Position numbers and translations under genes: made by a program | Source of the DNA: Eledone cirrhosa | Taxonomy: Eukaryota | DNA length: 64,000 nucleotides | Assembly (NCBI GenBank): GCA_964016885.1 | Contig: OZ024759.1 | Span: 36,518,001-36,582,000 of the forward strand | Direction: 5' to 3' | Part shown: in pieces, positions 1 to 64,000 of the stretch | How the letters are laid out: the number at the start of each line of letters is the position of its first letter | How positions within the stretch are numbered: position 1 is the first letter of the stretch | The notes under the pieces: generated by a model | What the model was told of the DNA's origin: nothing | Databases searched by the model: none | What the model saw: only the letters and a program-made list of their open reading frames with translations

Positions 1-2626
1 TTATCACCTCTTCCTTCCTTCCTCAGTCGACGTTATCACCCCTTCCTTCCTCAGTCGACGTTATCACCCCTTCCTTCCTTCCTCAGTTGACGTTATCACC
101 CCTTCCTTCCTCAGTCGACGTTATCACCCCTTCCTTCCTTTCTCAGTCGTCGTTATCACCCCTTCCTTCCTTCCTCAGTTGACGTTATCACCCCTTCCTT
201 CCTTCCTCAGTTGACGTTATCACCCCTTCCTTCCTTCCTCAGTTGACGTTATCACCTCTTCCTTCCTAAGTTGACGTTATCACCCCTTCCTTCCTCAGTC
301 GATTTATCACCCCTTCCTTCCTCAGTCGACGTTATCACCCCTTCCTTCCTTCCTCAGTTGACGTTATCACCTCTTCCTTCCTTCCTAAGTTGACGTTATC
401 ACCCCTTCCTTCCTTCCTCCCTCAGTTGACGTTATCACCCCTTCCTTCCTAAGTTGACGTTATCACCCCTTCCTTCCTAAGTCGACGTTATCACCCCTTC
501 CTTCCTCAGTCGACGTTATCGCCCCTTTCTTCCTCAGTCGACGTTATCGCCCCTTCCTTCCTAAGTCGACGTTATCACCCCTTCCTTCCTCAGTCGACGT
601 TATCATCCCTTCCTTCCTCAGTCGACGTTATCACGCCTTCCTCCTTCCGAAGTCGACGTTATCACCCCTTCCTTCCTTCCTAAGTTAACGTTATCACCCC
701 TTCCTTCCTAAGTCGACGTTATCACCCCTTCCTTCCTCAGTCGACGTTATCGCCCCTTCCTTCCTTCCTAAGTCGACGTTATCACCCCTTCCTTCCTAAG
801 TTGACGTTATCACCCCTTCCTTCCTCAGTCGACGTTATCACCCCTTCCTTCCTCACTCGACGTTATCGCCCCTTCCTTCCTTCCTAAGTCGACGTTATCA
901 CCCCTTCCTTCCTAAGTTGACGTTATCACCCCTTCCTTCCTCAGTCGACGTTATCACCCCTTCCTTCCTAAGTTGACGTTATCACCCCTTCCTTCCTAAG
1001 TCGACGTTATCGCCCCTTCCTTCCTTCCTAAGTCGACTTTATCACCCCTTCCTTCCTCAGTCGACGTTATCGCCCCTTCCTAAGTCGACGTTATGACCCC
1101 TTCCTTTCTCAGTCGACGTTATCACCCCTTCCTTCCTTCCTAAGTCGACGTTATCACCCTGTCCTTCCTAAGTCGACGTTATCACCCCGTCCTTCCTCAG
1201 TCGACGTTATCACCCCTTCCTTCCTAAGTCGACGTTATCACCCTGTCCTTCCTCAGTCGACGTTATCACCCCTTCCTTCCTAAGTCGATTTTATCACCCC
1301 GTCCTTCCTCAGTCGACGTTATCGCCCCTTCCTTCCTCAGTCGACGTTATCGCCCCTTCCTTCCTAAGTCGACGTTATCGCCCCTTCCTTCCTTCCTAAG
1401 TTGACGTTATCACCCCTTCCTTCCTTCCTAAGTCGACTTTATCACCCCTTCCTTCCTAAGTCGACGTTATCGCCCCTTCCTTCCTTCCTAAGTTGACGTT
1501 ATCACCCCTTCCTTCCTTCCTAAGTCGACTTTATCACCCCTTCCTTCCTCAGTCGACGTTATCGCCCCTTCCTGCCTAAGTCGACGTTATGACCCCTTCC
1601 TTTCTCAGTCGACGTTATCACCCCTTCCTTCCTTCCTAAGTCGACGTTATCACCCTGTCCTTCCTAAGTCGACGTTATCACCCCGTCCTTCCTCAGTCGA
1701 CGTTATCACCCCTTCCTTCCTAAGTCGACGTTATCACCCTGTCCTTCCTCAGTCGACGTTATCACCCCTTCCTTCCTAAGTCGATTTTATCACCCCGTCC
1801 TTCCTCAGTCGACGTTATCGCCCCTTCCTTCCTCAGTCGACGTTATCGCCCCTTCCTTCCTAAGTCGACGTTATCGCCCCTTCCTTCCTTCCTAAGTTGA
1901 CGTTATCACCCCTTCCTTCCTTCCTAAGTCGACTTTATCACCCCTTCCTTCCTAAGTCGACGTTATCGCCCCTTCCTTCCTTCCTAAGTTGACGTTATCA
2001 CCCCTTCCTTCCTTCCTAAGTCGACTTTATCACCCCTTCCTTCCTCAGTCGACGTTATCGCCCCTTCCTGCCTAAGTCGACGTTATGACCCCTTCCTTTC
2101 TCAGTCGACGTTATCACCCCTTCCTTCCTTCCTAAGTCGACGTTATCACCCTGTCCTTCCTAAGTCGACGTTATCACCCCGTCCTTCCTCAGTCGACGTT
2201 ATCACCCCTTCCTTCCTAAGTCGACGTTATCACCCTGTCCTTCCTCAGTCGACGTTATCACCCCTTCCTTCCTAAGTCGATTTTATCACCCCGTCCTTCC
2301 TCAGTCGACGTTATCGCCCCTTCCTTCCTCAGTCGACGTTATCGCCCCTTCCTTCCTAAGTCGACGTTATCGCCCCTTCCTTCCTTCCTAAGTTGACGTT
2401 ATCACCCCTTCCTTCCTTCCTAAGTCGACTTTATCACCCCTTCCTTCCTCAGTCGACGTTATCGCCCCTTCCTTCCTAAGTCGACGTTATGACCCCTTCC
2501 TTTCTCAGTCGACGTTATCACCCCTTCCTTCCTCAGTCGACGTTATGACCCCTTCCTTTCTCAGTCGACGTTATCACCCCTTCCTTCCTTCCTCAGTCGA
2601 CGTCATCACCCCTTCCTTCCTCAGTC
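1..2626. repeat. Satellite, 26/30-bp monomer GTCGACGTTATCACCCC(TTCC)2-3T(C/A)A, with a 496-bp higher-order period; runs off the left edge
   Basis: About 95 tandem monomers. Variant TCGATTTTATC recurs at 1285, 1781 and 2277, 496 bp apart. Confidence 0.95.
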
Positions 2627-2749
2627 ATCTCTTGTGACGGACAAAAACACAAGAGTACTATATATATAATATTTTATAATACTTTATAATATTGTGTAGT
2701 GAGAATATATATATATATTTATATATAAATACATAATCGGAGAAAGCTG

Positions 2750-2783
<34 letters not shown>

Positions 2784-2849
2784 CATCGTCATCCGGTGGC
2801 CTCAGCCGATATCAACTTAACAATTGATCTCTATGTGGGTCTGTCATTC

Positions 2850-3099
2850 ATTACCGTTTTTTCAATGCCAGAATCTCTCGAAATGACATTGGGATAGGAG
2901 AGCTTGCGCCCCCTGTTATTAGTGACTGCTTATGGTTTCCAAAGCACTAATGGGGACACAGCCTCATAGGTGGCACGATGGCACTGGCCAGCAAAATTTA
3001 CTCTCCTTTTACGTACAATGACAGATAGGCACGGGAGGCCAGCATATATCTCTCTCAAAGTCAGATCTGAATGTGTTGAAGCAGGCGAGTGTAGGTGAC

Positions 3100-3134
<35 letters not shown>

Positions 3135-3270
3135 CAGCAGTAGTAGTAGTAGTAGTATGAGTAGTAGTGTAAGTGCCATCAAGGTGCTTTTGTTGTTTGG
3201 ATGAAAGCATCCATGTTTCACTTCCATATAACAAGACTGGTTGAACTGTTAGTTGGAAGAGTGTGATGTT
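2850..3270 (-). mobile_element. Degenerate RTE-type LINE C-terminal fragment, interrupted by a (TAG)n microsatellite
   Basis: Translation TLFQLTVQPVLLYGSETW..KHLDGTYT[repeat]YTRLL; LLYGSETW is a typical post-RT motif of RTE-clade LINEs. Confidence 0.7.
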
Positions 3271-3370
3271 GGTATGGTTGGATCCTGGGCCTTCCGCAGT
3301 ACCAAGGTTTGTGGTCGATGAAATATGAAAAATAAGGTAAAACTTATTGTTTTGTTTTGTCATTCTTACT

Positions 3371-3586
3371 GGTGGATTGGCAGAATCGGTAGAGCACCAC
3401 ACACCATGCTTTACAGCATAGAGTTACGGCCCTTTACGATCTGAGTTCAAATCCCGCCGAGGTTAGCGTTGCCTTTCATCCATACAGGGTCGATAAAATA
3501 AAGTACCAGTAATGTACTGGGGTCAATTTAATCGACTTTCCCCTCCCCCAAAATTGCTGGCCTTGTGCCTAAAGTAGAAACAATTC
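3371..3586 (+). mobile_element. tRNA-derived SINE family A (other copies near 7584-7770, 29725-29925, 30406-30630, 31500-31680(-), 31903-32085, 60049-60237)
   Basis: Box A-like TGGCAGAATCGG and box B GAGTTCAAATCC, a shared body TTGCCTTTCATCC..GGGTCGATAAAATAAAGTACCAGT and an (ATT)n tail; many dispersed copies in the window. Confidence 0.85.
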
Positions 3587-3764
3587 TTACTTTACTCCAA
3601 TTCCCCCAGTATATCTCCTGTTTACGTTGTACCAGCTTTCCCAATACATTATTATATGAGGTTGTTATAGTTTACTGGAAGCATTGTGGATTATGGAAGA
3701 TGGAAAGTGGTTCTGGTTGAGAAGCTGTTGGAGACTTCCTACACACACACTTTTCATCATCATT

Positions 3765-3813
<49 letters not shown>

Positions 3814-3941
3814 GTGTGTGTACATGTATGAGAGTGTGTATGTATATTGTCTACATTTACTGCTCATGACCTCCTTCTTATGACACCCCCCACTCCCCTA
3901 GTCACAACACCATGCTGTAAAAGACAGATATAGATATATAT

Positions 3942-4009
<68 letters not shown>

Positions 4010-4175
4010 TATATATATATATCATCATCATCGTTTAACGTCTAGCTTCCTCGCTAGCATGGGTTATATATATATATATAGAGAGAGAGAAATGGCTTCT
4101 ACAGGACTAGAACTGTTTCATTCAGAAGAAACCACCAGAAAATGTATAAATACCACCGTATTACATTGACAGTCT

Positions 4176-4226
4176 GCTTTCCTGATGATTTCTCCCAAAT
4201 GAAACAGTTCTAGTCCTGTAGAAACC
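4176..4226 (+). ncRNA. Minimal type I hammerhead ribozyme motif (Penelope-like), family 2
   Basis: TTTC-CTGATGA(4182-4188)-12 nt-GAAACAG(4201)-loop-CTGTA-GAAA. Stem III is ACAG/CTGT, stem I is TTTC/GAAA, the cleavage triplet is GUA; stem II is weak. Confidence 0.6.
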
Positions 4227-4375
4227 ATTTCTATATTAAATATTTATACTCTGCTTTGTATTGAGTACCTTACTTACTGTGGTTAGCTCTGATAGAACCC
4301 AGGATAAACATATATATCTATCTATATATATATATCATCATCATCATCATTTTACGTCCGCTTTTCCCTGCTTAC

Positions 4376-4407
<32 letters not shown>

Positions 4408-4601
4408 GGAGAGAAAGAGAGAGATGTAATTATATATACAAAGTGTCCCCTAAAAATGTAAACACACTATGATTACCTGTACAGGCAATATTTATTAGAA
4501 TGCAGTTGAAGTGTGTATACATTTTTAGGGCATATATATGTGTATATATATATATATGTGTGTGTGTATATATATATATGTGTGTGTGTGTGTATATATA
4601 T

Positions 4602-4719
4602 ATAGGAACGAGTAGGACCCCGACGGCTGAGCTCAAGCCGTTTCGACGGCTAATTCTGGACCCAGAATTAGCTGTCGAAACGGCTTGAGCTCAGCCGTCG
4701 GGGTCCTACTCATTCCTAT
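4602..4719. repeat. Near-perfect ~118-bp palindrome made of the 3' half of a hammerhead-bearing repeat
   Basis: GAGTAGGACCCCGACGGCTGAGCTCAAGCCGTTTCGACGGCTAATTCTGG..CCAGAATTAGCTGTCGAAACGGCTTGAGCTCAGCCGTCGGGGTCCTACTC. Confidence 0.9.
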
Positions 4720-5113
4720 TACCCACTCTACTACCCTAAGTATTGAGTACTTTGGTGCGTTATGGTCCACTTGGTTCCTTACCACATTTTCCTTCGTTAT
4801 ATATATATGTTGTGAGTTCAATTCTCAGACCGGGTGATGTGTTGTTTCCTTGAGCAAGACACTTTATTTCACATTGCTCCAGTTTACTCAGCTGTAGAAA
4901 TGAGATGATAGGGACTGGGGTCCATATCATTCCACTGTAAAGTGGTCGTGGAGGTGCCACGGCAAAAAAGCACCCAGCACTCACTGTAAATGAGGTTGGT
5001 GTTAGGTAGGGCATCTAGCTGTAGAAATCAAGCCAAAATCAGTTCCCGTCCCACCCTTGCAAGCAGGGAAAAGTGGACGTAAAATGAAATGATGATGATA
5101 CACACTTTTCATT

Positions 5114-5151
<38 letters not shown>

Positions 5152-5379
5152 TATATATATACACACACAAACACAAATGTATGTGCATGTGTGTATGTGG
5201 CTTGATTTTCAATGTCCAAATAATTGAGGTCATCCTTCTGGTACACTACACCACCCTCTCTCTCCCACTACTTTCTCAGTAAAACAGCAACAATTGTCCA
5301 CACCTTCCCAATTCAAATACCTATACACCAAATTTTACAATGACTGTACACTGGACAAGGGAGTTTTAAACAACCCCAG

Positions 5380-5595
5380 ACAGGCCTCTCTAGCCTTTGA
5401 AAGGCTCAGATAAGCCTCTGTAGTTTTTGATATCCTCAGATAAGCTACTGTTGTTTTTGAAAGGCTCAGATAGGCCTCTGTAAGGTTTTGAAAGGTTCGA
5501 ACAAGCCTCTGTAGTTTTTAAAAGGTTCAGATAGGCCTCTGTAGCTTTTGCAAGGCTCAGTCAGGCTTCTGTAGGTTTTGAAAGGTTTGAAAAGA
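5380..5595. repeat. Degenerate ~30-bp minisatellite (AAAGGCTCAGATAGGCCTCTGTAGTTTTTG), about 7 copies
   Basis: Tandem copies visible in the sequence. Confidence 0.8.
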
Positions 5596-6950
5596 TGATA
5601 TTTTTTTAACCCTTTAGCATTCACATTACTCTATATATACTATTATATTTTCATGGTAAAGGCTTTACCTCGCATAATTATCTCACATAATATCGAATCT
5701 ATGAGATTTTGAAAGTATTTATTTTGAGAACAATACCTTAACATCAGTTTAAGCGACCAGTTACAGCCAGTTTCAACAGAATGAGGTAGAATGAGTTTGA
5801 ATATTAAAGGGTTAAATCAGCTGTATCCAGCCAGAATTCTCTCACCTCTTTCTGTTCAAACCAGCCATAACTGGCTGCTCATATTTATGTTACGGTATTC
5901 TTTTCAAAATAAATAATATCAAATTCTCATAGATTCGATATTATGTGAGATAAAGCCTTTACAGTAGAAATACAATAGTATATATGTTGTTACAGCTCAC
6001 ACCTATGCAGGTTTAGCTGGCCTCCTCCAAAGTATATCTCGTTGGAGGTGTCTTGGGTAATTTAATGATAGGGGCCTCAGTCCTATCATCTCATTTCTAC
6101 AGCTGAGTAAACTGGAACAACAAGAAATAAAGTGTCTTGCTCAAGGAAACAACACATCACCCGGTCCGAGAATTGAACTCACAACTTTTCGATTACAAGC
6201 CCAATGCTCTAACCACTAAGCCATGTGCCTGCACTGAATAGTATATATGGAGTAATATATGCAGTGAATAGTATATATGGAGTAATGTAAATGGTAAAAG
6301 GTTCAACACCCATCTCAAACTTCATACACTATCTGTGTCTTTATATCTCCTATATAGGTGTGAGATATGGACCACATACAGCTGATATATTAAGGCTCTT
6401 GAGACCCTTAATATTCAGTGACCCCAGAAGATCCTTCCAGTCTCCTGTTAAAGTTAAAGTCTGTTCTATTATCCAGGGGTTTATCAGGCTGGTGCGTACC
6501 CTAGTTTCTTCCACATTAACGCTTTAGCATTTTAAAGGCCCCACTTGATCACGAATGACCATGGTTAAGTTACCTTCCGAGGCACAAGCCTGGGCAAGGT
6601 TTGTTTTGTGGAAGACCAACAATCACTCATACATACCAGTCTCCTATCTCCATGCCATCGATGTTGTCCAAGGGAAAGGCAATGACCGATACAGCTTGGC
6701 ACCAGTGTGTGTGTGTATCTGGGGTGGGTAACAACAGTTAAAAAAAGGTACTCAATACATTAGTAGAGTATAGGCATCTTTATTATATATAGAAATTACT
6801 TCTCCGGGACTAGAACTGTTTCATTTATATAGAAATATATATATAAGCTATATAAGAGGATGTACATTTAAAACTGTCTCTCTTCTTTATAGTATACTAT
6901 ATGCTATGTATGTATATTTTACGATGATGCCGTAAACGGAATCGTACAAA

Positions 6951-6958
6951 TTTGGCGC
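6951..6958 (+). promoter_or_regulatory. E2F consensus site TTTGGCGC upstream of the PRIM1 start codon
   Basis: Matches TTTSSCGC, about 60 nt before the ATG, in a locally CpG-containing patch. Replication genes are classic E2F targets. Confidence 0.5.
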
Positions 6959-7013
6959 TAAATTTCAGTTATCGTGGGAAGAAAAAAAGTCAACAACATA
7001 ATTGACTGTAACA

Positions 7014-7125
7014 ATGCTTTCCTCTACCAAATACGATCCTGAGATTTTACCAGATCTATTGCCAGTTTACTACAAACATCTTTTTCCATTTAATCCGTAT
7101 TGTATATGGCTTCGATACGGTGTCC
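7014..7125 (+). CDS. PRIM1: PRIM1 exon 1
   Basis: [37 protein letters not shown]; donor GTGAGT. Confidence 0.92.
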
Positions 7126-10100
7126 GTGAGTTTGTTTCTCAATATTTTATAAAATTTTAACTGATGTTTGTATCGTCAGAGACTTGATGACGGTTCGAGC
7201 AGGTCTTCCTCTACTGCCAGTGCTGGATTTTCCGTTGTGTTTCAGCACAGGGTCCCGTTTACTAGAGAGAGGGGCATCTTCCTGTCCCAAACATTTTTAC
7301 GGTGAATTTTTCAAATGTTTGGGGCCTCATAACTTGTCTAGCACAGGGCCTCATTTGTCCTAAATCCGACACTGTCTACTGCATCTCTCGTGAGTTAGTT
7401 CCCACAATAGTAGCTTATGTAAAAATTCCTGCTTATTTCTCTTACAAAAAAGAGTCAGGACCCCGACGGCTGAGCTCCGCCGTCGGGGTCCTGAATCTTT
7501 TCATATTACTCACTCTACTACCCCAAGGTTGTAGCGTACCTGAGCATTGTACACAATAATTTCATCATTATTATTATATATGATCTGAGTTCAAATCCCG
7601 CCGAGGTTAACTTTGCCTTTCTTCCTTACGGGGTCGATAAAATATAGTACCATTAATACATTGAGATAGTACCAGTAATACACTGAGATAGTACCAATAA
7701 TGCACTGAGATAGTACCAGTAATACACTGAAATAATTGCTGGCCTTGTGCCAAAAGTAGAAACTATTATTATATAGAACACCCCAATGGATTTCAGTGGT
7801 AAAAAAAAGATTTCTCGTTTTTTTTTTCATTTAAAATATATATGAGGGGCGAATGAAAAGTTTTGGTCCGCACACAGAAAACAAATATTTATACAAATGA
7901 AATTTTGTCTGTGAAATCTGTGACATGTTCTTATAGTGCTAGCCAGGTTTCATGGTCTAAACACTTTCTCATTTCTTTTTGGAGATATTTAAAGTTCGTA
8001 TAGAGACATCAGGGCAGCAAGAAGCTGACCATCGATCACAGGAAAGTATAGCTGGACAGATTTCATGGCAGGAGACCCAAAGGTAGACCCCGAGCATGAT
8101 AGTTGGATGACATCCATGAGCTTGGCTGGTCTCACTTGGGGATCCAGTTGGAGACGGTTGCTACTGACAGGACCCACTGGAAGGAGTGTTTGAGGACCCT
8201 GCCCCCACGACTCGCTCAGGAACAAGTGGGCGAAGAAGATTTCTTAAAGTTGATGTACTCAGGTGTTTTATAAAAAATGTCGAAACTCTAGTATTGAGCA
8301 GTGATCAAGCATCTGCAGTTGTAAGGCGTTTAGCCTTTTTAGAGGCTGTTCTAGTGATAAGTTTCCTCATTTTTATATGTATTTATTATTATTATTATTG
8401 TTATTATTTATTCATGTCTTTTCACATACACTCTTTTTTTCTCTTTACAGCCCAGAAAAGTTATTTTTCTCTGAGAGAATTTTCTTTCACCCTCAAAGAT
8501 GATCTTTATATTCGGTACCAGTCTTTTATTGACCAAAAGGATCTTGAATCAGAAATCAGCAAGTTATGTCCTTACAAAATCGATATTGGTGCTGTATTTT
8601 CATTCACGGTAATATATATTTATTGATATACTGTATTTCCCGGTGCTGAAGACGCATCGTCCTCAAGGACGCACCCTAATTTTGACAACCAAAAACTTGA
8701 AAAAAAAAAATAAACAACCTTTGGCCTCCAGGACGCATGGTAGATTTTGGAGACTTATTTTAGGAAAATTGTAGCGTCTTTGACGCCAGGAAATACGGTA
8801 ATCTAATTGTAAAGTGGTAGTGTTACTGCCATGACAAAACACACCCAGTACACTCTGTAAAGTGGTAGTGCTGCTGCCATGATAAAATGTACCCAGTTCA
8901 CCCTGTAAAGTGGTAATGTTGTTGCCACAATAAAACACACACAGTACACCCTGTAAAATAGTACTGTTGGTGCCATGATAAAACATACTCAGTACACACT
9001 ATAAAGTGGTAGTGTTACTGTTATGATAAACACACCCAGTACATTCTATAGAGTAATAGTGCTATTGAGATGATAAAATGTACCCAGTATATCCTGTGAG
9101 ATGTTACAGAAGTCATCTAGCTGTAGAAACCATGGTAGTTTCTATGTACTATACATGCACCTTTGATGAGTTGTAGTGCACCTGAGCACTGTACACAATA
9201 ATTTCATTATATTATATATTATTCATTATATTGTTCTCAAAATAAATAATATCAAAATCTCATAGATTCAATATTATGTGAAGTAAAACCTTTACCGTGA
9301 AAATATAGTATATATAGAGTAATGTAAATGGTAATGAGGTAAACCATCATTTAACATGTATGTACATGTAATATTTGACATAAATTGTAAACTTACTGCA
9401 CAAAATTAGACTTAGAAGCAGAGGTCCACTACATATTAACCCTTTAGCATTTACATTACTCTATATATGCTATTGTATTTTCACAGTAAAGGCTTTACCT
9501 CACATAATATCTCACATAACATTTACATTACTCTATATATACTATTGTATTTTCACAGTAAAGGCTTTACCTCACATAATATCTCACATAACATTTACAT
9601 TACTCTCTATATACTATTGTATTTTAACAGTAAAGGCTTTACCTCACATAATATCTCACATAACATTTACATTACTCTCTATATACTATTGTATTTTCAC
9701 AGTAAAGGCTTTACCTCACATAATATCTCACATAACATTTACATTACTCTCTATATACTATTGTATTTTAACAGTAAAGGCTTTACCTCACATAATATCT
9801 CACATAACATTTACATTACTCTCTATATACTATTGTATTTTAACAGTAAAGGCTTTACCTCACATAATATCTCACATAACATTTACATTACTCTCTATAT
9901 ATACTATTGTATTTTAACAGTAAAGGCTTTACCTCACATAATATCTCACATAACATTTACATTACTCTATATATACTATTGTATTTTCACAGTAAAGGCT
10001 TTACCTCACATAATATCTCACATAATATCGAATCTATGAGATTTTGATATTATTTATTTTGAAAACAATACCTTAATGTCAGTTTGAGCAGCCGGTACAG

Positions 10101-11292
10101 CCAGTTTAAATGCTAAAGGATTAAAATAATCACTGAGTGTTGGTTTAAATGCCTTACACAAGCAGGGGTCAACTACATGTTCACCTTTTAGTGACCAACC
10201 TGACCAAAACCCGCTCTGGTTCTATCAAATAAAACCACCCATTTTTAAAGGTTTCCAATTTAAATTAAAAAATCTTTCAATATAATTTTATATAAGAACT
10301 TTACATTAAGTTACTATCTTAGTAATGAAATAATTAATAATTTTAGTAAATCCCTCAAAATTCTTTATTAATTAATTGAAATAGAATGTATTTCATTAGA
10401 AATGTGGTAATGAAAAGGTTAAATTAATCATTGCTCTGTCTTCCAGCCAAGATTGCACAGGGCCATCAAAGCCAGTTGTTTTGTGGCCGAAGAAAAGGAA
10501 TTAGTTTTTGATATTGATATGACTGATTACGATGATGTAAGGAACTGCTGCTCGTAAGATTTTCCTCTCTCTTCTTACTTATTATACATTATTTTCTTCT
10601 TCTTCTACTTATTCATGAGAAGGTCATGGGGGTAGAGTCCTCAAACACTCCTTCAAATGGATGAAAAGCAACTGTCTCCAACTGATTCCGCTGGTTCCCC
10701 ATGTGAGACCAGCCATGCCCATGGATGTTATCCAACTATTTAAATGCTAAAGGTTTAAAGTTAGTTATTCAAGGGTGGATTGAATAGTTCATAGTTTAAC
10801 TATGAAGGAGCGATGTTAGAGCTGTGAAATATTGCATGCATTAAATTCAACTCTTATTAATAACTGCATTGTTTCTTTTAGGGACTATGTTGAAAAATAA
10901 ACTTCATTTGATCATTCCATGAGAGTATCTTGGTCAGCCTATGAACTTTTCAGCTGTCCCTTGTATAACTAAATCCCTTCAAATACTTTGAAAATTATTG
11001 ATACAGTCTTTTATTAGAAATATGGTAATGAAAGGTTTGAAGTTTTCTAATTTAATCTTAATTATTTGTATATAATTATTTTCCAAATGTTTCAGTGGTG
11101 CCCAGATTTGTAAGAAATGTTGGCCCTTAATGATTATAGCAATAAAAATCCTGGATAAAGCATTGAGGGGTAAGTTTCTCACTCCTTATATAATTATTGT
11201 TGTTTCTTTGACCCATAACTGGATTTATATATATATATATATCATCATCATCATTGTTTAACGTCCATCTTCCACGACACATATGTATATAT

Positions 11293-11346
<54 letters not shown>

Positions 11347-12885
11347 GATGTCTCCCAAAGTTGTATACACACTTCAACAGCATTCTAATAAATATTGCTT
11401 GTACAGGTAATTAAAGTGGGTATACATTTTTGGGGACACTGTTTTCTGTATCTATCCTTTCTGTACTCCTGAAGAAGGGCTAAAGCCAGACATTGTACTT
11501 TCTTTCCCCCTTTTCCATATAAAGCGTGAAACTAATAAGATTTTCTGTAGCTCTGTTTGTTATTTCCTTAAACTATATATATATATATAAAGGATGGTGT
11601 GGTAAGATACCAGGTGGACCAAAACACACCAGAGTACTCAATACTTAGGGTAGTAGAGTGGGTAATAGGAAAAGAGTCAGGACTCCGACGACCTAGCTGT
11701 TTCGACAGCTAGATCCGAACTAAGCCACCAGTATTAGAACGGCAGGAATCTAACTGAACTTATCAAGGAGTACAGTCCATATTTGGGCATGCAGTCTGAT
11801 TTGGAATGTTATGTACATATTTTATTACCTTCCAGATCACTGATCACTCCCTGTGACAGACAAGAAAAACAACAAACTTTTAAGATTTTTTGCTTACATT
11901 TTTTTTGCTTTGACCACATGCCCATATATGGACTGTACCCGTTGATAAGTTCAGCTAGATTCCCGCCGCTCTAATATTGGTGGCTTAGTTTGGATCTAGC
12001 TGTCGAAACAGCCGGAGCTCAGCCGTCGGGGTCCTGAATCTTTATGTATGTATATATATATATCAAAAGTATATATTGAGTTAGAAACCCACAATAGTCC
12101 CTTATAATTAAAATAGCTCAAGAAAAAATTTTCCGAGCCTTATAATATAATATAATAAAGAGAGACAAACACAGATATATACACATATATGTGTTGAAAT
12201 CACAATGGATGTAAACCACCATGTATATATATATATATATTATATTTCTTTAAAGATTATGTTTTTTAGATTTTTAAGTGTTTATAATTATCTTAATTGG
12301 CGTATTTATGTTTGTTCTCAGATGATTTTGGATTTGAACACCTTCTGTGGATATATTCTGGGCGTCGAGGGGTCCATTGTTGGGTGTGTGACAGCATGGC
12401 TCGTAAACTCACCTCCAGTGCCAGATCAGCCATTGCTGAATACCTGAGTATTGTCAAGGTTGGTAATTGTTATGTTGTAATGCTTTGTAAAGTGGTAGTG
12501 TTAGAGCCATGATAAATTACACCCAGTACACTCTGTAAAGTAGCAGTGTAAGAGCCATAATAAATTACACCCAGTACACTCTGTAAAGTGGTAGTGTTAG
12601 AGCCATGATAAATGATACCCAGTACACTGTGATATTTCATTGTGCTGTTGAATTAGCTCCCTTGTCTCTGTGTGAGTGGCTTCATGTCCAATATCCAGGT
12701 CATTGGTTGGGTCTTGGAATTCCACATGAATGGCCAGTAAGAAACCCTGTGATTTTTTTCTTGTGGAGGTGGGTGAAGAAAGAAGTTTATGGCTCAAAAC
12801 TGCCTCAATTATAGGAACGTATTTATCATGTATCGACAGAGGGGAAAATACACGTGTATTCAGTCAGCCATCTTGGAGATTTGGG

Positions 12886-12921
<36 letters not shown>

Positions 12922-13851
12922 TTGTATTATATTTCTTTATTTTTAGGGTGGTGAAAACAATGCAAAGAAGGTTGTTCTACAGGAACCAATCCATCCATTT
13001 ATTGAGTGAGTTGAAAATGTTCTATTATCTCTATTATATTCCCTGCTCTCTTATTGGTTTATTTACTATAACAATTTCCACTGTTAGACTCACAGAGACA
13101 TTCATACACACAAATACAGACACACAGGCATAGATACACACACACACATACATGCGTGTGTGCATGGACACTGTATCCTTCAAAACTTCCATGCTTCTCG
13201 AAATTCGACAACACAACCTGATATTCCCCTTCCATACACACACACACGTCACATGTGGTGTGTATCTATGTGTATATCATGACTCATACACTGTTCACTT
13301 CCCTGACATTTGTACATTATTCTATCTACTATACATGCACCTTTGATGAGTTGTAGTGCACCTGAGCACTACACAATAGTTTTCATTATTATTTTAAATG
13401 ATCTAACTATTTCCCATTCTGTTTTGTTATAGGAGATCAGTAGAGATGATTGAAGAGTATTTTGAAGGCTATGCCCTTGTCGATCAAGATATTTTGCGCG
13501 ATGATAATATTGGTGAAATTATCAATTTGATACCAGAAAAAAATATCCTTTGATTTAAAAATTTTTTTCAAAATGTTTTTAATCGTTATTCCACGTCGTC
13601 ATCATTTAATGTCTGTTATTCCACGCTTGCATGGGTTAGATGGATTATCATGTCATGAAGTGGTTGGATGGCCACGTCTTGCTTATATGGATCTGTATTT
13701 TGGTTTGGTTTCTATGGCTGAATGCACTTCCTAATGCCAACCATATCACAGTGTAGACTGAGTACTTTTTATCTTGAGGACACCCTGTGTGTCGTCATCA
13801 TCATCATCATCATCGTTTAACGTCCATATTCCACGCTCGCATGGGTTTGTC

Positions 13852-13882
<31 letters not shown>

Positions 13883-14823
13883 GTCATATACAATGTCAGA
13901 TATATATATACAATGTCACTGGACCGAGATCTTGGGCGCTACACAGTAATATAGAAGACCCGCCTTACCTAAGTACAAAAGTGAAACCTACTACAGTCAG
14001 TAGGCACCTCTAACAAAATACACCCCCACCCCATCCACACCACCCCTTTCAATGTAAAGTTATGTTGGTACCACAACATCCAGTCCGAAACAAATGAGGT
14101 CGTGTAGGTGTCACGACAAAAAAACACACAGTCCACGCTGTAATGTAGCCGTGTAGGTAACACGGTAAAAACCTCCCAGTCCACACTGTAAACGTGGTTG
14201 GTGTTAGGAAGGGCATCCAGCCGTAGAAAACCCGCCAGACAGTCCTATGCGAGCAAGACAACCACTCTTGCCTCAAGTGGGAAAACTCCCGTCCAAACCC
14301 ATGCAAGCGTGGAAGATGGACGTTAAACGATGATGATGATATATATATGAAGGCGCATGGCTTAGTGGTTAGAGCATTGGGCTTGCAATCAAAAGGTTGT
14401 GAGTTCAATTCTCGGACCGGGTGATGTGTTGTTTCCTTGAGCAAGACACTTTATTTCACGTTGCTCCAGTTTACTCAGCTGTAGAAATGAGATGATAGGG
14501 ACTGCGGTCCCTATCATTAAATCACCCAAGACACCTCCAACGATTTTACCTTAATGAGACACATCGCAGTGACAGTCTACAGAAATTCTTGATGTCTACA
14601 AACAACTCCATATCCAGGTGGAATGTCCTCAAAAAGGAACTGGAAAGGCCGGTAAGTAGTAGTAGTGGTGGTGGTGGTGGTAGTAGTGGTGGTGGTAGCA
14701 GCAGTAGTGGTGGTGGTAGTAGCAGTAGTAGTGATGGTGGTAGTAGTAGTAGTGGTGGTGGTAGTAGCAGTAGTAGTGGTGGTGGTAGTAGCAGTAGTAG
14801 TGGTGGTGGTGGTGGTAGTGTCG

Positions 14824-14854
<31 letters not shown>

Positions 14855-15897
14855 CAGTAGTTGTAGTAGTGGTGGTAGTAGCAGTAGTAGTAGTAGTGGT
14901 GATGGTGGTGGTGGTGGTAGTAGTAGTGGTGGTGGTGGTAGTAATAGCAGTAGTAGTAGTGGTAGTAGCAGTAGTAGTAGTGGTGGTGGTGGTGGTAGCA
15001 GTAGTAGTAGTATTAACCCTTTAGCATTTAAACCGGCCATATCCGGCCAGAATTCTTTCTGTTCAAACTGGCTTTAACTGGCCATTCATACTGATGTTAA
15101 GGTATAGTTCTCAAAATAAATGATATGAAAATCTCATAGATTCGATATTATGTGAGGTAAAGCCTTTACTGTGAAAATACAATAGTATATATAGAGTAAT
15201 GTAAATGTTATGTGAGGTAAAGCCTTTACTGTGAAAATACAATAGTATATATAGAGTAATGTAAATGTTATGTGAGGTAAAGCCTTTACTGTGAAAATAC
15301 AATAGTATATATAGAGTAATGTAAATGTTATGTGAGGTAAAGCCTTTACTGTGAAAATACAATAGTATATATAGAGTAATGTAAATGTTATGTGAGGTAA
15401 AGCCTTTACTGTGAAAATACAATAGTATATATAGAGTAATGTAAATGTTATGTGAGGTAAAGCCTTTACTGTGAAAATACAATAGTATATATAGAGTAAT
15501 GTAAATGTTATGTGAGGTAAAGCCTTTACTGTGAAAATACAATAGTATATATAGAGTAATGTAAATGTTATGTGAGGTAAAGCCTTTACTGTGAAAATAC
15601 AATAGTATATATAGAGTAATGTAAATGGTATGTGAGGTAAAGCCTTTACTGTGAAAATACAATAGTATATATAGAGTAATGTAAATGGTAAAGGGTTAAC
15701 AGCAGTGTATTTATAATTATTCAGAATTTCAGTTTCAGAACAAATTTTCTTCACTTCTTTCAGTGGTAGTAGTAGTAGTAGTGGTGGTGGTGGTAGTTGT
15801 AGAAGTAGTAGCAGTAGTAGGAGGAGGAGTAGCTGTAGTACTATTTCTGTATCTACTATCTCTCTTTCTCTCCTCCCCTCTTTTCTCTGTATGTATA

Positions 15898-15929
<32 letters not shown>

Positions 15930-18900
15930 GAAATTATTGTGTACAGTGCTCAGGTGCACTACAACTCATCAAAGGTGCATGTATAGTACATAGAATAATG
16001 TACAAATGTCAGGAAAATAAACAGTGTATGAGTCATGATATAATAACAATAACGAAATATTGTGCACAGTGCCCAGGTGCACCACAACTCATCAAAAAAG
16101 TGCATGTACAGTACATAGGGCAATGTACAAACATCAGTAAAATGAACAGTGCACGAGTCATGATACACACGTGTGCATGTGTATGGAAGGGGTACATCAG
16201 GTGTAGTTTTGGCGTATTTTGGGAAGCATGAGTGTCTTAAAGGATGCAGTGTCTCGGCAGCTAACAATTGACGCAGGCAGTTTGTTCCATGCTTCAGCAA
16301 CTCTGAGCGTGAAAAAATGTCTGCGAAAGTCATGGGAGCTGTGCTGTTTTCTTATCTTGTAGGCATGTCCACGTGTGTTAGACACATGGAGATCAAAGAG
16401 GCGCTCAGGGTTGCAGTTGGCGAGATGGTTAAAAACTTTGTGGGTATTCACCAAGTCCATTGCCAGACGTCGGAGCTTCAATGAATCCATGCCCAGGGAA
16501 GCAAGGCGTTCAGAGTATGGTAGGTGTCTGATGGAGGGTATGCGCTTGGTTGCACGTCTCTGAACAGTTTCCAGGAGGTCAATGTTCCGAGCAAGATAGG
16601 GGTTCCAGACTGATGATGCGAATTCCAAGTGTGGTCGCACCATAGCTGTATACAGTTTTAAATAGATGGCTGGAGAGCGGCTAACAAAGGTCTTGCTGAG
16701 TGATGCCAAGACACCCTCGGCCTTCTTGACAATCTTAGAGACATGCTTTGTCCAACGCAAATCGTTGCTGACAGTAATGCCCAGGTCACGTTCACAAGAG
16801 GACTTTTTGATGTCAGTGTTGTGGAGGGAGTATGTGGACGCTGGATTTTTCCTTCCAAAATGCATGGTGGTACACTTGTCCACAGCCAGCTTCAGTTGCC
16901 AGTCTGTGATCCATTGCTGCATTGTGTCCAGGTCTGATTGTAGGAAAGAGTTGTAAATTTCAGGATCAGTCCTTTTGATTTCAAGGTACAGCTTGATGTC
17001 ATCTGCATATTTTAGTACCGTGGCATTCTGTAAGTTGGCATCTATGTCATTAATATATGCCACAAACAAAAGAGGACCAAGAACAGATCCCTGTGGTACA
17101 CCAGATGACATCTCATATGGTGAAGAATGCTGTCCTAGAACCGTGACTACTTCCTTTCGGCTGAGAATGAAGGATTTCAGCCAGTCGAAAAGATCATCCC
17201 TCACACCCATTGCAGAGAGTTTTGCCATAAGTCTTTTGTGTGGCACAGAATTAAAAGCCTTAGCAAAGTCAAGGTAAACAACATCCACCCATGAGCCGCT
17301 GTCAGTGATCCGGGTGATGTCCTCAAGAAACTCGATAAGCTGATCACAGCAGCTGGAGTTAGGGATAAATCCAAACTGTGAGGGCCGGATGAGGCTGTGA
17401 GAGCTCCAGAAGTTCCAAAGTGTTTCTCTGACACAGGATTCCATCAGTTTGGCCATACAGCTAGTAAGACTGACTGGACGATAGTTGACAGGTGACATGC
17501 GGTTGCCCTTTTTTTTTTTATATATATTTGTGGGCATGTGTTTGTATATCACTTTAGCATTTACATTATTCTATATATATACTATTGTATTTTCATGGTA
17601 AAGGCTTTACCTTACTTAATATCTCACATAATATTGAATCTATGAGATTTTAATATTATTTATTTTGAGAACAATACCCTAACATAAGTATGAGGGGCCA
17701 GTTACAACTGGTTATGACCAGTTTGAACAGAAAGAGGTGAGAGAATTCTGGCCAGATATGGCTGGTTTAAATGCTAGAGGGATATTGTATATATTATATC
17801 TTTATATCTAACTCCATATAATATATATATTGTTTCAGGGTGTCCATGCTGGTCGAGTGTTGAAGGAGATTATGTTACAGTACTGCTACCCACGGCTGGA
17901 TATTAATGTGACTAAAGGGGTCAACCATCTACTAAAGTCACCCTTTAGTGTCCATCCGAAAACAGGTATGTTTCTTCTTTAACCCTTTAACATTTATATT
18001 ACTCTATATATACTATTGTATTTTTGTGGTAAAGGCTTTACCTCGCATAATATCGAATCTATGAGATTTTGATGTTGTTTATTTTGAGAACTATACCTTA
18101 ACATCAGTATGAGTGGCCGGTTACAGCTGGTTTGGACAGAAAGAGGTAAGAGACTTCTGGCCGGATATGGCCTGTTTAAATGCTAAAGGGTTGTACTGTG
18201 AAGTTTGTGGCCTAGTAGTAAGGCTGTTGAGATTCATAATCATTAGGTTGTGGGTTTGATTCTTAGGCTACTGTGTTGTCTTCTGCAAGATCTTTATGGG
18301 ACTAATCAGCCCATGTACACATGTACATAGGTGACAAAACTATGTTTCTGAAGTTAAGGGCCATATATAGATATACAAAATACATTATGTGTATATATAT
18401 ATATATATGTTGTATGGTTGCTAGGATGCGTCCAGAATTTCCTTCGAGGTCACTAGACTTGCGAATCCTGAGTCAGGTTTGATCCACAAACAGATCACAC
18501 CTCGAGCTGTTCGCCTGAGAAACAATTGTAATATGTAATAAATTGTGTTACCGATACATCACTTATTCTTCGTTTTCCATTTTATATATATATATATATA
18601 TGGAACAGCAACATCACAACTTACAATTCAGGACAAAATGAAAACACACACGCATATAGAATAAACAACCAACCAGTAACATGTAAATAAACGAATATAA
18701 ACACACACAGACACCCGGATGTAACACATGCGCAAACTAAGCACACAACACACACATAAAAACAAGATGGCGTAGGACAGAACAAAAAAAAAAAACAGGA
18801 AAGGCACAAAAACAAAGAAAAGAATCCCCACTCACTGAAGAGGTCACAGGATGTGTGACGAAAGAACTTTGACAATATATAAACAATCATCTGGTTGTGG

Positions 18901-20371
18901 AACCAACCAACCAACCGGAAATTTATAAATTCCTAAATTTATAAATTTATTATAATAAATTGAAGTGAAAGCAACTGGTGCGTGTTTTTCTTATTGGCAA
19001 CATGACCCTCCCAAAGTATAACAATATCGGTTTCAACACACGTTTTCAGATAAAGAATCTTGCTAAAAAAATTCAGAAACGAAATATATATATATATATA
19101 TATGTGCTCGGTGTGTAGGAAAGGCGTAGGTAGAAACTCCATTTTATGTCCTAAATGCAAAGTATGGGTGCATAAAAGATGTAGTGGGATCACAGGTAAG
19201 CTAACTAAGAACATAGATTTTACATGTGGCCGGTGCTCTGGTGCAATAAGTAGCAGCAAGTGCCCACAAAATACTAGCTCTTTCAATTGCGCAGAGGGTT
19301 CTATAGAAATAGTGGACAGCTTCCGTTACCTGGGCGATAAAATTAGCAGTGGGGGAGGGTGCTCTGAAAGTACAGTAGCTAGAGTCAGAACTGGTTGGAA
19401 AAAGTTCAGAGAGCTTATACCACTATTAGCTGCTAAAGGGTTCTCCCTAAAAATGAAAGGCAGGTTGTACGATGCCTGCATACGAACAGCAATGTTGCAT
19501 GGCAGTGAGACCTGGGCATTGTGTGCAGAGGATATACGCAGACTAGAGAGGAACGAAGCTTGCATGCTCTGCTGGATGTGTAACAGTAATATACGTGAAC
19601 GGCAAAGCATAAACGAACTAAGGAAAAAATTAGAAATAAGAGGGATCAGATGTTGTTTACTCGAGAGAAGGCTACGTTGGTATGGACACGTGATGCGCAT
19701 GAAAGTCGATAGCTGTATAACAAAGTGCAGGGCAATAAAGATAGACGGTAGCCACGGAATAGGCAGACCTAGAAAAACCTGGGACGAGCTGATAAACTCC
19801 GACCTCACACACTTACACCTCTCCAAGACAATGTCACTGGACCGAGACCTTTGGCGGTACTCAGTAACAGAGAAGACCCTCCTTATCTAAATACATAGTA
19901 AAACCTACTACAGCCAGTAGGCATCTCTAACAAAATACACCCCGTCCCACCTCCACCCCATCCACACCACCCCGTTCTATGTAAAGTTATGTTGGTACCG
20001 CGCCATCCAGGCCGAAACAAATTAGATCGTGTAGGTGTCACGACAAAAAAACACACAGTCCACGCTGTAATGTGGCCGTGTAGGCAACACGGTAAAAACC
20101 TCCCAGTCCCACACTGTAAATGTGGTTGGTGTTAGGAAGGGCATCCAACTGTAGAAAACCTGCCAGACAGTTCTATGCGAGCAAGACAATCACTCTTGCC
20201 TCAAGTGGGACTACCCCCGTCCAAACCCATGCAAGCGTGGAACACGGACGTTAAACGTTGATGATGATATATATATATAGGGCTTTCCTGATGATTTCCT
20301 TCAAATGAAACTGTTCTAGACTTGTAGAAGCCATTACTATATTAAATAAATAAATATATATATATATATAT

Positions 20372-20402
<31 letters not shown>

Positions 20403-20413
20403 CATATATATAC

Positions 20414-20481
<68 letters not shown>

Positions 20482-20487
20482 TTATAT

Positions 20488-20518
<31 letters not shown>

Positions 20519-21443
20519 CAGACATATATATACATACATTATATATGTGTCGAAATACTATGTGGTACTCAAACAATACATCACTCTTTCTCTCTCCATA
20601 TAACTTTTATATTTGAATTAATGCTCTGAACCAAGATCCATTAAGCTTAATTATTGAAAATATGTATTGATATCTTAACACAATATATACATATATATAT
20701 ATATATATAAATACACATACATACATATATGGTGGCTGCCAACTCGTTTTCGAGTACGGCCACTACTTTATATCCATGTAGGAGAACCCCTACTGATGGG
20801 CTGAACGAGTGTGACTTTTTAGTCCAGCCAGCGACTTGAAAACTCTGGTACAAACACTACACTTGTGACAATTATTGACACATAGTGCTGGGCCCATGGT
20901 ACCATGTGATGACAAGTGCAGAGAGATCTCCAGATATAAAGCAATGCCTGTGCCATGAAGCTTTTATAGTGAGCAAAGGCACTGCACAAAGCCAGTCCCA
21001 CTCTCTTAACCAAGATGATATTTACCAAAAAGAAGAACAAGTCAATATACATACATATATATATATACATACATACATACATATATATATACATACATAC
21101 ATATATATATATACATACATACATATATATACATACATACATACACATATATATATATACATACATACATACACATATATATACATATACATACATACAT
21201 ACACATATATATATATATACATACATACATACACATATATATATATACATACATACATACACATATATATATATACATACATACATACACACATATACAT
21301 ATACATACATACATACACACATATATATATACATACATATATATACATATATATATATACATACATATATATACACATATATATATACATACATACATAT
21401 ACACATATATATATACATACATACATATACATACATATATATA

Positions 21444-21477
<34 letters not shown>

Positions 21478-21479
21478 CA

Positions 21480-21519
<40 letters not shown>

Positions 21520-24500
21520 CATACATATATATATATACATATATATATATACACATATATACATATACATACATATATATATACATACATACATACATAT
21601 ATACATACATATATACATGGTGGCTGCCAACTCGTTTTCGAGTACGGCCACTACTTTATATCCATATAGGAGAACCCCTACCGATGCGCTGAACGAGCGT
21701 GACTTTTTAGTCCAGCCAGCGACTTGAAAACTCTGGTACAAACACTACACTTGTGACAATTATTGACACATAGTGCTGGGCCCATGGTACCATGTGATGA
21801 CAAGTGCAGAGAGATCTCCAGATATAAAGCAATGCCTGTGCCGTGAAGCTTTTATAGTGAGCAAAGGCACTGCACAAAGCCAGTCCCACTCTCTTAACCA
21901 AGATGATATTTACCAAAAAGAAGAACAAATCAACATCATTGGATACCATCAGGGTTGCAGGTGTTATATCAGAGTTTTCCTTCTCCTAGAATTCTGCCTT
22001 GACAAAGGCTAAGGGGTCATCTCTCCCGGTGATTTTGGATGGCCATTGACTCTTAAGAGCTTCTTTGACAGGTTTTGTTTTTAGTCCTGCAGGATGTCCA
22101 AAGTCACCCTCCTCACCAAGATACCTTGGTGGGGTTGCCAGTTTAGTCGCCAACGACCCGACCATGAGGCAGGTTGTACTGGGATACATGTTACCAGTAG
22201 CACCAACTGGTGACCTGACATACATATATATATATATATATACACACACATACATACACACACATATATATATATTGAGTTTTAGATGAACCCGCTTAAG
22301 GTGAAAGCAGAAATTCATTGCTAATCTTACTAATAATAAATATATCATCATCATCATCATCATCATCAGGTTTAGCGTCCGTGTTCCACGCTTGCATGGG
22401 TTTGGACGGGGGTTTTCCCACTTGAGGCAAGAGTGGTTGTCTTGCTCGCATAGGACTGTCTGGCGGGTTTTCTACAGTTGGATGCCCTTCCTAACACCAA
22501 CCACATTTACAGTGTGGGGCTGGGAGGTTTTTACCGTGTTGCCTACACGGCCACATTACAGCGTGGACTGTCTGGCGGGTTTTCTACAGCTGGATGCCCT
22601 TCCTAACACCAACCACATTTACAGTGTGGGGCTGGGAGGTTTTTACCGTGTTGCCTACACGGCCACATTTACAGCGTGGACTGTGTGTTTTTTGTCGTGA
22701 CACCTACACGATCTCATTTGTTTCGGCCTGGATGTTGTGGGACCAACATAACTGTACATTGAAAGGGGCGGTGTGGATGGGGTGGAGGTGGTGGGACGGG
22801 GGGGTGTTTTGATAGAGATGCCTACTGACTGTAGTAGGTTTTTACTTTGTATTTAGGTAAGGCGGGTCTTCTCTATTACTGAGTACCGCCAAAGGTCTCG
22901 GTCCAGTGACATTGTCTTGGAGAGGTGTAAGCGTGTGAGGTCGGAATTTATCAGCTTGTCCCATGTTTTTCTGGGTCTGCCTACTCCGTGGCTACCGTCT
23001 ATCTTTATTGCCCTGCACTTTGTTATACAGCTGTCGTCTTTCATGCGCATCACGTGACCGTACCAACGTAGCCTTCTCTCGAGTAAACAACATCTGATCC
23101 CTCTTATTTCTAATTTTTTCCTTAGTTCGTTTATGCTTTGCCGTTCACGTATATTACTATTGCACATCCAGCGGAGCATGCAAGCTTCGTTCCTCTCTAG
23201 TCTGCGTATATCCTCTGCACACAATGCCCAGGTCTCACTGCCATGCAGCATTGCTGTTCGTATGCAGGCATCGTATAACCTGCCTTTCATTTTTAGGGAG
23301 AACCCTCTAGCGGCTAATAGTGGTATAAGCTCTCTGAACTTTTTCCATCCAGTTCTGACTCTAGCTACTGTACTTTCAGAGCACCCTCCCCCACTGCTGA
23401 TTTTGTCACCCAGGTAACGGAAGCTGTCCACTATTTCTATAGAACCCTCTGCGCAGTTGAAGGAGCTAGTATTTTGTGGGCACTTGCTGCTACTTATTGC
23501 ACCAGAGCACCGGCCACATGTAAAATCTATGTTCTTAGTTAGCTTACCTGTGATCCCACTACATCTTTTATGCACCCATACTTTGCATTTGGGACATAAA
23601 ATTGAGTTTCTACCTATATATATATATATATATATATAAACACATACATGCATACATATATATATACACACACATACATACACACATATATATATACAAC
23701 ACACACATGTATATGAAAAATACTGTCTTTCTCCTCAGGTCGTGTTTGTGTCCCAATAGATCCAACAGATGTCGAAAACTTTGATCCATTTGCTGTTCCC
23801 ACAATTTCGTAAGTAACAACTAAATACAACTTCAATACTTGTGTGTGGGACCTTGGGCAAGTATCTCTACGATAGCTTCGGTTTGACCAGTTTGGTAGAC
23901 AGAAGCTGTGTGGATGCTTTTCCTGTGCCACCATAAAATACATCCAGTACATACTGTAAAGCAGGGGTTGGCAATCTTTTCGGGTTTGTGTGCTTTATTG
24001 CTATGCTGTGTCTCGTCAGCAGGTCACATAGCTATACTGTGTCTCGTCAGCAGGTTACATAGCTATGCTGTGTCTCGTCTGTGGACCACATAGCTATGCT
24101 GTGTCTCATCTGTGGACCACATAGCTATGCTGTGACTCGTCAGCAGGCCACATAGCTATGCAGTGTCTCATCTGTGGACCACATAGCTATGCAGTGTCTC
24201 GTCTGTGGACCACATAGCTATGCTGTGTCTCGTCTGTGGACCACATAGCTATGCTGTGACTCGTCAGCAGGCCACATAGCTATGCAGTGTCTCATCTGTG
24301 GACCACATAGCTATGCAGTGTCTCATCTGTGGACCACATGGCTATGCAGTGTCTCATCTGTGGACCACATAGCTATGCTGTGTCTCATCTGTGGACCACA
24401 TAGCTATGCTGTGTCTCATCTGTGGACCACATAGCTATGCTGTGTCTCATCTGTGAACCACATAGCTATGCAGTGGCTCATCTGTGGACCACATAGCTAT

Positions 24501-26562
24501 GCTGTGACTCGTCAGCAGGCCACATAGCTATGCAGTGTCTCATCTGTGGACCACATGGCTATGCTGTGTCTCATCTGTGGACCACATAGCTATGCAGTGT
24601 CTCATCTGTGGACCACATAGCTATGCAGTGTCTCATCTGTGGACCACATGGCTATGCTGTGTCTCATCTGTGGACCACATAGCTATGCTGTGTCTCGTCA
24701 GCAGGCCACATAGCTATGCTGTGTCTCGTCAGCAGGCCACATAGCTATGCTGTGTCTCATCTGTGGACCACATAGCTATGCAGTGTCTCATCTGTGGACC
24801 ACATGGCTATGCTGTGTCTCATCTGTGGACCACATAGCTATGCTGTGTCTCGTCAGCAGGCCACATAGCTATGCTGTGTCTCATCTGTGGACCACATAGC
24901 TATGCAGTGGCTCATCTGTGGACCACATAGCTATGCTGTGTCTCGTCAGCAGGCCACATAGCTATGCTGTGTCTCATCTGTGGACCACATAGCTATGCAG
25001 TGTCTCATCTGTGGACCACATAGCTATGCTGTGTCTCATCTGTGGACCACATAGCTATGCAGTGTCTCATCTGTGGACCACATAGCTATGCAGTGTCTCA
25101 TCTGTGGACCACATAGCTATGCAGTGGCTCATCTGTGGACCACATAGCTATGCAGTGGCTCATCTGTGGACCACATAGCTATGCAGTGGCTCATCTGTGG
25201 ACCACATAGCTATGCAGTGGCTCATCTGTGGACCACATAGCTATGCTGTGTCTCGCCAGCAGGCCACATAGCTATGCTGTGTCTCATCTGTGGACCACAT
25301 AGCTATGCTGTGTCTCATCTGTGGACCACATAGCTATGCTGTGTCTCATCTGTGGACCACATAGCTATGCTGTCTCATCTGTGGACCACATAGCTATGCT
25401 GTGTCTCATCTGTGGACCACATAGCTATGCAGTGGCTCATCTGTGGACCACATAGCTATGCTGTGTCTCGCCAGCAGGCCACATAGCTATGCTGTGTCTC
25501 ATCTGTGGACCACATAGCTATGCTGTGTCTCATCTGTGGACCACATAGCTATGCTGTGTCTCATCTGTGGACCACATAGCTATGCAGTGTCTCATGTGTG
25601 GACCACATAGCTATGCTGTCTCATCTGTGGACCACATAGCTATGCAGTGTCTCATCTGTCGACCACATAGCTATGCTGTGACTCGTCAGCAGGCCACATA
25701 GCTATGTTGTGTCTCATCTGTGGACCACATAGCTATGCGGTGTCTCGTCAGCAGGCCACATAGCTATGTTGTGTCTCATCTGTGGACCACATAGCTATGC
25801 TGTGTCTCGTCAGCAGGCCACATAGCTATGTTGTGTCTCGTCTGTGGACCACATAGCTATGCTGTGTCTCGTCAGCAGGCCACATAGCTATGTTGTGTCT
25901 CGTCAGCAGGCCACATAGCTATGTTGTGTCTCATCTGTGGACCACATAGCTATGCTGTGTCTCGTCAGCAGGCCACATAGCTATGTTGTGTCTCGTCTGT
26001 GGACCACATAGCTATGCAGTGTCTCGTCTGTGGACCACATAGCTATGCAGTGTCTCGTCTGTGGACCACATAGCTATGCAGTGTCTCGTCTGTGGACCAC
26101 ATAGCTATGCAGTGTCTCGTCTGTGGACCACATAGCTATGCAGTGTCTCATCTGTATTTGCTAGATAAAGCAGTTAGTACACTCCTGGTTAACTCAACCA
26201 TAGGGGAGTTTGGGACAATATAATAATGAAATACACACACATAATATATATATATATGTATATACTATAAGAATAAAGGAACAAAGAGTCAGTGTTGCAT
26301 CATAACATATTTAATTACATATGTTTCACTGTCAATCAGCTCAAGGGACGATCTATTATTGATCGAACCTGACTCTGGAATTGAAAGATCCTCAGATATG
26401 CCTCCGTATGTGATCTCGTTTCAGATTCTTTCATACATCTACATATATATATACACACACACACACCGATCCAGACGTATATTATTATTGTCTGGGATCC
26501 AGAAACCTTTGGTAATATTTTGTGTTGTTCACTTTCTAATTAAATATATATATATATCTATG

Positions 26563-26651
<89 letters not shown>

Positions 26652-29636
26652 TGTCTTTTTTTCTCTCTAGCCAACTGATTGATGAAATAAACACAACGTC
26701 CCAGAATGAGGAAACTTTAAAGATCAAAGGTCAGTATCTCTCTCTCTTACCTTCCTCTCTTTCACTCTTACTCTCTCCTCTTCTCTTTATGAAATCTTCA
26801 TGGTAGTGTTGCTGTCAAAAGCTGTTTTTTTGTTGTTCTTTTGTTATTATTATACCAGTAATTCACTGGAATAATTGCTGGCCTTGTGTCATAAGTAGAA
26901 ACAATTATTATTATTGTTATTATCATTTAGTTGGTGTTGGTTTGGCAGAATCGTTAGAGCATCAGATAAAATGTTTTGCAGCATTCTGTTATTGCTCTAC
27001 AATCAGGGTTTGACTAAATAAAGTACCAGTCATGTACTAGGGTCATTATATTCAACTGTTCTCCTTGTAAACAATTCCTCCCACACACCTCATCACAATT
27101 CATGAAAAACAATTGTACTCTCTCTCACTACAGAATCTAGTCTTATATTTAACCCTTTACCATTTATATCACTCTATATATACTATTATATTTTCGCAGT
27201 AAAGGTTTTATCTTACATAATATCAATTCTATGAGATTTTGATATTATTTATTTTGAGAACAATACCTTAACATCAGTATGAGTAGCAAGTTACAGCCAG
27301 TTTAAACAGCCAGAGGTGAAAGAATTCTGGCTGGATATGGCTGGTTTAAATGCTCAGGGGTTAACCCTTCTATATATGTATGTATGGACCTGTAACTGCT
27401 TTTGGAGTCATAGTGGTGCCATTGTGACGTTTCCTGGCCATTTTTTAAAAACCTGGTCAAGCCCATCGCATGGTCTAGTGGTAAGTGTGTTGGATTTACA
27501 ATCATATTGTTGTGTTTTCAGTTCCTGGACTGGGTTGTGTGTTGTGTTTTTGAGCAAAACACTTCATTTCACATTTCTCCAGTATTCTCAGCTTTAAAAT
27601 GAGTACCAGTTATAGCTGGAGGTTTAACCCTTTAGCATTTACATTACTCTATATATACTATTGTATTTTCACAGTAAAGCTTTACCTCACATAATATCTC
27701 ACATAACATTTACATTACTCTATATATACTATTGTATTTTCACAGTAAAGGCTTTACCTCACATAATATCTCACATAATATCGAATCTATGAGATTTTGA
27801 TATTATTTATTTTGAAAACAATACCTTAATGTCAGTATGAGCGGCCAGTACAGCCGGTTTAAAATAATCACTGAGTGTTGGTTTAAATGCCTTACACAAG
27901 CAGGGGTCAACTACATGTTCACTTAAAATTAGTATCAGTGACCAGTTACTGCCGGTTTGAACAGAAAGAGGTGACACAATTCTGGCCGGTTTAAATGCTA
28001 AAGGGTTAACCCCGTAATGGACTGGCATCCTGTCCAGAGGAAGTTTTGTACTCTCAATCACCATGGAAACCGGAATAAGTACTGATCTGATGAGCCTCCG
28101 GGCTCGAGACAGACTTTAGAAGTTCATAACTTCACCAGGTCTGAACACAGCTAATTTCTTTCAGAGAAGAAGAAAGAGTAAGAGAGCGATATGTGGCGGA
28201 AGAATTGACCCCTATACAGAACTGGTACATATTATTGACCTCAAAAGCATGAAAAGCAAAGTTGATCTTAGGAGTTTGAACTCATAGAACCAGAAGAAAT
28301 ACCACGAAGTATTCTAACTGACGTTCTTCTGGCTCTGCCAATTCATAGCCTTTAAACCTTCTATTCTTCCCACTGAAAAAACATGTTTTTTAGATTATAA
28401 GAAAACTTCTTTGAAGAAAAGTGTGGAATTATTTGAAAATTTCTTGAAAAAACTGAAGAAAACTTGGGAAGGTGCCATGATCAAAGAGAGTGGTATGTAT
28501 TATTCTATTACTATCTATTTACTTAGCATATGGTGAAGGCCTTTAGCTTTGTGGTTAGTGTGTTGGGCTTATGATCGTGACGTGATGAGTTCAGTTTCCA
28601 TGCCTGGTGGTGCAATGTGTCCTTGAACAAAACACTTTATTTCACATTAATCCAATTCATTCAGCTGGCAAAAATAAGTTGTTCTTGTAATGCGAGGGTC
28701 TAGTCCTTAGATCCTGTCAGACAACCTCTATAGAGTTAGTTTCACGAGGAATAGACCTAGTTCATGCTGTAAAGTAGTTGTTGATAGAAAAAGAATCAAG
28801 TCAAGAGGCAAAAATGAGCAGTAATTTGCTAACCTCTGCTGACCCATCAGCAAGATGGTGTTATGGTTGCAAGTCGAAACACCCAATGAACATTAGACAC
28901 CGTCTGATGACCTCAACACCTGGTCAAGGCTATGTTTACTGAAGGTGAATGAATGTAAGGCATCTTCTTGGTATAATTATGCCTATATATCATCATCATC
29001 ATCTTCGTTTAACGTCCATCTTCCATGCTAGCATGAGTTAGACGGTATATATATATATATAATGTTCAATCTGTACAAGCATGGAAAAATGATGATATAC
29101 TCAATCCATAAAAAAATAATAATAATAAAAATTATTGTTTACAGGGCTCAGGTGCACTACAACTCATCAAAGTTACATGTATAGTACTTAGAATAATGTA
29201 CAAACGTCAGGAGAGTGAACAGTGTATAGAGGGGGAATGTCAGGTGTAGTGATGGCGAATTTCAGGAAGCATGGAAGTTTTGAAGGATGCAGTGTCCCAG
29301 AAGCTAACAACTGATGCAGGTAGTTTGTTCTATGCTTCAGCAACTCTCAGTGTGAAAAAATATGGAGTTCATTGTATGTACAAACATGACATAATATACT
29401 CAATACATGTAGACTTGTTCATTTATTTACGAAAAACATGGGCGGAGGTGGTGAGAGCAGACCTCAGATCGCTGAAGCTTGCGGAGGAGATGGCGAAGGA
29501 CCGTGACAAGTGGAGTGATGCTGTGCTGAATAGGACCCGTCCCACCCTTGCAAGCAGGGAAAAGGGGACGTAAAATGATGATGATGGTTGACTCAGTTCT
29601 TTTTTATTTATTTCAGATCTAAGAATGGAATTATAA
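7014..29636 (+). CDS. PRIM1: DNA primase small (catalytic) subunit, 13 coding exons, 1221 nt / 406 aa (whole-gene span)
   Basis: join(7014-7125,8451-8608,10447-10553,11096-11169,12322-12458,12947-13005,13433-13542,14563-14651,17839-17965,23739-23808,26671-26729,28394-28492,29617-29636). All phases are consistent. Motifs [37 protein letters not shown] and [15 protein letters not shown] are present. Confidence 0.97.
7218..7374. mobile_element. 157-bp hAT-type MITE with 8-bp target-site duplication
   Basis: TIRs CAGTGCTGGATTT / AAATCCGACACTG, flanked by TCTACTGC at 7210-7217 and 7375-7382. Confidence 0.85.
8451..8608 (+). CDS. PRIM1: PRIM1 exon 2
   Basis: [38 protein letters not shown]; AG/GT borders. 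Confidence 0.96.
8631..8798. mobile_element. Tc1/mariner(pogo/Tc2)-type MITE
   Basis: TIRs CTGTATTTCCCGGTG / CGCCAGGAAATACGG, flanked by TA on both sides. Confidence 0.75.
8808..9100. repeat. ~48-bp degenerate minisatellite (GTAAAGTGGTAGTGTT..CACCCAGTACACTCT); related arrays at 12487-12630 and 30770-31190(-)
   Basis: Tandem copies; the unit resembles the dispersed AAAAGCACCCAG..CTGTAAA retroposon-tail sequence. Confidence 0.75.
9436..10124. mobile_element. piggyBac-type MITE (TTAA-CCCTTTAGCATTTA..TAAATGCTAAAGGG-TTAA) with an internal 72-bp unit amplified about 8 times
   Basis: TTAA at both ends and CCC/GGG-type termini. More than 12 family members occur in the window, e.g. 17979-18192, 27149-27364, 45742-45935, 51297-51490, 52659-52861. 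Confidence 0.85.
10447..10553 (+). CDS. PRIM1: PRIM1 exon 3 (catalytic DxD motif)
   Basis: [35 protein letters not shown]. Confidence 0.97.
11096..11169 (+). CDS. PRIM1: PRIM1 exon 4
   Basis: [24 protein letters not shown]. Confidence 0.95.
11680..11778 (-). ncRNA. Type I hammerhead ribozyme motif, U3-A8 core variant, family 1 (left arm of fold-back)
   Basis: Minus strand reads ACTCC-TTGATAA-G..long stem II..C-GAAAC-AGCTAGGTC-GTC-GGAGT; stem I ACTCC/GGAGT is perfect. Confidence 0.6.
11930..12034 (+). ncRNA. Type I hammerhead ribozyme motif, U3-A8 core variant, family 1 (right arm, sense to PRIM1)
   Basis: ACCCG-TTGATAA(11942-11948)-G-TT-CAGCTAGAT..ATCTAGCTG-T-C-GAAAC(12005)-AGC-CGGAGCTCA-GCC-GTC(12025-12027)-GGGGT. 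Confidence 0.6.
12322..12458 (+). CDS. PRIM1: PRIM1 exon 5
   Basis: [45 protein letters not shown]. Confidence 0.97.
12947..13005 (+). CDS. PRIM1: PRIM1 exon 6
   Basis: [19 protein letters not shown]. Confidence 0.95.
13433..13542 (+). CDS. PRIM1: PRIM1 exon 7
   Basis: [36 protein letters not shown]; followed by U12 donor ATATCCTTT. Confidence 0.93.
13917..14340 (+). mobile_element. RTE LINE 3' end (same family as 19103-20268)
   Basis: Near-identical to 19831-20268; ends in (GAT)n. Confidence 0.85.
14352..14543 (+). mobile_element. tRNA-derived CORE-like SINE family B (other copies 4808-4930, 6038-6230(-), 27466-28120)
   Basis: Box A TGGCTTAGTGG, box B GAGTTCAATTC and CORE-like TGTTTCCTTGAGCAAGACACTT. 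Confidence 0.8.
14563..14651 (+). CDS. PRIM1: PRIM1 exon 8
   Basis: (N)[29 protein letters not shown], colinear with the NSxxRWxxLKK segment of PRIM1 orthologues; donor GTAAGT. Confidence 0.88.
14655..15011. repeat. Compound (AGT/GGT/AGC)n trinucleotide microsatellite
   Basis: About 120 triplets; source of the poly-S/G, poly-V and poly-L/P ORFs. Confidence 0.95.
15013..15699. mobile_element. piggyBac-type MITE in opposite orientation to 9436-10124, with an internal 60-bp unit repeated 9 times
   Basis: TTAA at 15013-15016 and 15696-15699; almost identical 60-mers at 15148-15688. Confidence 0.88.
15913..17510 (-). mobile_element. 5'-truncated CR1-clade LINE: uninterrupted RT/C-terminal ORF (17510-16197), duplicated 3' UTR and (ATT)n tail
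   Basis: Motifs [48 protein letters not shown] and [19 protein letters not shown]. Short 3'-end copies lie at 9140-9212, 13165-13392, 29117-29360 and 46935-47215. Confidence 0.93.
17839..17965 (+). CDS. PRIM1: PRIM1 exon 9
   Basis: [42 protein letters not shown]. Confidence 0.97.
19103..20268 (+). mobile_element. 5'-truncated RTE-clade LINE (Cys/His finger, RT C-terminus and 3' UTR), copy A
   Basis: [37 protein letters not shown] and GRPRKTW; (GAT)n tail. Confidence 0.9.
20281..20332 (+). ncRNA. Minimal hammerhead motif, family 2, second copy
   Basis: GGCTTTC-CTGATGA-12 nt-GAAAC-TGTTCTAGACTT-GTA-GAAGCC. Confidence 0.5.
20729..21932. repeat. ~315-bp direct duplication (20729-21045 and 21617-21932) separated by a ~570-bp (TA/TACA)n microsatellite
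   Basis: Both copies run GGTGGCTGCCAACTCG..AAAGAAGAACAA with few substitutions. Confidence 0.92.
21950..22220 (-). mobile_element. Probable 5' non-coding region of an RTE-type LINE
   Basis: Minus-strand CTAGGAGAAGGAAAACTCTGA motif, recalled from RTE 5' regions; a related copy lies at 54755-54850. Confidence 0.5.
22344..23616 (-). mobile_element. 5'-truncated RTE-clade LINE, copy B (inverted relative to copy A)
   Basis: The ORF differs from copy A at 9 of about 253 aa; the 3' UTR carries an internal ~114-bp duplication. Confidence 0.9.
23739..23808 (+). CDS. PRIM1: PRIM1 exon 10
   Basis: [22 protein letters not shown]. Confidence 0.96.
23998..26155. repeat. 31-bp satellite (GACCACATAGCTATGCWGTGTCTCATCTGTG), about 70 copies, PRIM1 intron 10
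   Basis: Period of 31 counted directly; a variant unit carries GTCAGCAGGCC. Confidence 0.97.
26671..26729 (+). CDS. PRIM1: PRIM1 exon 11
   Basis: [19 protein letters not shown]; phases 2/1 fit the neighbouring exons. Confidence 0.88.
27624..28009. mobile_element. piggyBac-type MITE inserted at a TTAA inside a SINE
   Basis: GCTGGAGGT-TTAA[MITE]TTAA-CCCCGTAATGG; the uninterrupted site GCTGGAGGTTTAACCCTGCAATG occurs at 43811. Confidence 0.85.
28394..28492 (+). CDS. PRIM1: PRIM1 exon 12
   Basis: [32 protein letters not shown]. Confidence 0.95.
29617..29636 (+). CDS. PRIM1: PRIM1 exon 13 (terminal, DLRMEL*)
   Basis: Polypyrimidine-CAG acceptor, phase 1, matches the short DLxxxx C-terminus of orthologues; TAA at 29634-29636. 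Confidence 0.82.
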
Positions 29637-32600
29637 TGAAATGTAAAGAATATTTGGAGAAAAGCTGACATTTGGTTATCTTATATTCTGGAAGATTTTT
29701 ATTATTATTATTTGAGGCCCGTAGGGTGGTGGATTGGCAAAATCAATGGAGCGTCGGACACCATGCTTTGCAGCATAGAGTTACAGTCTGAGTTCAAATC
29801 CCGCCGAGGTTAACTTTGCCTTTCATCCTTACTAGGTCGATAAAATAAAGTACCAGTAATGCACTGGGGTCGATTTAATCGACTTTCCCCTCCCCCCAAA
29901 TTGTGCCTATACTAGAAATCATTATTTGAGGGGATAACTTTGCCTTTCATGTTTCTGTGGTTGATAAAGAGGTGGAATGACCGAATTGGTAGAGTTTCAG
30001 ATGAAATGTCTTGTGGTGTTTGTTCTGTTTCTTTGTTTTCCTGAGTTCAAATCCCGTTGATGTTAACTAACTTTGCCCTACTTGTTTCCTGGATTGGCCA
30101 TGTATCAATAAAGTATCAATCATAGAACATAATGAAGCTCGGCTTTGGCATATGACTGAATCCTTTTTGCCATTTAGTTGCAGCTTTCTACATTCTGGGT
30201 TCAAATCCCACCAAGGTCAACTGTTTTTTTATTGTTACGGGGTCAATAAAATAAAGTATCAGTAATACACTGGGGTTGGTTTAACTGAATTTCAAATTAC
30301 TGGCCTTGTCCCCAAATTAGATACAATTATTATTATTGTACATATTTGTATCTTTTTTAAAATAAATAAATAAAAAATCTATATATGAGCTTTGTGTTAT
30401 TATTAGGGTGGTGGATTGGTAGAATCGGTAGAGTGTCAGACATGCTTTGCAGCATAGAGTTGTGGCACTATACATTCTGAGTTCAAATCCCGCCGAGGTT
30501 AGCTTTGCCTTTCATCCTTACTGGGTCGATAAAATAAAGTACCAGTAATACACTGGGCTCGATTTAATCGACTTTATCTCTTCCCCTTCATTTGCTGGTC
30601 TTGTGCCTAAAGTACAAACAATTATTATTATTATGAGAGTATGTATGTTCACTTATGTGCATTGGTGAGACAGGTCAGGTTAACGTGTCTAGTTTAAACA
30701 CTCTGATTTTGGCTTAGTTTTATGACTGGATGCCCTAACTTAAGGTCAACTAGCTTACAGAATGGACTGGGTGCTTTTTTGTTGTGGCACCAGCAGTACC
30801 ACCCTACAGGGTGTACTTGGAGCTATTTCTTGTGACAACAAGACTATCACCTTACTGGGGATTATATCGTGGCATCAGTACTACCGCCTTACAGGTTGAA
30901 CTGGATGCGTTTTATTGTGATACCCTCACTACCACCATACAGGGTGTACTTGGTGCTATTTCTTGTGACACTTTACTGGGTGCTTTTTGTTGTGACACCA
31001 GTACTACCTCCTTACTGAGTGGTTTTTTTTTTAGGGGGGGGGGGCACCAACACTACCACCCTACAGGGTGTACTGGGTGCTTTTTGTTGTGACACAAACA
31101 CTACAACCCTCCAGGGCGCTATTCCTTTTGATATCAGCACTATCACCTTACTGGGTGCTTTTTGTTGTGGTACAACCACTACCACCATACACATAAACAT
31201 GTATATCACAGTAATTAGAAGGAACGGAAATTGTAAAAAAAAAGTGAATAAAAAGTTTTTTTAATGCTTTCTGATTTAGGTACAATACCAACAATTTTAG
31301 GGTAGGAGCAATGTTGGATATGAGACCCCTTACTCGTAAAAAAAAACAAATTTGGCAGAAAGATGCCCCCCCTCCCCCCCAGCAGAGCCCTGTGCTTAAG
31401 CACGGTGGTAAATCCGGCGATGGGATGGATGGGGAAGATGATTAAATCGACCATACTGCGTTACTAGTACTGTATTTTATCGATCCCATAAGCATGAAAT
31501 AATTGTTTCTACTTTTGGCACAAGGCCAGTAATTACCCAGTGCATTACTGGTACTTTATTTTATCGACCCCGTAAGGATGAAAGGCAAAGTTAACCTCGG
31601 CGGGATTTGAACTCAGAATGGCAAGGGCCGTAACTATGCGTCAAAGCATGGCGTCCGACTCTCTACCGATACTGCCAAATGAAATAATGATCGTATACAA
31701 CAGTGGTTCTCTCACACACACGACCAACAGCAATCGTTATGTATAAATCAATAAATTTATTAAATACATGTATTGAGCACTCTGCAATGTTGCTGAAATC
31801 ACTTGTAAAGTAATTTATTATTGGTGGATCGGGTTCGATAAAATAAAGTACCAATATACTGGGTAATTGCTGGCCCTGTGCCTAAAGTAGAAACAATTAT
31901 TATTGGTGGATCGACAGTATCGGTAGAGCGTCGGTATATGCTTTGCGGCATATAGTTACGGTTCTTTACGGACTGAGTTCAAATCCCGCCGAGGTTAGCT
32001 TTGCCTTTCATCCTTACAGAGCGAATAAAATAAAGTACCAGTAATGCACCGAGGACGGTTTAATCGACTTGTTCCTCCCTCAAAAAGTAATTATATATAT
32101 ATATATGATTTTATATATATATACATATATACACACACACATACATATATCTATAATGATATATATATATATATTATCAGTAACAGAAATTTTCTTTTCA
32201 TCTGAATCGACGATCCGCTTCTTTCGTACATCCCCCCCACACACAAAAGTTAACATCTCTCCTCCACATCCTGGGAGGCTCATCCGGTCATTCCTTATCC
32301 TGGTTGACGACTTCCCTCTAGACAATAAAAAAAAAGTTTGAATTAATTCAAGCTAGGAAGACAGGGAAAATTATATCTTTTAAAAACATTTTTTTTTATT
32401 CATGTAGAGTGGCGGGAAAAGTAGAATGATGAATGATTTTGAATTAACTCCCTTGAAGATCATTCGATGGTTTCAAAAAACCGGTCTTTCATCGAATTAT
32501 TCAAATATTACTAGGATTATTGTTAGTGTGAATCTCCACCGTGTTAATTTTTTTAAATCTTTGCGGGTTTAATAAAATAAGTAATTAAATCAAGTACTGG

Positions 32601-33099
32601 GGTTTGATCTAATCGACTTACCCCTCCCCTAAATTGATGGCTTTTGCTTAAATTAGAAACCTTTATAATAGTAGAGTAATTAGAAAGTTTGAAGTCTTCT
32701 ACGATTTACTAATTGAAACGAAAGAAAAGTTGAAAAGTATTAAAAATTAATTTCACGTGTGTCTTTGGTAAAAGGATATGAGGGAGGGGTGTCGTTTTTA
32801 GTTGGAAAGTAAAAGACTGATAGCAAAAGAGAAAGTGATAGAATAATAGGGAGAGAGAGGAGGAGAAAGAAAGAAAGAGAAAGAAGTATAATGAGACGAA
32901 GAAAGAAAGAAAAAGCAGAGAGGATGGCATAAGAAAGTACTGCGAGGAGACGGAGGGAGATGACATTGCTGGAGAAAAATAATGGTAGTAAGGATGAGAG
33001 GGAGGAGGAGAAAGTGAGACAAAGGGGTGAAGTAGAGAGAGAATGATGTAGATATAAAGAGAGAAAGAATTTGAGATAATGAAAGAAAGAAGGGAAAAA

Positions 33100-33951
33100 C
33101 GGTCGCCCATTCTCGCTCTTTTACATCTCCGTATGATAGGCGCGTAACAAGTGGCTGTGATTTGAGGAAGTTGAGAAACAGCTGTGAAAGACATCCAATC
33201 AGAAGAGGCGTCTTTGGAATATGAAGGGAAAAAAATTAAAGAGAGAGAAAAAGAAGTAAAAAAAGTAACGTGTTAATGCTGCTCGTGGTGGTGACGACGA
33301 CGAGGAAGGCGGCGGCAACCTCTACCACAAGAAGAAGGCGACGGCGGTGGCGAATTCTACGATAAGAAAGAAGGCGGTGGCGGCGTTGATGACGACCTTT
33401 ATGACAAGGGGGCGGTGACGGTGGTGTTGTTGCATGTGTTGAAGGAAAGATAACTCTTGCCTTACTTAACAACACAGTGTTAGTCTCAGCCAAGTCAGCC
33501 ACTTACTCAGTCCACTATTGTTCCAAGCATCCCCACATGGGGGTTTGACCCGAGACGTTTTTTTTGGCACGAAAATAATCATTTAAAATATATATATACT
33601 ATTTTTTTTTTTTAGTATGCCTCCTGTGACAACAATCATTGCGATTATCTGAATTAGGATTAAGCAAGAAAAAAATAACTAAACTGCAAAAAAAAGAAAG
33701 CTCCCCCACCGAATGGACAATATATATATAGTTGGACATTTAAAAAGAAAATTTTTTCTCTGTATGTATCGTTAAGAAATTAATTTGTTCTTCCTCCTCT
33801 GCGGTTTAAAAGAAAATTATATAAGATAGAAATATCTATATTGATATAAAAACCAATATATATATAATATATAGTTTATATATTATCACAAAATCCAGCT
33901 AAGAGAGATTGAGAAAGGCGCATCATTCGAAAAAAAAAAATCTTAACCGCC
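33100..33951 (+). promoter_or_regulatory. Probable KPNB1 promoter / 5' UTR region
   Basis: CpG-enriched GGCGGC-rich patch at 33285-33425, CCAAT near 33195 and Kozak-like GCCATGG at 33949-33955. The TSS cannot be determined from sequence. Confidence 0.45.
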
Positions 33952-33991
33952 ATGGATCTTATTACAGTTCTAGAGAAGACTGTTTCTACTG
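33952..33991 (+). CDS. KPNB1: KPNB1 exon 1
   Basis: [13 protein letters not shown]; donor GTAAGA. Confidence 0.94.
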
Positions 33992-34764
33992 GTAAGAAGA
34001 AGAATTTACACATTTATTCATATTAAAAATATATATTTTTAGCTAATCTTACTCATCTTTGTATATTCGTGTCATTTTAAATTGATTTCGGTTTCTTTTT
34101 TTAAATATCCATAACGATTTATTTGAAAATCTTGGAGATATATTTAAATATATATTCCCTTCCACTCACACACACACGTGTGTACATTATATATGTATGT
34201 ATAGCTAGATAGGCAGTTAAATATTTAGACATGTATGTAGATCTACATATATATATTTATACGCATATGCACATCATTTAAATGTCTAGATCAATCTTTG
34301 TACGACTATGCCAACATACCAACCAGCCGACAAGATACCGGCTACATCAGTCAGGAAACATGGCTATTGGCACACATACATACACTCTTACACATACACA
34401 CTTGTACATACACACACTCTTACACACATACCATATACACTCCTACACATGTACATACCTACACATAGTGATATGTATATATTTAGCTGTAGAAATATAT
34501 GTATATATATATAGAGATTGCCGATATGTGCAGATATATATATATATGCCTATTTCGTCAACCTACATACTTCTATATATATCATTATACACACATATAT
34601 ATATATACTACGCTATATAAAATGCCCGTGGATGAGGTGGATTACGATACATATATCTATATTACATGAATTGTAATCCCTCTCATCCACGGGAATTTTA
34701 TATAACATTGTGTATATATATATCACTTAAAATTACACACACACACGTGTGTGTTTATATATCT

Positions 34765-34796
<32 letters not shown>

Positions 34797-34860
34797 ATTT
34801 TAAAGTGATATGTTTGCCGCTATTTCATCTTTTCGCACCTCTATCGCCTTTTACTCTTCC

Positions 34861-34940
<80 letters not shown>

Positions 34941-35159
34941 CAACTTCGATTCATACCAAATATGTATGTATATATATATATATATATATATGTGTGGAAG
35001 ACTGATTAGAAAACTGGTATATGCCGGCAACGTGTACGACTCGTAATATTAACCACATTATATACGATTTAATCTGTTAGACTGTCCTCTATTATACATT
35101 CATATATGTATAGTATGTATATATATATATTTATAGTGTGTATTTAATAATTGAAATCT

Positions 35160-35204
<45 letters not shown>

Positions 35205-35378
35205 GAGACAAGTGAACTTGAAACAGCGCAACAATTCCTGGAACAAGCCGCTCTACAAAATCTAGTATGTATATAGAGTATATATCTATATATATATATG
35301 AGTGTGAAATATGTATAAAATTGTTTTAGCTTTATGGTTATGGAGGGGGGGAATCTACCAAATCCCAGAATACTCTAT

Positions 35379-35443
<65 letters not shown>

Positions 35444-36644
35444 TCTAATTATATAGTGAATCGGAGATTGCCATAACGATGATGATTGCTATAGATATAG
35501 ATAAATCGATAGCTATAGTTACTGATTGATGTGTGTGTGTGTGTGTATATATATGTGTGCGTGGTGGAGATAGATTGCAATAGAGGAACTAAGTGATAAA
35601 GTTACTGAGAGAGTGGGGTGTAAGGTAGGGAGAATGGAGTGACAGACGAAGGTAGTATTTCATAGAGAGGAGGAGAGGAAAGAAGAGATTGATAAAGAGA
35701 GGAAGTGAGTGACAAACGAAGGCAGTGTCATAGAGAGGGTGGGAGCAAATTACAGAAGGCTAGAGGGAGTGAGTGAGAGACGAATGTAATGTATAATAGA
35801 GAGGGAGTGAGAAATAACCAGTCGGTCTATCCAATATGGCTACTGAAGGCCGATTAAGAATTTTAAAGCACTAATAAAGACATTTATTATTAAATTAATT
35901 TAAACATCGGGTGGTTTATCTTCCAAACTAATGTCTACTGTTAATTTAGATAAATTCAGATCATTAAAAAAAATTGGTATTTCTGTAGATAATTTCAAAA
36001 AATTGATTTCACCGTGTGATGTGTGTTTTCGTTATATGGAGTTGTGTTGTAACTGTTACATCATATATATACTGTATATATGTTTGTGTGTATATATATA
36101 TCTATATATCTGGGTGTTGGATTAGATTGATGGAATAAATAGTAAGATTTGTGTGTTGTGTTCAACCAGTTTGAAATTCTATGTCGGACAGGCAGTGTGT
36201 GTGTGTGTGTGTGTGTGTATATAATATATATATATTTTGTGTTCATTATGTTTGTCATGGCTTTATAATCCGTTGACAATTATATATGTACGAAATTCCT
36301 CGCTTGTGTCTGTATATATGTCAGCATAGCTATTTGTTAAAAATTAACATTTTACTATTATAAATTGTTCACGCCTTACCGCCAAATTAGCCCAAGTCGA
36401 TGCTGTCTGTTGAAGACATTGCATCTAATATATACACATATATATAAAAGCATGCGTGTTTAAATATTGAATGGTGACAATAAAATCGATCTTTTGAATA
36501 TGGTTAATTTTTTTTAATCTTTAGTTGGGTTGAATTACAATCGGAATAAAATTGGTGAATCTGGGCAGATGAATAGTTTTCTTGTAAGAAATACTGTCAG
36601 TGTGATTTGTGGTAGACTAGCCAACATCCATCTCTTTATACCAT

Positions 36645-36675
<31 letters not shown>

Positions 36676-37733
36676 GACACAAGGGTGTATAACTTTTCAG
36701 GTTAAATTCCTAAACGCTATGTTAGAAATAGGTCCGGGATATACATATGTATTTATTTATATATATAATATATATATATGGAGGTCCGGGATATATATGT
36801 GTGTGTCCGAGTGTTGTAAAATGGCGTTTGAGATTTTGACATGAAAACTTATACACCCTCGTATGTGTAATTGTTTCTGTCGATCTGTCTAACTATCTGT
36901 ACCCAGTCTACTGAGAAAATGGGTGCCTGTGAAGGCTTTTCTATCATTCTTGGAAAGATATTCGCTACGTTGGCGTATATACACGTGCGTGTTTGTGGGT
37001 AATGTGCGGGTGTGTATATATATATATATGTTACCGAGGTTATAGAAAATATATTCCCTATGGCCTCGATAAGTAGACTATATAATATATATATATGGAA
37101 TCTACAGGATTGTCTTGAATAAGGAGTGGCATTGGTTGTTTAGCTAAGTCAACCCTGGTAACAACACGTATATTCTAACCGGTCTTTAGATGTGATAAGT
37201 GCTTCCCCCCCCCCTCCCTCTAAAAAAATGTGGGGTATGATTTTATGGATACTTAGCTGCTATTTCTAATTAGTATCTCTACCTGATTTTTTTTGGTATA
37301 TCAGGGAAGTAAGAAGGGGCTGAAATTCGTTTAGTTTGGGGCCAGCCCTATAAAGATATTTTTGTTTAAAAGACGTTAGGGGTATGATTTGAGGGATGCT
37401 TAGCTGCTATATCTAATTAGTCTACATGATCTCTACTGTGTAGGAGAGTGAGGGAAGTGTTGGCGAGAGCTGTAATACATATGTGTATGCCATACAAGTG
37501 TAATTGGCGTGGTAGTGCTGGTGGTGGTAATTTTATTAATCGAAAATATCATCTCTACTGCTTTTTAAAAAAAAAAAAAATCCTGTCTTAATCTGTTGCC
37601 GCCTGTTAGTGGAGGTGGCCAATTAACCGTCTCTCTTCTACCGTAGTAAGTTTTTTTTTTCTTTTGAGTTATTTCGACATCTACCTCACCACCACATCAC
37701 CTCCTTCACAATTTTGTAGCCGATTGAAGTGTA

Positions 37734-37793
<60 letters not shown>

Positions 37794-38805
37794 GTGTGTG
37801 TGTGTGTGTGTGAGCATATACTTGAGTGGTCGTTACGCAGTTGAGACTGAAACCTCATTCAAACGGACAGTTGATTTATGGTGGTAGTTGTAAGGTTTAT
37901 ATTATTGATGTTGGTTAATCATTGTAGTGGTGGTCTTTTAACGTGTATTATATATATATATTTATTTATTTACATCATCGATTAACGTCTTTCACGTTAG
38001 CATGGGTCAGACGGGTTTGTCCCGTTTAGAGGCAAGTTGGGTCGGTTGACCGTGTCTAGCACATATATATATATCGTGTGTGTATAAATATATATATATG
38101 TATATATAAATAAAAATCGCAGTTGGTCTGTGTGCAGTTAAGTTTTATGTGTATATATATATATAATGTATATAGTCACTGTTGGTGTGTGTTTGTGAAG
38201 TTAATTCTGTTGAGTGTTTGTCTGTCTATATAATATAATATAATATATATATATATATTATATATATAGTCACGGTTGGTCTACATACATGTGTGTGTCT
38301 GTAGTTAAGTGCTGTTGTCGCCGCTATTTTCCCACTTCCTCCCGCCATTCTGCATGCAATTATGGAAACGTTTTTACTCGGGTTGGTCGGGTACTTAGTT
38401 TTTTTTTTTTGTTTTTTTTTTTCTTAGTTAAGACTATGGGAAAAGCAGTTAGGCCGACTGACACCTGCTTTATTTGTGAGGCCTGGATGACTTTGGTGTC
38501 TTCCCCCCATCGCAGTGTCTCTAAAACAACGAGACCCCTTTCCCTTCATTAAACCGCTTGCTCTCTTGTCCACCCCTTCATCCTCCACTTGAGTTGCCAT
38601 ATTGGTGTCGTTGGAGTTAATAGAATTGTAAAATGGTGGTGGTTTTTATTGTATAAATGTGTGTATATATATAATATATATATATATATATAATATATAT
38701 ATACATGCACACACACGCACAGAGTATGCGGAATGAATCTTGGTGTGACTGACGAGATATTTTCATGTGTATGTATACTGTACGTTATGGTTGTAAAGTA
38801 GAATG

Positions 38806-38837
<32 letters not shown>

Positions 38838-39799
38838 GCATACATTTCTGTGTGTGTGTATGTCGTCACATTTCTGTCAGCGTGCACTGATGACATTTTA
38901 AAGTGATGAATACATATATTAGTCAAAATGGTCGAGGAGGTAGTTAAAGACTGTTGGACTGGTTTTTTACTATATGTATATATATTTAACGATCAACGAT
39001 TCCTCCCGGCTTCCTATTACACTGCAGGCTTTTCGTGGGCTAACATATTCTTACGCAGCTGTTATATTTTAGCCCAATCTGTTTACATGTCATAATACTA
39101 TATATAATCTTGATGGGGTGTAAAACGGTTAGAATTAGGCGGAATTAGTTGTGCTCTTCTTCTTTGGTAAACACATTCAGTGTATTTCATGAGAAATATG
39201 GCCATGAAAAGAATTAAATGCTTACATTGTTGTCAAATAAAATTCTAGGGTCACATCCTATCTTATGTATTTTGGCCACAAATTAGACACTGCCACTCCA
39301 TTATCTGGAGAAGGAGATGGCCAAATACTGGGACTTCCTTTTTGTGCGTCAGTTGCTGTTGAGGTCTCTGGTGTCCTCAGTCCCTGGACTGATATTTTTC
39401 TCTGTAAAATTGGGAGTGGTCCACATGGTGAGGTGTCTCCGTGCAGTGAGTGGGTGTTTCTTACTGTTCTGTGTGACAATACCTTCACCATTTTGTCTAC
39501 AAAGGCACTGCTGAAATATGCCCTCGAGACTGGGGTGTAATGTCTTGTCTTCCCCACTTTCCCTTTCGTTATTAATTTTTTTCCCTCTATCTCCATACGA
39601 TATGTAGTCAGTAACATTACATATATTAAAAAGAATATTCAGTTCTTTAGTCAAAGTAGACCCTGTTTTTTGTTAGATTGTTAGTTTATCATGCCCTGTT
39701 GTGCTTGCTATTAACTAGTTTGTGTTGGTTGGTTGCTCTGACTAGAGGGACTGTTGTAAGCTAATTGCAGTGTTATGGAAGAGACCTAGCTGCTGAACA

Positions 39800-39836
<37 letters not shown>

Positions 39837-42800
39837 GAGAGAGAGATAAAGCATGTATGTATACATATAGTTATAATGCATGTATGTGTGTAGATATATA
39901 TATGTACGTGTGTATGCATGTTGCTGCTGATTCATTTGGTGTTGGTGCAGACATTAGGAGATATATGGGGGGGGGGGTAGTTAGTGACCAACAAGTACAA
40001 TGATCACAGCTACTAAACAGCATTAAGGCTGCTGTGGAATGTCCTGTCCCCTAATCAGGTAACTATATACAGGGTGAGGCAAAAGTTGAGCACCATATAA
40101 CAATTTAATAACTAGTAAATAAAATTTTCATGTGTAATACTTTTAATAGATTATCCCTATGGTGCGTGACTTTTGCCTCACCCTGTGTCATCATCATAAT
40201 TTAATGTCCATTTTCCTCGCTATGAGACAAGTCGGGTCCAGAGACCACATCATGCTTATACAGATCTGTATTTTGGCTTGGTTTCTACAGCTGGATGCCC
40301 TTCCTAACGCCAACCACGTTATAAATATTTAGTAAAACTTCAAAACGAGTCAGTCAGTGGGTCTTCAAATATTCCATCCCATTAGCCCCAGTCCAATAGT
40401 ATAAAACATGTTAGCGAAATGAAATTTATAGGTTTCTCTGTTTAATAAAAGGGACCCCAGTCCTATCACACACGCATATATATATGTTACAGCTCACGCC
40501 TATATAAGTATAGCTGGGTTCCTAGGAGGTTGTATCTCATAGGTTTTTCAGTTGTTTTAAATATAGTAGCCCTGTCCTCTCATGGTTGTATTTCACGTTT
40601 TTCGGGTGTTTTAATGATAGTGGTCCCAGGCCTATCATGAAAAGGCAATGTGAAATAAATTCTTGCTCAAGAGCACAATGAAATTCATGCTCTCACCCTA
40701 ACCACTAGGTCATGTGTCTTGTAGTATTTATATTAGTAATGGAATAAGCAATTGTTTAGACTACTATAAATATTTAAAATATTTTTCAGAACATCTGTTG
40801 AGTCAGTGTTGTATGGATCAGTACATGGACCCTGATACAAGCACTTGGCAAGAGACTAGATGCTACATACTCTACAATACTTAGGGTTGTACAAAACAAA
40901 CTGACATCAATGTATTAGAAATGAAAGTTTATATGGAAACTTGCCCAAGATAATGACTACAATTGCTCAAAGATGGTTATGATTTGCAGGACATTTCTGG
41001 AGAAGTATGTAAGAAGTTATACACAAGTTACTATTGTGGGAACCAACTCACAGAAGACCTGCTCAAACTTTCATTAGTCAACTCTGACAATACGGGAATT
41101 GGAGACTTTGTCAGGAATGTTCAACTGTGGTCGCAATGATGATATTACTATAAATTCCTGTAATTGTTGCTTGTGATTTTTGAATTCTGTTTCAGATTCT
41201 GTAGCTTTTACATCATGGTGTCTGACTTAGTTTTTGTCAAGTCTCTGGTGGCTTTGATCTTTCCATATTGTTGTGAGAGCAGGACTCTTACAGCCGACAT
41301 GGAGGGAAGAACTCAGGCATTCAAGCACAAGTGCTTCAGAGGTCTGCTACACAGCTTTGACAGGCAGCAAGTCAACAAATATGTTGATAGAACCATTCCT
41401 TATGATGGTGAAAAGACAGCTCACCTGGTATGGTCACATATCCCGCCATACTTCAGACCACAGTTGAGGGTGGGTGTAGAAGCTAAAGAAAAAAATCCCG
41501 GTCTGACATCACACTGGACAGGTCACAACGCTGTGGCCCTTCTATTTTACACATGACAGAGGGTAGACCAGTCAGTTTGACTGACTGACTACCTGTTGTG
41601 GGAACTTGATGATTGCTGTAAGGTTTAACATGATTTGTGTTGATAGAATGGGATGTGGTAGAGATTGAATATAAACAGTTGCAGTAGTCATCATCATGGG
41701 ACCACGGTGGAACATTCCTAACAAAGTCTCTTCCAATTCACGATTTTCCATTGCTCCTAGTAACTGCTCCCTACTGAGTTTTGTATTGGCTGAGGGTTCG
41801 AGCAGGTCTTCTCTACCGTCTCTCCCATAAGCTGGTTCCCACGGTAGCTTATGTATAACTTCCTCTATTGTCTCCCATGAGTTGATTCCCACAATAGTAT
41901 CTTGGGTATAACCTGACTGCTTCTCCCATAAGTTAGTTCCCACAATAGTATCTTGTGTTTAACTTTCTCTACTGCATTTCCCATAAGTTGGTTCCCACAA
42001 TAGTAGCTTGTGTATAACTTCCTCTATTGTCTCCCATGAATTGGTTCCCACAATAGTAGCTTGTGTATAACTTCCTCTATTGTCTCCCATGAATTGGTTC
42101 CCACAATAGTAGCTTGTGTATAACTTCCTCTATTGTCTCCCATGAATTGGTTCCCACAATAGTAGCTTGTGTATAACTTGACTGCTTCTCCCATGAGTTG
42201 GTTCCCACAATAGTAGCTTGTGTATAACTTCCTCTATTGTCTCCCATGAATTGGTTCCCACAATAGTAGCTTGTGTATAACTTCCTCTATTGTCTCCCAT
42301 GAATTGGTTCCCACAATAGTAGCTTGTGTATAACTTGACTGCTTCTCCCATGAGTTGGTTCCCACAATAGTAGCTTGTGTATAACTTCCTCTATTGTCTC
42401 CCATGAATTGGTTCCCACAATAGTAGCTTGTGTATAACTTCCTCTATTGTCTCCCATGAATTGGTTCCCACAATAGTAGCTTGTGTATAACTTGACTGCT
42501 TCTCCCATGAGTTGCTTCCCACAATAGTAGCTTGTGTATAACTTGACTGCTTCTCCCATGAGTTGGTTCCCACAATAGTAGCTTGTGTATAACTTCCTGC
42601 TTACTTCTGCTTTGTCCTGCAAATCAGTAGTTGTTAAAATGTATGATGTTGAACTATTAGAAATATTACTTACTGTGGAAGATAACTTGATCAAAGGACG
42701 ACTCAGTACGAGGCAGGAAAGCCTGCTGATGTTGGTTTATTGTTAACATTAACGTGATTAATTCTTATTGTCCAGCATTGCCACAGTAATAAGACTAGGA

Positions 42801-45800
42801 AAGTACAAAATAGTACTATGGCTGTATCACATTAAAAATTAGTCTTTAGTCTAATGCTGCAAATGTTCATAAGCTGTCTACTAGTAAAGATACCATAAAC
42901 ATTTGAATTATAAACCACATGAAACATTAACAAGACATTCTTGAAATGTATGAAATATCACTAGAATTACATCACATTAAAAATTAGTCTTTACTTTAAT
43001 ATTGCAGATTTTTCACAATGATCTGTCCTGTAAATTGTCTGCCTTTTAAGGCCATTTTATTCACCTTATGACACACATGAGTATTGTGAACATACTCTAA
43101 ACTGGTACATCTTTGTTATAACCCTTTCATTACCATATAGTGACGTGCATGCAATTTCAATTAGTTAAGGAAGAATTTGAAGAGATTTACTAAAATGATT
43201 TCAATAATGTTCTGATACCAAATTATGTTTGATGGTTTCAGTTTAAATGGTAGCCATTTAAACTGGCTATATCCAGCCAATTCTCTCGCCTCTTTCTCTT
43301 CAGACTGGTCGTAACCAGCCACTCATACCAACGTTAAGGTATTATTCTCAAAATAAATATCAAAATCACATAGATTCAATATTATGTGAGGTAAAGCCTT
43401 TACTGTGAAAATATAGTATATATAGAGTAGTGTAAATGGTTAAGATGGATGGCTTGGTTTCATAGAACCAGTCAGTTTTGGTCAGGTTGGTATCAAGTGT
43501 TTTAAAAAAAAATGTTTGCGAAAATTTCCTTACTTTTTACATCATTTTAAAATGTATTTTCTCTGACTTTTCCAGCCTGAGCTATTAAAGAAATTATCAG
43601 ACATCTTAAAACATGGAGGGAACAGCCCAGTGGCCCGTATGCAAGCTGGTCTACAGCTTAAAAATGCCGTTTATTCCAAGGACCCCGCAATCAAGACAAC
43701 TTACCAGCAGCGATGGCTCCAGTTCACTGAAGAAATACGAGTATATATAAAGAAAAATGTAAGTTTAATTTCTTTTGTTACTATATCTCTAACAAAGTGT
43801 ACCAACAATAGCTGGAGGTTTAACCCTGCAATGAACTGATGTCCTGTCCGGTGGAGGACTCTTGTATTCTCAGTCACTTCACGTCATGGAACCAGGATAA
43901 GCACCAGCCTAACGAGCCTTCTGACAGACTTTTAGATCTTTAGTGTATGAAGGGATTGTTGGGGTGGTGGTGAAAATATTAATGTGGCAGCTACATTCAT
44001 GTGTAAAGTGTGTATGGAGCTAGATGAAGAGGATGTTGAGCAGGATCTTGGGAATGGTGTGGAAGGTTTACCTTTAAGATATGTTGGAGAGGGTGGATCA
44101 GACTCTGTAACAGTATCTAGAGTGAGTTGTGCATGGAAGATGTTCCGGGGACCGAGTGGTGTACTAATGAGGAGGGGGTGTTGTTGAAACGGGAGGGAAT
44201 AGTGTCTGCCTTGTGTGTGATAAGTGAGATAATTTATGGGTGGTGAACATGGAACAGCAGAGAATGCTGCGGAGAAAGGAAATGAGAATGGATCTGTGTG
44301 TAGATGAGTAGAGTATTGCTGAGAGTGAGAGGAGGACAAAGTATGAATTGCAGAGAATGATGGGAAGAGTAGAACCAGTGATGAGAAAAGGAATGAAATG
44401 GTTGGGTCATGGGGTAGAATGAAGAAAAACATAGCTGGGGGTAATTGTTTCTAGTTTTGGCACAAGGCCAGCAATTATCCCCAGTGCATTACTGGTGCTT
44501 TATTTTATCGATCCGGTAAGGATGAAAGGCAAAGTTAACTTTGGCGGGAGGCCAGGGGTTTGGTGAGATGTGCAGCTGATTGTGAAAATGAATTAGCTTG
44601 TCATGGGGCCTGCAAGGATAGCCCTTCCTTTAACAGGGAAAAACTGCCTTTAAAATGTTTGCTTTTGTTTACATATATATTGTTTTTATTTGTAGGTATT
44701 GGAGTCGTTAGGGACGGAGACAATTCGTCCAAGCTCTGCAGCCCAATGTGTAGCATATATTGCTTGTGCTGAACTTCCCCAAGGGTTCTGGCCAGATCTT
44801 ATTCCTTTGTTAACGCAAAATATTACCAATCCTAGCAGCACTGAACTAACAAAAGAAGCTACCTTAGAGTCTATTGGTTATATTTGCCAGGATATAGTAA
44901 GTTATTTAACCCTTTCATTACTATATTTCTAACTATTTGCCAGGATATAGTAAGTTATTTAACCCTTTCATTACTATATTTCTAACTATTTGCCAGGATA
45001 TAGTAAGTTATTTAACCCTTTCATTACTATATTTCTAACTATTTGCCAGGATATAGTAAGTTATTTAACCCTTTCATTACTATATTTCTAACTATTTGCC
45101 AGGATATAGTAAGTTATTTAACCCTTTCATTACTATATTTCTAACTATTTGCTCCGATATAGTAAAATATATCGTTATTGTATGCATAGTTAAAATTTTA
45201 AATTAAAAAATATTTACTTTTCCAGGAACCAGAGATATTGGCATCACAATCTAATGAAATTTTAACAGCAATTGTAAATGGGATGCGCAAAGAAGAATCA
45301 AGGTGCCAGATACTGTTTTTATTTTTATACATTTTTAGGAGGTTTAAAATAGTTTAACTATTGCATTAGACTACAAATGATTTCCAATTAATTTTGAAGA
45401 AGCAAGTCGACTCATATAAGGTCAGCTAAACTTGCATAAGTATGAGCTGTAAATTTCATATAATTTTTTATTTTTCTTCTGTTAAATGTTTTTAATATTT
45501 AAATGTTTTCATCTCTTTCAGTAATCATGTTAGATTAGCTGCTACAAATGCTCTTCTGAATTCTTTGGAGTTCACAAAGACAAATTTTGATAAAGATGTA
45601 AGTATAAATCTATATATCTATACTTTTATGGTTTGGTTTATTTTTTAATATTTTCTTATGAAATACAATCTGGCCAAGTGCATTAATCTTTATGCCAAAT
45701 TGCAACTGACAAGTTTCTGTCCATATTAGGAACTATATTAATTAACCCTTTAGCATTTAAACCGGCTGTATCCGGCCAGAATTCTCTTGCCGTTTTCTGT

Positions 45801-48800
45801 TCAAACCAGCCACTCGTACTGATAAGTATTCTCGAAATAAATATCAATCTCGTAGATTCGATATTATGTGAGATAAAATATCTACCATGGAAATACAATA
45901 GTATATATAGAGAAATGTAAATGCTAAAGGGTTAAAGACAGAAAATAAGTGTTCAGCAACCACTACAGAGAATAGAACTCTGAATATCTTTTGAATTCCT
46001 GCCGAGTGCATCAAATTTTACGCCAAATGACAGCTAACAAAGTTTCGCTCCATATTAAGAACTATATACAATAGCTTTAGTAGCTAGAGCCGGAAGTAAG
46101 CAGGTCTTACAATTTACCAAAGTGTTTTGATAATTTGAAATTAGAAATGTGATGCAGTCGTAGTGTTATTTTCTTTTTTACAATGACTTGCTAATGCAGT
46201 ACAGAATGTTAAATGCTAAATGTATGTTTGATCATGCTTATTGAGATTCATTTTTATCTTTTTACAGTTTGAAAGGCATTTTATCATGCAAGTTGTTTGT
46301 GAAGCTACCCAGTCTACTGATACAAGGGTAAGTAGACTGTTACATTGTACAATACCATTTTTCACCGTAAAGGCATGAAGGCTTAGTGATTAGGGTCTCT
46401 TCTTCGCCTATATTCTTGACACAATTGTCTCTGATTGATCTGGTTGGATCCCCAAGCGAGACCAGTTGAGCTCATGGATGTTATCCAACCAGCTTATTTG
46501 TGGTCTACCTTGGGTGTCCTGCTGGTTGGTTTTACCCATAAATTTGTCCAGTGATTCTCTCATGAGTTGTGCTTAAAGTATTGGAGGTATGATCTCTCAA
46601 TTTGGGGTTAGGGACTCCTTTGGTGATCAGACGAGAGCCAGTGTTTTTTAGCTTGATATAGCTAATAAACATAAACAACACAAGATGCCCTGTTCTAAAT
46701 GAGATTTTTATCCCAAAATATGAAGATTATTAAACAACCCCATGGTAATGTTACATCAAACAAATACCCTCCATCAGGCATCTACCATACTTGGAACACC
46801 TTGCTTCCCTGGGCATGTATACATTGAAACTTTGACGTCTGGTAACTGACTTGGTAAACACCCACAAAATTAACCATCTTGCCAGCAACAACCCTGAGTA
46901 CCTTTTTGATTTCCATGTCTAACTCTAACAGAAGTGGGCATGCCTACAAAGTCAGAAAACAGCACAGCTCCCATGACTTTCGGAAACATTTTTTCACGCT
47001 CAGTTGCTTCTGAAGCATGAAACAAATTACCTGCATCAGTTATTAGTTGTCAGGCGACTACACCTGATATTCCACCTCCATACGCATGCATGTGTGTAGA
47101 TCGTGACTCATACACTGTTCACTTTCCTGACATTTGTACATTATTCTATGTACTACACGCACCTTTGATGAGCTGTAGTGCCCCTGAGCACTGTACACAG
47201 TAATTTTTATTATTTTTAACATTGAATGTGCCATATCTTTTAATAAAACACTATTTTCTAATGTATTTTTAGGTTCGTGTTGCTGCCTTGCAATGCTTGG
47301 TTAAAATTATGTCCTTATACTATCAATATATGGAACATTATATGGGTCCTGCTTTGTTTGCTGTAAGTTTATTTCATTCTTCATTATCATCACCAATGTT
47401 TGATTGTCTATTTTTCATGCTGGGGTTGGTTAGACAGGTTGTTGCACATCCTTACATTAGATTTATCGGATGACCTCTTGCTCCTGTCCTATTTTGGCCT
47501 ACTTTCTGTAGCTGGATATCCTTTCTAATGTCACTTCACAGCCTATACTAGGTGTGTTTTATTGTGACTCCAGCACTCCTGCAGATATGATCAGTAGTTG
47601 AAACATTGGTCTGATCTGATGATTGGTTCCTTTCCCTTTTTTATTTTACATACATTTTAGTTCCCATACAGTTTGTGAACTTTATCAATTCATTTATTTT
47701 CCCTGTGTTTCTAAACTTGACTTCTAATTTAACTCCAAAAAGATTGATTAAGGTGGAAGTCAAGCCAAGATGGAGAGAAAACACAGGGAAAAAAATACAT
47801 CGATAAGGTCGCAAACTGTGAGACATTTTTAGTTTAATAAAATGTTGTAGTTTGCTTGAAGCATTGTATATAATGTATAAAGTGATGTATGGCTAAACAA
47901 TGCAAAATGGATGGTTAGGTGAAGGTAATGAAAAAGTTGGTTACCTGGTAATCTTTGGGGGTTTTTTGTTGCTGTTTCTTTCGTTAACTTCTTTGTTTCG
48001 TGTTCCTTTCGTGTAGATTACGATGGAGGCTATGAAGAGCGAGATAGATGAGGTCTCTCTACAAGGAATTGAGTTTTGGTCTACTGTTTGTGATGAAGAA
48101 GTTGATCTTGCCATAGAACTTTCAGAAGTAAGTATACTCTTTTACTCTGTTGCAACCGACTGGCTGAGGCCATGCTGGGGCACTGGTAATTCCAGGTTTG
48201 TGGAGGTGCATATCCCAGTAATTAGGGTGTTGGGACTCGCAATCGACTGGTTGTTGGGTTCAATGTTATTGGAAAGACATGGCACTGTGACATCACACCT
48301 GGGACCTCCTGGTTGTGAGGACAACTACCGCCACCACAACACTTATAGTTTCTGCAGATCATCCTGTAATGATTTAGTAGAAAATATCCAAGATGATATT
48401 AAATTGAAATGTTTGTAGTATCTGGACTAGTGGGCAGATTGTGAAAATTTACAGTAAATTGACTTTAATTTTGTGATGCTGTTATAGTGATGCTTTGTAG
48501 TTTTCAATGTCTTATGGTTTCATGTGGTACAGGATATTTAATTAATATTTGACGTATTCTCTTCATTACCAAGCTATTGTATTTCATTATAAATTCATTG
48601 ATTGTTTTGTAGGCTGATGAAGAAGGCCGGCCCCCTGAAAGGAGCAGTAGGTTTTACGCCAAGGGGGCTTTACAGTTCCTTGTTCCCATACTATTGATAA
48701 CCCTTACAAAACAGGTAAAGTGAATCTTTTTTTTTTTATTTCAAATCAAATATTTTTCTACACCTTCCTTAATGATAACCAGAAACCAACAAAATAAAGC

Positions 48801-51800
48801 CAGACCTAAAATCTACCATAAATATAGTGTACGTATGTATATACGCATACAAGGTTTGTCCCAAAAGGACGGGTACTGATTTTCCTGTGGACATGTACGA
48901 CATGGTAACGTAGCACCTCAGTGATGTATACAGGCATGTTGGTTATGACCTTGGCTGCATGTACACACTTGTTTCAACATGATCAGTTGAGTCAGTTGTG
49001 AGTTATTGCTGTTTATGTACAGATGTGTTTATAACCTCTGTTATGTTTGCAATGTAGGAAAATATCGAACAATAGCACGTGATAAAATTTTGTGAAGAAA
49101 GTCAACAAATCTGCTACCACTGTAACATTCCAAGGGTCGTATTTTGAAGGAAATAACTTGTAATTTCATAAACATCTGATATAATACATTTAAACCGACT
49201 ATATTTGGCCAGAATTCTCTTACCTCTTTGTTCAAACCAGCTGTAACCGGTCGCTCATACTGATAAGGTATTGTTCTCAAAATAAATAACATCAAAATCT
49301 CAGATTCGGAATTATGTGAGGTGAAGCCTTTACTGTGATAATATATTAGTATATATAATGTAAATGCTAAAGGGTTAAATAAGACATCAGTACCCTTACT
49401 TTTGGGACAAACCTCATAGATACATATGTAGATACATTTATATATATTTACACACACGCACAAATTTGTACAGGCATGATCAATCATCAAATCCATATAG
49501 AAAGGTTTGTCTTATAATTCCCCCCCAATAGATGCTATGAAAGTGTTTATGTTCTGTTTTTTTATCATTTTTTAGTGATGCCAATTTTAATCATTTTAAT
49601 CATCCACTCTATAATCTCACATAACCAAATTGTTTTATTTTTTAAGGCTCTTATCAATAGGTTGTGTATTTCATGTGTTTGGCATGGTTTGTCAAGCTGG
49701 ATGCTCATGTTAGTGTGGACTGGGTGTAGTTTATTGTCACCAGCACTAGGGAGGGTGTCATGACACAATTTAAGAATTTGTTCTACCATATGTATGGCAA
49801 CTTTTCTGTGACTGGGTACCATTCCGGTGGTATTACCAGCCACTTAACAGTACTGGGTTGTTTTATTGTCAACAACATACGTTATTATTTTGACACATCT
49901 GAAGTCCTTTCACCGTCTCTCTGGGTTGATTTCTAAAGCTCAATACCCTTATGACAAACCTCTATAGGATATAATGGGTGAGTTTTTCTTGGGGAATTAG
50001 CTCAACTGGGAAATCACTCGCTAAGCACGCAAGAGGTATTGGGATCGATTTTCAGACTATCTAGCGAGTTATAAATCTTCTTTTTAAAGCAGTACTCCAA
50101 CATGGCCACAATCTAAGAAATGAATTAGTTTACTCTGAACAACCTGTAATGATTTAGCATAAAATAATCTAAAACGGGTTTAATTCAAATGTTTATAGTA
50201 TCTTTACTAGTGGACAGATGGTTGTGAAGATTTGTAGTATTCTTAGTATCTTGGGATTATTTGCAGAATGCCTTGCTAATGTGGTTTTTCCTTTTGTTGA
50301 AAGTTCTTGCACTCAATGTCTATGCAAACAAGAAATTTACCCTTTAAAGTTCTGTACCTCGTGAAACCACATTAGCAAGGCATTTTTGAAAACTACAAAG
50401 CTACACCGACTGCATCACATTAAAATTAGTCTCCGCTCTAATACAAAACTTTTCCCCACTTATGTCATCCAGTAAAGATATAAACATTTGAATTAATAAA
50501 CCCATGTTGAAAAAGCTTTTGCTAAATCACTACAGAAGAATTAAGGCAGTGCCCCAGCATGGCCACCATACAATGATAGAAACCAATAAAAGAATTATGA
50601 ATTAGGCCAATTAAATTTAAGAAATAGTTTACATGTGAATATAAAACTGGTTCAGGGAGGTGCCCCAGCATGACCATAGACTGAAAACAGTATGAATTAA
50701 TTTTCTTGAGACAGTTTTAAAGATACAAATGAAGCTTCTTTAATGCAATGCCCCAGCATGGCTGCAGTCTAATGGCTGGAATTTGAATTATTAGGACAGT
50801 TTTGTTAGGTTAAGAAACTGTTTTTCCAGATACGAATGAAGCTGGTTTTTAAGTAAGGCATGAGTGGACTTCTTTTCCTTTTTTTTGTTTTGTGAGTTGT
50901 TGCACTATACGTTTGCTGTTTGTGTGTGTTTGCAGGAAGAGTTTGATGATGATGAGTGGAACCCATGTAAGGCGGCTGGTGTGTGTTTGATGCTGATGGC
51001 CACTTGCTGTGAGGATGACGTTGTAGGTCATGTCCTCCCTTTTGTCAAGGAACATATTGTCCATACAGATTGGCGCTTTAGAGACGCTGCTGTCATGGCC
51101 TTTGGTAGGCATTCTCATTTATCCATTGATAAAACTTCAAAATCCATAAATTTTTTTTAAAAATTTTTTTATTCTTCCATAATTTAACCCTTTTGGTACC
51201 AAACTGGAACTGCCTCTTTTTAAGATACCTAAAAAAAAAAAAAGAACCTTCAATCATTTTTATATAAACACCTTAAAGTTGTACTAACACCAGCCTAACC
51301 CTTTAGCATTTATACTGGCCGTGTCTGGCCAGAATTCTGTTCAAACCAGTTGTAACCAGCTGCTCATACTGATAAGGTATTGTTCCCAAAATAAATATCA
51401 AAATTCCATAGATTTGATATTATGTGAGGTAAAGCCTTTACCATGAAAATACAATAGTATATATAGAGTAATATAAATGCTAAAGGGTTACTAATGAGAA
51501 GGTTAGTAATTTCACTAGATTCTTACAAATTTTTGATTATTTCCAAAACATAGGCAGTGTCATTCATTAGAAATATGGTAACGAAAGGGTTAACTATTTT
51601 ATTGCCAGTTAATTCTAAATATTTTAAACATTTTTCTTTGTTTTGTTTTTAACCTTCATAGGTAGACATTCATTAGAAATATGGTAATGAAAAGGTTAAA
51701 ATGAAGAGCCTAGTATCTTAAAACAAGGGTCATTTTCAGGCAGTTTGGTATGAAAAAGGTTTGATTGAAATAATGGTTCATGTTTGGTGTTATTCCTTAA

Positions 51801-54800
51801 ACAGAACCACTCAATCGTAGTTTTCCTTTAGGTTCATAGATTAGCAAGTATAAAAACAGATATTTGGACAGTGGGCAGTGACTAGACAGTGGTGACCTCC
51901 ACCTAACACTGGACTGTGGTGAAGGGCTTAACAGCTCAAATGTTTGGATTGTGGGGCAAAAGGCTGGACATGGACAAGAGTGATGGGGCTCAACAGCTGA
52001 AATGTTAGACAAGACTTACCTGACAGTTCCAATGTCTGGTCATTGGTGGTAGTGATTTAACTGGAAATATTTGGACACATTGGGCAGTAGAGACTGACCT
52101 AACAGTACATACATCTAGTCATTGGTGATAGTGATTTAACTGGAAATATTTGGACACATTGGGCAGTAGAGACTGACCTAACAGTACATATATCTAGTCA
52201 TTGGTGGTAGTGATTTAACTAGAAATATTTGGATATATTGGGCAACAAAGACTGACCTCTGGACGTTGGTTGTAGTGTCTTAACTGAAATGTCTGGATGA
52301 TGGTAACAGTGGTTCAACAGACTAGACAATGGTGACTGACCTAATGGTCTGGGGTGGAGTGGGGAGCCGTTATTTAACAGGTGAAATATGTCAGAAGCTG
52401 GACAATGGTCTACAACATATTGGCAATGTTTGCTGTGAAATTCAAGACCTTTAAAGAACTTCTTAAAATGATTAACAAAATTCTAAATATATTCTGGATT
52501 TTCAAACTAGTTAAAGTTCTAGTTTCTATTTTACCTGGCTCAGGTGTGAATACTTTACCTGGTGCATAAATGTTAATTGACTTAGGTGTAGATGTTACCT
52601 GGTTTTGGTATTGGCATAAAAATATTGCCTGGCACAGGTGTAAATGTATTTCTTGGCTTAACCCCTTAGCATTTAAACCAGCTGAATCTGACCAGAATTC
52701 TCTCACCTCTTTCTGTTCAAACTGGTTGTAACTGGCCACTCATACTGACATTAAGGTATTGTTCTCATAGATTCGATATTACATGAGTTAATTATGAGAT
52801 AAAGCCTTTACCGTGAAAATACAATAGTAAATATAGAGTAATGTGAATGTTAAAGGGTTAATTGTAGATGTTACCTGCTACAGGTGTAAATAAAATAGCT
52901 GCTCTTGAGAAATAGAAGCCAATCCCCCTTTGTTTAGTTTCTCCCTTGTTGACAGATATTGATTTTATTGATTGATTGTTTTTGTAGGATCTATACTGGA
53001 AGGACCTGATCGCAACAAACTGAAGCCCATTGTTGAACAGGCGATGCCAATGTTGATAAACTTGCTCAAGGACCGCAGCGTTGTAGTACGAGACACTACA
53101 GCATGGGCTGTTGGCCGAGTGTGCGAGATCTTACCCGAGGCTGTCATTAATGATACCTGTCTACCGCCACTCTTGGAAGCTCTGGTTCAAGGGCTTGAGG
53201 CTGAGCCACGGGTTGCACACAACGTTTGCTGGGTTAGTAACAGCCATAGGAACTTGTCTTTTAACTCTTGAGTAGTTGCCAAAAATGTACTGCTTGCGGG
53301 TATGTCTTACCTCCCATCTCCCTGTCTACCAAAAGATATTACTGGTACATCTATTACCTCCCATCTCCCTGTGTACCAAAACATATTACTGGTACATCTA
53401 TTACCTCCCTTCTCCCTCTGTACCAAAGATATCACTGGTACATCTATTACCTCCCTTCTCCCTGTGTACCAAAACATATCACTGGTACATCTATTACCTC
53501 CCTTCTCCCTTTTAACCCAAGATATTACTGGTACATCTTTTACTTTGTCTATTGTGTTGAAAATATGCTGGTATATCTTTCATTTGCCAAAGACATATGG
53601 CTAGTTTTTAAGTTTGTGAATCACAAGTCCAGGCAAATCTGGTCAAAATATCTCTTTATCCCAACCTGGGGGCAGTAAAATAACAAAAATGGCACCAGCA
53701 CTGGTACTCGAAGAATTAATTACAACACAAGCGTCTCCATTTTGCCCTACCATCTACAACCTTCCCCTATTAACACTCTGGCTACCTCTACTTCCCTCCA
53801 CATTCATTCCCCTCCTTCCTCACCACATGACCCAACCATCTCATTCCTTCCCTCTTTACAACATTCATCACTGGCTCGATTCCCATCATTCCTCAACACA
53901 TGACCTAACCATCTCACTCTATTCATCCTTGGCTATATTCCCATCATTTCCTCCTTTCAGTTACTTATAAAGAATATAAAAGTAGCTTTTAAAAAAAGCC
54001 CCCCCCCCCCCCCCCCCCCATAAAACCTGAAACCATCTAAATGTGTTTGTGGTACGTCTTACCATGTATTAACAATGTACTGTCTATTTCAGGCGATATC
54101 TGGTTTAGCCGAGGCAGCATATGAAATAGCAGCAGATACTGCTGAGGAGAATGTTGAGCCTGAAATGTATTGTCTTTCGTATTATTTTGATGGTATTGTT
54201 ACCAAACTTTTGGAAACAACCGACAGGTAAATCTCTCTCTCCCTATTTCTCTCTATTTATCCAGCCCACACTGTAAAGTGTCCGTGTAAAAAAAAAGCAC
54301 CCAGCACACGCTGTCAATGTGGTTGGGGTCAGGAATGGCATCCAGTCGTAGAAAACCAGCCAGAAACACTCCTATATGAGTGAGACACGGTCACCCAGCC
54401 AATCTTGCCTCACGTGGGACAAACCCATCTAATCCGTGCTAGTGTGGAAGACTTTAAACGATGATCATAATACAGAGCTACCCTATTGTATGCAATAACC
54501 ACACGTTTTATGTCTCTTGGGAGAAAGATATATAATATATGTATCCAGCTCAATTGAGGGCCTTCTCACTCTTGTTGGAGGAACCCTTCTTTGGTTGACC
54601 ATCACTACTTTTGTTTGGTTTTGATTATGTCATGGGTGTAGCCGTACAATTCTAGGTTAGTGAGGCTATTTAACTCATAGTTGGAGGTTGACTCTGTGGA
54701 GTTCTTCTGTCCTCTTTAGCAGCACTTGTTTTTTTTGTGCTGCTGGGGTTCCACTTACCCTCCTCACCAAACCAGGGTGTGGCAGGGGTGCTGGTTTTGT

Positions 54801-57800
54801 TGCTGACCACCTGACCATGAAGCAGGTTGTACTGGGTTACATAGTAGCAGGCGAAAGTCTGATCATAGATACAGGGTGTCAAAAATATTTATACTTTGAT
54901 TACCTGCACAGGCAATATTTATTAGAATGCTGTTGAAGTGTGAATACTTTTTTTTTTCTTTTTTAAACCCTGTATATATATATATTGATAAAATCCCAGA
55001 CCTTGTTCGCTTAACGAGTGGGGTGGAGCTCGACAAATTGGACTAAGGAAACGTTTCCATGGGTCTTTCCAATTGCTAATACTATCTGTCGGTCGCAAAT
55101 CCAGGCAGAAGGAGCAACATGAAATAAAGTGTATATATATATATATATATATATGTGCGTGTATATATATGTGTGTGTGTATATATATGACTGAATTTCT
55201 AATTGTTTAGCCCTGTGCAAAAAAAATACAAACTGATCAACAGCATTCCAGCCCTGACTTATATTGACAAATTTACTGTACTACTTGAAACCAATGTCTT
55301 AATTCCATTTTGTTTGTCTGCAGGCCTGATGCTAATCAGCATAACCTAAGAAATGCTGCCTACGAGGCATTAATGGAACTGGTGAAAAATAGTCCAAAGG
55401 TAAAGGTTTTATATTTTTTTATATTGAAGGCATTTATTAAAATGTCTTAAGTTTCATTAAACCACATAAACTGGAGGTAGATCATGTACTGTTTGTTTTT
55501 CAATGCTAGCATACATTGGCTAGTTCGTTACGTTACAGACCAAGTCATCATCATTTTACATCCGCTTTTCTCTGCTTACAAGGGTGGGACGGGTCCTATT
55601 CAGCACAGCATCACTCCACTTGTCACGGTCCTTCGTCATCTCCTCCGTGAGCTTCAGCGATCTGAGGTCTGCTCTCACCACCTCCGCCCATGTTTTTCGT
55701 GGTCTCCCTCTACTGCGTCTTCCTTCTACTGGCATTTCTTGGTACTTCTTTACCCATCAGTCATCCTCCATGCGCATCACATGTCCATACCATTGCTGTC
55801 ATCACATTAAAAATTAGTTTTTACTTTAGTTGACTGCAAAATTTCACAGCAATCTGTCCACTAGTAAAATATTTTAATTAACAAACCAAGACAATCTTGA
55901 AAAATACAAAACAGCTCTGCATCACATTTAAAATTAATCTTTTAGTTTATAACACTGCAAATTTTCACAACCATCTGTCCATTACTAAAGATACTTTGAA
56001 TATTTTAATTAACAAACCACATCATCATCCTTTTTACGTCCACTTTTCCATGCTCGCATGGATTGGATGGGTCCTTCTCAGCATGGTGTCTCTCCATTTC
56101 TCGCGGTCCTCCATCATCTCTCCCATCTTAGCGATTTGAGGTCAGCTCTCACAACCTTTGCCCAAGTTTCTCTTAGTTATCCTCAGCTGCAGCTTCCTTC
56201 CACTGGGATTTCATGGCATTTCTTCACCCATTGGTCATTGTCCATGCACATTACATGTTGACACCAACACAGTCTTCTCTCTTGCATGCCATCTCGGATT
56301 CCCCTCATTATTAGATATTTAAAAAATCATTACTGGATGTTGAGAGTTAATGTAAATATTTAAATAATATTTTTAATAATATTCTGTTTATTGTAGGATT
56401 GCTATGAAACTGTGAAAAACACAACTATGATAATCTTACAGCGGCTTGAAAAGGTTTTACAAATGGAGGTAAGTTTGTGACGAAGAGACATTTAGTGTGT
56501 ATGTGCAATTTAGCCATTTTAACATTTTTAATGAAAGTCTGAAATAATTTTGAAAATCAGGAATTTCTGATTTAGTAATATAATTTTCTCATTAAACTGG
56601 TGCTTGGAACAAAACGTAACAAAGGTCTTTATAGGAAATTGATGATGGAAAGCTTTTAGATATAAACCCATTAAAATAAACATATATACACAACGGCGGT
56701 GCCCCAGCATGGCCTCAGGCTGTCAGCTGGAACATGTAATAATGTATGTCATAGAATGAGGGGACAGTTTAGTATCGAAAGGGTTAAGCTTGTGTTTGGA
56801 ACACAACTTAAGGTTTTACATAAAATTATGATTGAGGTGTTTAGATAAGTATAAGTATTTTAAAATAAATCTTTTGTATCATTGAACAAATGGCTGATTT
56901 GATATGAAAGATATTTAGATAAATATAAGAACGTGAAAAATTAAGGGTTGGTTAATGGAGTTTGATATTGAAATGGTTGAAACCGTGTTTTTACAAACTT
57001 GGTTTTATATAATGATTGCCTTTTTTTTTCTTTTTGTTCCTTCAGGGTCATATAAGTTCAACCTCTGACAGGGTACAGTATAATGATCTCCAGTCTTTAT
57101 TGTGTGCAACACTTCAAGTAAGTATCTCTTATTTCACTTCCACCATCTTGTGTGTATTTAGTCAAAACCTGTATTGTTTCCCCTCTCCTGTTGTGTGTAT
57201 CAACTATAATATGCCACATGTGTTTGAATCAGTCATTTGATGTCTATTTTCCCTGCTAGTAAGTGTTGGACATATTGTCACAATCAATCTCCATTTTGTG
57301 GTGGTACCAACACAAGGGAAGATGGCATGTCATTATACATAGCTGAAGAGTCTTTCTGGCCTTTCTTTGGTAATGTTTCTACAGCTGGAGGACCTTCCTA
57401 TCACTAACCCCTTTACAGACATATTCAGAGAGCATTCATATTTATATCTGCAACTGTAGCTTAAAGTTTAGGTGTACACTATACAATCTATTTCCTGAAT
57501 CAGTCCTGTTGCTACAGTAGAAGTTCGCTTTCCAGTCACAAGGTCCTGGGTTCTAACTCTACGTTTGACTCTTAAATAGTCATTTCTCCAAAGTTACTCG
57601 TACATTTAATCCTGCTTCTCATTTGTACATACATGTTGAACATTTATGTAATTATATTCTAGAAGTAAATTACTCAAACATCACTTCCACAAGTTGGTGA
57701 CCAACACAAACTATAGGGTTTCTCTTTTATTCAATCCATTAATTTATTAGAATGCATAGTTCCCAGTGTTTATGATTGTTTGTTCTTCTGGTATTCCTGG

Positions 57801-58341
57801 TGTATGTATGTATATATATCAGGATGGACTCAGTTTGAAACTGGTGAGACCCTTACTTAACAGAGTACTCAATACTTGGGGTAGTAGAGTATGGTTATAT
57901 TATAAAGAGTCGGTGATCCCGGTGGCTGAGTTCTTGCCATTTCAACAGCATACCAATCCTGAATATGAAGAATTAAATAGGTTTGTTATTGACAGCAGTC
58001 ATAAATCCATTGTACTGTCTACGTTGTGTATGTGCAGTTCTAATGTGTTGTACTGTCTACGTTGTGTATGTGCAGTTCTAATGTGTTGTACTGTCTATGA
58101 TGTTTGTCATACTTATAATCTGTTGTTTTGTCATTTCAGAGTGTATTGAGGAAGGTAACTGCTGAAGATGCACCTAAAATCTCAAACCCGATCATGACAG
58201 CTTTACTACAGATGTTCAACACATCTTGTGGCAAATCTGGAGGAGTTCAAGAAGATGCTCTGCTCTGTGTGTCAACACTTGTTGAAGGTACATACAAATA
58301 TATATATATATATATGAGACACGTGTGTGTGTGTGTATGTA

Positions 58342-58374
<33 letters not shown>

Positions 58375-61300
58375 GGAAAAACAATAGGACATTGATATGT
58401 ATTTAACACATTGTAGGAAAAGAGCTCTTAATGTTTTGGGCGTTAGTCCTTCATTGTAAGATAGAATGAGATAGATGATGAAATAGGATGAATGAGAGTA
58501 AGAAAGGGTAATAAATTTAAAAAAAAATAAAAAAAAGGGATTTTTTTTTTTACTGGAGGGAAGCACATATCAGCTATATATATATATATATCGTCCCACC
58601 CTTGCAAGCAGGGAAAAGCAGACGTATGATGGTGATTATATATATATAGGGTCCAAGAAACCCATTGAAAATTTTTGATTTCTATCGATTCTAATCAACT
58701 GGAGATGGTCCTGGTTAGCCTTCAGCCTTTCTGTATCTTTGTTGTGGTATAAGTATGGCCACTGCATTCGGTCATTTTTCTTAGTGTCGCACTTTTTAAT
58801 TGTTATTTTTTACTCTGGACGATAATGTTTAGCTTCTCGATCCATTGAGTGTTTTGTGATTGCTTCAAACAACTCGATTAGTACCTCCTATATGGCAACT
58901 ACAACTTTGATTCATACCCAATATTATATAGATATCTCAATTATGAAAATGAGAAAATGCTTCTGGGATACAATCTTGTAGTAGGTCAGCTAAGCCTGCA
59001 TAGTTGTGAGCTGTAATAGGATAGGATAGGACTGGGGTCCCTGTCATAACATCCAAGAAACCAGTGAGATGTAACCGTGTAGTAGGTCAGCTAAGCCTAT
59101 GCAATTGTCAGCTGTATTACATTCGATTGTCTGTTATTGGTTTTCTTTGTTTATTTTTCAGTTCTTGGAGAAAATTTCTTGCCATATATGCCGGCTTTCA
59201 AACCATATCTCACTCTTGGACTGAAGAATCATGCAGAATATCAGGTTTGTTGTTTTATAGAAATCTGAAGTTTTTTTTGTAACAATTGTCAGCCCTGTTG
59301 TAGTAACATCTGTCCTCACCTTTTGTAACATTTCTAATGGAAAAAGACAGCCTAAGGGGGGTGGGATGTGGTAATATAACTTTCTCATTATCAAGCTGGT
59401 GTTTAGATATAATTTAAAAAAGGTTTTTTTTTCATAAAATTATCATGGAATGTGTTAAGATAAATATAAAAACTTAAACAGTTTCATTACCATATTTCTA
59501 ATGAAAATCACTGATTTTTCAAATAATTTTTAAAAGAATTTGATTGTGACTTAGTAATGTAACTAATGTTCTCAGTATTTAATGGTTTGGGACATAGTTT
59601 CTTAGATAAAGTTATGTTGGAGGGGTTTTGATAAATATAAGTATTTAGCGCCTTAGTAATGAAGAACTACAGGTGATTTGGGAGCAAAAGTTAAACGAAT
59701 GCAAAGAATACCTAAATTAAATTTTAGATTTTTAAATATTTCATTTTCTCTTATTTTTACCTGGTTGTGTTTCAGGTGTGCCAAGCTGCAGTTGGTTTAA
59801 CTGGTGATATCTGTCGAGCTGTAGGCAATAATATTTTACCATATTGCGATGAGTTAATGACTATGCTGGTGGAAAATCTCGGAGTAAGTTAAAACTTTCA
59901 ATTTCACGTGAAGCAACATTGATTCTTCATCATTTACCGTGAGCTTTCCTTGCTAGGGTCTACATAGACCAAGTCAGTAGTGAAGCAGGGTTACTGACCT
60001 CCCAGATGGCCAAGGGGGTCTGTATCCCACTTACGGTCATTATCAAGGGCGGTGAATTGGCAGTATCGGTAGAGGGTTGGAAGCCATGCTTTCTAGTATA
60101 GTTACATCCCTTTACGGTCTGAGTTCAATTCCCGTAGAGGTTAACTTTGCCTTTCATCTTTACGGGGTCGATAAAATAAAGTACCAGTAATGTAACTGGG
60201 TAATTGCTGGCCTTGTGCCAAAACTAGAAACAATTATCAAGTGAAGAGTTGTCTTTTGACACACACTAAAGGATCTTCCCAACCCCTTGTTTAGCAAGCT
60301 TGCCCTTAACTGAAATTAATTTTGGCAAAGAATTCGGAAGGGTTTTGTAAAATAGCTAATGTTTTACATCAATGAGTTGGTGTCAGAATATTTAGCAGTG
60401 TTCCAACTGCTGGTTGTACTGGTGACAAGATGAAAAGCACCCAGTCCACTCTGTCAGATGGTCATTCTCGTGCCATGATGAAAAAGGCTCCCAGTCCATT
60501 TAGAGCTGCTACTTTTCCGAATTGAGATATCATAGCTCCGATACTATGGGCATGTGGTTAGAATGTTTTGGGAAAGAATCGCTGGGCAGATTTTATGGGT
60601 AAAACCAACCGGCAGGAGACCCAGGAGTAGACCCCGAACAAGATGGTTGGATAACATCCATGAGCTTGGGGATGGTTGCTTCTGATAGGACCTACTGGAA
60701 GGAGTGTTTGAAGAGTCTGCCTCCCCCGACCCTCTCAGGAATAAGTGGGCGAAGAAGTTTCTATGGGGTCAGCTAGTATTACCTACACTCCCACCTATCT
60801 CTATTCTCCCATCCACCATCAATGTCCTGTATCTGATCTCTGATCTTCAATTTCAATCCTAACTGAATGTTTTGTGTTTCAGGATGAAACTGTTCATCGT
60901 TGTGTCAAACCTCAAATTCTCTCTGTGTTTGGTGATATTGCTCTGGCTATTGGTTCCTACTTCAAGAATTATCTGGCAGTTGTATTGAATACTCTGCAGC
61001 AGGCATCTCAAGCACAAGTTGACAAGGTAAATTGGCTTTTTTAACATCAACACAGCTGGAACAACAACATTGTATGTTGAAGTCGTTCCTGACCGTATTG
61101 CTAATGAAATACATTCCATTTCAATTTATTAAATCTTAAGGGTGTACCATAAGAAACTGTATTAGCAAGACAGTCTTGAAAAGCATAAGAACATTACAGC
61201 ATCTTGTAATGTTTTTTTTTTGTCAATATTTTTTTGGTTATTTTCAAAATTGATTACAACCCATATGTAATGTATTTCATTAGAAACACGGTAATGGAAG

Positions 61301-63932
61301 GGCTAAATGGTTTTGCTCAACGTGTGGTTTTTGTCCATACTGAGCTTGCCTTGGAACACCTGTGTTACCCTTTGACAGTCAAACTCCCCAACCAACTGTT
61401 CTCAACTAAGGATTGCACATCTGGTATTTTTATCATATTTGCACCTTTTTATTTTTTAACCATTTTGTTGTTTTTGTTTATAGTTTTTTCTTTTTTTTTT
61501 TCTTTTCTTTTCTTTTCTAGACTGACTATGATATGATAGATTACTTAAATGAACTGAGGGAAGGCTGTTTAGAAGCTTACACTGGCATTGTGCAAGGTTT
61601 GAAAGGAGATGCTGAGCAAATCAATCGTAAGTTTATACCTTTAGCCGTTACATTATTATATTTACTGAGAAAATTGCTGGCCTTGTGCCAAAAGTAGAAA
61701 CAATTATATTTTCATGGGAAAGTCTATCTCACATAATATGGAATCTACAACATTTTCATGTTATTTATTTTGGAAACAATATCTTAATGTAAGTATGAGT
61801 GAGCGGTTTGAATAGACAGGTGAGAGAATTCTGGTCAGATATGGCCAGTTTAAATAAATGCTAAAGGGTTAAACCTCATTCATGCCTTTTCGGGTGTTTT
61901 CTCAAATTGAATATAAAATTACAAAATAGAAATAATTTACCTACTTACATCTTAATGGGAAGAATGGTTTGGTACACAGGTTCTTAAATAAAATTAAATG
62001 GAAGGTGGTTTTTTTTTTATTTTTTTTTTTTTTTTACACTTGAACCCTTCTGTTGCCAAATTTCTAATTCAAGGGATTGCTTATGGTTTTCAAATGCTTT
62101 GGAAAATATTCAAGAATTTGGAGGTGGTGTAGTAATTATTATTAAGCTTGTGTTTAAAATATAACTTATTTTCATAAATAGAATTTTGATGGAATATTTA
62201 AAATCAAGTATAAACAACTGAAAATAAGCAGTTTTTTCTTTTCACAAATAATATACTTCCTTCCTGCTCACCACTATCGGGACACAGTTGGCCACCTACA
62301 GAATTGAACCTTGCAAATTGGAAAGGCTATTTCAACACGTCTCCCTTGCTACCCTCTAGGTTAATGCTTTCTCCATTCTGTCTGCTAAGACCACAAGGTA
62401 GCTTGTGCCTGGGGTTCTGCTTGCCAGAGAATGTTCTCTCACACCCTCTCGGTAGCATGGGTTAGACAAGTTGTCTTGTGAGCAATGCTAGGTCAGAGAT
62501 TCTGGCTTGGTTTCTATAGCGGGATACCCTTTCTAATGCCAACGTCGTCTTACTAATCTAGATACAAAAGTATATTCCCAGAGTTAAAACTAGGAGTGTT
62601 GGTATTTAACCAGATTGTGTACTCCAAGAATTACTTGTAATTTTCTGTGAATTGTTTTTGTCTTTCAGCTGATGTCAATCTCATTCAACCACATGTTGGA
62701 CACATGATCTCCTTTATAGAACATATAGCTCAAGATGAAGACCACAGCGATAGCAATATAGCAGCTTGTTGTGGTTTAATAGGGTAAGTTGACACATTTT
62801 GGGGGAGCTGTAATATAGATGTTTGTGGTTTGATCCTTTCATGGCCGCCGCATTTCTAATGAATTACATTTTAATTGATTAATGAAGAATTTTGAGATTC
62901 GCTGAAATTATTATTTCATAACTTAATGTAAGGTTCTTATATTGAATTATGTAGAAAGATTTTAACCCTTTAGCATTTAAACCGGCTGTATCCGGCCAGA
63001 ATTCTCACCTCTTTCTGTTCAACCAGCTGTAACCGGCAACTTATATTAAGGTATTGTTCTTAAAATAAATATCAATTTCAGATTCGATATGATGAGTTAT
63101 GTATGGTAAAACCTTTAATATGGAAATATATAGAGTAATGTAAATGTTAAAGTGTTAATTTAAATTGGAAACTTTTAAAATGGGTGATTTTTATTTCATA
63201 GAACCAGGGCCGTTTTTGGCTGGGTTGGTAAAAGGTTAAAATAAATAAACAGCAGAATCAAATATTGATGCACTTTCGTATCATTTTCTCTTGACAATAG
63301 AAATTTTACCTCTAAGTGATTTGCAACACTTCATGATCATAGAATAGAGGCTATGGAATATTCAACCGTTCATTAAAAATAAAGAACACAAAACAAAATC
63401 ATCGTTTAACGTTCATCTTCCACGCTAATATGGTTAGGACAGGCTGTCCCTTTGTGAGAGATCAGGTCAGGGGACCGTGATTCGCTCACATAGAACTGAT
63501 TTTGGCTTGGTTTCTACGGCTGGATGCCTCTCCTAATGCCAACCACATCAGTCTGTGCTGGGTGCTTTTTGATCACTTTTGGTAGAGGTTCGAATTTTAC
63601 TGAAAGTGCATTTCTGGGATGTTTCAATGTTGCCTTTACTTATTACTGGTTCATATCCCCTCGATGAAGGCCGCAGGCTAATTAGCAGAATTGTTAGATC
63701 GTTTGATATGATGCTTTGCTGTATTAATTACCAAATTTGACTGGATTTTTATTTTTTTTTGTCTTGCAGTGATCTCTGTGCTGCATTTGGTGCTGCCATG
63801 GTGCCATTTGTTGATAAGGAATCCATACAAGCTCTGTTAACGAAAGGTCGACGCTCTAAGGTATCTAAAGCGAAAACACTAGCAAGTTGGGCAACTAAGG
63901 AGATAAGGAAATTAAAGAATGCATCTTGGTAA
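33952..63932 (+). CDS. KPNB1: Importin subunit beta-1 (karyopherin beta 1), 23 coding exons, 876 aa + TG (whole-gene span)
   Basis: All 23 exons join in frame (2630 nt to 63928) and are colinear with importin beta from [12 protein letters not shown] through [15 protein letters not shown] to [16 protein letters not shown]. Confidence 0.97.
35206..35264 (+). CDS. KPNB1: KPNB1 exon 2
   Basis: [19 protein letters not shown]. Confidence 0.94.
36680..36863. mobile_element. Tc1/mariner-type MITE
   Basis: Inverted ends AGGGTGTATAACTTTTCA / TGAAAACTTATACACCCT. Confidence 0.65.
41810..42598. repeat. 51/53-bp satellite (TTGGTTCCCACAATAGTAGCTTGTGTATAACTT..), about 15 copies, inside a dispersed repeat
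   Basis: Tandem copies; single-unit relatives at 7375-7440 and 40985-41070(-). Confidence 0.93.
43576..43758 (+). CDS. KPNB1: KPNB1 exon 3
   Basis: [39 protein letters not shown]. Confidence 0.96.
43935..44430 (+). mobile_element. Old degenerate RTE LINE fragment
   Basis: [30 protein letters not shown] parallels copy A; frameshifted. Confidence 0.6.
44696..44896 (+). CDS. KPNB1: KPNB1 exon 4
   Basis: [39 protein letters not shown]. Confidence 0.97.
44881..45145. repeat. Five perfect 53-bp tandem copies spanning the KPNB1 exon 4 / intron 4 junction
   Basis: Units start at 44881, 44934, 44987, 45040 and 45093. Confidence 0.97.
45226..45302 (+). CDS. KPNB1: KPNB1 exon 5
   Basis: [25 protein letters not shown]. 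Confidence 0.95.
45522..45597 (+). CDS. KPNB1: KPNB1 exon 6
   Basis: [25 protein letters not shown]. Confidence 0.96.
46268..46327 (+). CDS. KPNB1: KPNB1 exon 7
   Basis: [20 protein letters not shown]. Confidence 0.96.
47273..47362 (+). CDS. KPNB1: KPNB1 exon 8
   Basis: [30 protein letters not shown]. Confidence 0.97.
48017..48127 (+). CDS. KPNB1: KPNB1 exon 9
   Basis: [37 protein letters not shown]. Confidence 0.97.
48613..48714 (+). CDS. KPNB1: KPNB1 exon 10
   Basis: [34 protein letters not shown]. Confidence 0.97.
48850..49418. mobile_element. Mariner-like MITE with a nested piggyBac-type MITE (about 49190-49378)
   Basis: Inverted ends AGGTTTGTCCCAAAAG..GTACTGAT / ATCAGTAC..CTTTTGGGACAAACCT. 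Confidence 0.7.
50936..51104 (+). CDS. KPNB1: KPNB1 exon 11 (acidic loop)
   Basis: [40 protein letters not shown]. Confidence 0.97.
52988..53232 (+). CDS. KPNB1: KPNB1 exon 12
   Basis: [35 protein letters not shown]. Confidence 0.97.
53305..53540. repeat. ~46-bp minisatellite (ATATTACTGGTACATCTATTACCTCCC..), 4-5 copies
   Basis: Tandem copies visible in the sequence. Confidence 0.85.
54093..54226 (+). CDS. KPNB1: KPNB1 exon 13
   Basis: [26 protein letters not shown]. Confidence 0.96.
55324..55399 (+). CDS. KPNB1: KPNB1 exon 14
   Basis: [25 protein letters not shown]. Confidence 0.96.
56397..56468 (+). CDS. KPNB1: KPNB1 exon 15
   Basis: [24 protein letters not shown]. Confidence 0.96.
57046..57117 (+). 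CDS. KPNB1: KPNB1 exon 16
   Basis: [24 protein letters not shown]. Confidence 0.97.
58140..58287 (+). CDS. KPNB1: KPNB1 exon 17
   Basis: [32 protein letters not shown]. Confidence 0.97.
59162..59244 (+). CDS. KPNB1: KPNB1 exon 18
   Basis: [27 protein letters not shown]. Confidence 0.96.
59776..59883 (+). CDS. KPNB1: KPNB1 exon 19
   Basis: [36 protein letters not shown]. Confidence 0.96.
60883..61026 (+). CDS. KPNB1: KPNB1 exon 20
   Basis: [38 protein letters not shown]. Confidence 0.97.
61521..61626 (+). CDS. KPNB1: KPNB1 exon 21
   Basis: [30 protein letters not shown]. Confidence 0.97.
62669..62783 (+). CDS. KPNB1: KPNB1 exon 22
   Basis: [37 protein letters not shown]. Confidence 0.96.
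63770..63932 (+). CDS. KPNB1: KPNB1 exon 23 (ends at 63928 if TG|GTAAGT is spliced, or at TAA 63932 if read through)
   Basis: [34 protein letters not shown]. Confidence 0.94.
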
Positions 63933-63955
63933 GTTATTATTTTGAAATAATCCTG

Positions 63956-63994
<39 letters not shown>

Positions 63995-64000
63995 CACTCA

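Follow-up and report, generated by a model that had tools for sequence, protein, structure and literature searches.

Intron 4 of PRIM1 in Eledone cirrhosa carries a fold-back whose two inverted arms each resemble a hammerhead ribozyme. The question raised by this locus is what kind of element left the fold-back in the gene and whether its arms are more than remnants. The window analysed here is the whole 64,000-nt stretch in which the locus lies (contig OZ024759.1, positions 36,518,001 to 36,582,000). With a probability of roughly 0.88, the fold-back represents the end, truncated and 5'-inverted, of a Hydra-clade Penelope-like element (PLE) that belongs to an old subfamily and was inserted into a TA microsatellite, its arms being decayed predicted type I hammerheads that are likely inactive.

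The features of the locus are listed in Table 1. The placement in PRIM1 intron 4 given in a preliminary description of this DNA is borne out by the flanking exons, which match DNA_primase_S on the forward strand, have splice sites and are joined in frame at GT 11170 and AG 12321 according to the exon translations. Two of five exons matched this Pfam family (exons 1-3 gave no match); the exon numbers are taken from the exon translations, on the premise that no non-coding exon lies upstream. The whole insertion (11590-12043) is larger than the segment first delimited (11674..12041) and includes an 80-nt tail on the inverted side. The arms are inverted relative to each other and share 84.7% identity across 124 nt, and every core element previously listed for them is found in the window sequence. 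In the forward arm, stem I (11937-11941) is followed by TTGATAA (11942-11948, with U3 at 11942 and A8 at 11947), G10.1 (11949), C11.1 (12004), GAAAC (12005-12009), GTC ending at C12027 and stem I' (12028-12032). In the inverted arm, TTGATAA starts from 11766, C17 is at 11687 and stem I' occupies 11686-11682; a 6-nt deletion takes out the palindromic loop III. Of the mismatches first described, both the G-G at the foot of stem I (forward arm) and the A-C in stem III (both arms) are confirmed. The palindromic loop III attributed to a related copy, TGAGCTCA, is present, but it lies at 4686-4693 in a copy without the 5' half of the core. Stem II, described as branched, is predicted to be an extended helix with a bulge and not a multibranch structure.

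Three other pLTR fragments of the same family occur in the window (4604-4803, 7449-7527 and 57803-57949). None has a complete core, and the first is a near-perfect palindrome. The window also contains minisatellite arrays of 31 bp (23873 onward), 72 bp (9373-10094) and 60 bp (15025-15810) and a 777-nt inverted repeat with 96% complementarity (19127-19903 / 22840-23616).

Table 1. Features of the fold-back locus in PRIM1 intron 4 and of a related fragment in the window.
Feature	Position	Strand	Basis or remarks
Related palindromic pLTR fragment, younger subfamily	4604..4803	.	3' half of core only, with tail
PRIM1 exon 4, host gene	11096..11169	+	Pfam PF01896, E-value: 6.5e-4; GT donor 11170
(TA)n target microsatellite, left flank	11574..11589	.	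Sequence
80-nt tail, inverted pLTR copy	11590..11670	-	Between family 3' ends 17 and 97 nt past C17
Inverted hammerhead-like arm	11682..11771	-	U3-A8 core; stem III A-C mismatch; loop III deletion; predicted cut after 11687
Inversion junction, inverted family sequence just upstream of + arm	11797..11832	-	BLAST against oriented copies L009, L012, L019 and L028
5'-truncated remnant of 3' UTR / pLTR, upstream of hammerhead	11824..11936	+	85-91% identity to L009, L012, L019, L024 and L028
Forward hammerhead-like arm	11937..12032	+	G-G and A-C mismatches; predicted cut after C12027
Short element 3' end	12033..12043	+	16 nt past C17
Degenerate (TA)n target, right flank	12044..12063	.	Sequence
PRIM1 exon 5, host gene, 3' end approximate	12322..12458	+	PF01896, E-value: 1.4e-13; AG acceptor 12320-12321

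Exact matches to the core number approximately 7,700 in the 3.0-Gb genome searched: 5,771 with U3-A8, 1,830 with C3 (nearly all of them with A8) and 102 with G8, with small differences at the first bases between the search patterns for the three counts. No match (0, as compared with 5,771) was obtained with reversed patterns as a control, so the core matches are not due to chance. The window's own old clade accounts for 391 exact matches. A query with the forward arm returned 3,123 first-look candidates, and the 40 among them that were scored had 91-100% identity; the window element is 91-95% identical to its top 39 matches, a divergence about as in its siblings. Most family copies are short and non-coding, and in 30 that were examined the 5' ends are ragged and the 3' ends are fixed in (TA)n.

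The preliminary description had proposed a search for adjacent GIY-YIG/RT ORFs in longer copies, and these exist: the pLTR lies approximately 1.1-1.4 kb downstream of a single ORF encoding RT and GIY-YIG. One of the 30 copies (L015/L031) runs upstream into a decayed RT-thumb / CxC / GIY-YIG frame. When this frame was used as a query, 370 matches were found, and open frames of 780-860 codons are present in many of them. At L061/L062 (G000:C1:437197500-437217499; 437.20-437.22 Mb), an inverted 5' copy is followed by five core starts spaced 3,531 bp apart. The four full 3,531-bp units have intact ORFs and differ from one another by 0-1 nt, which suggests, as far as sequence can indicate, very recent activity and reverse transcription of more than one unit. 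Each unit has a 1.1-kb 3' UTR; in L061 a 716-codon open frame after Met is followed 1,105 nt downstream by the core on the same strand. The motifs of this ORF are RWR (36), DKT (116), YRDD, CNCPDRSIC (571; CxCx5C), VIY..YIG, CNLC (669; CxxC) and CKH (697; CxH), with GxKF/Y and CX2-5CxxC both absent from the motif reading. The diagnostics of the Hydra clade in the available part of PMC8557442 are RWK, DKT, a CxCx5C linker, CxxC and CxH in EN and no GxKF/Y, and the L061 ORF reads along the Hydra alignment in the same part of that paper by eye. Judged by these motifs, the insertion into (TA)n and the alignment reading, the element is a member of the Hydra clade. A homologue search found 2,216 relatives (approximately 40% identity). 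Two full ORFs had no match in Pfam; a Pfam GIY-YIG match (E-value: 0.003) comes from another, more distant PLE fragment in L010. This locus has more distant GIY-YIG PLE fragments on both sides of its pLTR copy (842-1333 and 1840-2304; 37% identity to the L061 ORF).

The pLTR of the young L061 element is approximately 75-80% identical to the window element. The window's own subfamily adjoins decayed ORFs of the same type in L031 (on both sides) and L039, and such old-subfamily ORFs have 60-73% protein identity to the young ORF. A single ORF with RT plus GIY-YIG at its C terminus, pLTRs, tandem and 5'-inverted structure and a tail are the features of an EN+ PLE, and all are present in this family. 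A non-autonomous retrozyme or MITE-like unit, with the inverted ends as its limits, would account for arms that resemble terminal inverted repeats and for the many short, non-coding copies. It is nevertheless very improbable in view of the ragged 5' ends, the varying inversion points (98-5,161 bp between cores), the lack of a fixed short tandem unit in the focal PLE family and the continuation of its sequence into an RT-endonuclease ORF. Classification of the focal family as a non-LTR retrozyme was rejected, its unit being 3.5 kb and coding. Of the two affiliations originally offered, Penelope-like or retrozyme, the first is retained, with an autonomous Hydra-clade parent, and the second is dropped.

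The fold-back geometry, originally considered special, is routine for this family. Among the 100 matches listed from the first 66 Mb of C1, neighbours no more than 6 kb apart comprise 23 minus/plus, 1 plus/minus and 2 tandem pairs (p=3e-6), and opposite-strand pairs are reported for Schistosoma PLEs in the available part of PMC4209133. In 120 distinct copies with room for the measurement, (TA)n is reached 17 nt past C17 in 40, 97 nt past it in 38 and elsewhere in 28 (106/120 in all), the other 14 having no (TA)n within 160 nt of C17. Independent assemblies have their (TA)n loose ends at these two positions as well, with 80 nt between them; among the holders listed in a search of sequencing runs, none was an RNA data set. 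In the window, the forward arm uses the short end and the inverted arm uses the long end with the tail. Inverted 5' copies and tails have been described for PLEs (PMC8557442, available part). For an Anolis PLE in vitro, two internal RT start sites define the tail and both nicked strands are extended (PMC11167929).

These ends can be placed in a model for the formation of the fold-back. The element endonuclease would nick (TA)n on both strands, and both strands of the self-complementary (TA)n could then act as primers. Reverse transcription would begin within an uncut or circular RNA, 17 and 97 nt beyond the ribozyme site. The forward arm with its short end would come from one primer, and the inverted arm with its long end and tail from the other. 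As inserted copies extend beyond the cut site, the template is presumably uncut or circularised RNA; either form agrees with the near-identical five-core array. The hammerhead of an intact element would cleave tandem 3.5-kb transcripts into unit-length pieces.

The pLTR carries a predicted type I hammerhead-like motif with U3-A8. Across seven lineages (at least 3 copies each; 137 distinct copies), 1 of the 14 core positions varies as compared with 49 of 121 columns (p=0.005), a value that treats columns as independent, which they are not, and that includes inflated conservation of the 5' half of the core, which was fixed in the patterns used to fetch many of the loci. The type I core (U4 G5 A6 N7 A9, G12 A13 A14, A15.1-U16.1, H17 and G10.1-C11.1) is fixed in the seven lineages, with N7 free, and is present in both window arms; position 7 takes all four letters. 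Varying columns among the lineages amount to 21/33 in loop II, 10/11 in the 3' flank and 3/15 in the 5' flank. The core is kept above its flanks, as would be expected of a hammerhead family, except at position 3, which is C in approximately one quarter of matches. In an alignment of 20 hand-picked copies, 87.8% of cells are paired and three helix II pairs are changed on both sides; covariation is 0.122, as compared with 0.063 when shuffled (0/500), in copies that span very few lineage splits. Pair 10.2-11.2 is unpaired in 18 of the 20 rows, mostly as a mismatch.

In L092, a natural copy of the youngest subfamily, the hammerhead is the unconstrained minimum-energy fold, and it is within 5 kcal/mol of the minimum in 13 of 17 other non-window copies. 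RNAalifold on the 20 copies predicts a competing fold that has only stem I in common with the hammerhead, and the single-arm folding z-scores are weak (-0.1 for the youngest copy). A search of window positions 1-20000 and four loci against Rfam found no hammerhead family at an E-value of 10 or less, in agreement with the suggestion that standard searches miss this hammerhead. The U3-A8 core had been singled out as unusual; U3-A8 already occurs in Schistosoma PLEs (PMC4209133, available part), and in the available part of PMC3088659 it is described as a natural covariation earlier shown to be active in vitro.

For the arms in the window, the hammerhead fold is predicted to lie above the minimum-energy fold by 13.4 kcal/mol (forward arm) and 15.0 kcal/mol (inverted arm), and within the fold-back the forward hammerhead lies 99.5 kcal/mol above it. 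Together with the damage to both arms, these values support the initial suspicion that the copies may be inactive; on such predictions both would be neutral copies, probably dead. The forward arm is sense to PRIM1 and lies after its antisense arm, which was suggested to sequester it. Sequestration is energetically expected (approximately 100 kcal/mol), but a role for it in PRIM1 is unsupported, and it looks like a side effect of the way in which the element inserted. The ribozyme fold would lose to the long fold-back in PRIM1 pre-mRNA, so that the insertion is likely neutral. A domesticated PRIM1 switch, in which the antisense arm blocks a ribozyme otherwise able to cut the pre-mRNA, would make use of this arm order and of the energetic cost of the hammerhead within the fold-back. 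Such a switch is highly unlikely, however, as minus/plus geometry is the family's default product, both arms have private disabling changes and the copy shows much the same divergence as its siblings. The PRIM1 locus itself is ordinary transposon debris.

The stem I difference between the arms, initially interpreted as compensatory, is a private double change. The stem I states genome-wide are C/G (3953), T/G (78), C/A (59) and T/A (5). The five T/A copies compare with approximately 1.2 expected (about four times the independent expectation; Fisher p=0.009) and fall in different subfamilies. Mixed copy ages could yield this excess. With 5/4,095 copies scattered over subfamilies, ACTCC/GGAGT was rejected as a lineage covariation.

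Pair 3-8 occurs in four states. C3·A8 mismatches make up approximately 24% of core matches (approximately 1,800 copies), so the core is not strictly kept. At least 92 of the 100 listed C3 matches have G7. Amplified PLE lineages with C3·A8 (L144-L163) almost all carry G7, and an old lineage of the same PLE (L174-L193) carries G8, both as C3-G8 and as U3·G8. Among the first 100 of the 102 G8 matches, 16 are C3-G8. For a pLTR tree of 47 rows, positions 3, 7 and 8 were masked, L031 was left out and three long branches were flagged; 20 G8 places had been picked for their old background. In this tree, 20 G8 rows form one clade (100/98) of 6 C3-G8 and 14 U3·G8 rows. Two further U3·G8 rows lie at the base of the younger clade, and C3·A8 rows branch off below the youngest U3-A8 rows. 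In three of the six C3-G8 rows stem I is shorter by one C, which a deletion could explain. The protein tree groups the old lineages (100/97). Since the root is not resolved in this tree with six outgroups, the order of the pair 3-8 changes is not established. All Hydra hammerheads in the available part of File S2 of PMC8557442 are C3-G8, so that the simplest guess is a path from C3-G8 via U3·G8 to U3-A8.

A second repeat family bears on the same pair. It consists of non-coding 591-bp units in tandem, each of which bears a single intact type I U3-A8 hammerhead motif, and exact matches number 6,051 (loci L112-L131, for example L116:1506-2096; G000:C1:2952255-2955274). Helix III is short and palindromic, copies end in (TA)n 75-81 nt after C17, and 5' inversions occur. 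As a short non-coding tandem unit with one hammerhead each, the repeat has the form of a non-LTR retrozyme, and this retrozyme-like family is probably moved by PLE machinery. Its hammerhead and that of the PLE agree in the U3-A8 core and the bulged helix II base but differ in their stems. BLAST of the 591-bp unit against the PLE found no similarity, and a covariance model built from the 20 PLE copies matched the repeat's hammerhead at the right place (E-value: 0.29). This value is too weak for homology of the two hammerheads to be claimed. At position 3, the repeat has 6,051 U3-A8 matches as compared with 6 with C3, a uniformity that may simply reflect youth.

The PLE family can tentatively be read as the record of a ribozyme core pair walking through four states while amplifying, from old C3-G8 and U3·G8 through large U3-A8 lineages and the numerous C3·A8 copies to a youngest lineage back at U3-A8. 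Cleavage would then be dispensable or weakly selected in vivo, or the mismatch would be tolerated, possibly via a shift of register that lets G7 act as G8. Single mutants at pair 3-8 of the Anolis PLE hammerhead abolished cleavage, the substitutions being other than C3·A8 (PMC11167929). If the four-state reading is true, the natural alleles make the role of PLE hammerheads directly testable. Alternatively, the hammerhead could be vestigial, catalysis having been lost or become dispensable and the region being kept as a protein-binding or pLTR promoter structure; this would concern catalysis only and would leave the PLE origin untouched. It would fit the growth of the C3·A8 lineages without an excess of G8, insertions that run beyond the cut site, the predicted competing fold and the conserved 5' flank, and hammerhead mutants of the Anolis PLE left in vitro insertion unaffected (PMC11167929). 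A vestigial motif is nonetheless rather unlikely, given that the lineages agree at the other 13 core positions while position 7 varies freely, that the youngest lineages are U3-A8 and nested within C3·A8 lineages on the tree, and that the 591-bp repeat keeps U3-A8.

In the literature, U3-A8 in PLEs was found only in PMC4209133 and U3-A8 otherwise in PMC3088659, as far as the available parts of these sources extend, and the available part of the O. vulgaris repeat paper does not mention hammerheads. The same survey, with Repbase, Dfam and the supplement of PMC4209133 outside its scope, found no Hydra hammerhead combining U3-A8, a long helix II and a helix III of 5-6 bp, no four-state pair 3-8 series in one PLE family, no octopus retrozyme and no 591-bp U3-A8 repeat. 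More than 13,000 hammerhead-like motifs (approximately 7,700 in the PLE and 6,050 retrozyme-like) go undetected by Rfam. The predicted folds suggest that Hydra-clade PLEs can carry large U3-A8 hammerheads, possibly competent as monomers. The matched natural allelic series at pair 3-8, on one backbone and accompanied by an apparently very young intact element, offers a means of asking whether cleavage matters to PLE transposition. The importance of the family is modest.

Of known systems, the Hydra-clade PLEs (Craig et al. 2021, PMC8557442, available part) share the C-terminal GIY-YIG, RW(K/R), DKT and CxCx5C linker, (TA)n targets, 5'-inverted copies, the tail and a type I hammerhead near the 3' end. 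Their hammerheads in File S2 differ in having CUGANGA, a short helix II and a helix III of 3-4 bp, whereas the hammerhead described here has U3-A8, a 56-nt helix II domain and a helix III of 5-6 bp. Hydra-1_Obim, an octopus family in the same source, has another hammerhead motif and is 2.5 kb, as compared with the 3.5-kb unit described here. For PLEs, both U3-A8 cores and hammerhead pairs on opposite strands have been published before: the Cercyon PLE of Schistosoma mansoni (Cervera and de la Pena 2014, PMC4209133, available part) has a U3-A8 core with about 1,300 hits and opposite-strand pairs 100-700 bp apart. The Cercyon hammerheads, however, are minimal and of the dimer type, without a stable helix III. 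Helix III in the present family could form in a monomer, like that of the fungal and protist PLE hammerheads in the same part of PMC4209133. The Anolis PAc PLE of the Poseidon clade (Frangieh et al. 2024, PMC11167929) likewise has two RT start sites downstream of the hammerhead and nicks both strands, but it belongs to another clade and has a canonical C3-G8 and a tail of 30-40 nt rather than 80 nt. Non-LTR retrozymes (PMC7229834 and bioRxiv 10.64898/2026.07.22.740005, available parts) also place type I hammerheads in dispersed animal repeats, and the 591-bp repeat fits this class. Animal retrozymes are described there as approximately 170-400 nt long, whereas the focal element is part of a longer, autonomous PLE.

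Follow-up and report, generated by a model that had tools for sequence, protein, structure and literature searches.

In the 64-kb window, by which we mean the whole stretch of DNA that was analysed, the end of exon 4 of KPNB1 (importin beta-1) is repeated in tandem together with the beginning of intron 4, and five identical splice donors lie one behind the other. This array is a real, recent and lineage-specific exon-boundary minisatellite, and we consider it probable that the first donor is spliced to position 45226 and that the four later copies are silent or nearly so. For this reading it is established that the array exists, that DNA contigs assembled from reads contain it, that two relatives are free of it and that the main transcript shows no interior of a unit. 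The probable meaning is another natural tandem-donor case, in a mollusc, with the first donor winning. Its origin is datable because two relatives keep the single-copy state, and the array adds to a pattern already described in genes of humans and amphioxus.

The array consists of five identical 53-bp units (44881..45145, plus strand) with starts at 44881, 44934, 44987, 45040 and 45093, each joining 16 nt from the end of exon 4 to 37 nt from the start of intron 4. The authentic donor GTAAGT (ATA/GTAAGT; 44897..44902, plus strand), present as a single copy in the two relatives B and D, scores 8.6 bits in a matrix built from the other 21 donors of KPNB1, and identical pseudo-donors GTAAGT follow at 44950, 45003, 45056 and 45109. 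The five tandem, identical exon-4 donors at 53-nt spacing that a preliminary description had reported can be read directly from the window letters, and the same holds for the order CTAAC, AG, GATATA and GTAAGT that it had noted at each junction with a spacing of 47 nt. The junction AGs end at 44943, 44996, 45049 and 45102, and adjacent donor-AG pairs span mini-introns of 47 nt. The first junction makes up the candidate acceptor CTAAC-TATTTGCCAG together with a 6-nt GATATA (44929..44949, plus strand; acceptor 1.2 bits); further copies of GATATA are located at 44997-45002, 45050-45055 and 45103-45108. Directly behind the fifth unit lies a degenerate sixth start, a copy of exon end and donor (45146..45165, plus strand) which has lost the AG (CAG to TCC) and carries a weakened donor (GTAAGT to GTAAAA). 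It matches the unit at 17 of 20 positions, compared with a best self-match of 13/20 across the other 21 introns. The region of this copy (45155-45175) contains a 7-bp inverted repeat of its own, CGATATA / TATATCG, which may be a trace of fold-back synthesis or due to chance. Use of a distal donor with the mini-introns retained leads to a stop at codon 173, caused by the TAA in unit 1 to which the description had drawn attention; insertion of one to four GATATA preserves the reading frame. Two points absent from that first reading are the degenerate sixth start and the fact that donor 1 can be paired with junction AGs 2 to 4 across introns of 100, 153 and 206 nt, and the onward introns after these AGs measure 223, 170 and 117 nt.

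The gene itself is intact. Translation of the window gave an open frame of 23 coding exons and 877 amino acids, and 868 of the 877 residues are identical to isoform X1 from Octopus bimaculoides, which makes the animal an octopod near Octopus. The top homologue comes from Argonauta hians and clusters with the Octopus vulgaris and O. bimaculoides proteins; a protein of this species is not among the ten members of the 90% protein cluster. Exon 4 (44696..44896, plus strand, 201 nt) comprises codons 95-161 and ends with Gln-Asp-Ile, and a search against solved structures placed its translation on importin beta-1 residues 97-161 (E 2e-27). Exon 5 is located at 45226..45302 (plus strand): a transcript contig matches from exactly 45226 and splices to exon 6 (45522). 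Between the degenerate copy and exon 5 the remainder of intron 4 (45166..45225, plus strand) carries the true acceptor TTTTCCAG with 9.3 bits. The 22 introns of the gene range from 219 to 8311 nt. The donor of intron 5, AAG/GTGCCA (45303-45310), has the lowest score of the 22 (-4.3 bits), and the transcript contig uses it anyway. At the other end of the gene the stop codon overlaps a donor-like TG/GTAAGT (63926-63936); the Octopus isoforms differ solely in a final Trp, which fits an alternative use of this site. Six of the 121 importin-beta homologues with both anchors (P0015, P0023, P0055, P0090, P0103 and P0018) have one to six extra residues exactly at the exon 4-5 junction. These are arthropod and mollusc proteins, and tandem acceptors are a probable source of the additional residues.

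As the preliminary description had already considered, an array of this kind could be an artefact of the assembly. The units are 100% identical, and the DNA run X1 possibly derives from the very sample behind the assembly, which both fit such an origin. Logan contigs from four of 23 listed runs (X1, X4, X5 and X7) were matched to 45070-45720, a stretch with one full unit and one junction. In a window graph with k=31 a single unit yields no branch, and two or more units produce a branch with its exit at 45123, along with a piece (45070-45122) that contains the junction only. Run X1 bears the same species label; its single-copy contig breaks off precisely at 45123, at a depth of 13.3, and the junction bin 45070-45091 reaches a depth of 46.1, a ratio of 3.47 where 4 is expected. 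The junction is represented here by its bin depth, its own contig lying beyond the matches listed. Summed contig depth is no copy number as such, and the ratio was compared with simulations that assume a read length of 150 nt. The simulated mean ratio was 3.0 for alleles with 4/4 units, 3.5 for 5/4 and 4.1 for 5/5; out of 1500 simulations, 3.47 was reached by 2/2 alleles in 0% and by 3/3 alleles in 0.7%. The observed value, from one DNA sample of the species, is compatible with 4/4, 5/3, 5/4 and 5/5 alleles. Since read-derived DNA contigs hold both the branch and a 3.5-fold junction depth, which the simulations give with 4-6 units per allele and almost never with 2 or 3, an artefact is refuted as far as the presence of the array is concerned, and we give this explanation a practically negligible probability. 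The presence of the array in genomic DNA is firm, the exact number of units is not.

Evidence on splicing comes from run X5, which has the same species label and another sample code. This one run provided a transcript contig of 3678 nt with a depth of 51. In the matches listed it covers 45226-45300 and 45520-45597, joined by GT..AG between exons 5 and 6. The contig represents spliced RNA because exon 5 joins exon 6 across the GT..AG gap. The depth of X5 is 0 at 45070-45091 and at 45158-45223, and among the matches listed there is neither a joint of a unit to 45226 nor a contig with a unit junction. If donors 2-5 were in use, a 39-nt match would be expected in X5, and joints with sides of 21 nt were detected in other runs. 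Without the interior of a unit and without a joint of a unit to exon 5 in X5, neither read-through to a distal donor nor intron retention is the main form of KPNB1 in this run. The share of words in X5 was 0.31, and 0.27-0.33 is predicted for the exons alone. Upstream of exon 5 the contig comprises 1186 nt, consisting of 483 coding nucleotides and 703 nucleotides of UTR, with a start near 33249, where the G+C content climbs from 0.41 to 0.50. This length fits a normal transcript, at a resolution that lies above 6 nt. The listed matches give the letters of this contig from 45226 onwards, the 16-nt anchor in exon 4 is too short to be placed, an insertion of 6 nt is beyond the reach of contig matches, contigs drop rare forms, and NMD would deplete forms that bear a stop. 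Altered splicing of KPNB1 was not seen in this one transcript set, with rare forms and the 6-nt insertion outside its reach.

These properties of contigs bear on the explanation that donors 2 and 3 are used in a sizeable share of the transcripts, that NMD removes the products and that the copy number thereby lowers the dosage of KPNB1. Five identical strong donors of 8.6 bits would allow such leakage, the distal forms all end at the stop in codon 173, contigs would under-represent them, and in the minisatellites of CBS and 6-16 the next two pseudo-donors are also used, as described in PMC1557585. Against it stand the X5 matches listed, which include no unit junction and no joint of a unit to exon 5, and the minigenes of human F7, in which identical downstream donors failed to compete according to the same source. 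We regard substantial leakage as unlikely. For the favoured reading, in which the first donor is used and the later ones are silent or nearly so, the following mechanism can be proposed. As in the F7 repeat of humans, the first donor would be encountered first and is the sole one adjoining an exon 4 of full length. Transcripts that occasionally use a later donor would stop at codon 173 and be eliminated through NMD. The AGs at the junctions would be too weak and too near to the donors for use, and the stem that is predicted to cover each donor with its GATATA may deepen the silence. The precedents and spacing rules behind this proposal stem from mammals or amphioxus, none from a cephalopod.

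The preliminary description had gone further and suggested that the 47-nt mini-introns may be excised singly, which would release up to four Asp-Ile microexons as an ongoing intron gain. The GT..AG ends and the frame are correct for this, and splicing is documented for human introns of 43, 49 and 56 nt (PMC4463651). However, 12 of the 22 candidates listed in that source are G-rich, as are most validated ultra-short human introns, whereas the mini-intron is AT-rich. In the mini-intron the branch-like CTAAC precedes the AG by 12 nt and follows the donor by about 35 nt (or by 35 and 12 nt), and both arrangements fall outside the human spacing rules, for which PMC12081236 gives more than about 45 nt from donor to branch and 17-50 nt from branch to AG. 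The shortest real intron of KPNB1 measures 219 nt, and a figure for the minimum intron length of cephalopods did not appear in the literature search. The release of four microexons through 47-nt introns thus fails the human spacing rules and falls below the minimum of the gene, and we judge it highly improbable; the caution in the same description that 47 nt may be too short to splice is backed by these rules.

A single 6-nt Asp-Ile microexon, included in some tissue, probably neurons, would need only an upstream intron of 100-206 nt and a downstream one of 117-223 nt. The TTAAC of a transposon-like element would serve as branch point, and the isoform would carry an exon 4-5 junction of the type GATATAGATATAGAACC. 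These lengths satisfy the spacing rules: when the upstream intron measures 100 nt, the branch A of TTAAC lies at -35 and donor 1 is 66 nt away from it. The candidate is 6 nt long, preserves the frame and is closed by the strong donor GTAAGT (8.6 bits); together with an AG exclusion zone of 40 nt and a TGC at -6 to -4 it resembles eMIC/SRRM exons, if faintly. One to six extra residues occur at the same junction in 6 of 121 homologues, and the contig data of X5 are compatible with such an exon. Opposed to this, the acceptor reaches 1.2 bits in a matrix from the other acceptors of KPNB1, compared with 9.3 for the true acceptor (a score as low occurs in 1 of 22 real acceptors, one as high in 8% of 1352 intronic AGs), and its pyrimidine tract is interrupted by an A. 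The TTAAC branch point has an intact donor 12 nt before it, the TGC sits within the acceptor core, and GATATA is predicted to be paired (0.01 unpaired). Finally, Asp-Ile-Asp-Ile is found in none of the 121 importin-beta homologues with both anchors (129 were fetched, 8 were without an anchor). We therefore rate inclusion of this microexon in any tissue as improbable. Equally doubtful is the broader proposal that a single duplication across the donor made a complete neural microexon, which at least three units (introns of at least 100 nt) render spliceable, and that the repeat number switches the importin-beta isoform. The transposon end would provide the TTAAC branch point, the exon end the UGC, the AG and the 6-nt Asp-Ile, and the copied GTAAGT would close the exon. 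If inclusion were true, the birth of a microexon would have been caught in one mutational step, with all signals and in an essential gene.

We additionally analyzed the RNA structure around the donors. In each unit ATATAGTAA lies across the donor, and 26 nt further on the element end carries its exact 9-nt complement, TTACTATAT. According to the prediction, a stem (44890..44928, plus strand) pairs 44890-44900, the exon end and donor, with 44918-44928 in the element end; it comprises 11 pairs with a calculated energy of -7.4 kcal/mol at 37 C. The stem is repeated with each unit, and pairing to the donor that follows is possible as well. A perfect complement of the donor of at least 7 nt within 80 nt was found in intron 4 alone among the 22 introns, and relative D carries both arms of the stem without change. 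At equilibrium each of the five donors is predicted to be masked (0.02-0.03 unpaired vs a median of 0.27 for KPNB1 donors), and 20 of 100 shuffles of the unit masked donors 2-5 equally. In folds of RNA prefixes donor 1 was predicted to be slightly freer (0.06-0.17 vs 0.01-0.04), a gap that was as large in 9 of 100 shuffles. A selection of donor 1 by RNA structure was not supported: the stem alone does not pick this donor, because all donors are masked and some of the shuffles do likewise. The stem may have helped the slippage that generated the array.

The 3′ part of this stem belongs to a 27-nt end of an abundant element with inverted repeats and TTAA flanks (44906..44932, plus strand), which is present in every unit and predates the array. 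Relative B shares this end up to the equivalent of 45134 and relative D up to the equivalent of 45147. Six more copies with at least 22 of 27 matches occur in the window (including those at 10422, 51593 and 51699), and none at this threshold in 30 Markov resamples. In the family copy at 51184-51593 (410 bp) positions 51576-51593 pair with 51184-51201 in an 18-nt inverted repeat with 89% identity, and TTAA is present at both ends. By its sequence the element holds as MITE-like, TTAA-flanked and with terminal inverted repeats; these copies and the inverted repeat confirm the end of a TTAA-type MITE that had been described in the unit, with family members at 10394-10422 and 51566-51699. TTAA followed by a CCC start is a trait of piggyBac elements. 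The intron-4 fragment has kept one end, and its partner end was not found in the tail of the intron. For O. vulgaris, PMC13282606 lists both PiggyBac and MITE classes.

Several further repeats were observed in the window. The 410-bp element contains a nested copy of another family (51296-51490), and a second copy of its right end follows at 51673-51699. The start of intron 3 (43766-43793) holds a decayed copy of the element end (20/27) just behind the donor, and the copies in introns 3 and 4 share TACTATAT and CTAAC variants; the likeness of the two intron starts ranks joint second among 231 intron pairs and is not exceptional. Two near-perfect arrays at 9448-10025 (72 bp x 8) and 15148-15687 (60 bp x 9) start just inside the ends of another TTAA family. 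An open frame on the minus strand (16290-16811) gave a chance tblastn match; it presumably resembles the end of a LINE reverse transcriptase. Tandem arrays are common in this window: 20 with a period of at least 20 cover 9032 of the 64000 bases, and random placement of the five arrays of KPNB1 covered a donor in 74% of the trials. Another array with a period of 53 lies in KPNB1 intron 2 (41844-42602; 14 copies, higher-order periods of 157 and 210 bp) and is unrelated in sequence. Long satellites are located at 13-2626 (28 bp, 90 copies) and 24000-26155 (31 bp, 70 copies).

The age of the array can be estimated from the two relatives. Relative B (run X4) yielded one contig of 928 nt which leads from the end of exon 4 through to exon 5 and contains no array; exon end, donor and element start are matched over 42 nt (to 45134), and the contig rejoins the window at 45217. 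The contig of relative D (run X7) runs through 45093-45147 with 0 other letters and 3 gap letters and continues for 63 nt more. Both relatives lack the array, because an array would break such contigs, and both have a single donor with the element end directly behind it. The duplication, which had been proposed to be very recent, is lineage-specific, being absent in 2 of 2 relatives examined. The degenerate sixth copy was also considered as the ancestral donor and was rejected, as relatives B and D have GTAAGT and the element end right after exon 4. For 45158-45179 neither relative has contig cover, which is itself weak evidence and weakly suggests an origin of the degenerate copy within this lineage. 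Apart from the 3-letter gap, relative D has the first 39 bases of the intron (45109-45147) unchanged, whereas 10 of 128 positions differ in a piece close by; the chance of 0 differences in 33 is 1-6%. In relative B the match ends after 45134.

From these data a series of three steps can be proposed. A TTAA element would have inserted 9 nt behind the donor before the split of the three species. Subsequently this lineage would have lost most of the element, and 53 nt downstream an imperfect copy (20 nt) of the exon end would have appeared; alternatively, an older duplication may have left the degenerate copy as its decayed boundary unit, in the manner described for the mirage clusters of amphioxus. 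Misalignment of this copy with the exon end, resolved within the shared TATTTGC, would then have amplified the unit.

The array shows the features of exon-boundary minisatellites: the units span the exon-intron boundary and repeat the splice signal, the array is present in genomic DNA, and the inner units 1-5 are homogeneous with a degenerate boundary unit (17/20). The closest human counterpart described in PMC1557585 is the 37-bp VNTR of F7 intron 7, with 5-9 units and tandem identical donors, of which the most upstream alone is used; in F7 minigenes the most upstream functional donor wins (Borensztajn et al. 2006, PMC1557585). As in F7, the first unit of the KPNB1 array spans the exon-intron boundary and the donors are identical and in tandem. 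The F7 unit includes 4 exon bases, whereas the KPNB1 unit includes 16, among them an AG six bases before the donor, and donor use was tested with 50 constructs in F7 and with contigs in KPNB1. The minisatellites of LMNB2 and PDGF intron 4, with the first donor only, and those of CBS intron 13 and 6-16 intron 2, with the first donor plus the next two, also reiterate donors according to PMC1557585, but they have 10-25 units. The leaky donor use of CBS and 6-16 was not seen in the KPNB1 contigs.

In amphioxus, minisatellite-like duplications of intron-exon boundaries with normal splicing have been described as 'mirages' in Adh3, globin, TnC and PGBD5 (PMC3087553); they vary in length and have degenerate boundary units (PMC3087553, PMC3902484). 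Like these, the KPNB1 array is an invertebrate boundary duplication with AG/GT signals and a degenerate boundary unit. In contrast, it was found in a cephalopod rather than a cephalochordate, and its unit includes a transposon-like end. A similar comparison can be made with the microexons that depend on eMIC/SRRM3/4 in neurons, which are characterized as tiny, with a weak acceptor, a UGC near the AG and, further back, a strong branch point and pyrimidine tract (bioRxiv 10.1101/2024.09.17.613571, 10.1101/2021.02.24.432780). The KPNB1 candidate is likewise tiny and in frame, with a strong donor, a weak acceptor and a UGC near the AG, but it differs from them in having no strong upstream pyrimidine tract and no conservation.

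Intron gain after the model of Rogers is described as tandem duplication of a coding, exonic AGGT, with a new intron of more than about 60 nt, which leaves the protein unchanged (Hellsten et al. 2011, PMC3265369), and human repeats at exon borders can create new introns (De Grassi and Ciccarelli 2009, PMC2812944). As in this model, tandem duplication has put a donor and an AG into a new order in KPNB1. However, the duplicated piece spans an existing donor, 37 of its 53 nt are intronic, and AG and GT are 6 nt apart; neighbours are separated by 47 nt (100-206 only by skipping units), and splicing would add Asp-Ile. The KPNB1 array is not an intron gain of the Rogers type. The view of the array as a snapshot of intron gain is a loose fit: the duplication with donor and AG agrees with it, its extent across an existing donor and its mostly intronic content do not. 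The idea is also not new, since mirages were already proposed in PMC3087553 as a seed of new exons and introns. A search of open-licence papers revealed no exon-boundary minisatellite from a cephalopod and no microexon born by such a duplication. Taken together, these comparisons indicate that the KPNB1 array is likely a clean but ordinary case of a known oddity.
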